Source of the DNA: Eikenella corrodens
Lineage (GTDB): Bacteria; Pseudomonadota; Gammaproteobacteria; Burkholderiales; Neisseriaceae
Direction: 5' to 3'
Assembly (NCBI RefSeq): GCF_003990355.1
Contig: NZ_CP034670.1
Location: 535,316-567,315 of the forward strand
DNA: 32,000 nucleotides
The position numbers and the translations under genes are program-made. Positions 1 to 32,000 of the stretch are shown piece after piece. The notes under the pieces are model-generated. The model did not search any database and was not told the origin of the DNA. It saw nothing but the letters and a program-made list of their open reading frames with translations. Within the stretch, counting starts at the first letter, position 1. Each line of letters opens with the position of its first letter.

Positions 1-344
1 CGCGCGGAAAGGCGCACGGGGCTGGCGGCAGGGATGCGGGCGGAGAAGACGTGTTCGGTGTTGCGGGTAACGCCGGGGGCGTAGCGGTGGCGCCAGTGTT
101 CGTAGATTTCGTATTCGTTTTGCGTGTGCCAGTCTTTGAGATCTTCCGGCGCGAGCAGGATGCCGGTTTCTTCGGCCACTTCGCGCAGGGCGGTGGCAAA
201 CGGGGTTTCGCCTTCTTCCAGGCTGCCGGTTACGGATTGCCAAAAGCCGGGCGGGGACACGCGCTCGAGCATCAGGGCGCGGCCTTGCCCGTCGTGCAGC
301 ACCACGAGCACGGATTCGGGGCGTTTGTAGGCGGGGCGGTTCAT
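1..344 (-). CDS. nudB: Dihydroneopterin triphosphate diphosphatase (Nudix hydrolase NudB); C-terminus lies beyond the window edge
   Basis: Minus-strand start is CAT at 342-344. The translation MNRPAYKRPESVLVVLHDGQGRALMLERVSPPGFWQSVTGSLEEGETPFATALREVAEETGI...RHRYAPGVTRNTEHVF carries the Nudix box and the NudB-typical FWQSVTGS and RHRYAPGVTRNTE blocks. Track ORF 51..413(+) is its antisense shadow. Confidence 0.85.
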   Translation of the reverse strand, partial: MNRPAYKRPESVLVVLHDGQGRALMLERVSPPGFWQSVTGSLEEGETPFATALREVAEETGILLAPEDLKDWHTQNEYEIYEHWRHRYAPGVTRNTEHVFSARIPAASPVRLSA

Positions 345-423
345 GGGCGGGCTTTCTTTGCGAAGGGGTTTAAAAGGAATGTGCGGTGGCGCCGGTTCGC
401 CTTGCTGTACTGATTTAAATTTA

Positions 424-1169
424 GGGGCTTAGGAAGCAAAATCACAAAATATAGTGATAAGCTTCTGAAATGGATTTAAAAAACAAGTACCAAAAGTGCA
501 GTAAAATTACCGAGGCCAAATTCCGTCAGATCCTGCGGCTTTTCGCCTTAGATTTGACCGCTTCCGATACCGCCAAACTGACCGGAATCAGTGTCAGAAG
601 CGTCAACAGCCTGTACCTGAAATTGCGCCGGCGTTTGGCTGACGAATGCGGGAGGCAGGCACCTTTATACGGCATTGTAGAATTGGACGAATCCTATTTT
701 GGTGCCAAACGTATCAGGGGCAAACGCGGGCGCGGTGCGGGTGGGAAAACTATCGTTTTCGGCATTTTGAAACGTGGGGACAAGGTTTATACCGAGATTG
801 TTCCCGATGCTTCCAAAGCGACGCTGCAAAAGGTCATTAGAGGTCGTGTCGGTATCGAGAGCGTCATCAATACCGACGGTTGGCGCGGTTATCAGGGATT
901 GGTTGACATGGGTTTTGCCAAACATTTCAGGGTACATCATGGTGACAATGAGTTTGTCCGCGGTACGCGGCATATTAACGATATTGAATCTTTTTGGAGC
1001 TACGCCAAGCATCGCTTGGTGCAATTTAACGGGGTGCCGAAGCATACCTTTTACCTGCATTTAAAAGAAACCGAGTTCCGCTTCAACCACCGGCATGATG
1101 ATCTGTATAAAGTGCTATTGAAAATGTTGCGGGAAAACCCTTTAAAATGAATTTTGCTTCCTAAGCCCC
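424..1169 (+). mobile_element. IS1595-family (IS1016-like) insertion sequence, apparently intact
   Basis: Perfect 19-bp terminal inverted repeats GGGGCTTAGGAAGCAAAAT (424-442) and ATTTTGCTTCCTAAGCCCC (1151-1169). A 7-bp direct duplication AAATTTA lies at 417-423 and 1170-1176. One transposase ORF sits inside, and GC is lower than in the flanks. Confidence 0.9.
470..1150 (+). CDS. IS1595-family DDE transposase
   Basis: 226 aa. An N-terminal HTH-like segment (AKFRQILRLFALDLTASDTAKLTGISVRSVN) is followed by VELDESYFG, GKTIVFGI, NTDGWRGY and HINDIESFWSYAKHRL blocks, as recalled for IS1016/ISXO2-like transposases. The ORF is bracketed by the IS inverted repeats. Confidence 0.85.
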   Translation: MDLKNKYQKCSKITEAKFRQILRLFALDLTASDTAKLTGISVRSVNSLYLKLRRRLADECGRQAPLYGIVELDESYFGAKRIRGKRGRGAGGKTIVFGILKRGDKVYTEIVPDASKATLQKVIRGRVGIESVINTDGWRGYQGLVDMGFAKHFRVHHGDNEFVRGTRHINDIESFWSYAKHRLVQFNGVPKHTFYLHLKETEFRFNHRHDDLYKVLLKMLRENPLK

Positions 1170-1211
1170 AAATTTAATTCACTATACTTTGGCCTCAAAT
1201 GTGCAAGCCGT

Positions 1212-1901
1212 TCAATCCCCTGGCTGGATAAAGCGCCATTGCCCCGGCAGCAAATCCCCACATTCCCAATCGCCGAAGCGTAGGCGGTGCAGGGCTTCCA
1301 CTCGATTGCCGGCGGCGGCCACCATGCGTTTTACCTGGTGGTATTTGCCCTGGGTGAGGGTGAGCAGCAGGCTGTGCGGGTTTTCCAATTCGGCCGCGGC
1401 GGCGGATACGGTTTCGTTGTCGTCGTGCAGCAGCACGCCTTGGCGCAAGGCGGCACACAGGCTTTCGTCGGCCGGGTGCTTGAGCGTGGCGCGGTAGAGT
1501 TTGGCCACATGGTGTTTGGGCGAGGTTTGGCGGTGGTTGAACGCGCCGTCGTTGGTGATGAGCAGCACGCCGGTGGTGTCGGCATCGAGCCGCCCGACGG
1601 CTTGCGGCTCGGTGGCGCGGATGTGGTCGGGCAGCAGGGAAAACACGCTGGGGTAGTCGCGCGGGTTGTGCGAAGTTTCGTAGCCGGCGGGCTTGTGCAG
1701 CAGGATGTAGTAGTGCGGCAGGGGAATGACGGCAATCTCTTCGCCGTCGATGGCAAGGCGCTGCACTTGGGCGGGCTCGATTTCGGCATCGGGCCGTTCG
1801 GCGGTTTCGCCGTTGATTTCAATGCGGCCTTGTTCGATGAGTCGGCGGCATTGCTTGCGGCTGCCGATGCCTTGGGCTTGCAGGTATTTGGTCAGTTGCA
1901 T
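1212..1901 (-). CDS. RsuA-family RNA pseudouridine synthase with N-terminal S4 domain
   Basis: 229 aa. S4-like N-terminus (LTKYLQAQGIGSRKQCRRLIEQGRIEING), catalytic GRLDADTTGVLLITNDG motif and GKYHQVKRM motif; collinear with E. coli RsuA. Confidence 0.85.
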   Translation of the reverse strand: MQLTKYLQAQGIGSRKQCRRLIEQGRIEINGETAERPDAEIEPAQVQRLAIDGEEIAVIPLPHYYILLHKPAGYETSHNPRDYPSVFSLLPDHIRATEPQAVGRLDADTTGVLLITNDGAFNHRQTSPKHHVAKLYRATLKHPADESLCAALRQGVLLHDDNETVSAAAAELENPHSLLLTLTQGKYHQVKRMVAAAGNRVEALHRLRFGDWECGDLLPGQWRFIQPGD

Positions 1902-1948
1902 GGCGGGCGGATAATGGGATGGGGGTGGGGATTATAGCAGGCAGCCCG

Positions 1949-1960
1949 GGGCTACCTGAA
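1949..1960 (+). repeat. DNA uptake sequence, Eikenella dialect (GGGCTACCTGAA)
   Basis: Exact 10-nt core GCTACCTGAA in the intergenic region upstream of the pseudouridine synthase gene. Confidence 0.8.
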
Positions 1961-2010
1961 AACCGCGTGTATGGCTTGCTTCGCGCACGGCCTGCCCGTG
2001 CGGCTGATGT

Positions 2011-2114
2011 TATAGTGAATTAACAAAAACCGGTACAGCGTTGTCTCGCCTTGCCGTAAAGTGTGTACTGTCTGCGGCTCGCCGCCTTGTCCTGATTTTT
2101 GTTAATCCACTATA
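2011..2114 (+). repeat. Correia-like MITE (short ~104-bp form)
   Basis: Ends TATAGTGAATTAACAAAAACCGGTAC... and ...CCTGATTTTTGTTAATCCACTATA form the inverted repeats characteristic of Neisseria Correia repeat enclosed elements. A second copy in the opposite orientation lies at 18870-18971. Confidence 0.8.
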
Positions 2115-2122
2115 TATGCAAA

Positions 2123-2161
2123 AGGCTACCTGAAAACGGTCAACCGTGTTTCAGGTAGCCT
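2123..2161. repeat. Inverted DUS pair (hairpin)
   Basis: AGGCTACCTGAA (2123-2134) and TTCAGGTAGCCT (2150-2161) are separated by 15 nt. Confidence 0.85.
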
Positions 2162-2228
2162 TGATGCGGACGGATAATATAATGAATAATGTGACCATGC
2201 TTGTTTGAAGTTTATCCGCCGTTTAAAG

Positions 2229-2262
2229 AAAAGCACGCCGATTGGCTTCCGGCGTGCTTTTG
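2229..2262 (-). terminator. Rho-independent terminator of the OmpA-like gene
   Basis: Stem AAGCACGCCG (2231-2240) / CGGCGTGCTT (2250-2259) with a 9-nt loop. On the minus strand it is followed by TTTTCTTT, directly downstream of the stop at 2281. Confidence 0.7.
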
Positions 2263-2280
2263 TCCGTCTGATCTATGTGC

Positions 2281-2946
2281 TTACTGCTGCTGGCCTGCCT
2301 GGGTGGTGGGGTTGATCAGGATTTCCACACGGCGGTTTTGTGCGCGGCCGCTTTCGGTGGAGTTGTCGGCCACCGGCGAGCGTGAGCCGTAGCCCACGGT
2401 GCTGATGCGGCTGGCAGCCACACCGCGGCCGGTGAGATAACCGGCAACGGAGCGGGCGCGGTTTTCAGACAAGGGGTTGTTGATGCGGTCGTTGCCGGTG
2501 TTGTCGGTGTGTCCGGCCACGGTGATGGTGGTTTCCGGATACTGCGTCAGCACATTGGCCACGGTGTTGAGCGAATTGACTGCGTCCGGGCTCAGGCTGG
2601 CGCTGTTGGTGGCGAAGGTAACGCCGCTGGGCATGGTCAGCTTGATTTGGTCGCCTTTGCGTTCCACTTCCACCGGCGTGTTGGCCAGCTCTTGGCGCAG
2701 ACGGCGCTCTTGAAGGTCCATATAGCCGCCTACGCCTGCGCCCACCACGCCGCAGCCCAATGCCGCATTGCGCGCGCCTTTACTGCCGTGCGTGATGGCA
2801 CCGATGGCGCCGCAGGCCGCCGCGCCGCCGAGGCCGTAGAGCGCGGTTTTGGAAATGGTTTGCTGACCGGTAACCGGGTCGGTAACGCAGCCGTTCAGGG
2901 CAAAGGTGGCGGCTAGGGTTAATACAGTCAGACGTTTCATCATCAT
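2281..2946 (-). CDS. OmpA-family peptidoglycan-associated lipoprotein with glycine-zipper region
   Basis: 221 aa. Lipoprotein signal MMMKRLTVLTLAATFALNG-C, a Gly/Ala-rich zipper (GLGGAAACGAIGAITHG...GCGVVGAGVGG), and a C-terminal OmpA_C motif (HTDNTGNDRINNPLSENRARSVAGYL...GYG...NRRVEILI). Confidence 0.85.
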   Translation of the reverse strand: MMMKRLTVLTLAATFALNGCVTDPVTGQQTISKTALYGLGGAAACGAIGAITHGSKGARNAALGCGVVGAGVGGYMDLQERRLRQELANTPVEVERKGDQIKLTMPSGVTFATNSASLSPDAVNSLNTVANVLTQYPETTITVAGHTDNTGNDRINNPLSENRARSVAGYLTGRGVAASRISTVGYGSRSPVADNSTESGRAQNRRVEILINPTTQAGQQQ

Positions 2947-3158
2947 TGATATCCTTTTTTGGGAGAGTTTGGTGAAAACAACAAGTTAATATAAAACACG
3001 CTGCCTACAGCAGGCACTATAGGCGAGCTGCCGCACAAACAAAAGCCGCCGCTGCAACATTTACCGTTTTCAAAACTTTCCAAATGTTTGTTTACATTTG
3101 CCCGCCAGGTGGCTGCAAACAAGGCTTTCGGCTACAATGCCCTTCCCAACAACCTGAT

Positions 3159-3170
3159 GGGCTACCTGAA
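3159..3170 (+). repeat. DUS (GGGCTACCTGAA) in the cysS leader
   Basis: Exact core. It pairs at long range with the reverse DUS at 3263-3274. Confidence 0.8.
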
Positions 3171-3262
3171 AACAGGCCGCGCCTATCCTACTTCTTTCTG
3201 CCCGCGCTCGCCTTGACAGCAAATAATTTTCAGCGGCGCAGAAACTTCGCTGCGGCCGCATT

Positions 3263-3274
3263 TTCAGGTAGCCT
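3263..3274 (-). repeat. DUS (reverse orientation, TTCAGGTAGCCT)
   Basis: Exact 12-mer, 32 nt upstream of the cysS ATG. Confidence 0.85.
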
Positions 3275-3305
3275 CCAATCTTTAACCAACCACTTCCATT
3301 GCACT

Positions 3306-4748
3306 ATGCCAACTATCTACAACACCCTCACCCGCCAAAAAGAGCCCTTCGCCCCCATCGATCCCGAAAACGTGCGCATGTACGTTTGCGGCATGACCGT
3401 ATACGACTACTGCCACTTAGGCCACGCCCGCGTGATGGTGGTGTTCGACATGATTGCCCGCTGGCTGCGCGAATGCGGCTATCCGCTCACTTATGTGCGC
3501 AACATCACCGACATCGACGACAAAATCATCGCCCGCGCGGCCGAAAACGGCGAAACCATCGGCGAGCTCACCGCCCGCTTTATCCAAGCCATGCACGAAG
3601 ATGCCGATGCCTTGGGCGTGTTGCGCCCCGACGTTGAGCCGAAGGCCACGGAAAACATTCCGCAGATGATTGCCATGATTGAAGCCCTGATTCGCAACGG
3701 CAAAGCCTATCCCGCCGCCAACGGCGACGTTTATTACGCCGTGCGCGAGTTTGCTGCTTACGGCCAATTATCCGGCAAATCGCTGGACGACCTGCGCGCC
3801 GGCGAGCGCGTGGAAGTGGACGGTTTCAAACGCGACCCGCTCGATTTCGTGCTGTGGAAAGCCGCCAAAGCAGGCGAGCCGGCCTGGGAAAGCCCGTGGG
3901 GCAACGGCCGCCCGGGCTGGCACATCGAATGCTCCGCCATGAGCGACAACCTGTTCGGCGACACCTTCGACATCCACGGCGGCGGCGCGGATTTGCAGTT
4001 CCCGCACCATGAAAACGAAATCGCCCAAAGCGTTGGCGCCAGCGGCCATGTTTGCGGACACGAACACGCGCACACCCACCACGGCCAAAGCATCGCCAGC
4101 CACGTTAAATACTGGCTGCACAACGGCTTTATCCGCGTGGACGGCGAAAAAATGTCCAAATCCCTGGGCAACTTCTTCACCATCCGCGACGTGCTGAAGC
4201 AATACGATCCCGAAGTCGTGCGCTTCTTCATCCTGCGCGCCCACTACCGCAGCCCGCTGAATTATTCGGATGCGCACCTCGACGATGCCAAAAACGCCCT
4301 CACCCGCCTCTACAACACCCTGGCCAACGTGCCGCCCGCAGCCGAGTTTGGTTCAGCCGAAACTCTTCAGGCAGCCTCCGAAACCAACGACTACACTCGC
4401 CGCTTCTTCGCCGCCATGAACGACGATTTCGACACCGTGCAGGCCGTGGCCGTATTGTTCGAGCTGGCCGGCGAAGCCAACAAAACCCGGTCTGCCGAGC
4501 TTGCCGGCTGCCTCAAAGCCCTTGCCGGCACCATCGGGCTGCTGCAACGCAACCCCACCGAATTCCTGCAAGGCGGCGCACCCGCAAACGGTTTGAGCAG
4601 CGAAGAAATCGAAGCCCTCATCGCCCGGCGCAAACAAGCCCGCGCCGACAAAAACTGGGCCGAATCCGACCGCATCCGCGACCTGCTCGCCGAGCAAGGC
4701 ATCACCCTGCGCGACGGCGCGGACGGCACCAGCTGGACACGCGGCTGA
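3306..4748 (+). CDS. cysS: Cysteine--tRNA ligase
   Basis: Start taken at [15 protein letters not shown] (ATG 3306) rather than the upstream track start at 3084. Contains the HIGH motif (CHLGHAR), WHIECS, the KMSKS motif and [16 protein letters not shown]; about 480 aa, collinear with CysS. Confidence 0.93.
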
Positions 4749-4797
4749 TAAGTTGGAGTTGGCTGTGAGCCAACCACGCTGTTGATTCCCGCAACAA

Positions 4798-4829
4798 AGG
4801 CTACCTGAAATTTCAGGTAGCCTTTTTTC
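4798..4829 (+). terminator. cysS terminator built from an inverted DUS pair
   Basis: Perfect 26-nt palindrome AGGCTACCTGAAATTTCAGGTAGCCT (4798-4823) runs into a T tract (4823-4828). Two further reverse DUS copies lie at 4827-4838 and 4877-4888. Confidence 0.8.
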
Positions 4830-4850
4830 AGGTAGCCTTTAGCGGGTATC

Positions 4851-4871
4851 GGATTGGAGAATCCAACCTAC
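4851..4871 (-). repeat. REP-like element (GTAG head plus short hairpin)
   Basis: The minus strand reads GTAG-GTT-GGATT-CTCC-AATCC. Related GTAG/GTGG-headed hairpins lie at 4758-4774 and in the 28669-28835 cluster. Confidence 0.4.
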
Positions 4872-4921
4872 GGTTTTTCAGGTAGCCCTTATATATTTCG
4901 CGCCGTCGGGGGCTAGTCCTG

Positions 4922-4932
4922 ACGGTATCTTT
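4922..4932 (+). repeat. Core repeat ACGGTATCTTT, copy A (putative attL)
   Basis: Context: ctagtcctgACGGTATCTTTGccagacagg. The chromosomal REP-like palindrome is to the left and lower-GC phage DNA to the right. Confidence 0.65.
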
Positions 4933-5006
4933 GCCAGACAGGCATTATCCACATCATAAGGCTGGACTAGCTCTCTTTGATCAAGCTAACTCAAAGGAGC
5001 TTTTTT

Positions 5007-5297
5007 ATGTCTTATCAATTACCTACCTATCCAAACATTACCGCCTATCTAGGCCAGCAGCCAGGCGATCTCTTTTGCGAGCTCGCCATCAAACTGAACA
5101 TCGAATCGGATCGCAGCTTCATCCTCTTTGAACACATAATCGAATCAGATCACCTTTCAGCCGACAGCGTGCGCCGGTTACTCGATACCTACGTCAGATT
5201 CGTTATTGACGCCATCGAATTACAAATTCCCTTTTTCCGCAACGTATCAGAAACCGAGTTCGAGCAAGTTGTTCCCGGATTCGAAATGGTGGCGTAA
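5007..5297 (+). CDS. Hypothetical phage protein (96 aa)
   Basis: ATG at 5007 follows the RBS AAAGGAG (4993-4999). It is the first ORF of the prophage. I recognise no family. Confidence 0.6.
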   Translation: MSYQLPTYPNITAYLGQQPGDLFCELAIKLNIESDRSFILFEHIIESDHLSADSVRRLLDTYVRFVIDAIELQIPFFRNVSETEFEQVVPGFEMVA

Positions 5298-5365
5298 ATG
5301 GCTAAGAAGCATAAAAACGCGTACCGGATTACTCCGAAATTCGTCATGCCGAAGAAGCGGCGAAG

Positions 5366-6688
5366 ATGAAGCCGGCTGCGGCGGCGGATGGCCGCCCTGC
5401 GGCCGCCGCCGGAGCGGCCGGCGACAATCGCCCCCCTAGGCTAACAGGGGGGGAGCAAAAAACCCAAAGACCATTAGCGGGGGAGCAAAAAATTGACTGG
5501 GCGGCCTATCAGGAAAGCGAATACTTTAAAACCTTCGTGACCAACCAGCGCGGCAAGCTTATAGAAATCCCATTACGCAAAGGCCGTGAAGATGGCGCCC
5601 TAATCGACTATCTGACTTTCACTTTCAGAAGGGAAAGCCTGATTGAATATTTCAAGAATCGCATCATCGGCGATAACGAATACATCGTGGTTGCCAGCGA
5701 AATGTTACAAAAAATCTTCGGCTACGGCCTGACCAAAAAAATGCCAGGCAAAGGCAAGTTTTTCTATCAAGGCTATTACCAAGTCGGCCCCGATAACGCC
5801 CCATACGGCACCCTGCATTACGGCGGCCAGCGCGATACCGTCTTAGTCGACTTGACCGGCACCGGTTGCCAAGCCGCAAAGCCCGGCTGGGAAGTCCGCC
5901 TTTATCAATTTTTGCAGGTAGCCATTAACGCCCGTATTACCCGTTGCGACGTTGCCCATGATTTTTTCAACGGCGAATACACCCCGGAACAAGGCATTTC
6001 CGATCATGCAAAAGGTTTGTATGACAACCATAACATTCGCCCAAAAATCGAACGCCGCGGCACGGCATGGATGAACGAGGACAACACCGGCAAAACCCTC
6101 TACATAGGACGCAAAGGCTCTTCCAAGCTGCTGCGAATTTATGAAAAAGGCAAAAAGTTTGGCGATGAAAACAGCCCGTGGGTTCGTTTCGAAGTCGAAT
6201 TCAGAAAACACGATTGCCTGATACCCATAGATATTTTGCTGTATCCCGGGCAATACCTGACCGGCGCATTTCCGATTGGCGAGCAACTCTTTACCACTCC
6301 CGCCAGCCGTATAGAAACCAAAACCCAAACTGTGAACCTTTCCTTTGACCAAAAAGAATTTCACGCAAAAAACCAGGTAGGCCGCTTCGTCCGTTTCCTA
6401 GTCGATATAGGGCTACCTGATAAAGAAATCGTCAAAAGATTGTGCGGCGAACAAAACAAATATCCGAAAGGTTTAGATCCTTCCGAATACGATTGCGAAG
6501 CCATCAAAACTTATTACCTGCATGACGAAGGCTTCAAACCATTGGATATAGACCAATTCAAAATGACCTTGGATAACTATCTTTTAGATGATGCTTATGA
6601 AGATAGATTGAGTAATGCTCATAGAGTCGCAGAAGCATTAGTAAATCAGCAAGACTACGAATACTTTTTCATTCAAGAAAGGAATTAA
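5366..6688 (+). CDS. Phage replication initiation protein (Rep_trans / RstA-like rolling-circle initiator)
   Basis: 440 aa. Its position and blocks (IDYLTFTF, GYYQVG...GTLHYGGQRDTVLVDLTGTGC, ITRCDVAHDF, WVRFEVEFR) resemble replication initiation factors of Nf/CTX-type filamentous phages. The N-terminal ~45 aa are low complexity. Confidence 0.75.
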   Translation: MKPAAAADGRPAAAAGAAGDNRPPRLTGGEQKTQRPLAGEQKIDWAAYQESEYFKTFVTNQRGKLIEIPLRKGREDGALIDYLTFTFRRESLIEYFKNRIIGDNEYIVVASEMLQKIFGYGLTKKMPGKGKFFYQGYYQVGPDNAPYGTLHYGGQRDTVLVDLTGTGCQAAKPGWEVRLYQFLQVAINARITRCDVAHDFFNGEYTPEQGISDHAKGLYDNHNIRPKIERRGTAWMNEDNTGKTLYIGRKGSSKLLRIYEKGKKFGDENSPWVRFEVEFRKHDCLIPIDILLYPGQYLTGAFPIGEQLFTTPASRIETKTQTVNLSFDQKEFHAKNQVGRFVRFLVDIGLPDKEIVKRLCGEQNKYPKGLDPSEYDCEAIKTYYLHDEGFKPLDIDQFKMTLDNYLLDDAYEDRLSNAHRVAEALVNQQDYEYFFIQERN

Positions 6689-6691
6689 CAA

Positions 6692-7012
6692 ATGGATTTC
6701 AGCAAATTACAACAGCCACTTTTCGAACGCGCCATCATCATGGGCGTAACCCGTTTTAAAGGCGAAATTGACGGCAGTGAAATTGATTCATGCACCGTTT
6801 TCCGTGCTGCTCCCTTCAATGATGCCAGCGGCAATGCAATGGGTCTTGGCCTGGCTAAAGTTCGTTTCGGCAGCAGCAGCAACTTTGACCGTTTTGCCGG
6901 TCTGACCTTCCCTTGTGAGCTGGAAATTCAGCTTGCCCGCGTAACCAACGGCAGCGGCAAAGAAACCGTCGTTATGAAAGACTTCCGACCGGTTGCCGAA
7001 GCCAAAAAATAG
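6692..7012 (+). CDS. Hypothetical phage protein in the position of the ssDNA-binding protein (gV analogue)
   Basis: 106 aa, RBS AAGGAA, directly downstream of rep. The function is inferred from gene order only. Confidence 0.6.
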   Translation: MDFSKLQQPLFERAIIMGVTRFKGEIDGSEIDSCTVFRAAPFNDASGNAMGLGLAKVRFGSSSNFDRFAGLTFPCELEIQLARVTNGSGKETVVMKDFRPVAEAKK

Positions 7013-7025
7013 AAAGGCGTAAGCC

Positions 7026-7241
7026 ATGGAAGAACGCTACATCGTGCAGGATTTGGACACCTTCGAATTCCTGTACCCGGAAAGAACGGGCGGAATAGGT
7101 TTAACGCCCTATCTCAAGTTGGCCGGGCATTTCTCAACCCGTGCCGATGCAATGGAAGCCGGAATAGACGAACTGGGTTCAGAGTTTGCCGTTTTCGCCT
7201 TCTTCGTACCGCAAGAATCGAACAAAGAAACCAAACAATAA
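7026..7241 (+). CDS. Hypothetical phage protein (71 aa)
   Basis: ORF with RBS AAAGG upstream, co-oriented within the phage operon. Confidence 0.55.
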   Translation: MEERYIVQDLDTFEFLYPERTGGIGLTPYLKLAGHFSTRADAMEAGIDELGSEFAVFAFFVPQESNKETKQ

Positions 7242-7319
7242 AGGGGCTTTCTGTCGTTGCCGGGCGGCCAGCGACATTAAACCTTTGAGAAGCCGCCCAC
7301 TAATTTTTTGGAAGCAGGA

Positions 7320-7463
7320 ATGTTAACCGGTATTGCACACATCATCGTTCCGCTGATTAGAGAGCAGGGGTTCATTGATATGCTGATTCAATATATGGGA
7401 GTCATATTGGGAGTAATTTTTCTTTTTTTTTGTTTTGAAGCATTAACGTTATCCGGTAAGTAA
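7320..7463 (+). CDS. Small hydrophobic phage protein (47 aa, not in ORF track)
   Basis: Hand translation: MLTGIAHIIVPLIREQGFIDMLIQYMGVILGVIFLFFCFEALTLSGK. It has one predicted TM segment. Its size and position before the coat gene resemble minor coat proteins. It contains a T9 tract (7423-7431). Confidence 0.4.
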   Translation: MLTGIAHIIVPLIREQGFIDMLIQYMGVILGVIFLFFCFEALTLSGK

Positions 7464-7508
7464 CTGAAAAATCTTTCACGATCCATTAATTTTTCGAGAG
7501 GAGTAAAA

Positions 7509-7658
7509 ATGCCATTTTATAGTTATGAAGAATTTGAAGAAGCCGTTGGAGAAATCGACGATGATGAAATGGTAGATGATTTCCATACTTGGGAAGAGCT
7601 TCAGGAAGAGTATCCGGATGGCGTATTTGACGAAGATGCCGAATTTATCCCGTTCTGA
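7509..7658 (+). CDS. Small highly acidic phage protein (49 aa, not in ORF track)
   Basis: RBS GAGAGGAG, then ATG at 7509: MPFYSYEEFEEAVGEIDDDEMVDDFHTWEELQEEYPDGVFDEDAEFIPF. Confidence 0.45.
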   Translation: MPFYSYEEFEEAVGEIDDDEMVDDFHTWEELQEEYPDGVFDEDAEFIPF

Positions 7659-7741
7659 TTGTTTTTAAGAAATTAACGCTATCCGGGCGGCGTTAATCAA
7701 GTAAATGCCCGATTTGAAAACTTGTTTTAAAGGAAAACATC

Positions 7742-7957
7742 ATGTTGAAACTGAAACATAAAGCTACGGCCTTGGCCGTTATGGCCTCCGCCTTCATCGC
7801 TACTAACGCTTCCGCAGGCGCGGTAGCTGACGCAGTAACCGCCGCTACCGGCGATTTCAAAACCGACTTGGCTTCAGTTGGCGGTATTGCCGTAGGTCTC
7901 GGCCTGATCGGTATCGCCTTCATCGCCGGTATCCGTTTGATTAAACGCGCGGTCTAA
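7742..7957 (+). CDS. Major coat protein (pVIII-like)
   Basis: 71 aa. Signal peptide MLKLKHKATALAVMASAFIATNASA, an acidic/amphipathic mature N-terminus, a hydrophobic core VGGIAVGLGLIGIAFIAGI and a basic tail RLIKRAV; this is the classic inovirus coat architecture. Confidence 0.85.
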   Translation: MLKLKHKATALAVMASAFIATNASAGAVADAVTAATGDFKTDLASVGGIAVGLGLIGIAFIAGIRLIKRAV

Positions 7958-7975
7958 AGAGTAAGGGCGGGCATC

Positions 7976-8281
7976 ATGGAAGGCTATTTGGCAGGAGGTC
8001 AATGCTTCGGCTCTGTGCAGGAAGCGTCCGATTACAAAATGTCTCAAGTGGTGCCTGCCATTACCGCAGATGGGAGCCTAAAAACTCCCGTCTATCAAAA
8101 CGGCAAGTGGTATTACGGTTCGCAGGAAGTCAAGCTGACTTTTCCGCCGTGCGATCCAGCCGCCTACGTTACAGATGGCGTCCTAATCGCTTCAGTCGCC
8201 ATATCAGTTGCCGCTTTCGCCTTCGTTATACGTTGGACAATCCGCGTATTCCAACAAGCCAATGAAAATCCCGAAAAATGA
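7976..8281 (+). CDS. Phage membrane protein (101 aa, C-terminal TM)
   Basis: The ORF follows the coat gene. TM segment VLIASVAISVAAFAFVI. Its stop overlaps the next start (ATGA at 8278-8281). Confidence 0.6.
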   Translation: MEGYLAGGQCFGSVQEASDYKMSQVVPAITADGSLKTPVYQNGKWYYGSQEVKLTFPPCDPAAYVTDGVLIASVAISVAAFAFVIRWTIRVFQQANENPEK

Positions 8282-9009
8282 GCGATCCGAACAAAATTCA
8301 GCCGCCTAAGAAGGGTATTGAAATGGTTAAAGGCGGGGGCTATCCCGCTAAAGCCGTTTCTACCAGCGTTCAGCAGCATACCGCGCCCATTCAAACCGAT
8401 ATGTATTTGATCGGAGCCGAAGCGGTTAAATGGGCATTGATTGGGCTGGCTTTTTATGCTGCTTTCCGTTTGTTTAGAAGCGCCATCATGGATGCCTTGG
8501 GCTTTAGAAAAAGCCGGAAGGAAGCCAAAGAAGCGGAAGCGTTGAATGAAAACGGATTGGAAAACTTGGATCAAGATCCAATGAGTGAAGAAGAACAAGA
8601 AACATATATTCCAAGTAGTGACCCATTAACTGAATTTGAAGGTTTGGACGGAGAAGAACCGCCGGACAATATGCCGGACAGTCCCGAAGAAGATCCGGGT
8701 TTGCAATACGATTTAGAAAATGAGCGGTGGGAAATTAATGCCAGTGCCGCTTTGCAAGAAGGTCATGAATATGGTTCGGATGAGTTTTATAGCCGTATTG
8801 CGGAATTAGAGGAAATGGATAGGTTGGTTGAAGAGTATGAACCTTCTGAATCTGACGATGAGCCGCCGGAATCCGATATGTCGTTAGATGATGAAGCTTT
8901 GGAAATAGCGGTTGCGGAATCAGATGACTGGGAAAAAGAGGCTAACTCCGGTGCGTTGGATGAGCGTGTGGAACGAATAAAACAGGAATTGCAACAGGAA
9001 AATCAATAA
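8278..9009 (+). CDS. Membrane-anchored, extremely acidic phage protein (243 aa)
   Basis: One TM segment (WALIGLAFYAAFRLF) followed by a ~170-aa D/E-rich tail. It is translationally coupled on both sides. Confidence 0.65.
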   Translation: MSDPNKIQPPKKGIEMVKGGGYPAKAVSTSVQQHTAPIQTDMYLIGAEAVKWALIGLAFYAAFRLFRSAIMDALGFRKSRKEAKEAEALNENGLENLDQDPMSEEEQETYIPSSDPLTEFEGLDGEEPPDNMPDSPEEDPGLQYDLENERWEINASAALQEGHEYGSDEFYSRIAELEEMDRLVEEYEPSESDDEPPESDMSLDDEALEIAVAESDDWEKEANSGALDERVERIKQELQQENQ

Positions 9010-9077
9010 TGCCACCTGAAATCTACTTTCTGGCCGGTTTTGCCGTAGTTATTCCAGCAGTCATCATGTTTTTATAA
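9009..9077 (+). CDS. Tiny hydrophobic peptide (22 aa, not in ORF track); possible minor coat protein
   Basis: Its ATG overlaps the preceding stop (TAATG). Translation: MPPEIYFLAGFAVVIPAVIMFL. Its size and hydrophobicity are like pVII/pIX-type proteins. Confidence 0.35.
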   Translation: MPPEIYFLAGFAVVIPAVIMFL

Positions 9078-9114
9078 AACTGCGGCCAATGTTTAAACTC
9101 AAAGGTAAACAACA

Positions 9115-10242
9115 ATGATTTCACTGATTACGGGTCTGCCCGGCATGGGCAAAACCTCCCTAATGGTCTATATGCTGCTCAATCGCAAAGATTTGCAGAA
9201 TAGGCCGGTTTATGTTGACGGCATTCCGGAGCTACAAGTCAAACATGAAGAAGTACCCGAAGGCGAAAGCATGGAAACATGGCATAAATGGGCGCCGGAT
9301 GGCTCAATCCTCGTTATTGACGAAGCCCAAAGGGTCTTTCGTCCACGCCCCGCGGGGGCGAAAGTACCCGACTATGTTCAGGCTCTTGAAACGCATCGCC
9401 ATAAGGGCATTGATATCTTTGTGCTCACGCAACATCCGCGGTTGATTGACGTCCACCTTAGAAGTTTGATTGGTGAGCACCGCAACATCAGCCGCACCAT
9501 GCTCGGCCTGCGCCGTGTCTCTTACTGGCAGCGTTGCGCCAATCCCGAAGCCAGGGCAGACGTGGCCGAAGCCAAAAATAGCATATTCATGCCGAAAAAA
9601 AGCGTGTTCGGTATGTACAAATCCGCCAGCGAACACACCAAGCTTAAAGGCTCGGTCAGCGCGTGGATTTACACCATCCCCGTTGTGATCGTCATAGTCG
9701 GCTATCTTATGTCTTACGTTTGGGCAAGCTATCAACGCAAAATCCATCCTGAACAAGCCCAGCCGCAGCAGGTACAACCTTATCAACAGCAGCCGCAAAA
9801 CTACCAGCAGCAGGCAGGCGGCCAGTATCCAGCAGCAGGCAGCTATGCCGAACAAACGGCCACCGTACAACAGCCGCCCGATAACAACCTGAAGCCTGAA
9901 GATTGGCAACCTGCCATAGACGGCCAGCCGTGGACGGCTCCTATTTACAACGGCCATAACCGCAATATCCAAACCATGCCCTACCCTGTTGCCTGCGTGC
10001 AAACTGATACAAGCTGCACCTGTTACACCGAACAGGCCACGCCTTTGGAACTGCCTGCCAAGCAATGTCAAAACTACGTGAAGAACGGCATATACAACCC
10101 CTATAAGGCGCGGCAGGAAACCGCCGACAACGTACCGCAGGGCAGTTACGGCGGCGGCAGCGGGGCAAGTGTGCTGACTTTGGACAGTCCGGCTAAATCC
10201 ACCATGGCACATGCGGAAACTAGGGGGACTATGGGGCAGTAA
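9115..10242 (+). CDS. Zot / pI-family phage assembly NTPase
   Basis: 375 aa. N-terminal Walker A (ITGLPGMGKTS), Walker B-like ILVIDEAQ, a central TM (IYTIPVVIVIVGYLMSYVW), a Q/P-rich linker and a Cys-containing C-terminal domain. Confidence 0.85.
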   Translation: MISLITGLPGMGKTSLMVYMLLNRKDLQNRPVYVDGIPELQVKHEEVPEGESMETWHKWAPDGSILVIDEAQRVFRPRPAGAKVPDYVQALETHRHKGIDIFVLTQHPRLIDVHLRSLIGEHRNISRTMLGLRRVSYWQRCANPEARADVAEAKNSIFMPKKSVFGMYKSASEHTKLKGSVSAWIYTIPVVIVIVGYLMSYVWASYQRKIHPEQAQPQQVQPYQQQPQNYQQQAGGQYPAAGSYAEQTATVQQPPDNNLKPEDWQPAIDGQPWTAPIYNGHNRNIQTMPYPVACVQTDTSCTCYTEQATPLELPAKQCQNYVKNGIYNPYKARQETADNVPQGSYGGGSGASVLTLDSPAKSTMAHAETRGTMGQ

Positions 10243-10253
10243 GGCTGCCTGAA
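10242..10253 (+). repeat. DUS variant AGGCTGCCTGAA (non-Eikenella dialect)
   Basis: It overlaps the last base of the zot-like stop codon (10240-10242) and differs from the host 12-mer at one position (A to G). Confidence 0.6.
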
Positions 10254-10268
10254 ATTTAAGGATGAATT

Positions 10269-10529
10269 ATGGCTATCTACATCATATCTGATGACCTACC
10301 CAAACCCGACAAATGGCATGGCGTGCATTATCTTAATTGTCTGCATCAACTGAACCATAACTCTGAAATTGAGTATCAGATGTTTTGCAACGTATTGAAA
10401 AAAATGTCTGACGGCAGGTTGAAAATCGAAGTGTTCGGCTATCGTTACTTTATTCGGAAGGACTCGATAAACAGGAGCTACATACGCTATGTCGATGCAG
10501 ACAGGGTAACTTGCCGCAGGCGGGGCTAG
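10269..10529 (+). CDS. Hypothetical phage protein (86 aa)
   Basis: RBS AAGGAT, AT-rich ORF. I recognise no family. Confidence 0.5.
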   Translation: MAIYIISDDLPKPDKWHGVHYLNCLHQLNHNSEIEYQMFCNVLKKMSDGRLKIEVFGYRYFIRKDSINRSYIRYVDADRVTCRRRG

Positions 10530-10619
10530 ATTAGATGCCTGACGGAATTGACTGCTTGCAGTCGATTTCGGCAGGTATCCGCCAAGCGATAGCGCGGCAG
10601 GGGTGCTACAAACGGCATG

Positions 10620-10640
10620 AGGCTACCTGAAAAGGTAGCC
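10620..10640 (+). repeat. Host-type DUS AGGCTACCTGAA with partial inverted copy (GGCTACC/GGTAGCC hairpin)
   Basis: This is the only exact Eikenella-type DUS core inside the prophage. It lies in the 175-nt non-coding gap 10530-10704. Confidence 0.75.
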
Positions 10641-10704
10641 AAACCTGCCCGGATTGGTTAAGCTGGCCTTTCGTTTATTTTATGAATGAAAGGTTGTTGC
10701 AAAC

Positions 10705-10860
10705 ATGATTTGGGCTTTATTGATTTTATTAGCTCTTTCTTATATTGCCAGCGGTAAGAAAATGACAAGCGGTTTTGGTGATAAGCTTGCTTGGGTCTTG
10801 TTGGTTCTGTTCTTGGCGGCTTTAGCCTATGGTTTTTATATGGCTAATTATGCGGAATAA
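10705..10860 (+). CDS. Small two-TM membrane protein (51 aa, not in ORF track)
   Basis: Hand translation: MIWALLILLALSYIASGKKMTSGFGDKLAWVLLVLFLAALAYGFYMANYAE. Confidence 0.4.
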   Translation: MIWALLILLALSYIASGKKMTSGFGDKLAWVLLVLFLAALAYGFYMANYAE

Positions 10861-10871
10861 GGGGGCTTTAA

Positions 10872-11144
10872 ATGGATTGGAATCAATGTTTTTTGATGCA
10901 GCCTGATGGCGGTAGTTATGCAACGAATTTTAATAATTATCTGACTTTTGTTGTGAATGGGTATAACAGTTTGGTACCGGATGGACAGCCAGATTTTTTT
11001 AAACCGGTATATTTGGGCGTAATGATGAGTCCGGCGCAGTTGGCTGTATTGCGCGCTAACCGGCATTTATTTGATGAGAGTTTTAATGATGCTTTGGAAC
11101 GGTTACAAAAGAGCTATGACAGGCTTCAAGTGGAGGTGGGTTAG
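10872..11144 (+). CDS. Hypothetical phage protein (90 aa)
   Basis: RBS AAGGGGG. It overlaps the start of the next ORF. Confidence 0.5.
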   Translation: MDWNQCFLMQPDGGSYATNFNNYLTFVVNGYNSLVPDGQPDFFKPVYLGVMMSPAQLAVLRANRHLFDESFNDALERLQKSYDRLQVEVG

Positions 11145-11430
11145 TTTATTTTCTCTGCTGAGTGTAGCGGTGCAGGTATGGGCAGATGTACCAGCTTATC
11201 CGCCGCAGAATGTACCTTCAATCCAGCGTTTGGCTGCTGCGCCGAATGGGCAATTAATGACAGGCTATAGCTCTGTTAATGGTAATTGGTCTTATGATAT
11301 GAATTCTGGTGTAGCTAAGGTTGATAGGTTTCGGAATGTCAATCGCGGTGCAGGTGGCCTAGTCGGCACCAAAACCAACCCCGTCAACCTGACCGACAAC
11401 TACGGCAACGTCGCCCGCGGCCAGATCTAA
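11071..11430 (+). CDS. Signal-peptide-bearing N-terminal fragment of the adsorption (pIII/TspB-like) protein
   Basis: The sequence ...MTGFKWRWVSLFSLLSVAVQVWA-DVP looks like a Sec signal. The ORF ends at TAA 11428-11430, in the same frame as the 11443 ORF. Confidence 0.55.
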   Translation: MMRVLMMLWNGYKRAMTGFKWRWVSLFSLLSVAVQVWADVPAYPPQNVPSIQRLAAAPNGQLMTGYSSVNGNWSYDMNSGVAKVDRFRNVNRGAGGLVGTKTNPVNLTDNYGNVARGQI

Positions 11431-11442
11431 ACACAAACCGCC

Positions 11443-12723
11443 ATGCCTGCTAACTCTAGAATAGCTCAAGGTCTCGGCTCTATTTATGTCCTGCAAATTG
11501 CCAACCAACATCTAACCAACCTCAAAGCCCAAGGCGTGTCTGAAATGTACAGCCGCGGCTTCGAAGAAGGAGACTGGGGGCAGGTTGCCAACGCCACCGC
11601 CAAGCTGTTTGACTGGACAGGCTTCGGCAGTAACGTAGCAGACAGCCTTTACGGCAATGCAGATATTCAGCAGTTAAATCAACAATTGCAACAGCAGGCT
11701 TTGGCACAGGCACAACAGCAGTTTCAAAACTATCAGGCAGTACAGCAACCACAGCGTATAGACCCTAATCAATATGCACAGTATAACGTCGTTAAGTTTT
11801 TTCAAGACAACCCTGTTAATGTGGATAGAAGCAGTTATGAAATAGTCGTTAAAACAACCCGTAAGGCAACTTATGAAGATGGTTGGTATGACATGTACGA
11901 CCATGGGCAAACATTTACGCACAATATAAATAGTACAAATGACACTTTTACCTACACCTTCCCGCCGGGCAATAGATTCGTGATGTTCGTCGTTCGTCCG
12001 GCCACCGCCCAAGACATCCGAAATTACAACCTATCCAATGCTCCCCAGTTGTCCGAAATAGTGCCCAAAGAAGCGGAAGTAGCCCGCCTGCTCGAACAGA
12101 TCCTGAACGACAACAACCGTAATCACACAGAATTAATTAATGCCCTTTGGGGCGCCGGTGTGATTGGCCCCGGCAATACTCAAAGCATGGTAACCGGCAC
12201 ACCCGGCGACAACACATTTTTAACCGAACCCTATACCCCGGCCGGCTCCAATCAAGCCCAACAAACCCAGTTTGTAGTTAATAAAGACGGCACCGTAACG
12301 CAAACCATCGTCCAGCGGCCTGATTTGGCCGCCAACACGAGCCAAGCACCGACCAGGGCAGAAGTCGGGCAAAGTCAGCAGCAGGCGCAGGACACGCGAC
12401 AAGCGAAAGAAAACAGTACTGCAGAAAAGCCCGATATTTGCGCGCAAAACCCGAATAGCTTGATGTGTGCGCCCATGGGCAATATCGATTATCAGGACCT
12501 AGTATTGCCACAGCAAAACATCAATATCGCCCTATCCCCGCTGCATATCTTTAATACAGATGCAGCCTGTCCCGCTCCTACTACGTTTAGCATAGCGGGT
12601 ACACAGCAAAGAATGAGTTATGAACCAATGTGTGATACTGCCCGCAAAGCACGCCCTTTTATTATTATGATGGCGATGACCGCCGCATTTTTGATGGTAT
12701 TCAGTGCCCTTAATCGCCGTTAG
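11443..12723 (+). CDS. TspB-like adsorption protein, C-terminal part (no signal peptide, no RBS of its own)
   Basis: 426 aa with a Q-rich linker. The C-terminal Cys-containing block (DICAQNPNSLMCAPMG...ACPAPTTF...SYEPMCDTARKARPF) plus a terminal TM anchor (IIMMAMTAAFLMVFSAL) matches what I recall of Neisseria phage TspB C-terminal domains. Confidence 0.7.
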   Translation: MPANSRIAQGLGSIYVLQIANQHLTNLKAQGVSEMYSRGFEEGDWGQVANATAKLFDWTGFGSNVADSLYGNADIQQLNQQLQQQALAQAQQQFQNYQAVQQPQRIDPNQYAQYNVVKFFQDNPVNVDRSSYEIVVKTTRKATYEDGWYDMYDHGQTFTHNINSTNDTFTYTFPPGNRFVMFVVRPATAQDIRNYNLSNAPQLSEIVPKEAEVARLLEQILNDNNRNHTELINALWGAGVIGPGNTQSMVTGTPGDNTFLTEPYTPAGSNQAQQTQFVVNKDGTVTQTIVQRPDLAANTSQAPTRAEVGQSQQQAQDTRQAKENSTAEKPDICAQNPNSLMCAPMGNIDYQDLVLPQQNINIALSPLHIFNTDAACPAPTTFSIAGTQQRMSYEPMCDTARKARPFIIMMAMTAAFLMVFSALNRR

Positions 12724-12733
12724 GCAGCCTGAA
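12722..12733 (+). repeat. DUS variant AGGCAGCCTGAA (non-Eikenella dialect)
   Basis: It overlaps the stop codon of the TspB-like gene and differs from the host 12-mer at two positions. Confidence 0.6.
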
Positions 12734-12752
12734 AAACTTGAAAGGAAGGAAT

Positions 12753-13040
12753 ATGGGCAAAACCCTAGCCGGTATGTTTACCGCAGTTTTGACTACCCTA
12801 GCAGGCAAAATCATCATGGCATTAGGCATTTCCGCTATTTCTTACACCGGCCTAAACCTGCTGCAAACCCAAATGATTAACGCCCTAACCGGCCAGCTCT
12901 CTGCTGCCCCGCTCTCCGCCGTCCAGATTATGTATATAGGCGGTCTAGGGGTGGCCCTAAACTGGATACTGGGTGCAGTAGCCTTTCTCGTTTCCTTCAA
13001 TTCGGTAGCCAAGCTCGGCAGCATCTTTCGACAGAAGTAA
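12753..13040 (+). CDS. Small polytopic membrane protein, pVI-like minor coat candidate
   Basis: A strong RBS GAAAGGAAGG precedes the ATG at 12753. 95 aa and mostly hydrophobic; it immediately follows the adsorption gene, as pVI does in other inoviruses. Confidence 0.65.
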   Translation: MGKTLAGMFTAVLTTLAGKIIMALGISAISYTGLNLLQTQMINALTGQLSAAPLSAVQIMYIGGLGVALNWILGAVAFLVSFNSVAKLGSIFRQK

Positions 13041-13088
13041 CACAGGATAGAATAGACAATCTAACTGGTTCAAAACTTGCTTAAAGCA

Positions 13089-13158
13089 TAAAGCCGCATC
13101 ACGCCTGCATTTAGCCTTGTCATTTAGACAATGGGAAAGATTGGCGGATGTGGCTTTA
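13089..13158 (+). ncRNA. Candidate bridge/seek-RNA target-binding module for the downstream IS110-family recombinase (hypothesis)
   Basis: A 16-bp stem (13089-13105 with 13143-13158; one G-U, one bulged A) closes an 11+11-nt internal loop capped by the hairpin TTGTC-ATTTA-GACAA. AATGGGAAAGAT (13130-13141) is the exact reverse complement of ATCTTTCCCATT at the right junction (14279-14290). It lies in an ORF-free 176-nt gap. No expression evidence is available. Confidence 0.3.
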
Positions 13159-13176
13159 CTTATGTCGAAAATCAAT

Positions 13177-13187
13177 ACGGTATCTTT
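13177..13187 (+). repeat. Core repeat ACGGTATCTTT, copy B (internal, 29 nt upstream of the recombinase ATG)
   Basis: Context: aatcaatACGGTATCTTTGtccacagaca. It is either a third recombination site or a donor-matching guide segment of the putative RNA. Confidence 0.55.
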
Positions 13188-13216
13188 GTCCACAGACACA
13201 ATATAAGGATTGCAAC

Positions 13217-14179
13217 ATGCAAAAAATCGCACTTGGATTAGATATATCCAAATTGACTATAGACGCATATTTTAATGGTCAAAAAGATTTTATCCGCGTT
13301 ATGAACAATAAATCCGGTATAGAAAAATTGATTGAGCGCATAAAAAACTATCAGCAACAAAGCAAGGAGATTCATGCTTGCTGCGAATACACCGGCGTTT
13401 ATTACTTACCGCTGGCCAGCTCATTGCATGATTCAGGAATCAAAATCAGCGTAATCAACCCGCTTTCTATCAAGCTATACGGGGAATACAGATTAAGACG
13501 AACAAAAACCGATAAACAGGATGCGAAACTAATTGCCGATTATTGCGAAAAAGAAAATCCGCCATTATGGAAACCGCTATCAGAAAAACGTAATACTTTA
13601 AAAGTTTTAAATAGACGTATCGAACAACTAAACGTATTACTGAACATGGAAAGCAATAGAAAAGACGTATCAGATTCGGTAATAAAGTCAGGTATAGGAA
13701 GAATAATTAACGCAATAAAAGAAGAAATAGAAAGCTGTAAAACAGCCATTCAAAACCTGATAGATTCTGACGAAGAATTAAGCCATAACCAAAATCTATT
13801 GCAAACAATCAGCGGGGTAGGAAAAACTACAGCCGCATGGCTTTTGTCCGTACTGGTTGATATAGATAAATTCGAGAACTCAAAGAAGTTAATCAGCTAT
13901 TTAGGACTATCGCCCGTAATCAAAGATTCAGGCACAAGTGTTAGACAAGCCAAAATATCCAAGATGGGCGATAAGAAAGTAAGGAAAGCGCTTTACTATC
14001 CGGCGCGGGCAGTTTGTCTAAGATCCAAACTGTGGCGGCCTTGGTTTGAACAAAAGATAAAACAGGGCAAGCACCCAAAGCAAATCTATGTCCTGATGAT
14101 GTGCAAAATCGTCAAATACGCCTATGCCGTGATTAAAACAGGTCAGCCGTTTGACGAGATGCGGCACAAACAGGCGTAA
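13217..14179 (+). CDS. IS110-family DEDD recombinase/transposase (Piv/Irg-like)
   Basis: Start taken at MQKIALGLDISK (ATG 13217, RBS AAGGA). DEDD-type N-domain (GLDISK, CCEYTGVYY, KTDKQDA) and C-terminal Transposase_20-like region (ISGVGKTTAAWLL...LGLSPVIKDSGTS). About 320 aa and AT-rich. Confidence 0.88.
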   Translation: MQKIALGLDISKLTIDAYFNGQKDFIRVMNNKSGIEKLIERIKNYQQQSKEIHACCEYTGVYYLPLASSLHDSGIKISVINPLSIKLYGEYRLRRTKTDKQDAKLIADYCEKENPPLWKPLSEKRNTLKVLNRRIEQLNVLLNMESNRKDVSDSVIKSGIGRIINAIKEEIESCKTAIQNLIDSDEELSHNQNLLQTISGVGKTTAAWLLSVLVDIDKFENSKKLISYLGLSPVIKDSGTSVRQAKISKMGDKKVRKALYYPARAVCLRSKLWRPWFEQKIKQGKHPKQIYVLMMCKIVKYAYAVIKTGQPFDEMRHKQA

Positions 14180-14273
14180 AACAGCAGTTTAAACTGTTGC
14201 AAAAAAGCGGCAGCCGATGGCTATCGCTGCATAACTGTTGCTTGCGTTTTTAAAAAGTTCTTGACTTTCGATT

Positions 14274-14284
14274 ACGGTATCTTT
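14274..14284 (+). repeat. Core repeat ACGGTATCTTT, copy C (putative attR)
   Basis: Context: ctttcgattACGGTATCTTTcccattcatgc. GC-rich host DNA and the lrgB-like stop (14303-14305) follow. Confidence 0.65.
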
Positions 14285-14302
14285 CCCATTCATGCGGCAC
14301 GC

Positions 14303-14998
14303 TCAAACGCCCAACAGCGGCACGATAATCGGGGCGAGGAAGGAGGTGAGAATGCCGTTGAAAATCAGGCCAAGGGTGGCGTAGGCGGCGAAGTGGCCGC
14401 TGATTTCCAGGCTGGCGGCAATGCCGATGGCGTGCGAGGCCGTGCCCTGCGCGATGGAGTGCGAGATGGGATTGCGGATGTGGCTGTGGTGCAGAATCCA
14501 AAAGCCGATAAATTGGCCGGTGAGCCCGGCAATCAGCACGGCGGCCACCGAAACGGCGGGGATGCCGCCCAGCACGTGGGTGATTTCCAGCGCAATCGGC
14601 ATGGTAACCGATTTGGCGGCGAGCGACTGGCTCACGTCGTGGCTGGCGCCCAGCCAGTGTGCAAACAGCACGCCGCTCACAATGCCCACCACGCTGCCCA
14701 CCAGCTGCGAGGCGGCAATCGGCAGCCATTGGCTGCGGATACGCGGCCACTGCTGATACATGGGGATGGCCAGGCACACAATGGCCGGTTGCAGCCAAAA
14801 GCCGACCATGCGGCCGGTTTGCATGAAATCGTCGTAGCGGATGCCGAAGAGTTTCAGGTAGCCGATGACCAAAACCGTGCTCACCATCAGCGGGTTGGCC
14901 AGCGGGCTGCCGCTGCGCAGGCGCAAAAACAGGCTGAAGCGGTAAACGGCGAGCATCATCAGAATCAGCACAACGGGATTGGTGGCGATTTCCCTCAT
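14303..14998 (-). CDS. LrgB/CidB (YohK) family membrane protein
   Basis: Start taken at MREIATNPVV (14998). It overlaps the upstream stop in an ATGA arrangement. About 231 aa, polytopic, with LrgB-like blocks (AKSVTMPIALEI, GTASHAIG). Confidence 0.85.
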   Translation of the reverse strand: MREIATNPVVLILMMLAVYRFSLFLRLRSGSPLANPLMVSTVLVIGYLKLFGIRYDDFMQTGRMVGFWLQPAIVCLAIPMYQQWPRIRSQWLPIAASQLVGSVVGIVSGVLFAHWLGASHDVSQSLAAKSVTMPIALEITHVLGGIPAVSVAAVLIAGLTGQFIGFWILHHSHIRNPISHSIAQGTASHAIGIAASLEISGHFAAYATLGLIFNGILTSFLAPIIVPLLGV

Positions 14999-15333
14999 TT
15001 GTGCCTCCTTAAAATTTCGTGCGTTTTCGCGCTGGAGAGCAGCACCAGCACGCTGCTGGCCACGGTGGCGGCGGCAATCGACCAAAAATCGTGCGCCACG
15101 ATGGAAAAATAATCCATCAGCGCCACGCAGGCCGGAATCATCAGCAGCATCATGTGTTGCATGAGGAATTCGGTCATCGGCTTAAACCAGGCCTCCTTCA
15201 CCCAACCGGCTTTGAGCAGGCCGAACAAAATCAGCAGCCCCACAATGCTGGCGGGCAGTTTGAGGTAGGTAAGGTGCAAAAACACTTCGCCTGCGGCCAG
15301 GCAGGCGAAAACAATAATAAGTGCGCGTAACAT
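14995..15333 (-). CDS. LrgA/CidA (YohJ) family holin-like membrane protein
   Basis: Start taken at MLRALIIVFACLAAGE (CAT at 15331-15333). 112 aa with four TM segments; collinear with E. coli YohJ and paired with the lrgB-like gene. Confidence 0.85.
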   Translation of the reverse strand: MLRALIIVFACLAAGEVFLHLTYLKLPASIVGLLILFGLLKAGWVKEAWFKPMTEFLMQHMMLLMIPACVALMDYFSIVAHDFWSIAAATVASSVLVLLSSAKTHEILRRHK

Positions 15334-15489
15334 GGTTACCGGCCTAAGATAGGTTGGAAAAGGAGAATTATAGCACCGGCGCGGTAAGGGGGAGTATGGC
15401 AAAGGGCTGCCTGCGATTTTTTCGGGCAGCCCTTTGCTTTTGTACGACATGCTTTGGCGATGCTTGATGGCAAGCTGCGTTTGCGCTGT

Positions 15490-15528
15490 TTCAGGTAGCC
15501 TTCATAAGCCAGCCAAAGGCTACCTGAA
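15490..15528. terminator. Inverted DUS pair downstream of nnrS
   Basis: TTCAGGTAGCCT (15490-15501) and AGGCTACCTGAA (15517-15528). A degenerate third copy lies at 15544-15555. Confidence 0.6.
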
Positions 15529-15560
15529 AAATGCCGATGCGGTTTCAGGTAGTCTGCCAC

Positions 15561-16754
15561 TCAGCCTTCCTTGCCGTCCACCCGCGGCGCGGTCAGCCAG
15601 GGCAGGTAGCGCCAGGTGTAGAGCAGCAGCGAAGCGGCAAACAGCAGGCCGGAGAGCCACAGGCCGGGCTGGTAGGCGGCGGGGAGCAGATACATCAATA
15701 CTGCGGTGGCGGCACGCGCCAATGCGGCGGCCACCATCAGCCAAAACGCCAGCGGCATGACGGCAGGTGCGGGATAGAGTGGCCGGCCGGTGTGCCCCAG
15801 CGCGGTGCGCACCATCATGCCCACCGTCATCAGCCCGATGCCGCCCACGGCCACCAAATGCACGCCCAGGCTCTGCCAGCGCGGCAGCCAATATCCCGCG
15901 CCCATCACGGTCAGCCCCGCGCCGGTGAGCAGGAAGCCCGCAAACAGAATCCACAGCATCGGCTCTTTAGCCACTTCCGGCCGCCACCAGCGCACGGTTT
16001 GCACGATATCCAGCAGCCCCGCCGCCATGCTGAGCACGGCTGCGGCAGCCAGCGCCGCATCGGCTGCCGAGGGTGGCAGCACCGCCTGCAAGCCGTAGAG
16101 CAGAGCCATAGCCAGCGGCACCACCAAGGAAGCCGTCATCACCAAAGGATGGCTGCCCACCTGCTCGCAGCCGAGCCGTTTGGCGGTGAAGAACGGAATC
16201 ACGCGCATCCCCACCAGCCCGATAAAGCCGGCCACCACGGAAAGCCCGGCAAACAGCCCGCCGGCGAGCGCGGAGAAATTATGCCGTGCCAGCTGCCAAT
16301 GAAACAGCGCCTGCAGCAGGCCGAACATAAACAGCGCGGCCACCGCCAGATAATTGCGCTTGTTGCGGCTGCGCACCACGGCCACGCCCATATACCAAGC
16401 CGCAAGCCAATAGAACGCCACGCCTGCGATGCCGCCGGCCAGGGTAAGCGGCGCGGCAAAGGCAAACGCGCGCGCCAACAGCCACAGCAGCGCCAGCATC
16501 ATCAGCGGCGCGCCCCAGGTGCGCGGCTGTTTCGTCCAAGTGGCCACTGCCGTGAGCAGGAAAGCCACCACCACCGCGCCGGCATAACCCCAAATCATTT
16601 CGTGGGCGTGCCAGAAATAATTGGGCAGCGCGGCCGTGCCCTGATAGCCGAAGCTCCACAGCAGGATGGAAAACGCGCCGTAGAGGGCGGCCAGCGGGTA
16701 GAAGGGGCGGAAGGCCATGCCCCAAACGGGATGGTTTTTGGAAAGCAGGTTCAT
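15561..16754 (-). CDS. nnrS: NnrS-family heme/copper membrane protein (NO-stress associated)
   Basis: 397 aa with about 12 TM segments. The N-terminal HPVWGMAFRPFYPLAALYG motif and overall topology are typical of NnrS. Confidence 0.75.
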   Translation of the reverse strand: MNLLSKNHPVWGMAFRPFYPLAALYGAFSILLWSFGYQGTAALPNYFWHAHEMIWGYAGAVVVAFLLTAVATWTKQPRTWGAPLMMLALLWLLARAFAFAAPLTLAGGIAGVAFYWLAAWYMGVAVVRSRNKRNYLAVAALFMFGLLQALFHWQLARHNFSALAGGLFAGLSVVAGFIGLVGMRVIPFFTAKRLGCEQVGSHPLVMTASLVVPLAMALLYGLQAVLPPSAADAALAAAAVLSMAAGLLDIVQTVRWWRPEVAKEPMLWILFAGFLLTGAGLTVMGAGYWLPRWQSLGVHLVAVGGIGLMTVGMMVRTALGHTGRPLYPAPAVMPLAFWLMVAAALARAATAVLMYLLPAAYQPGLWLSGLLFAASLLLYTWRYLPWLTAPRVDGKEG

Positions 16755-16793
16755 GATGTGTCGATTATTGGTTGGGATGAAGGTTAAACGGAG

Positions 16794-16829
16794 AGGCTAC
16801 CTGAAAAACGGCAGGCTTTCAGGTAGCCC
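16794..16829. repeat. Inverted DUS pair
   Basis: AGGCTACCTGAA (16794-16805) and TTCAGGTAGCCC (16818-16829), between nnrS and maf. Confidence 0.8.
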
Positions 16830-16852
16830 TTAAATCATGCGGCAATACGGTT

Positions 16853-17461
16853 TCAGGCAGCTCCGGCAAACGGCGGCACGGGCGAACCCAATTGGCGCAG
16901 CAGCTGCACGGTTTCAAATACGGGCAGCCCCATCACGCCGCTGAAGCTGCCGGAAAGGTGCGCCACAAACACGCCGCCGATGCCTTGGATGCCGTATGCG
17001 CCCGCTTTATCCAGCGGTTCGCCGCTGGCAATATAGGCTGCGATTTCCTGCTCGCCCAGTTCTTTAAACCGCACATCGCTGCGCTGTGCCGCCTCCAGCG
17101 TTTGGCCGCCGAGTGACACGCACACCGCCGTCCACACTTGGTGTTCGCGCCCGGAAAGGCTTTCCAGCAGCTCGCGGGCGTGTGCCGCATCGCGTGGTTT
17201 GCCCAAAATGGCATTATCCAGCGCCACCACTGTGTCGGCGCTCAACAGCGGCTGTGCCAAGGCAAGGCCGCGTTGCGCCGCCAGTTGCCGTGCTGCCGCG
17301 TTTTTCTGCCGCGCCATCCGCGCCACATAATCCGCCACCGCCTCGCCCGGCAGCGCCGTTTCGTCGATTTCCGCCGCCAGCAGCACGGGCTGGAAACCTA
17401 ATGAAACCAAAATTTCGCGGCGGCGCGGGCTGGCCGAGGCCAGATAGATGGTGTGGGGCAT
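16853..17461 (-). CDS. maf: Maf-family nucleoside triphosphate pyrophosphatase
   Basis: 202 aa with IYLASASPRRREIL, EIDE, SADTVV and DKAGAYGIQG motifs. Confidence 0.9.
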   Translation of the reverse strand: MPHTIYLASASPRRREILVSLGFQPVLLAAEIDETALPGEAVADYVARMARQKNAAARQLAAQRGLALAQPLLSADTVVALDNAILGKPRDAAHARELLESLSGREHQVWTAVCVSLGGQTLEAAQRSDVRFKELGEQEIAAYIASGEPLDKAGAYGIQGIGGVFVAHLSGSFSGVMGLPVFETVQLLRQLGSPVPPFAGAA

Positions 17462-17493
17462 GGCGTTTCTTTACATAGCTGCGGAAGCCGCCA

Positions 17494-17505
17494 AGGCTAC
17501 CTGAA
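17494..17505 (+). repeat. DUS AGGCTACCTGAA
   Basis: Exact 12-mer in the maf-dnaJ intergenic region. Confidence 0.85.
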
Positions 17506-17682
17506 AATCCCGTTTTCCGCGATAGCTAAAACGGGTGAATTTGCGCGGGCGGGGCGTTGTGGCGGATTCCCGCCTTGCGCCGCCCGCAGCCGGAAGCAAA
17601 GTTAATCTGCTTGAGAGCTTGTTTTTCCCGCTCCCGCCCTAATCTTGCGCGGCGAGCTGTTTATTTACCCAATTTAGCAAAA

Positions 17683-18804
17683 ATGAGCGATCAAGACTAC
17701 TATCAAACCCTCGGCGTCTCCCGCGATGCCTCCGATGAAGAAATCAAAAAGGCCTACCGCAAGCTGGCGATGAAATACCATCCCGACCGCAACCCCGACA
17801 ACAAGGAAGCGGAAGAGAAATTCAAAACCATCCAAAAAGCCTACGAAATCCTTTCCGACCGCGAAAAACGCAGCCGCTACGACCAATTCGGCCAAGCCGG
17901 TGTAGACGGCAATGCCGGCGGTTTCGGTGGTTTCGGCGGCGCGGGCGGCTTCGATTTCGGCGATATTTTCAGCCAGATGTTCGGCGGCGGCGGGGCGCGC
18001 CAGCAGAACTTCCAAGGCGAAGATTTGCGCTACGATATTGAAATCACGCTGGAAGAAGCCGCAGCGGGCAGCAAAAAACGCATCACCATCCCCTCGCACG
18101 AAGAGTGCGACATCTGCCACGGCTCTGGCGCCAAACCCGGCACCTCGGCCACCACCTGTTCCACCTGCCACGGCTCGGGCGTGGTACACGTGCGCCAGGC
18201 CATTTTCCAGCTGCAGCAAACCTGCCCCACCTGCGGCGGCTCCGGCCGCGAAATCAAAGAGCCGTGCGTCAAATGCCACGGCGCAGGCCGCGTGAAGAGC
18301 CGCAAAACGCTGGATGTGAACATCCCCGCCGGTATTGAAAACGAGCAGCCCATCCGCCTCTCCGGCGAGGGCGAGCCCGGCTCGCACGGCGCGCCCGCGG
18401 GCGATTTGTATGTGGTGGTGCACATCCGCCGCCACGAAATCTTCGAGCGCAACGGCTTGGATCTGCACTGCGAATTGCCGGTGAGCTTCACCGTTGCCGC
18501 GCTGGGCGGCGAAGTGGAAGTGCCCACGCTCAACGGCCGCGTGAAGCTGAATATCCCGAAAGAAACCCAAACCGGCCGCCGCATGCGCGTGAAAGGCAAG
18601 GGCATGAAATCGCTGCGTTCTTCCTCGATGGGCGATTTGTATTGCCACATCGTGGTTGAGACCCCGGTCAACCTCACCGATCGCCAGCGCGAACTGCTGG
18701 AAGAGTTTGAAAAAATCTCCACCGGCCTCGACCGCGCCCAAACCCCGCGCCAGAAATCGTTTATGGACAAACTGCGCGATTTGAAAAACGATCTGTTCGA
18801 CTAA
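17683..18804 (+). CDS. dnaJ: Molecular chaperone DnaJ
   Basis: Start taken at [12 protein letters not shown] (ATG 17683). J domain with HPD, a G/F-rich region, four CxxCxGxG zinc-finger repeats and a C-terminal domain; 373 aa. Confidence 0.95.
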
Positions 18805-18825
18805 GGCGGCAGCCCGCCGCACAAA

Positions 18826-18863
18826 AGGCTACCTGAAACCCGTTAGGGCGTTTCGGGTAGCCT
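18826..18863. terminator. dnaJ terminator: DUS plus degenerate inverted copy
   Basis: AGGCTACCTGAA (18826-18837) and TTCGGGTAGCCT (18852-18863, one mismatch), followed by TTGCTTT. Confidence 0.6.
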
Positions 18864-18869
18864 TTGCTT

Positions 18870-18971
18870 TATAGTGGATTAACAAAAATCAGGATCAGGC
18901 GGCGAGCCGCAGGCAGCACACACGTTACGGCAAGACGGGCCCGCCGTACTGGTTTTTGTTCATCCACTATA
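18870..18971 (-). repeat. Correia-like MITE (~102 bp), inverted relative to the copy at 2011-2114
   Basis: TATAGTGGATTAACAAAAATCAGGA...GTACTGGTTTTTGTTCATCCACTATA. Its reverse complement aligns along its whole length with 2011-2114. Confidence 0.8.
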
Positions 18972-19008
18972 ATGGCGCAACGTCGTCTTGCCGTTCCCCC
19001 ATAGCAAA

Positions 19009-19051
19009 AGGCTACCTGAAAGCTTTGCCGCGTTGCATTTTCAGGTAGCCT
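19009..19051. terminator. Inverted DUS pair downstream of sstT
   Basis: AGGCTACCTGAA (19009-19020) and TTCAGGTAGCCT (19040-19051), followed by TTTTT. Confidence 0.7.
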
Positions 19052-19073
19052 TTTTTAGCCCGCAAGATGGGGG

Positions 19074-20315
19074 TCAGCGTTTGTGCGCTTGATCCACGGC
19101 GGCGGTGAAGAGCACGTCGGTGGAGGAGTTGAGGGCGGTTTCGGCGGAGTCTTGGATGACGCCGATGATGAAGCCCACACCCACCACCTGCATGGCGATG
19201 TCGTTGGGGATGTTGAACAGGCTGCAAGCCATGGGAATCAGCAGCAGCGAGCCGCCGGCCACGCCGGATGCGCCGCAGGCGCCGATGGCGGCGATCACGC
19301 TCAGCAGCAGCGCCGTCCAGAAATCCACGGCGATGCCCAAGGTGTGCACCGCGGCCATGGTGAGGACGGTGATGGTGATGGCCGCGCCGGCCATGTTGAT
19401 GGTGGCGCCCAGCGGGATGGATACGGAATAAGTGTCTTCATGCAGGCCGAGTTTTTTCGCCAAAGCCATGTTTACGGGGATGTTGGCGGCGGAAGAGCGG
19501 GTGAAGAAGGCGGTTACGCCGCTTTCGCGCAGGCAGGTGAACACCAGCGGGAAAGGGTTGCGGCGGGTTTGGGTAAACACGATGATGGGGTTTACCACCA
19601 GTGCCACAAACAGCATCGCGCCCAGCAATACGGCCAACAGGTGCAGATAGAAGCCCAGTTTGTCGAAGCCTTCTTTCACGATGGTAACCAGCACCAGCCC
19701 GAAAATGCCCAAGGGGGCGAAGCGGATCACGCCGCGCACCACTTTGGAAATGGCTTCGGCCACGTCGTTGATCAGCGTGCGGGTGTGCTCGCTGGCTTGG
19801 CGGAACGCCGTGCCGAGCACCAAGGCCCAGGCGAGGATGCCGATGTAGTTGGCATCGGCCAGCGCCTGAATCGGGTTGGACACCAGGTTCATCAACAGGT
19901 GGCGCATCACTTCGCCGATGCCGGTGGGCGCTTCGTTGCTGGCCGCTTCCACGCCGCTGAGCAAGAGCTGCGAGGGGAACAGGAAGCTTGCGCCCACAGC
20001 CACCACGGCGGCGGCAAACGTGCCCACCAAATACAGCACCAAAATCGGGCGGATATTGGTGGGGTTGCCGCTGCGGTGCTGAGAGATGGCGGCGGTAACC
20101 AAGGCAAACACCAAAATCGGCGCCACCGCTTTGAGCGCGCCCACAAACAGGCTGCCCAAAATCGCACCGATTTCCACCACCGCGTCGGCAGCGGCGGTGT
20201 TGCGCACCAGTACGCCCACCAAAATGCCGAGCGCGAGGCCGATGGCAATCTGCGTTACCAGCCCTAAGCTGGTGAAAAAGCCGAACGGGCTTTTTCTTTG
20301 AGTATTGTTTTGCAT
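19074..20315 (-). CDS. sstT: Serine/threonine:sodium symporter SstT
   Basis: Start taken at [12 protein letters not shown] (CAT at 20313-20315, RBS AGGA). Near-collinear with E. coli SstT ([68 protein letters not shown]). Confidence 0.95.
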
Positions 20316-20496
20316 AGGAAATCCTAGGTTGTGTGGTTGTGTTTTGGCCGAAGTGCTTTGCACGCGGTGCGCCAGCCTGCTTCGGCCGTGGTTCGGGGCG
20401 GAAAAGACTTCAGTCTAACAGAAACGAACGTATCGGCACAAATATTTACTGACGGCATATCCGCACACAAACTGCCTGCGGCGGGCGGGCAGGTTT

Positions 20497-20531
20497 TTCA
20501 GGTAGCCTTGGTGCGGATAGGGCTACCTGAA
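20497..20531. repeat. Inverted DUS pair
   Basis: TTCAGGTAGCCT (20497-20508) and GGGCTACCTGAA (20520-20531). Confidence 0.8.
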
Positions 20532-20620
20532 ACACACAACAACAAGCCGTTGGGTAATCAGCCTCCAACCATCCCTTGCAGGCGGCATTGGCAGGCCGGG
20601 TTTCTTTTGCCTGCCTTTAC

Positions 20621-21478
20621 TAGACCTCTTGCGAAAGTATCCTGAAGATTTACAATTCCCAAATGAAATACGAAAACCTCATCCAAAGAAGCGATAGCGA
20701 ATTCAAACGGCTCACAGGTGTAACGCCCGTCCTTTTTCACGAAATGCTGCAAGTCACCACAGAAGCAGAAAGCCGGAAGGTCAAGTCAGGCAGGCCGCAT
20801 ACGCTCGGTTTGGCAGACCAACTGCTGCTTACCCTAAGCTATCTGCGCCATTACCATACCCAACTCGAATTGGCCGCCATCTACGGCCTTTCCGAAAGCA
20901 ATGTCTGCCGCACCATCCGTAAAACCGAGGACGCCCTCATCCGTTGCAAACGCTTCTCCCTGCCAAAGCACAAGAATCCGGGCGACCAAACGGTCATCAT
21001 TGACGTTACCGAAAGCCCGATTGAACGTCCCAAAAAAACAGCGGCAGTATTACAGCGGCAAGAAAAGGCGGCACACGGTTAAAATCCGGGTCATATACGG
21101 CAGGGAAACGGAAAAAATCATCAGCATCCGGACGGGGATGGGTGCCCGGCATGACATGCGTTTAGCCAAGAGGCACCTTGCAGAGCTTTATCCCTACAAA
21201 ATAGTCATTGCGGATAAGGGTTATCAAGGATTGGCCAAAACCGGATTACAGACCCCGAAAAAGAAATCCAAACGTCATCCGCCGGACAAACAGGATAAAG
21301 AGGCGAACAGGCGGTTAGGCAAACTCAGAACCGTCATCGAGCACATCAACAGGAAACTGAAGATATTCAAAATATTGTCGCTGCCTTACCGCAACAGGCG
21401 GAAACGGTTCGGGTTAAGGGCAAATCTGATTGCAGGACTGGTTAATGCGATGGGATGAATATTTTCGCAAGAGGTCTA
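20621..21478 (+). mobile_element. IS5-like (DDE_Tnp_4 / HTH_Tnp_4 type) insertion sequence, ~0.86 kb
   Basis: 20-bp inverted repeats TAGACCTCTTGCGAAAGTAT (20621-20640) and ATATTTTCGCAAGAGGTCTA (21459-21478), with one mismatch. TACTA occurs at both boundaries (20618-22, 21477-81), overlapping the terminal TA. Confidence 0.8.
20663..21458 (+). pseudogene. IS5-like transposase split into two frames at an A7 tract
   Basis: The frame-A ORF (20663-21082) encodes the HTH region (GRPHTLGLADQLLLTLSYLRHYHTQLELAAIYGLSESNVCRTI...IIDVTESPIERPKK). The frame-B ORF (to 21458) continues with QRQYYSGKKRRHTVK...IADKGYQG...IEHINRKLK. They join only by a +1 shift at AAAAAAA (21032-21038). Confidence 0.6.
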
Positions 21479-21561
21479 CTATAAAAGATAAGGCAAAAAT
21501 GCTAATATGCCGCCGTTTGCCGCCACACACCGGCTTGATGTTTATCGATTGCAGATTGCCC

Positions 21562-23403
21562 ATGAAAACCCCTCTGTTCCCCCTTGCCGTGATTGCCGCC
21601 CTGCTGCTGAGCCTGCCCGCCCGTGCCGACGGCAAGGTTGGGGAGGCGGCTGCCGATCCGGTGCAGAAACGTAAAGAAAAAGAATCGATCGAGCAGCCCG
21701 CCACGGCCAATCCGGACAAACTACCTTTCCCCATTTTCATTGATGCGCCTGCCGATTTGGCCGCACTTTTGCGCGAGCATCTTTCCATCATCAACCGCCA
21801 AACCGAGCCGGATGCCGACGTCGACCAAGAACAAATGCAGTTTTTGGCCGAGGAAGCGCCGGACGAAATCAAACAGATTGTGCGTTCGCAAGGCTATTTC
21901 CGTGCCGATATTCAGGTAGCCCCGCACGGCCGCGGCTGGCGCATCACGGTGAAGCCTGGGCCGCGCACGCAGGTGAGCGATGTGGAAGTGTCGATTGTGG
22001 GCAAAGTTCTGGAAGATACCGATTTGGCCGCCTACTACAAACGCGCCATGGCCAACTGGGCCTTGCCGGTGGGCCAGCCGTTTGTGAACAGCGAGTGGAG
22101 CAGCAGCAAAGACTCGGTGCTTTCCGCCGTGCGCCGCTACAAATACCCGCTGGCCGCGCTCGCCGACAGCCGCGCCACCATCAACCCGCAAACCAGCCAA
22201 GCCGTGCTCTCCGTGAGCGTAGACAGCAAACAGCCGGTGTATTTCGGTGATATCCAAGTGAGCGGCAACGAGCGTTACCCTGCCTCGGTGATTACCGGAA
22301 TGGCGCAGTTTAAGCCCGGCGAACCCTACGATTTCGACAAAATTCTGGATTACCAGCAGGCGCTGGAACAAGACAGCCACTACAGCCGCGCGCAGGTGGA
22401 GGCCGATTTCTCCAAAATGGCGGACGACCGCGTGCCGCTGCTGGTGTCGGTGAGCGAAGTGCCGCGCCAGAAATTCGATATCGGCCTGCGCTACGATTCC
22501 AAAGACGGCCCCGGCATCCGCCTGGGCTACGAACACTACAACGTATTCAACCGGGGCTATGTGTTTGCCGGCGCCACCGACGTGAACCGCTACGAAAAAA
22601 GCGCCAGTATCGGCCTGAGCCAGCCGCGCAACAGCAACGGCTGGTATTGGACGGGCAACATCGCCTATGACAACTCCATCACGCAGAAACTGGATAAAAG
22701 CACCCTCCAATCCGGCATCTGGCGCGTGCGCGACCGAGACGACATCGAGGCGCGCTTCGGGTTGGAATACATCACTGAATCGCGTCGTGTTGTGGGCGGC
22801 CCCGACTTCGGCCGCAGTAATGTGCTGATGCTCACCGCCGCCTGGCGCCGCCAGAACATCGAAACCCTGCTGCGCCCGGCCAACGGCTATTATTTGGAAG
22901 GCAAAGTAGGCGCCACCCTCGGCTCGCTCGGCTCTTCCGCCGCCGTGCAGCGCGTACATGGCCGCGCAGGCTACTATTTCACCCCCGAAGAACACAAAAA
23001 TATCGGCACTTTCATCGTGCGCGGCGAGTTGGGCTACACCCATTCCGACCAAGATTCGGAAGTGCCCTCCGTATTGCTGTTCCGCAGCGGCGGCGCCAAC
23101 AGCGTGCGCGGCTACGAGCAAGACAGTATCGGCCTGAAAGGCCCGAACAATTCCGTGCTGCCCGACCGCGCCTTGGCCGTAGCCAGCTTCGAATACCAAA
23201 AACCGATCGGCAAAAACTTCGCGCTGGCGCTGTTTCACGATATGGGCTCGGTGAGCCACAACTTCACCAATATCAATTGGCATCACGGCAGCGGCGTCGG
23301 CCTGCGCTGGTTTAGCCCGATTGCCCCCTTCTCCTTCGATTTGGCCTACGGCCACCAAGACCGCAAACTGCGCTGGCACATCAGCCTGGGAACCCGATTC
23401 TAA
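21562..23403 (+). CDS. tamA: Translocation and assembly module outer-membrane subunit TamA (Omp85 family)
   Basis: Start taken at MKTPLFPLAVIAALLLSLPARA (signal peptide). POTRA-like N-terminal region and an Omp85/surface-antigen beta-barrel ending in ...HISLGTRF. Immediately followed by tamB. Confidence 0.88.
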   Translation: MKTPLFPLAVIAALLLSLPARADGKVGEAAADPVQKRKEKESIEQPATANPDKLPFPIFIDAPADLAALLREHLSIINRQTEPDADVDQEQMQFLAEEAPDEIKQIVRSQGYFRADIQVAPHGRGWRITVKPGPRTQVSDVEVSIVGKVLEDTDLAAYYKRAMANWALPVGQPFVNSEWSSSKDSVLSAVRRYKYPLAALADSRATINPQTSQAVLSVSVDSKQPVYFGDIQVSGNERYPASVITGMAQFKPGEPYDFDKILDYQQALEQDSHYSRAQVEADFSKMADDRVPLLVSVSEVPRQKFDIGLRYDSKDGPGIRLGYEHYNVFNRGYVFAGATDVNRYEKSASIGLSQPRNSNGWYWTGNIAYDNSITQKLDKSTLQSGIWRVRDRDDIEARFGLEYITESRRVVGGPDFGRSNVLMLTAAWRRQNIETLLRPANGYYLEGKVGATLGSLGSSAAVQRVHGRAGYYFTPEEHKNIGTFIVRGELGYTHSDQDSEVPSVLLFRSGGANSVRGYEQDSIGLKGPNNSVLPDRALAVASFEYQKPIGKNFALALFHDMGSVSHNFTNINWHHGSGVGLRWFSPIAPFSFDLAYGHQDRKLRWHISLGTRF

Positions 23404-26400
23404 ATGACCGACACCGCCCTACCCGTTGATTCCGACACCCTGCCGCCCGAGGCCGAAAACGAAGCCGCCGCAGGCAGCACTCCGCCGAAAAAGCCGCGCC
23501 GTCGCTGGCTGCGCCGCCTGCTTTCCGCCTTTTTGCTGCTGCTCACGCTTTTGGTGGCCGCCGTGGTGTGGCTGGTGGGCACCGAATCCGGCCTGCGCTT
23601 CGGCATCACCAAAATCCCTTCCTGGTTTGGTGTGAACATCAGCGTGAAGGAATTAAACGGCAGCCTGTGGCGCGGCTTTCAAGGCAGCGGCATTCAGGTA
23701 GCCACCGAGGGCGCCGATTTAGACATCAGCAGCGTGGCGCTGCAATGGCAGCCGCAGGAATTGTGGCACCGGCAGCTGCACGTCAACCGCCTGGCCGCCG
23801 GCGACATCCGCATCATCAGCAAACCTACCCCGCCCAAAGAAGACCGCCCGCCGATAAGGCTACCTGAAAGCGTGGATTTGCCCTTGAGCGTGCAGATTGA
23901 GAAAATCGAAGTCGGCCGCATCCTGCTGGGCAAAAGCAACAACCCGGTGGTGGAATCCGGCGCGGTGAGCTACCGGTTCGACCACCAAAACCACCAGCTC
24001 AACATCGTTTCCCTGCGCCTGCCCTGGCACAATTTCAGCGGCAGCGCCACGCTCAACACCGCCACGCCCTTCAAGCTCGACGGCCAAATCGTGGGCAGCG
24101 GCGAATTGGACGGCAAACAGGCCGACAGCGCCGTGGCCGTAAACGGCAGCCTGCAAAGCCCCGAGCTGCTCGTCCAGCTGGACAACGGCGATTCCCACTT
24201 TGCCGTAAACGGCAAACTGCGCCCCTTCGAGCCGCTGCTCAACCGCAAAATCGTCAACCTCAACATCGACGGCCGCCAAATCAACCCCGCATGGTTTGAT
24301 CCCTCCCTGCCCGCCGCCGATTTGGTGTTCAACCTCGCACTCAACCCCGCCGAAGAAGCCGATACCCTCGCCGGCCTGCTCGAAGTGCGCAACCAAGCCC
24401 CCGCGCCCATCAACGGCAACGGCATCCCCGTGGCCGGCATCAACGGCAAGCTCAAAGTGGACACCGGCGGCAAACTGCATCTGGACAATGTCGATACCGA
24501 GCTGGCCGCCGGCGGCCGCATCACCTTCAACGGCAACATCGACAGCGCCAGCCAGAACATGGCCGTGGATGCCGCCGTGCAGCAGTTCAAACTGCAAGAT
24601 ATCCTCAAACAAAAGCTCGACCTCAGCCTAAACGGCGGCATCAAACTTTCAGGTAGCCTTTCCAGCCCGCAGGCCGATTGGCAGCTTAAAGCCGGGCAAA
24701 CCGCCACCAGCGGCACCTTCCAACTGCTCACCGACAAGACCAACCGCCAGCGCAGCATCCGCCTGCAACAAGTGAAAATTACTCCCGAAAACGGCGGCGA
24801 AATGCACGGCGAAGCCCTGCTCGAGCTCTTCCAAGGCCGCAAAATCACCGCCCGTATCGACAGCACCCGCTTCAACCCCGCCGCCGTGCTGGCCGATTTG
24901 CCGCAAGGCAGCGTGAACGGCAGCGTGAAGCTCGACGGCAGCCTGGCCGACCAGCCCAATCTTCACCTCCTGCTCGATTGGCAAAACAGCCAGCTCTCAG
25001 GCGCCCCCCTCGCCGGCAAGGCCGATTTGCGCTATCAAAACGACCACCTGCCCAAAGCCGACCTCAACCTTTTGCTCGGCCGCAACCGCATCCACGCCGA
25101 CGGCAGCTTCGGCAAAGCGGGCGACCGCCTTAATCTCGACATCGACGCGCCCAACCTCAACCTCTTCGGCTTCGGCCTCACAGGCTACCTGAAAGCCCAA
25201 GGCTTCCTCTCCGGCGACCCCGCCAAGCTTACTGCCGACCTGCACGGCCACGCCGACAGCCTCGCCGTACAAAACGCCGTGCGCATCGACCGCCTCGATT
25301 TCGACCTCAAAGGCTCGCCCGACCTCAACCAACCGCTCAACATCAAGCTCGACGGCCGGCAAATCCACATCGGCAGCACCCAAATCGACAACATCAACCT
25401 CAACGCCAACGGCAGCGGCAAAAGCCACAGCATCACCGGCAACAGCAGCCTCAGCCTCAGCGGTAAGCCCTTCCGCCTCAATCTGGCCGCCAATGGCGGG
25501 CTGAACAACGAGCAGCAATGGAACGGCCGCATCGGCCAGCTCGACATCGGCGGCGCCTTCAACCTCAAGCTGCTCAACCCCATCCAAATCGAAGCCGGCG
25601 CCAAACGCGTGCGTCTCGACAACGCCCGCTGGGCAGCCATGGGCGGCAGCCTCAACCTGCACACGTTCATGTGGGAAAAACAAACCGGCATCAGCAGCAA
25701 AGGCAACGCCGCCAATCTGCACCTGCAAGAGCTGGACAACCTGATCGGTCTAGGCAAAGACGACAAATCCGTCAAGCTGCAGCTCGTGGTGGCCGGCGAC
25801 TGGGACTTGCGCTACAGCCGCGACGCCACAGGCTACCTGAAACTCACCCAGCAATCCGGCGACGTGGTTATCCCCTATCGCCAGCAAGCGCTGGGCTTGG
25901 GCAACCTCGTGCTCGACACCCGCTTCCACAGCGGCCGCATCGACAACCGCCTCACCGGCAAAACCCGCTACGGCACGCTCGACGCCGCCGTGGCCGTGAG
26001 TCAGCAGTTCGGCAACGCCATCAGCCAAGCCCCGATCAACGGCTACCTGAAACTCGACATCCCCGAGCTCGACGCCATCCGCAATCTCCTGCCCGGCGGC
26101 ATGAGCGCCAAAGGCGCGCTCGCCATCGACACCACCGTGTCCGGCAACGTGGGCGAGCCCCGCCTCAACGGTACCGCCACCGGCAAAAACCTCTACTACC
26201 GCGACCGCAACACCGGCGTGATTTTGGATAACGGCAGCCTCAGTTCCCGCTTCCAAGGCCGCGACTGGGTAATCGACTCGCTCAAATTCACCCGCAAAGA
26301 CGGCAGCGTCGAGCTCAAAGGCCGCGTCAACCTCACCGGCACCACCCCCGATGTAGACGTCAACGCCCAGTTCACCCGCTACCCCATCCTCGACAACCCC

Positions 26401-27300
26401 AACCGCAAGCTCACCCTCAGCGGCAACAGCCGCTTGCTCTACAACCCCGGGCGCGGCATGGCGCTCAACGGCGGGCTCAAAGTAGACAGCGGGCACTTCG
26501 GCTTCCAAAAATCCAGCATGCCCGGGCTGGATGACGACGTAGTGGTGCTCGGCGAAGAAAAACCCGCCGAAACCACCGCCGCCACCCCCATCGAGATGAA
26601 CCTCACCCTCGATTTGAACGACAACTTCCGCTTCAGCGGCCAAGGGCTGGATGTGTTGCTCGGCGGCCAGCTCACCATCAGCGCCAAACCCAAAGAGAAC
26701 CTGCGCGCCGTGGGCACGGTAAACATCGTGCGCGGCCAGTATAAAGCCTACGGCCAAGACCTCGTCATCAACAAAGGCCACATCTCCTTCGTCGGCCCCA
26801 TCGCCTCGCCCAACCTCAACCTGCGCGCCACCCGCAAATATTCCCCCGTGGGCGCCGGCGTGGAAGTACTCGGCAGCCTCGACAACCCGCGCGTGAGCCT
26901 CGTATCCAGCGAGCCGATGAGCGACAAAGACAAACTCTCCTGGCTCATCCTCGGCCGCGCCAGCAGCGGCAACGAAAGCGACGAAGCCACCGTGGCCGCC
27001 GCCGCCGGCGCCTTCCTGGCCGGCAACATCAACGACAAAATCGGCCTCCTCGACGACTTCGGCATGACCACCCGCCGCACCCGCAACACCCAAACCGGCG
27101 AGCTCAACCCGGCCGAACAAGTCATCACCTTCGGCAAACGCATCACCAACGAGCTCTATCTGGGCTACGAATACAGCGTAACCAGCGCCAACCAGGCCGT
27201 GAAGCTGATCTGGCAGATCAACAGCGCCCTTCAGGTCATCAGCCGCGTCGGCACCGATTCCGTGAGCGGCGAAGTGCGCTACACCGTCCGCTTCGATTAG
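23404..27300 (+). CDS. tamB: Translocation and assembly module inner-membrane subunit TamB
   Basis: 1298 aa. N-terminal TM anchor (LLSAFLLLLTLLVAAVVWLV), a long beta-rich repetitive body and a TamB/DUF490-type C-terminus. Its ATG directly abuts the tamA stop (TAAATG). Confidence 0.9.
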   Translation: MTDTALPVDSDTLPPEAENEAAAGSTPPKKPRRRWLRRLLSAFLLLLTLLVAAVVWLVGTESGLRFGITKIPSWFGVNISVKELNGSLWRGFQGSGIQVATEGADLDISSVALQWQPQELWHRQLHVNRLAAGDIRIISKPTPPKEDRPPIRLPESVDLPLSVQIEKIEVGRILLGKSNNPVVESGAVSYRFDHQNHQLNIVSLRLPWHNFSGSATLNTATPFKLDGQIVGSGELDGKQADSAVAVNGSLQSPELLVQLDNGDSHFAVNGKLRPFEPLLNRKIVNLNIDGRQINPAWFDPSLPAADLVFNLALNPAEEADTLAGLLEVRNQAPAPINGNGIPVAGINGKLKVDTGGKLHLDNVDTELAAGGRITFNGNIDSASQNMAVDAAVQQFKLQDILKQKLDLSLNGGIKLSGSLSSPQADWQLKAGQTATSGTFQLLTDKTNRQRSIRLQQVKITPENGGEMHGEALLELFQGRKITARIDSTRFNPAAVLADLPQGSVNGSVKLDGSLADQPNLHLLLDWQNSQLSGAPLAGKADLRYQNDHLPKADLNLLLGRNRIHADGSFGKAGDRLNLDIDAPNLNLFGFGLTGYLKAQGFLSGDPAKLTADLHGHADSLAVQNAVRIDRLDFDLKGSPDLNQPLNIKLDGRQIHIGSTQIDNINLNANGSGKSHSITGNSSLSLSGKPFRLNLAANGGLNNEQQWNGRIGQLDIGGAFNLKLLNPIQIEAGAKRVRLDNARWAAMGGSLNLHTFMWEKQTGISSKGNAANLHLQELDNLIGLGKDDKSVKLQLVVAGDWDLRYSRDATGYLKLTQQSGDVVIPYRQQALGLGNLVLDTRFHSGRIDNRLTGKTRYGTLDAAVAVSQQFGNAISQAPINGYLKLDIPELDAIRNLLPGGMSAKGALAIDTTVSGNVGEPRLNGTATGKNLYYRDRNTGVILDNGSLSSRFQGRDWVIDSLKFTRKDGSVELKGRVNLTGTTPDVDVNAQFTRYPILDNPNRKLTLSGNSRLLYNPGRGMALNGGLKVDSGHFGFQKSSMPGLDDDVVVLGEEKPAETTAATPIEMNLTLDLNDNFRFSGQGLDVLLGGQLTISAKPKENLRAVGTVNIVRGQYKAYGQDLVINKGHISFVGPIASPNLNLRATRKYSPVGAGVEVLGSLDNPRVSLVSSEPMSDKDKLSWLILGRASSGNESDEATVAAAAGAFLAGNINDKIGLLDDFGMTTRRTRNTQTGELNPAEQVITFGKRITNELYLGYEYSVTSANQAVKLIWQINSALQVISRVGTDSVSGEVRYTVRFD

Positions 27301-27311
27301 CCGCCGTCCGG

Positions 27312-27338
27312 CCAAGCCGCCGCAGGGTTTCGGCTTGG
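27312..27338 (+). terminator. Hairpin downstream of tamB
   Basis: CCAAGCCG (27312-27319) / CGGCTTGG (27331-27338) with an 11-nt loop. There is no clean T tract. A reverse DUS follows at 27359-27370. Confidence 0.4.
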
Positions 27339-27758
27339 ATAAAGTTTCAGGCAGTCGTTTCAGGTAGCCTGAAAAGCAGCTGCCCGATGGCAGATAAAGT
27401 TTTGCCGCAATCCTTATTCCCAACAGCCCCAAAGTCCCCTCTCCCCATGGGAGAGGGTTAGGGGGAGGGAAACCGTTCAAGTTTCGGCAAACGCTGCTAT
27501 TGGATTGAGACTTTGCCCTCCCACACGGGGAAGGAGGTGGATTGCGGGGAAATTGAGAATACGTGCGTACTGCACACACCCTGCATACAGGCTACAACTT
27601 GTTATGTTTACTTATTGAGAAAAATGGGGATGACGTATGGAAAAAGAAATTTCTTTTTTGTTATCAAGTTTATCTGATAACGAAATACATCAAATTTGCG
27701 ATCTCCCTAGGAATGCTGTCCTTCTTCTCTTAAATGAAAAAAGTTAGATGATTTTATA

Positions 27759-28538
27759 TTGGAGAGATTACTGAGAGCATTAAAAAGTTGGCATTCCGCC
27801 AAGAATAGGGCTGGTAATAAATTAAAGATCAAACTATTACCAGATAAAAAACAATATAAAAAAATGGAACTAATGTTCTCTACTTTAGAAAATATTTCCT
27901 CTCTTCTTAAATCATCCGAGTCTGAAATTATTTCATATGAAGGAGCTAAACTTTACCTATTGAGTAAGTTTAAAGATATAGTATCAATACTTGATAGAGA
28001 AAATAAAGAGAACTTTATACATCAGATAAATCATTTCATCCCATATTGGCTTATATATAGAAAAGCTCCAACTAATTTTTTACTAAATAGAAAAATTCTT
28101 ATTGAAAAAGAAAAATTCTTTTTTTATATTGATGGACTAAATCCGATCCTAATGGAAAGCCTAAACTTTATACAACAGGAAAAATTAAGAAAATGTAAAG
28201 CTGTAAACTTAATCAAGCTGGAAAATAATTTTTTCATTGAACTTGATGAAGTAAACATGATTTCCAATCAAGCCAAAATGGCAAATACAAAAATTGCAAA
28301 TGGAGGACATTCAAATGAAAAACAAGAGTATGCCAAAGAAAAATATGGTAATAATAAAATAAATAATAGAACTTATAATAAATTATCAAATTCAGAAAGC
28401 TATCAATTTCTTAATAAAATGAAAGAGTATATAAACTTTATAGAAAAGGTAAATCGAGCATTTGTACGCCCAGACTTTGATCGATTAGAAGGCTGGCATA
28501 CCCAGGGAGGTTTACCCACCTTAGGAAAACGTAGATAA
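27759..28538 (+). CDS. Orphan AT-rich ORF (259 aa); probably the frameshifted body of a longer XRE-HTH protein starting at 27637
   Basis: The ORF has a TTG start in the track and very low GC, and I recognise no family. An upstream 36-aa ORF (27637-27747) joins it through a -1 shift in an A6 tract (27737-27742) to read ...LSDNEIHQICDLPRNAVLLLLNEKKLDDFILERLLRALK, an XRE-type HTH pattern. Confidence 0.5.
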   Translation: MERLLRALKSWHSAKNRAGNKLKIKLLPDKKQYKKMELMFSTLENISSLLKSSESEIISYEGAKLYLLSKFKDIVSILDRENKENFIHQINHFIPYWLIYRKAPTNFLLNRKILIEKEKFFFYIDGLNPILMESLNFIQQEKLRKCKAVNLIKLENNFFIELDEVNMISNQAKMANTKIANGGHSNEKQEYAKEKYGNNKINNRTYNKLSNSESYQFLNKMKEYINFIEKVNRAFVRPDFDRLEGWHTQGGLPTLGKRR

Positions 28539-28668
28539 ATCACTAAAATTTCATCAATACTATTCAATTAAGAGATTCATCCATACCCAAACATACCGGC
28601 TAAAAATCCATTTTTATCATCGAAATAGCCCTCATCGCTATTGGACAAGCTTACGAAATTGACTACTC

Positions 28669-28835
28669 CGACGCACAGACTGCGTAGGTTGGCTTAGCCG
28701 CAGGCATAGCCAACCAATAAATCTTAGACAACCTTGGGTTACGGTTTGCACCCTAACCCAAGCTATGGCTACTCAAAAACGAAACTAAAAACCCGGCAAC
28801 CCGAAACCCGCCGTAGTCAGGCATTTATGCCCGAC
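28669..28835 (+). repeat. Cluster of REP-like hairpins
   Basis: Four elements: ACGCA-cagac-TGCGT; GTAG-GTTGGCT...AGCCAACC (28684-28715); CTTGGGTTA...TAACCCAAG (28733-28762); GTAG-TCAGGCA-ttta-TGCCCGAC (28813-28835). Confidence 0.5.
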
Positions 28836-28845
28836 AGCATCATTT

Positions 28846-28881
28846 TTCAGGTAGCCTCTCCCTACTCAAAGGCTACCTGAA
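28846..28881. repeat. Inverted DUS pair upstream of waaA
   Basis: TTCAGGTAGCCT (28846-28857) and AGGCTACCTGAA (28870-28881). Confidence 0.85.
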
Positions 28882-28896
28882 ACCCTTTATCCAATC

Positions 28897-30165
28897 ATGC
28901 TCCCCGCCCTCTACCGCCTGCTCACCCGTCTCCTCGGCCGTCCGCTGGCCCGCCATCTGCTCGCCAAACGCAGCCGTCGTTCCCCCGCCTATCTGCTGCA
29001 TCAATGCGAGCGTTTCGGCGAGCCGCTGGATAATCCCGTGCAGCACGCCATTTGGGTGCACGCCGTGTCTGTGGGCGAAACCCGCGCCGCCGTGCCGCTG
29101 GTGCGGGCTTTGCGCCGCCGTTTTCCCGATGCCCCGCTGCTGCTCACGCAAATGACGCCCACCGGCCGCGCCACCGCCGAGAGCCTGTTTCCCGATGCCC
29201 AATGCCGCTACCTGCCCTACGACCACCCGGCTTGGACAGCCGCCTTCCTCGCCCAGCATAAGCCGCGTTTCGGCATCATCATGGAAACCGAAATCTGGCC
29301 GAACCTGCTGGCCGCCTGCCGCGCGGCCGATCTGCCCGTATTCCTGGCCAACGCCCGCCTCTCCGAGCAATCCGCGCAGGGCTATCGACGCTGGCCGTCC
29401 CTGTTCGCCCCCGCCCTGCAATCCTTCCGCCGCGTGCTCGCCCAAACCGAAGCCGATGCCGAACGCCTGCGCGGCATCGGTGCGGAAAACGTGCTGGTGT
29501 GCGGCAACACCAAATACGACATCGCCCCGCCCGCAGCCATGCGCGAGCTGGCCGCAGCGTTTAAGCAACGCATCGGCGGCCGACCCGTGGTGGTGTGCGC
29601 CAGCACGCGGTTTCATCAAAGCCAAGACGAAGCGCTGCTGCTGCTGCAAGAGTGGCGGCAGTATCGCGGCGATGCGCTTTTGGTCATCGTGCCGCGCCAT
29701 CCCGAGCGCTTCGATGCCGTGGCCGAAGGCGCGGCGGCGCTCGGCCTGCGTGTGCAGCGGCGCAGCGAGGAAGCCGCCGTGTGCCCCGACACGCAAGTGT
29801 GGCTGGGCGACAGCATGGGCGAGCTGTTCGCCTACTATCTGGCCGCCGATATAGCCTTTGTGGGCGGCAGCCTGGTGGACACCGGCTGCCAAAACATCAT
29901 CGAACCTATCGCCTGCGGCAAGCCTGCCCTGTTCGGCTATTCCACCTACAACTTCGCCGCCGCCTGCGCGGGCGCATTGGCCGCCGGTGCCGCGCTTCAG
30001 GTCGCCACCCCCGCCGAATGGTATGCCGCCGTACAACACTGGCTGGCGAACCCCGCCGAACGCGAACGCTTCTCCGCCCAAGCCGCCGGCTTTATCCAAG
30101 CCCACCAAGGCGCGAGCGAACGGATTGCCGAAGCCGTGTGCGCGGCTTTGGAAGAGGCTACCTGA
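28897..30165 (+). CDS. waaA: 3-deoxy-D-manno-octulosonic acid (Kdo) transferase
   Basis: 422 aa, collinear with E. coli WaaA/KdtA (HAVSVGETRAAVPLVRALRRRFP, METEIWPNL, ANARLSEQS, VPRHPERF, GDSMGEL, AFVGGSL). Its last codons and stop lie inside a DUS (30155-30166). Confidence 0.93.
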   Translation: MLPALYRLLTRLLGRPLARHLLAKRSRRSPAYLLHQCERFGEPLDNPVQHAIWVHAVSVGETRAAVPLVRALRRRFPDAPLLLTQMTPTGRATAESLFPDAQCRYLPYDHPAWTAAFLAQHKPRFGIIMETEIWPNLLAACRAADLPVFLANARLSEQSAQGYRRWPSLFAPALQSFRRVLAQTEADAERLRGIGAENVLVCGNTKYDIAPPAAMRELAAAFKQRIGGRPVVVCASTRFHQSQDEALLLLQEWRQYRGDALLVIVPRHPERFDAVAEGAAALGLRVQRRSEEAAVCPDTQVWLGDSMGELFAYYLAADIAFVGGSLVDTGCQNIIEPIACGKPALFGYSTYNFAAACAGALAAGAALQVATPAEWYAAVQHWLANPAERERFSAQAAGFIQAHQGASERIAEAVCAALEEAT

Positions 30166-30389
30166 AAACGGAGCGAAGCGAAGTTTCTGCGAAGCTAAAA
30201 CGCCAGCTGCAACGAAGTTAAAACCATTCCACGCATATCCTACTCCTGTAGGCTGCGTTGGCTATTGCAGATACAAAAAAGGATACGATGAATTATCAAA
30301 AGCTAAGAATGGACAAGATGCTGAGAGAATATTAAAAGAACTTGGAGCATATTTTCGCAATATTCGTAGTGTTTGATTAAGGTTTAATC

Positions 30390-31493
30390 ATGGAAGAATT
30401 ATCAGACAAAATCAGAGAACTGGTTTACAAAGACAACGCAGCCGAACTGGATAAAATCCTGGAAAAGCATTCATATTTCGCTTTCCGCAATTTTCTTTCC
30501 AAAGGTTTGCTGCAATTTGCCGCAGGGGAGAATGCGTTAAATATCTGCAAGCTGCTGCACTCAAAAGGTATTTCTCCGGAGGATGTGGCAGGACAGCTGC
30601 AAAATACCGCCTTGCAGGAGGCGGTTAGCTACAATCATCCCGCTGTATACCGATGGCTTTTGAGTATCGGGGCAAATCCCAACGGCAATGTTGCCGCCCT
30701 TGCGCCCGCTATCGACCCGGCTGTTGTCGATAACAATAGCGCGGCGGTAAAGGCGCTTTTGGAAGCAGGGGCAGAACCGAATTTTCTCTATTCCGCCAGA
30801 AACTGTACGCCGCTGGATGTCTGCCTTGCCTTCGGACATACCGAATTGGCGGATTTACTGAAAGAATACGGCGCAGTACAGGCTAGGATTCCGTTTGATT
30901 TCTCAGAATATGAAAACAGCGGCGTACTGGATCATATCCATACCCATGTCGGCAATATTTTGAATATCGAATTTGCCGTAAATCCGGAATATTCGCTGCG
31001 GCTGGCAACCATTAGAAGAGACAGGGACTTCAAACTTCTGTTTACCAACGGGCTGTATAAAAGACAGCCGCGTTATGAACTAATGGTCTGCATCGACTAC
31101 CAATGGCCGGTAAACCAACGCCTGATTCCGGAAAACAATCCCTATGCTTTTTTCATGCTGATTTTGGAAAAGATTGCAGGCTGCCTGAAAAACGATACGC
31201 CCAAAGAAGGCATGATTTTTGACCGTTCCGATTTTGACTCTATTCTTTGGCCAAGCAATATGGATGGACTGATGCTGGTAGATTACCAATTTGAAAAAGA
31301 TACGGATAATCAGACAGAGGATGAAGACGTAACCCTATGGCTGCTAGTGCCTTTTTCCCACCTGCTACCGAAAAATACCGAGAAACTCATCGCACGGTAC
31401 AAGGTGGCCAAATGGAAAAAAGTCGGCTACCGATGGCAACGGGACAATACGGCCACCGTGATTCCGGCTTTTCCGGAAAAGCTAGAAGCGTAG
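30390..31493 (+). CDS. Ankyrin-repeat / SUFU-like domain fusion protein (polymorphic-toxin immunity-type)
   Basis: 367 aa. The N-terminal ~165 aa contain ankyrin repeats (TALQEAVSYNHPAVYRWLLSIGANPN; TPLDVCLAFGHTELADLLKEYGA). The C-terminal half has a SUFU-like pattern (VLDHIHTHVGNI..., LLFTNGLYKRQPRYELMVCIDYQWP, WLLVPF). GC is lower than in the neighbours. Confidence 0.6.
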   Translation: MEELSDKIRELVYKDNAAELDKILEKHSYFAFRNFLSKGLLQFAAGENALNICKLLHSKGISPEDVAGQLQNTALQEAVSYNHPAVYRWLLSIGANPNGNVAALAPAIDPAVVDNNSAAVKALLEAGAEPNFLYSARNCTPLDVCLAFGHTELADLLKEYGAVQARIPFDFSEYENSGVLDHIHTHVGNILNIEFAVNPEYSLRLATIRRDRDFKLLFTNGLYKRQPRYELMVCIDYQWPVNQRLIPENNPYAFFMLILEKIAGCLKNDTPKEGMIFDRSDFDSILWPSNMDGLMLVDYQFEKDTDNQTEDEDVTLWLLVPFSHLLPKNTEKLIARYKVAKWKKVGYRWQRDNTATVIPAFPEKLEA

Positions 31494-31534
31494 TAAGTGT
31501 AACCTGTGCGCCCCGCACGAACGCGGTTTCAGTT

Positions 31535-31569
31535 TTCAGGTAGCCCATTCCCCCTTCAGGCTACCTGAA
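31535..31569. repeat. Inverted DUS pair
   Basis: TTCAGGTAGCCC (31535-31546) and AGGCTACCTGAA (31558-31569). Confidence 0.85.
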
Positions 31570-31632
31570 AAACTGTAGATCGGCTTGCCGCCTGGTTGAA
31601 AGTTCGGTCGGTTTGCCATAAGCCGGGCAAAA

Positions 31633-31687
31633 AAGCTGCCTGAAAACGGATGCCGCAAGTTTCTGCGGGTTCGTTTTCAGGCAGCTT
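31633..31687. terminator. Hairpin from a variant DUS pair (AAGCTGCCTGAA / TTCAGGCAGCTT), downstream of the nitroreductase gene
   Basis: AAAAAAGCTGCCTGAAAACG...CGTTTTCAGGCAGCTTTTT has perfect arms and A/T runs on both sides, so it could act as a bidirectional terminator. Confidence 0.6.
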
Positions 31688-31710
31688 TTTGCGTTTAAAG
31701 GCGGGGCTGC

Positions 31711-32000
31711 TTACAGGCCGTGTACTTTAAAGCGGCCTTCAACCGGGGCGAACTGCTTGTCGGCAGCGGGCGCGGCGATGCCGCCGAATACGAGCTGGGC
31801 GCGCAGGGTCCAGCTGGCGGGGATTTGCCATTGTTCGGCCACGGCTTGGTCGATAACGGGGTTGTAGTGTTGCAGGTTGGCGCCGATGCCGGCGGCGGCG
31901 AAGGTGGTCCACACGGCGTATTGGTGCATGGCGTCGGCGTGTTCGGCCCACACGGGGAAGTTGGCGGCGTAGGCGGGGAATTGCTCTTGCAGGCCGCGCA
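31711..32000 (-). CDS. Nitroreductase-family NAD(P)H oxidoreductase, C-terminal part (N-terminus beyond window)
   Basis: The reading frame is open to the window edge. It reads ...FPAYAANFPVWAEHADAMHQYAVWTTFAAAGIGANLQHYNPVIDQAVAEQWQIPASWTLRAQLVFGG...; the ANLQHYNP block is typical of this family. Confidence 0.7.
   Translation of the reverse strand, partial: RGLQEQFPAYAANFPVWAEHADAMHQYAVWTTFAAAGIGANLQHYNPVIDQAVAEQWQIPASWTLRAQLVFGGIAAPAADKQFAPVEGRFKVHGL

Follow-up and report, generated by a model that had tools for sequence, protein, structure and literature searches.

Gene content and repeats of the insert

Within the window, by which we mean the whole stretch of 32,000 nucleotides that was analysed, positions 4890-14282 (9,393 bp) are one filamentous prophage of Eikenella corrodens of the Nf/MDA type, endowed with an IS621-like recombinase of the IS110 family. 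The phage gene block (Table 1) is syntenic with that of the loci L003 and L015 and of the free inovirus genomes OR148979 and OR148983, circular genomes of relatives from the saliva virome whose recombinase is 51% identical. The catalytic residues D9, E57, D99, D102 and S238 of the recombinase are conserved, aligning with D11, E60, D102, D105 and S241 of IS621. That a filamentous phage and an IS110-family recombinase are joined here had already been proposed in the first-pass annotation, and the Pfam and PHROGs matches bear this out, while the relationship that the annotation held to be unusual is of the known Nf/pivNM kind.

The insert contains three exact copies of ACGGTATCTTT, all on the + strand, designated A (4922-4932), B (13177-13187) and C (14274-14284). 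Their spacing, 8255 bp from A to B and 1097 bp from B to C, is as annotated, as is the twelfth base (G) common to A and B. The copies are genuine and not due to chance: when up to one mismatch is allowed, 0.43 matches are expected in the window and four are seen, the fourth lying on the - strand at 6959 with one mismatch. It had been conceded that the 11-mer might prove to be a common genomic word, but it is not, since about 110 kb of E. corrodens DNA free of the phage (L045-L056) does not contain it. The same three-copy layout is present in two independent Eikenella prophages (L003, L180). Nevertheless, the copies do not mark off separate phage and IS modules within the insert, contrary to what had been claimed.

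Table 1. Positions in the window of the features of the prophage and its target site
Feature	Position	Strand	Basis or detail
Left target half: uptake-sequence (DUS) variant TTCAGGTAGCC and left CT core	4877-4889	+	DUS variant 4877-4888; phage-free loci
Left CT core, attL crossover	4888-4889	+	homology with phage-free cysS-side loci
Phage left end, right donor arm TATATAT...	4890-4910	+	contains -10 box TATATT, 4892-4897
A module, stand-alone donor-binding-loop-like	4911-4972	+	constrained fold; closing stem 4911-4919/4964-4972; hairpin 4932-4944
Left-donor-guide-like ACGGTATCT of A module	4922-4930	+	start of copy A
Right-donor-guide-like TCATAAG plus GC, A module	4954-4960	+	constrained fold
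Hairpin GCTCTCTTTGA...TCAAAGGAGC, then T6	4970-5006	+	fold; possible terminator or attenuator after A module, tentative
Filamentous phage genes	5007-13040	+ (all genes)	Pfam and PHROGs matches; synteny
Rep_trans initiator	5366-6688	+	Pfam/PHROGs
phrog_4994	6692-7012	+	Pfam/PHROGs
Inovirus major coat protein	7742-7957	+	Pfam/PHROGs
Zot assembly ATPase	9115-10242	+	Pfam/PHROGs
TspB-like adsorption protein	11443-12723	+	Pfam/PHROGs
DUF2523 minor coat protein	12738-13040	+	Pfam/PHROGs
Target-binding loop	13090-13157	+	outer stem 13090-13105/13143-13157; hairpin 13118-13130
Left target guide ATTTAGCCT	13109-13117	+	within target-binding loop
Right target guide and handshake guide AATGGGAAAGAT	13130-13141	+	within target-binding loop
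Donor-binding loop	13173-13212	+	hairpin 13187-13198; closing stem CAAT/ATTG; layout and position as in E. coli IS621 copy L059
Left donor guide ACGGTATCT	13177-13185	+	start of copy B
Right donor guide ATATAAG	13201-13207	+	reverse complement of CTTATAT (core and left end); handshake G 13208
IS110-family bridge recombinase, 320 aa	13217-14179	+	PF01548 DEDD_Tnp_IS110, PF02371 Transposase_20
Right end	14180-14282	+	-35 box TTGACT 14261-14266; left donor arm ACGGTAT 14274-14280
Right CT core	14281-14282	+	homology with phage-free strains L048-L056 resumes exactly at 14281
Right target arm TTCCCATT, chromosomal	14283-14290	+	right target guide match 8/8

Crossover sites and the bridge RNA

The empty site of phage-free E. 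corrodens reads ...TTTCAGGTAGC-CT-TTGCCATTCC... (tttcaggtagc-CT-ttgccattcc). On the left, phage-free loci of the cysS side (L232, L233) are homologous to the window up to ...tttttcagg..c-CT and diverge beyond, and the junction DUS-CT-T(A/G)TATATT recurs in all related prophages compared (L003, L180, L006, L009, L034, L010). On the right, the end is conserved in L003, L004, L180, L181 and L002, with the sequences parting immediately after the CT. Copy C is thus the true right junction, composed of the left donor arm ACGGTAT, the CT core and the target bases TT. Homology to strains lacking the phage, and to free circular relatives, places the left crossover at the CT of 4888-4889, 33 bp upstream of copy A, which is not the left end. 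The first-pass annotation had taken A as the left boundary, with ...CTAGTCCTGACGGTATCTTTCCC... as the predicted empty site, and had staked its boundaries on such sites; since these show different boundaries, that claim fails. The two flanks of the prophage derive from different chromosomal sites, the cysS terminator on the left and the lrgB terminator on the right, where the target arm lies 13 bp from the lrgB stop codon (14303), and the present prophage is therefore not the product of a simple one-step insertion.

In the circular saliva-virome genomes OR148979 and OR148983 the joined ends read ACAGTAT-CT-TGTATATT under a promoter (TTGACA-17-TATATT, 11/12 in the free circular relative L058), followed by an A module. 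Joining the right and left ends of the window phage in silico likewise yields a promoter (TTGACT-18-TATATT, 10/12). Its circle junction would be ...ACGGTAT-CT-TATATATTTCGCG... rather than one at copy A (...TTCGATT-ACGGTATCT-TTGCCAG...). Exact scans of viral contigs returned no match to the circular junction of this very phage, which nonetheless probably continues to circularise.

Within a 176-bp spacer, immediately upstream of the recombinase gene, a bridge RNA is encoded that consists of a target loop and then a donor loop (13090-13212), and copy B is its left donor guide. The arrangement matches that of the IS621 left end. The target loop has a fold z-score of -2.8, and 13 of the 15 pairs of its outer stem carry compensatory changes across 25 sequences including IS621, with 75% of stem cells paired as compared to 31-50% when the stem is slid, and a covariation of 0.398 versus 0.195 in shuffled alignments (0 of 500 shuffles). 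A donor-loop model matches 13168-13218 (E 1e-7), although the closing stem of this loop, with only 4 bp, counts against it. The reverse complement of the right target guide with its handshake guide, ATCTTTCCCATT, is identical to window 14279-14290. In a guide/flank permutation test over 14 related phages, the reverse complement of the right target guide agreed with the cognate right flank over 5.0 bases past the CT on average, versus 1.57 for non-cognate pairs (p ~ 1e-5). Between the window and L003 a single base differs in both guide and flank (TTCCCATT versus TTTCCATT), and L180 and L181 are two further cognate cases, whereas in L006 and L010 the flank match extends just two bases past the core. 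The left target guide follows the dialect of the host uptake sequence (TAGC-CT in Eikenella, CTGC-CT in Kingella, CAGC-CT in Alysiella, GCCG-CT in Vitreoscilla), but its match to the local left flank is imperfect owing to an extra C (TTTAGCCT versus GGTAGCCCT). Directly ahead of the target loop nothing resembling a promoter was found, and no Rfam family matches; we infer that RNA is produced from this locus and from the A module. The proposal that B belongs to a guide RNA and that phage and recombinase move as one unit is supported.

The boundaries, the gene content, the RNA architecture, the guide/flank covariation, and the junction and promoter in free circular relatives are direct observations, and they are consistent with the following scheme. 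The recombinase would integrate the phage under the direction of the two-loop bridge RNA, the target loop pairing with a chromosomal site made up of an uptake-sequence copy, the CT core and TTCCCATT, and the donor loop with the joined phage ends ACGGTAT-CT-TATATAT. Copy C is then the physical right junction, consisting of left donor arm, core and first two target bases, and copy B, as left donor guide, has to spell the same nine bases as left donor arm plus core. Copy A would be the same guide in a stand-alone module, directly downstream of a promoter present only in the circular replicative form. Bases 10-11 of the 11-mer (TT) agree solely through the T-rich loop scaffold and the T-rich post-terminator sequence. 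On this pairing model the three 11-mers would follow from a junction (C), a guide (B) and a second guide (A). We assign the joint claim of element identity and the roles of copies B and C a probability of roughly 0.85.

The second donor-loop-like module and alternative readings

Downstream of the circularisation promoter, 22 bp inward from the left end, lies a second module resembling a donor loop, and copy A forms its guide-like arm. A model trained on B-type donor loops only picks out the A region (4919-4965, E 0.021) and no other non-B match in the window, and a donor-loop model built without A modules finds, in 447 kb, B loops and A modules only. The right flanks of A and B are thus related, as annotated, but as two donor-binding-loop-like modules and not as two copies of an element left end. 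The TCGA...AT motif noted to the left of B and C is not kept in L003 (B-left atgcccaaaatcaat, C-left ctttgaatt), and we therefore treat it as chance. Homologous A modules occupy the same position in L003, L180, L006, L009, L010, L034, L012-14, L057/58, L182/184 and L188, and none is present in IS621 or in the meningococcal Nf loci examined. In each of the eight lineages read by eye, A and B carry the same dinucleotide before AAG (AT, AC, GC or GT), and it complements the right donor arm if wobble is allowed. A consensus terminator scan did not call the 4970-5006 hairpin.

Whether module A acts as an RNA donor loop is, in our estimate, an even bet; the preferred reading is that a donor-loop RNA made from the circle may support donor-side recombination or regulation. 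It is conceivable, albeit rather unlikely, that module A is no guide RNA but a structure of the single-stranded phage DNA, such as a complementary-strand origin or packaging signal, or a decayed donor-loop duplicate serving at most as a DNA pseudo-site or decoy. The module does lie in the main non-coding region beside rep, where inoviruses place origins and packaging hairpins, its flanking GCCCC/GGGGC hairpins also occur in relatives lacking the loop (L019, L020, L026, L027, L041, L214), and a conserved structure fits RNA and + strand DNA alike. Guide-encoding DNA is demonstrably put to use as a pseudo-site, for in L212 the right end is joined to the inverted DNA of a right donor guide, and in L002 the break lies at B. 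However, between lineages whose recombinases share 40-50% identity the guide-like arms of A remain matched to the donor arms and change together with the B guides, the module directly follows the circle-only promoter as does the IS621 bridge RNA, and an engineered system shows a donor loop on its own to be active in donor-donor recombination.

Another scenario, which we consider very improbable, is that of separately mobile tandem units, a phage (A-B) with a borrowed donor site of IS type, and a minimal IS110 element (B-C) that is autonomous. Modular circles are documented for ISPpu9 (PMC12288879), as are half-match partial circles in expanded, cargo-carrying IS110 loci (Hu et al., bioRxiv 10.64898/2026.08.14.744561), and a search for a solo 1.1-kb unit did yield one B-C-like case, L002 of Eikenella glucosivorans, whose recombinase gene is 85% identical, has no phage genes within 10 kb and is preceded by ...TTTTCAGGTAGC-CT-GTCTACAGACACAATATAAGG (equal to B-right) and followed by ACGGTAT-CT-GTCCCATGG. 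Yet B sits within the donor loop in the middle of the bridge RNA, so that a B-C unit would lack the target loop. L002 has indeed lost target loop and left donor guide, which makes it a defective derivative rather than an autonomous unit with intact guides; the donor-loop model finds nothing in it, and its breakpoint is two bases off the CT of B. Moreover, A is not a phage end, the free circular phage genomes carry recombinase, bridge RNA and A module on one single circle, and L002 is the sole close relative of the recombinase with enough flank that is not phage-linked. The separable-unit claim thus fails.

Less tenable still is a literal A-C unit in which the 11-mer is a direct repeat made by insertion into an empty site CTAGTCCTG-ACGGTATCTTT-CCCATTC. 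The repeats do bracket nearly all of the low-GC insert, and B as a guide is correct, but empty sites contain neither ACGGTAT nor CTAGTCCTG, IS110 insertion duplicates only the CT core, and the 33 bp from the left CT core to A, comprising the first 32 bases of the phage, are conserved in L003 and L180 with a homologue in circular relatives. That the copies are a chance or low-complexity repeat without common function, a reading favoured solely by the shortness of the 11-mer, is next to inconceivable, as at least four matches were reached in none of 100 shuffles, and L003 and L180 are occupied at the same three positions, where distant phages carry the corresponding word ACAGTATC.

Relation to known systems

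The element is of a kind already known, from the Nf phages (2005) and from bridge RNAs (2024). It resembles IS621 and other elements of the IS110 group with a bridge RNA (Durrant 2024, PMC11208160; Hiraizumi 2024, PMC11208158) in its DEDD and Ser recombinase, the two-loop RNA directly upstream of the gene, the left guide in top-strand sense and the right guide as reverse complement, the AGAU handshake end, the CT core, and a promoter rebuilt across the joined ends. The donor is near-identical, ACAGTAT-CT-TGTAT in IS621 and Kingella phages and ACGGTAT-CT-TATAT in the window. However, it measures 9.4 kb rather than about 1.3 kb, an 8.2-kb phage genome separates its left end from the bridge RNA, which in IS621 directly follows the junction promoter, a second donor-loop-like module stands behind that promoter whereas IS621 has one donor loop only, and the target is an uptake sequence instead of a REP element.

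With the neisserial Nf1-4/MDA phages and their pivNM/irg transposase (Kawai 2005 and Bille 2005, cited in PMC4471427; PMC2212043) it shares the gene set (Rep, coat, Zot, TspB and a recombinase at the right end), the CT duplicated at the ends, and rearrangements at pseudo-sites upstream of the recombinase gene; the junction ...atCT-tatatatt is found in L212 and L214. It differs in genus, in a recombinase only 33-36% identical to that of meningococcal Nf, and in targeting an uptake-sequence copy rather than the dRS3 repeat; the meningococcal Nf loci examined have one donor loop. Our literature search found no description of a bridge RNA in Nf phages or of uptake-sequence targeting. Like the expanded IS110 loci, the element is far above canonical size, and internal matches to one donor arm are usable as alternative boundaries, of which L002 and L212 look like products. 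The loci of Hu et al. are mostly plasmid-derived with progressive additions, whereas the cargo in the window is a coherent self-replicating phage co-evolving with its recombinase, and its internal donor-arm matches appear to be functional guide segments. CTX phage and other inoviruses also lysogenise by site-specific recombination at a short host repeat, but through host XerCD at dif, with protein site recognition and no guide RNA.

For the extra donor-loop module we found no description in the searchable literature, nor any report of a natural stand-alone donor loop. The only precedent found is engineered IS622 with split bridge RNAs (Perry et al., bioRxiv 10.1101/2025.05.14.653916), in which a donor loop works when it is expressed separately from the target loop and, by itself, drives donor-donor recombination, albeit in an engineered system tested in human cells. 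The prophage is a known system scaled up to the size of a phage, with one additional, unexplained guide module.

Extent and identity of the prophage

The + strand of the window holds three exact copies of the 11-mer ACGGTATCTTT (designated A, B and C; see table), far above chance, as none of 100 shuffles equalled this count, and copies A and B also share a G as twelfth base. The three copies are real, and the same layout is repeated in two independent Eikenella prophages (comparison loci L003 and L180); nor is the 11-mer a common genomic word, being absent from ~110 kb of fetched phage-free E. corrodens DNA. The repeat is functional in origin and is explained by a known mechanism. The first-pass annotation had placed the left boundary at copy A and predicted an empty site to match, but phage-free loci contradict both. 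On the right side, nine phage-free E. corrodens loci read, in the orientation of the window, ...aaaggctacctgaaactttcaggtagc-CT-ttgccattcc...lrgB, and the window is homologous to them again precisely from 14281, the first CT base within copy C. On the left side, relatives of the cysS locus that lack the phage have the sequence ...acggtttttcaggcatc-CT-agggctacctgaaag..., and the window tracks them to the left CT core and then continues TATATATTTCGCG. These cysS relatives place the crossover at that CT, and copy A was rejected as a boundary. The 33 bp that separate the left CT from copy A belong to the phage: they are conserved in L003 and L180, although both prophages occupy other chromosomal sites. 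The CT core is present at both junctions with no longer duplication of the target, and the empty site has a single CT. In free circular relatives (L057/L058) the ends are joined as TTGACA-cagaat-ACAGTAT-CT-TGTATATT, which constitutes a sigma-70 promoter (11/12). The homology breaks, the conserved 33 bp and these circular junctions together delimit a CT-flanked prophage of 9,393 bp. For genome annotation, internal copies of an element end can be guide genes, and when they are taken as boundaries the ends are misplaced, here by 33 bp.

Coordinates of features in the window
Feature	Window coordinates	Description
Match to DNA right of the L003 prophage	1-352 and 1192-1939
Transposase ORF	470-1150	ISXO2/IS1595-type
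Left flank	4750-4889	cysS terminator
Left CT core	4888-4889
Prophage	4890-14282
Module A	4911-4972	62 bp; 9-bp stem closing a loop with ACGGTATCT, a hairpin and TCATAAG-GC (constrained fold)
Copy A	4922-4932	11-mer, + strand
Prophage genes	5007-14179	all + strand; Rep_trans rolling-circle initiator, inovirus major coat, Zot assembly ATPase, TspB-like adsorption protein, DUF2523 minor coat and, last, IS110-family transposase
Copy of AGGCTACCTGAA with one mismatch	10242-10253	inside the phage genome
Exact copy of AGGCTACCTGAA	10620-10631	inside the phage genome
Predicted bridge RNA	13041-13216	spacer upstream of the recombinase gene
Target loop	13090-13105/13143-13157	long stem closing an internal loop (fold)
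Copy B	13177-13187	11-mer, + strand
Copy C	14274-14284	11-mer, + strand
Segment matched by the right target guide	14279-14290	last two phage bases, CT core and eight chromosomal bases
Right CT core	14281-14282
Right flank	14283-14305	lrgB terminator
Transposase ORF	20901-21458	DDE_Tnp_4/IS5-type
Low-G+C island	27400-28800	G+C 0.30 versus ~0.62; between tamB and Kdo transferase gene
ORF in the island	27759-28538	259 aa; no Pfam match

The expected circle junction of the window phage would be ...TTGACTTTCGATTACGGTAT-CT-TATATATTTCGCGCC..., and joining the ends in silico yields a predicted promoter, TTGACT-18-TATATT (10/12). A circle closed at copy A would alternatively read ...ACGGTATCT-TTGCCAG, and a minicircle using copy B as a pseudo-site ...ACGGTATCT-TTGTCCAC. 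Exact scans of viral contigs gave 0 matches both to the predicted circle junction TACGGTATCTTATATATT and to the C-left plus A/B-right junction TTCGATTACGGTATCTTTG; a metagenome scan with the pattern TTBRATTACGGTATCT, too short for that collection, gave only chance matches among those listed. An attachment site of the tRNA or dif type was rejected, the tRNA scan being empty, and the TCGA..AT motif, which had been put forward as a right end shared by copies B and C, was likewise discarded.

The gene set is that of the Neisserial filamentous (Nf/MDA) phages. The host is E. corrodens, as LrgB and CysS in the flanks are identical to NCBI entries of this species. A rolling-circle Rep, a major coat protein, Zot, a TspB-type adsorption protein and a pVI-like protein lie on one strand, within the 7-10 kb of Nf/MDA-type phages, and the G+C content of the prophage is 0.469, compared to 0.58-0.60 in the flanks, the region from A to C being lower. 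The same phage genes lie upstream in nearly all sufficiently flanked loci among 44 genomic loci with relatives of the recombinase. Saliva viromes contain free circular inovirus genomes whose recombinase is 51% identical, and virion-derived relatives are annotated as Inovirus. The prophage carries a pivNM/irg-type IS110 transposase at its right end, CT-flanked ends and the junction atCT-tatat, a motif that reportedly stems from work by Kawai in 2005 and that is also present in an Nf prophage of Neisseria (L212). The literature describes Nf/MDA phages with duplicated CT at the flanks and a pivNM/irg transposase (Kawai 2005, Bille 2005, as cited in PMC4471427; PMC2212043). Exact look-ups of the window recombinase (with two start codons), Zot and CysS found no identical protein on record. 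A 1,711-bp contig of Eikenella longinqua (L001) comprises only the end of TspB (C-terminus), DUF2523, bridge RNA and recombinase. Collapsed repeats present in multiple copies typically give contigs of this kind, suggesting that this genome has several copies of the phage.

Predicted bridge RNA and the origin of copies B and C

The recombinase combines an N-terminal DEDD RuvC-like domain (PF01548, E 2.5e-19) with a C-terminal Tnp domain holding the catalytic serine (PF02371, E 7.6e-22). Its residues D9, E57, D99, D102 and S238 align with D11, E60, D102, D105 and S241 of IS621. Direct comparison with IS621 is possible because an E. coli record (L059) carries an element recognised as such: its left end is presumably that of IS621, and the residue numbers in its protein fit the published catalytic positions. 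Folding, together with alignment to the IS621 left end, predicts in the spacer upstream of the recombinase gene an IS621-like bridge-RNA architecture with a target loop and a donor loop. In the target loop, a small hairpin separates ATTTAGCCT (5' side) from AATGGGAAAGAT (3' side). Read as its reverse complement, ATCTTTCCCATT, the 3' segment is identical to the sequence across the right junction, so that right target guide and handshake match the window at 12/12 bases. IS621 has at the same position TGCGTAGAT, which reverse-complements the AT-CT-ACGC of its own right junction, and the terminal AU corresponds to the published handshake guide (IS621 bridge-RNA papers). The donor loop lies downstream of the target loop and comprises ACGGTATCT (copy B), a hairpin and ATATAAG-G, in which ATATAAG, the right donor guide, is the reverse complement of CT-TATAT, that is, core plus phage left end. 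IS621 shows ACAGTATCA, a hairpin and TTGCAAG-G at this position, and the left donor guide equals left donor arm plus core. This layout and its match to IS621 identify copy B as the probable left donor guide, which would have to spell the left donor arm and core, physically copy C. The TT match at bases 10-11 looks incidental, since the loop scaffold and the DNA after the terminator are both T-rich. The predicted bridge RNA would specify ACGGTATCTTATAT as donor and CAGGTAGCCTTTCCCATT as target.

In an alignment of 25 regions including IS621, compensatory changes affect 13/15 pairs of the target-loop stem and 2/3 pairs of the donor-loop hairpin; 75% of the cells of the target-loop stem are paired, versus 31-50% when the partners are slid, and no shuffle equals the covariation score. 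Among 14 phages, the reverse complement of the right target guide shares a mean of 5.0 contiguous matches with the bases after its cognate right CT and 1.57 with non-cognate ones (permutation p ~1e-5). Between the window and L003, the guide (GGGAAAG versus GGAAAAG) and the flank (TTCCCATT versus TTTCCATT) each carry one matching base change, and L180 and L181 are two further cognate insertions. Because meningococcal Nf loci (IMG/VR) show the same two loops, a bridge RNA appears, from these comparisons, to be general to Nf-type phages. A literature search found no paper describing a bridge RNA in Nf phages, and Rfam yielded no match at either threshold. While the bridge RNA of IS621-type IS110 elements directly follows the junction promoter and the element measures ~1.2-1.5 kb, here it lies 8.2 kb from the left end of a 9,393-bp element; large IS110 loci have now been reported (Hu et al., bioRxiv 10.64898/2026.08.14.744561).

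Two models had been offered for the three copies. The one in which A to C forms a single unit and copy B is part of a guide RNA holds with respect to copy B and to the union of phage and recombinase, but had the left boundary wrong. The other, in which the phage (A-B) adjoins an autonomous minimal IS110 unit (B-C), is unsupported because the target loop lies outside B-C. One solo copy was recognised among 44 genome and 52 viral loci, several contigs being too short to judge: in Eikenella glucosivorans (L002:9960-11090) the recombinase gene, 85% identical, stands alone, with phage genes absent within 10 kb. At its right end the junction, ACGGTAT-CT-GTCCCATGG, is normal; on its left, the chromosomal TTTTCAGGTAGC-CT, an uptake sequence, is joined to the hairpin of the donor loop together with the right donor guide, at a point 2 bases from the copy-B CT. 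This unit has neither target loop nor left donor guide, and the donor-loop sequence model finds no match in it. We read it as a putative defective product of recombination at guide-encoding DNA.

Uptake sequences as targets and rearranged flanks

The 12-mer AGGCTACCTGAA occurs 39 times in the window with at most one mismatch, versus 0.03 expected, and is presumably the Eikenella dialect of the DNA uptake sequence. The dialect names are confirmed in the literature. The reverse complement of the 12-mer reads TTCAGGTAGC-CT, so that it ends with the crossover core. The left target guide changes with the dialect of the host, with TAGC-CT in Eikenella, CTGC-CT in Kingella phages and CAGC-CT in Alysiella; a guide GCCG-CT lies next to a Vitreoscilla repeat, and a Neisseria sp. 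prophage is located at TTCAGACGGC-CT. An uptake-sequence copy, rather than dRS3, forms the left target arm in the window, in Kingella, in Alysiella and in other relatives, whereas meningococcal Nf is reported to target dRS3 (PMC4471427; PMC2212043). L015 shares the exact copy of the 12-mer inside the phage, which could make phage DNA more readily taken up in transformation or could be a self-target.

The flanks of the prophage are mismatched. The natural right arm of the cysS terminator is AGGGCTAC, and in phage-free strains an HNH gene adjoins cysS; the natural left neighbour of the lrgB terminator in such strains is an acyl-CoA dehydrogenase gene. Contigs with identical LrgB all stop at the stop codon of the gene. 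The phage was probably aimed at the lrgB site, because its right target guide fits the lrgB arm, and the left flank was probably replaced afterwards, when two prophage copies recombined or in a half-site event directed by the guide. The chimeric flanks imply that the prophage or its recombinase served in an inversion or translocation, in which case the reciprocal junction would join the acyl-CoA dehydrogenase side ...TTTCAGGTAGC-CT to AGGGCTACCTGAAAG. At the lrgB side, most phage-free E. corrodens loci (L048, L049, L051-L053, L055) carry ~670 bp of unrelated sequence past the lrgB uptake sequence, directly adjoining the same ttttcaggtagc-CT site, and a simple inverted uptake-sequence pair is found there in L050, L054 and L056; this site seems to be a recurrent breakpoint. 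Parts of the window that match the right flank of the L003 prophage indicate that the neighbourhood has been rearranged between strains.

Guide-encoding DNA is also rearranged in the Nf prophage of L212 (1190-1290), where the right end GTAGTAT-CT is joined to TATATATTCAGAATCTGTGTTCTTTGATACTAC, inverted DNA of the right donor guide and donor loop. This arrangement resembles partial inversions reported for Nf, and an Nf inversion matching it is said to have been described by Kawai in 2005. Half-match events in other IS110 loci match it as well (Hu et al., bioRxiv 10.64898/2026.08.14.744561; ISPpu9, PMC12288879). An Eikenella sp. prophage has two ACAGTAT-CT sites at its right end (L019:11057-11125), at a distance of 46 bp, the first followed by a donor-like TGTAAAA and the second by a flank that matches the right target guide of the phage. 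This double site may be a remnant of tandem or repeated insertion.

A second donor-loop module

Copy A lies within module A, and homologous modules directly follow the left end in phages of Eikenella, Kingella, Alysiella, Vitreoscilla and others, as well as in circular genomes. A donor-loop sequence model trained on B-type loops only was searched against 447 kb; as it has no base pairs, its matches rest on sequence alone. It recovered B loops and A modules and nothing else, with one match each in IS621 and meningococcal Nf, none in phage-free loci, and two per phage of the clade except in L009, L010, L034, L182 and L184, where the A module is visible by eye below the model threshold. The dinucleotide before AAG (AT, AC, GC or GT) is identical in A and B in 8/8 lineages and complements the right donor arm, wobble allowed; both were read by eye, since automatic extraction of guides by regex selected parts of hairpins at several loci. 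A modules aligned poorly in MAFFT, and RNAalifold derived no usable structure from them; constrained single folds and the sequence model were used instead. The model matches and shared arms argue that module A is a paralogue of the donor loop.

Module A lies just 3' of the circle-only promoter, where the bridge RNA begins in IS621, so that the post-promoter position is taken by the bridge RNA in IS621 but by module A in the window phage. It is possible that module A is a structure in single-stranded phage DNA, or a decaying duplicate. Our preferred guess is that it yields a putative donor-loop RNA from the circular form. Natural excision uses both loops, as published, and in an engineered system split loops are functional and the donor loop alone drives donor-donor recombination (Perry et al., bioRxiv 10.1101/2025.05.14.653916). 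We therefore entertain, tentatively and with a probability of roughly 0.3, a scenario in which module A is a natural stand-alone donor-binding-loop RNA, i.e. a split bridge RNA, made from the circle-only promoter to give the recombinase a second activity, alongside a left target guide tuned to the host dialect. Perhaps this activity would be donor-donor recombination at joined-end sites, by which multimers of the replicative form and tandem prophages would be built or resolved, or it would be a recombinase-dependent control over read-through to the replication genes. Four G/C-rich segments (GCCCC, GGGGC, GCCCC, GGGGC-TTT) surround the A module in L006:2529-2660, L009:2805-2935, L010:1410-1545 and L034:174-300; they could pair as a hairpin and terminator, or the middle two could close a donor-like loop, in an attenuator-like manner, the Eikenella version being less clear. 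An inverted partial left end with A module, ~2 kb upstream of the Alysiella prophage (L006:450-600, minus strand), appears to be left over from a further insertion or inversion.

The phage is a new member of the Nf-type group, with two features for which we found no description, the second donor-loop module and the targeting of uptake sequences. Its bridge RNA offers a mechanistic reading of a 20-year-old observation, that filamentous phages of the Neisseriaceae integrate via an IS110-type transposase, and since each prophage carries a recognisable programmable bridge RNA, its insertion site is predictable from its own sequence. A natural bridge-recombinase system would here move a self-replicating cargo of 9 kb. 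The conserved second donor loop is a lead on how such systems regulate or diversify their reactions and bears on engineered split bridge RNAs. Left target guides that follow the dialect of the genus link phage lysogeny to the signature repeat of the transformation machinery; if this is true, thousands of uptake sequences would be attachment sites, and the dialect could restrict the host range of the phage.

What the first reader, a model, noticed from the sequence alone, without database searches (positions are those of the whole stretch)
13041..13216. Candidate bridge (seek) RNA upstream of the phage-borne IS110-family recombinase, with a 12-nt guide-like match to the right integration junction
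The 176-nt gap between the pVI-like stop (13040) and the recombinase ATG (13217) has no ORF. Bases 13089-13105 (TAAAGCCGCATC-A-CGCC) can pair with 13143-13158 (GGCG-GATGTGGCTTTA), giving 16 bp with one G-U and one bulged A. This stem closes a symmetric internal loop of 11+11 nt (TGCATTTAGCC at 13106-13116 and TGGGAAAGATT at 13132-13142). The loop is capped by the hairpin TTGTC-ATTTA-GACAA (13117-13131). The 3' loop strand plus two hairpin bases, AATGGGAAAGAT (13130-13141), is the exact reverse complement of ATCTTTCCCATT (14279-14290). That 12-mer is the right part of the repeated core plus the first six chromosomal bases at the right prophage junction. Thirty-five nt further on lies a 12-nt same-sense copy of the core, ACGGTATCTTTG (13177-13188). 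This order (stem, internal loop with a target-complementary strand, then a donor-like segment, just 5' of the recombinase gene) resembles the bridge/seek RNAs reported in 2024 for IS110-family elements such as IS621. I am not aware of such an RNA being described for filamentous phages that integrate with IS110-type enzymes. Caveats: the 5' loop strand does not match the present left flank, I could not fold a convincing second (donor) loop by eye, and the two loop strands could partly pair with each other.
Basis: partly seen in the sequence, partly recalled or inferred. Interest (0 to 1): 0.88.

Follow-up and report, generated by a model that had tools for sequence, protein, structure and literature searches.

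The report
Bridge RNA of a filamentous prophage
The non-coding stretch in front of this filamentous prophage's IS110-type recombinase very probably encodes a bridge RNA whose guide segments match the phage's own ends and the host site it entered, which is the edge of a DNA uptake sequence.

Summary
The stem-loop at 13089-13158 and its 12-nt complement to 14279-14290 are real.

**Junctions.** The prophage runs from about 4890 to 14280 and is flanked by a CT core (4888-4889 and 14281-14282), not by the 11-bp ACGGTATCTTT. An empty site in a metagenome reads ..CAGGTAGC-CT-TTCCCATT...

**Target loop.**
- The 5' loop strand UAGCCUU equals left target plus core. The left target is the edge of the host Eikenella DNA uptake sequence.
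- The 3' strand AAUGGGAAAG pairs with core plus right target.
- The next AU pairs with the phage end, as an IS621-type handshake guide would.

**Covariation.**
- The stem co-varies: 17 of 20 pairs show double changes.
- The 3' strand tracks the right flank in 31 non-redundant loci (0 of 10,000 permutations).
- The 5' strand tracks five uptake-sequence dialects across 10 left junctions.

**Donor loops.** ACGGTATCTT is the left donor guide and occurs twice. One copy follows the target loop. The other sits in a complete donor loop at the prophage left end (4912-4971), just downstream of a promoter assembled across attP. That attP arrangement was confirmed in two circular inovirus genomes.

**Recombinase and limits.** The recombinase matches IS621 (E = 1.5e-46). 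No RNA or activity data exist. I found no paper in the searchable library describing this for inoviruses.

The parts
4877..4889 (.). attL, host side. An inverted Eikenella DNA uptake sequence (TTCAGGTAGCC) forms the left target, followed by the CT core at 4888-4889. This copy carries one extra C compared with the empty site.
   Evidence: Empty site L156 reads CTTCAGGTAGC-CT-TTCCCATT. Ten related left junctions end in the host genus's uptake sequence. AGGCTACCTGAA occurs 24 times in the window.
4890..4896 (+). First bases of the phage (right donor, TATATAT). They form the -10 half of a promoter that is completed only in the circular form.
   Evidence: Circular inovirus genomes L161 and L162 read TTGACA/TTGACG-N17-TATATT across attP. 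[AG]TATAT is conserved at all left ends.
4912..4971 (+). Complete donor-binding loop (module A).
- Closing stem: GCTAGTCC 4912-4919 with GGACTAGC 4964-4971
- Left donor guide: ACGGTATCTT, 4922-4931
- Cap hairpin: 4933-4943
- Right donor guide: CAUAAG, 4955-4960
- Handshake dinucleotide: GC, 4961-4962
   Evidence: The closing stem is conserved with compensatory changes in 10 loci. UAAG or CAAG tracks CTTA or CTTG at the phage left end. GC pairs with target GC, and L093 has CU where its target has AG. The handshake rule is taken from PMC11208158.
13089..13158 (+). Target-binding loop.
- Stem: 13089-13105 with 13143-13158
- Left target guide: UAGCCUU, 13112-13118
- Cap hairpin: 13117-13131
- Right target guide: AAUGGGAAAG, 13130-13139
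- Handshake guide: AU, 13140-13141
   Evidence: Fold. Stem covariation. Covariance model hit at 13088-13216 at 118 bits, the only hit in the window. Guides match empty site L156. Covariation with flanks.
13177..13209 (+). Second donor-loop-like segment (module B, 3' half).
- Left donor guide copy: ACGGTATCTT, 13177-13186
- Cap: UGUC-CACA-GACA, 13187-13198
- Right donor guide: AUAUAAG, 13201-13207
- Following dinucleotide: GA, 13208-13209

It overlaps the recombinase ribosome-binding site. I found no conserved closing stem.
   Evidence: Conserved in all relatives, and the cap helix co-varies. AUAUAAG is the reverse complement of CTTATAT, which is core plus phage left end. Kingella-type relatives have CA instead of CT at the core position here.
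13217..14179 (+). IS110-family (Piv/IS621 branch) DEDD plus serine recombinase, 320 aa
   Evidence: Pfam DEDD_Tnp_IS110 and Transposase_20. IS621 transposase 8wt6 at E = 1.5e-46 over the full length. D9, E57, D99, D102 and S238 are invariant in 22 relatives.
14261..14266 (+). TTGACT, the -35 half of the attP junction promoter
   Evidence: TTGAC is conserved 8-10 nt before the left donor arm in relatives. The full promoter is seen in circular genomes.
14274..14290 (.). attR: left donor arm ACGGTAT (14274-14280), CT core (14281-14282) and right target TTCCCATT (14283-14290)

Best explanation
The Nf/MDA-like filamentous prophage at about 4890-14280 integrates by bridge-RNA-guided recombination of the IS621 type.

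**Target recognition.** The transcript upstream of the recombinase folds into a target-binding loop.
[quoted passage not shown] That target is the outer edge of a host DNA uptake sequence.
- The following AU is a handshake guide. It pairs with the phage's AT only after strand exchange.

**Donor recognition.** A donor-binding loop reads attP (..ACGGTAT-CT-TATATAT..) through ACGGUAUCU and (AU)AUAAG. Two copies exist.
- One follows the target loop and overlaps the recombinase ribosome-binding site.
- The other is complete, with a closing stem and a fully matched handshake dinucleotide. It lies at the prophage left end, directly downstream of a sigma-70 promoter that exists only when the phage is circular.

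**Reaction.** The recombinase then exchanges strands at CT.

**Shown versus inferred.** Shown by sequence: the anatomy, the structural covariation, the guide/target/donor matches and their covariation, attB, attP, and homology of the enzyme to IS621. Inferred: that the RNAs are made, that recombination needs them, and which donor loop is used.
For: **Enzyme**
- IS621 transposase structure matched at E = 1.5e-46.
- DEDD and Ser residues are invariant.

**Structure**
- In an unfitted 17-sequence alignment, 87.5% of cells are paired and 17 of 20 pairs show double changes. 0 of 500 shuffles reach this, and slid controls give 28-46%.
- A covariance model hits 51 of the 99 sources searched, never more than once in any source. 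Every hit is on the + strand. In each locus checked, the hit ends just before the recombinase start.
- The hits reach recombinases at 33% identity and IS-sized elements outside the Neisseriaceae.
- The model-fitted alignment has 90% of cells paired.

**Right target**
- Register-free test: 41 of 55 cognate pairs have 9 nt or more of complementarity, against 167 of 2970 non-cognate pairs.
- In-register test: 4.8 versus 1.85 contiguous pairs beyond the core, 0 of 10,000 permutations.
- Single-base compensations occur in WIN versus L003 and L081, in L014 versus L015, and in L094 versus L096 versus L097.

**Left target**
- The 5' strand reads TAGCC, ACGGCC, GCTGCC, GCAGCC or GCAGC where the flank carries the matching uptake-sequence dialect.

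**attB and attP**
- The empty site matches both target guides exactly.
- attP and the junction promoter are present in two circular inovirus genomes.

**Handshake and topology**
- Handshake dinucleotides follow the IS621 rule: non-cognate pairing only. L093 shows a double compensation.
- Guide topology and the CT core are as in IS621.
Against: - There is no expression or activity evidence.
- No Rfam family matches, though Rfam 15 appears to hold no bridge-RNA model.
- The consensus scan found no sigma-70 promoter upstream of the target loop, so its transcription start is unknown.
- The donor-like segment next to the target loop has no conserved closing stem. In Kingella-type relatives it has CA instead of CT at the core position.
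- The MFE fold of module A in this window prefers an alternative hairpin that sequesters ACGG.
- The attL here carries one extra C compared with the empty site.
- Several relatives match their right flank poorly: L013, L087, L008, L086.
- The wobble versus A-C asymmetry does not by itself fix the folded strand.
Confidence: 0.85

Rival explanations
1. The hairpins act as DNA, not RNA. They could be folds of the packaged single strand (packaging signal, complementary-strand origin, or a CTX-like folded att site). Alternatively they could be double-stranded accessory sites bound by the recombinase, like sub1 upstream of Moraxella piv. On this view the copies of target and donor sequence are DNA mimics.
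For: - Filamentous phages use single-strand hairpins in intergenic regions (own knowledge).
- The packaged strand would normally have the same sense as the genes, so it could adopt the same folds.
- The DNA of module B does behave as a pseudo-site. L002 has a solo recombinase whose left boundary is exactly at the end of ACGGTATCTT, next to an uptake sequence.
- The wobble asymmetry is inconclusive.
Against: - The same architecture sits in front of related recombinases in IS-sized elements that are not phages (L018, L024).
- The guide layout, the CT core and the handshake dinucleotides reproduce point by point the RNA mechanism solved for IS621, whose enzyme matches this one at E = 1.5e-46.
- A junction promoter points into module A.
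Confidence: 0.07
2. The stem-loop is only a terminator of the upstream phage operon or a 5' UTR structure that controls recombinase translation. The complementarity to the junction is then incidental.
For: - It lies between the last structural gene and the recombinase.
- The downstream guide-like AUAAGG overlaps the Shine-Dalgarno sequence, so some translational coupling is plausible.
Against: - No terminator-like site is called there.
- A 16-bp stem with an 11+11 internal loop and no U tract is unlike an intrinsic terminator.
- A purely regulatory structure does not explain why loop bases track the chromosomal flanks and the uptake-sequence dialect.
Confidence: 0.04
3. The RNA is a functional bridge RNA, but only the canonical contiguous module (target loop plus the adjacent donor-like segment, 13089-13209) is used. 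The left-end loop (4912-4971) would be an inert duplicate or serve another purpose, for example as a leader of the early phage genes.
For: - In IS-sized relatives the contiguous module is the only one present.
- In this window its left donor guide is perfect, and its right donor guide matches attP over 7 nt, against 5 nt for module A.
Against: - Module A has the conserved, co-varying closing stem and both handshake bases, with a double compensation in L093.
- Module B lacks a closing stem. In Kingella-type phages it is mismatched at the core.
- Separate target and donor loop RNAs work for IS621.
Confidence: 0.3

Closest known systems
IS621 / IS110-group bridge RNA (Durrant et al. 2024, PMC11208160; Hiraizumi et al. 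2024, PMC11208158)
   Same: - The recombinase is a full-length homologue.
- The RNA is encoded 5' of, and co-oriented with, the recombinase.
- The target loop has a same-sense left guide on its 5' strand and a complementary right guide on its 3' strand.
- The core is CT.
- Two-base handshake guides pair only with the non-cognate DNA.
- The donor loop reads the element's ends.
- A promoter is assembled at the circle junction.
   Different: - The mobile unit is a filamentous phage genome of about 9.4 kb, not a 1.3-kb IS.
- About 8.2 kb of phage genes separate the junction promoter from the target loop.
- The donor loop is duplicated. The complete copy stands alone at the far end.
- Guide lengths are reversed: about 7 nt on the left and 10 nt on the right, against 9 and 4+ in IS621.
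- There is no detectable sequence match to any curated RNA family.
Neisseria Nf1-4 / MDA filamentous prophages integrating at dRS3 through their IS110-type (PivNM/Irg) transposase (Kawai 2005, as cited in PMC7058167)
   Same: - Same gene order: Rep_trans, Zot, TspB-like, DUF2523, with the transposase last.
- A CT motif at the insertion point.
- Nf-type loci in my set carry the same RNA model. Their right guides read CT-CGTCATTCC, which is the dRS3 arm.
   Different: - The target here is the edge of a DNA uptake sequence, not dRS3.
- None of the Nf papers I could search mentions a guide RNA.
IS1111-group seekRNA (Siddiquee et al. 2024, PMC11187229)
   Same: - RNA-guided DEDD transposase.
- In the circular phage, the stand-alone donor loop lies downstream of the recombinase gene, across the junction.
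   Different: - The target loop is upstream of the gene.
- No long subterminal inverted repeats were seen.
- The enzyme belongs to the short Piv/IS492/IS621 branch.
Moraxella Piv pilin invertase
   Same: - Related enzyme, 35% identity.
- Upstream of piv there is a left-guide, cap, right-guide module (TTGGTATCCT ... GCAAGCTAGG). It matches the inversion site TTGGTATC-CT-AGCTGC.
   Different: - It catalyses inversion, not integration.
- I saw only one loop.
- I did not analyse it further.
CTX-phi type integration of filamentous phages by host XerCD on a folded single-stranded attP (own knowledge)
   Same: A filamentous phage whose integration depends on a folded nucleic-acid element.
   Different: - CTX-phi uses a host tyrosine recombinase, and the fold itself is the DNA substrate.
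- Here the phage brings its own DEDD/Ser recombinase, and the folds carry guides for two other DNA sites.

Membership tests
IS110-family bridge RNA (IS621 type) | Non-coding and adjacent to, and co-oriented with, an IS110-family DEDD/Ser recombinase | tested here: met
   Model hit at 13088-13216 abuts the ATG at 13217. Recombinase identified.
IS110-family bridge RNA (IS621 type) | Target-binding internal loop: the 5' strand is identical to left target plus core, and the 3' strand is complementary to core plus right target | tested here: met
   UAGCCUU and AAUGGGAAAG against empty site ..TAGC-CT-TTCCCATT... Covariation with flanks.
IS110-family bridge RNA (IS621 type) | Donor-binding internal loop whose two strands read the element's right end and left end across the core | tested here: met
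   ACGGUAUCU equals left donor arm plus core. (AU)AUAAG is the complement of CT-TAT(AT). Present at 4912-4971 (complete) and at 13177-13209 (no closing stem). attP verified in circular genomes.
IS110-family bridge RNA (IS621 type) | The same core dinucleotide is read by all four guides | tested here: met
   CT is shared by both junctions in every locus with both ends. CU or AG occupies the corresponding guide positions.
IS110-family bridge RNA (IS621 type) | Handshake dinucleotides 3' of the right guides pair with the other DNA partner and not with their own | tested here: met
   AU (13140-13141) pairs with donor AT, not with target GC. GC (4961-4962) pairs with target GC, not with donor AT. 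L093 changes both partners together. Module B has only 1 of 2.
IS110-family bridge RNA (IS621 type) | Conserved secondary structure supported by compensatory changes | tested here: met
   unfitted alignment; fitted alignment
IS110-family bridge RNA (IS621 type) | Promoter reconstituted at the circle junction that drives the RNA | tested here: inconclusive
   A near-consensus TTGACA-17-TATATT spans attP, but it points into the stand-alone donor loop. The target loop is 8.2 kb further on, and no promoter was called upstream of it.
IS110-family bridge RNA (IS621 type) | The RNA is expressed, binds the recombinase and is required for recombination | not testable with these tools
   No transcript or biochemical data are available.
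IS110-family bridge RNA (IS621 type) | Match to a curated covariance model of the family | tested here: not met
   No Rfam 15 hit at the gathering threshold or at E up to 10. I saw no bridge-RNA family among the hits, so this probably reflects what the library contains.
IS110-family recombinase (Piv/IS492/IS621 branch) | RuvC-like DEDD domain plus a Tnp domain with the catalytic Ser-Gly motif; about 315-330 aa | tested here: met
   PF01548 and PF02371. 320 aa. D9, E57, D99, D102 and S238-G239 are invariant. Aligned to 8wt6 over residues 12-318.
IS1111-group seekRNA | Guide RNA encoded downstream of the transposase, with long subterminal inverted repeats | tested here: not met
   The target loop is upstream. 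The 94 nt downstream of the gene carry only the -35 box and the left donor arm.
Nf/MDA-type filamentous prophage | Inovirus gene set with an IS110-type transposase as the last gene | tested here: met
   Rep_trans, Zot, TspB-like and DUF2523. Related circular inoviruses have the same layout.
Nf/MDA-type filamentous prophage | Integration into dRS3 repeats | tested here: not met
   The target here is the uptake-sequence edge plus TTCCCATT.

The most novel reading that the evidence does not exclude
These phages are in effect giant IS110 elements whose bridge RNA has been taken apart.
- A target loop next to the recombinase is programmed against the host's own DNA uptake sequence. It follows the uptake-sequence dialect from genus to genus.
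- A separate donor-loop RNA is made only from the circular phage, by a promoter assembled across attP. Integration would therefore be licensed by circularity.
- Single-base changes in the right guide naturally retarget the phage to new uptake-sequence-adjacent sites.

A still bolder reading is not excluded by sequence alone: the packaged single strand could present the same folds and act as the guide itself. I give that about 0.03.
Probability: 0.4. Interest if true: 0.8.

Novelty: new variant of a known kind. Interest (0 to 1): 0.72.

Why it matters
- **Cargo size.** It would be a natural case of bridge recombination moving a whole phage genome of about 9 kb. That bears on the cargo limits of a system now being engineered for genome editing.
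- **Natural split design.** It offers a split arrangement (a separate donor loop under a junction promoter) and naturally optimised handshake bases.
- **Site choice in Nf/MDA phages.** It gives a mechanism for the long-known but unexplained site choice of Neisseriaceae filamentous phages. These include relatives of the meningococcal disease-associated MDA phage, which targets dRS3.
- **Parasitism of the uptake signal.** It shows a phage exploiting the host's DNA uptake signal as its landing pad.
- **Testability.** The guide-to-site code can be read from sequence, so integration sites become predictable and can be tested by guide swaps.

Tried and rejected
- **Rfam scans.** Scans at the gathering threshold and at permissive thresholds found nothing relevant.
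- **Repeat-flanked boundaries.** Treating the 11-bp ACGGTATCTTT repeats as prophage or mini-IS boundaries was rejected after the L003 comparison, the empty site and the circular genomes.
- **Naive stem finder.** A stem finder anchored on AGAT failed on bulged stems. It was replaced by a register-free match test and a covariance model.
- **Exact search for the empty site.** The first exact-pattern metagenome search found nothing. A search with the flanking protein found five empty sites.
- **RNAalifold.** On the first MAFFT alignment it recovered only part of the stem, because the Suttonella rows were misaligned.
- **Closing stem for module B.** I looked by eye across relatives for a closing stem around the module B donor segment and found none that is conserved.
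- **Wobble asymmetry.** G-U versus A-C counts were inconclusive for assigning the folded strand: 34 versus 25.
- **Promoter scan.** It found no sigma-70 site upstream of the target loop. A TAAAAT or TGCTAAAAT box sits 7-10 nt upstream of the stem in Kingella-type relatives, but this window has only TGCTTAAAG.
- **Literature.** Searches for bridge RNA together with filamentous, inovirus, prophage, Neisseria, Piv or DNA uptake sequence found no prior description.
Full report
**1. What is at the coordinates**

A 16-bp stem (13089-13105 with 13143-13158, one G-U, one bulged A) closes an 11+11 internal loop capped by TTGTC-ATTTA-GACAA. This is the RNAfold centroid (MFE -44.8 kcal/mol, z = -3.0).
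- AATGGGAAAGAT (13130-13141) is the exact reverse complement of 14279-14290.
- ACGGTATCTTT occurs at 4922, 13177 and 14274.
- The gene downstream (13217-14179) carries the two Pfam domains of IS110-family transposases. It matches the solved IS621 transposase over its whole length (8wt6, E = 1.5e-46). The DEDD and Ser residues are invariant among 22 relatives.
- The surrounding genes (Rep_trans, Zot, TspB-like, DUF2523) make this an Nf/MDA-like filamentous prophage.
- The host carries 24 exact copies of AGGCTACCTGAA in 32 kb. From my own knowledge this is the Eikenella dialect of the DNA uptake sequence. The dialect names, though not the sequences, are confirmed in PMC3630211.

**2.

- A 94%-identical prophage inserted at a different place (L003) is homologous to the window from about 4876-4890 to 14291. 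The left end therefore lies about 35 bp left of the ACGGTATCTTT at 4922.
- Ten related prophages all have the same left junction: the inverted uptake sequence of the host genus, then C-T-T, then [AG]TATAT.
- The trinucleotide CTT is the only sequence shared by the left and right junctions. This points to a CT core as in IS621, and matches what is reported for Nf1 at dRS3.
- A search with the right-flank protein recovered five unoccupied sites. L156 is syntenic on both sides and reads CTTCAGGTAGC-CT-TTCCCATTCATGCGG.
- Two circular inovirus genomes from saliva, with 51%-identical recombinases, give attP directly: TTGACA-cagaatACAGTAT-CT-TGTATATT....
- In this window, therefore:
  - attB = ..CAGGTAGC-CT-TTCCCATT..
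  - attP = ..TTGACTttcgattACGGTAT-CT-TATATATTT..
  - the core copies are 4888-4889 and 14281-14282
- The attL here has one extra C compared with the empty site.

**3. The target-binding loop**

- With the corrected junctions, both loop strands match attB.
- The 5' strand UAGCCUU (13112-13118) is identical to the top strand of left target plus core.
- The 3' strand AAUGGGAAAG (13130-13139) is complementary to core plus TTCCCATT.
- This is the topology described for IS621. There the left target guide pairs with the bottom strand and the right target guide pairs with the top strand.
- The next two bases, AU, pair with the AT that precedes the core in the phage right end. They do not pair with the GC that precedes it in the target. 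That is the rule found for IS621 handshake guides. It explains why the match to the present right junction is 12 nt while the match to attB is 10 nt.

**4. Conservation and covariation of the fold**

- The same element precedes the recombinase gene in Eikenella, Neisseria, Kingella, Alysiella and Suttonella loci and in IMG/VR inovirus contigs.
- In an unfitted MAFFT alignment of 17 sequences, 87.5% of cells in my structure are paired and 17 of 20 pairs show changes on both sides. 0 of 500 shuffles reach the observed values. Sliding the partner by 1-3 columns drops pairing to 28-46%.
- A covariance model built from that alignment hits 51 of the 99 sources searched, never more than once in any source, and always on the + strand. 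In each locus checked, the hit ends just before the recombinase start.
- The hits include 21 sequences not in the seed, recombinases down to 33% identity, and IS-sized elements in Cellvibrionales and Nitrospirales. The window has a single hit, at 13088-13216.
- On the model-fitted alignment, 90% of cells pair and all 20 pairs show double changes. This alignment leans towards the model.

**5. The guides track the targets**

- Register-free test: the longest complement between the loop region and the right junction is 9 nt or more in 41 of 55 non-redundant cognate pairs, against 167 of 2970 non-cognate pairs.
- In-register test: counting contiguous Watson-Crick pairs beyond the core, cognate pairs average 4.8 and non-cognate pairs 1.85. 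0 of 10,000 permutations reach the observed sum.
- The clearest cases are near-identical RNAs that differ by one base:
  - WIN has GGGAAAG with flank TTCCC; L003 and L081 have GGAAAAG with TTTCC.
  - L014 has GAAAUAU with ATATT; L015 has GAACUAU with ATAGT.
  - L094, L096 and L097 show the same pattern.
- On the left side, the 5' strand matches the dialect in the flank:
  - TAGCC next to the Eikenella dialect
  - ACGGCC next to the Neisseria AG dialect
  - GCTGCC next to the Kingella dialect
  - GCAGCC next to the Alysiella/Simonsiella dialect
  - GCAGC in L093, whose site lacks one C
- Exceptions exist (L013, L087, L008, L086, L022). One contig, L082, looks chimeric.

**6. The donor-binding loop occurs twice**

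- ACGGTATCTT is identical to the phage right end plus core, so it is the left donor guide.
- In module B (13177-13209) it is followed by a small co-varying hairpin (UGUC-CACA-GACA). Next comes AUAUAAG, the reverse complement of CT-TATAT, which is core plus the first phage bases. This segment overlaps the ribosome-binding site. I could not find a conserved closing stem.
- In Kingella-type phages, module B has CA where the core needs CT.
Its parts are:
  - a closing stem, GCTAGTCC with GGACTAGC
  - the left donor guide
  - a cap, GCC-AGACA-GGC
  - CAUAAG
  - the dinucleotide GC
- The closing stem is conserved with compensatory changes in ten loci.
- The base before AAG is U where the phage left end begins CTTA, and C where it begins CTTG.
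- The dinucleotide after AAG is GC where the target has GC before the core. It is CU in L093, where the target has AG.
- Separate target-loop and donor-loop RNAs support IS621 recombination in vitro, so a stand-alone donor loop is mechanistically plausible.
- RNAfold of module A in this window prefers a competing hairpin. Only comparative data support the loop form.

**7. Junction promoter**

- All right ends carry TTGAC 8-10 nt before the left donor arm. All left ends begin [AG]TATAT.
- In the circular genomes this gives TTGACA/TTGACG-17-TATATT.
- In this window it gives TTGACT with a 16-18 nt spacer, then TATATA or TATATT.
- It points into module A, which would therefore be made mainly from the circular phage.
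- No promoter was called upstream of the target loop, so how that loop is transcribed is open.

**8. Mechanism proposed**

- *Inferred:* after infection or excision, the circular phage expresses the recombinase, the target-loop RNA and a donor-loop RNA.
- *Inferred:* one recombinase dimer with the target loop binds the edge of an uptake sequence followed by TTCCCATT. The other dimer, with the donor loop, binds attP. Strands are then exchanged at CT and stabilised by the handshake pairs.
- *Shown:* the sequence relationships and their covariation, attB, attP, and the enzyme homology.
- *Not shown:* expression, RNA dependence, and which donor loop is used.

**9. Rivals**

- *Terminator or purely regulatory leader.* This does not explain why loop bases follow chromosomal flanks. 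No terminator is called there.
- *DNA-level role* (single-strand phage hairpin or accessory binding site). Sequence alone cannot strictly exclude this. It is unlikely because non-phage elements share the architecture and because every detail mirrors the RNA mechanism solved for a homologous enzyme.
- *Opposite strand.* Read on the other strand, the guide topology and the core would not fit the IS621 rule.

**10. Known or new**

- Bridge RNAs are established for the IS110 family. They were predicted in 85.7% of catalogued IS110-group elements. The enzyme here belongs to the Piv/IS492/IS621 branch. That an RNA exists is therefore expected.
- I found no paper in the searchable library that describes it for filamentous phages, for Nf/MDA, or for uptake-sequence targeting. 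Rfam has no matching family. The library is incomplete, so prior description elsewhere cannot be excluded.
- The variant features are:
  - the phage-sized cargo
  - the separation of the junction promoter from the target loop
  - the duplicated donor loop, with a stand-alone complete copy
  - left-guide programming against the host uptake sequence

Noticed in passing
L002:9971-11074 (Eikenella glucosivorans): A solo recombinase gene without the target loop. Homology to the window starts exactly after ACGGTATCTT (window 13187), and the sequence to its left is an uptake sequence (..TTTTCAGGTAGCC|TGTCTACAGAC..). This looks like a recombination or deletion that used the module B DNA as a pseudo-donor site and left the enzyme without its target guide.
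   Followed up: partly
L025, L026, L028 (Moraxella lacunata and M. nonliquefaciens piv), about 60-110 nt upstream of piv: Upstream of the Piv invertase gene lies TTGGTATCCT, a GGGAGCAAAACCC hairpin, then GCAAGCTAGG. This matches the inversion site TTGGTATC-CT-AGCTGC in the pilin gene just downstream of piv. It suggests a single-loop guide RNA for pilin inversion, possibly the element historically called sub1.
   Followed up: partly
L018 (Cellvibrionales) and L024 (Nitrospirales), upstream of their recombinases: The same target-loop plus donor-loop RNA, with the same ACGGTATCT donor arm, occurs in what look like ordinary IS-sized elements outside the Neisseriaceae. The phage system is probably derived from such an IS whose left end was split by the phage genome.
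   Followed up: partly
L107, L109, L114, L116, L121 (Nf-type loci, recombinase about 35% identical): Right junctions read ..GTAGTAT-CT-CGTCATTCC(C).., which is the ATTCCC arm of the meningococcal dRS3 repeat. The loop upstream carries the complementary AUGACGAG. The known dRS3 preference of Nf phages may be encoded in the same way.
   Followed up: partly
window 14474-14485: The 12-mer GCGGATGTGGCT, the 3' strand of the main stem (13144-13155), recurs exactly inside the chromosomal gene to the right of the prophage. 2 of 100 shuffles give two hits. Probably chance.
   Followed up: partly
window 12979-12992: TAGCCTTTCTCGTT inside the last structural gene resembles the attB sequence TAGCCTTTCCCATT with two mismatches. 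28 of 100 shuffles give such a hit, so it is not significant.
   Followed up: yes
L009, L010, L011, L017, L037, L085, L087, L161, L162: module B upstream of the recombinase: In Kingella-type phages, the donor-guide copy next to the target loop reads ACAGTATCAT (CA at the core position). The copy in the left-end loop keeps ACAGTATCTT. The adjacent copy may have lost its donor-binding function there.
   Followed up: partly
L014, L015, L022 (three copies in Suttonella ornithocola): The three copies have identical stems but quite different 5' loop strands (UUAUUAUUGA, CUCGUUUGG, CAUGUUCUG). Their left junctions were outside the fetched DNA, so I could not test whether these are three different left-target programmes.
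   Followed up: no
L082 (IMG/VR contig): This contig has a Kingella-type RNA and recombinase 5' part, but its 3' end and right junction are nearly identical to the Eikenella type. It is either a natural recombinant or a chimeric assembly. Its guide does not match its flank.
   Followed up: no
window 13148-13216: An in-frame ATG at 13148, inside the 3' strand of the stem, would extend the recombinase ORF by 23 codons. Homologues start at the position of 13217, so the extension is probably not used.
   Followed up: partly
window 10242-10253 and 10620-10631: The prophage itself carries one exact Eikenella uptake sequence (10620) and one copy with the Simonsiella-type variant AGGCTGCCTGAA (10242). 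This may hint at past residence in another genus.
   Followed up: no
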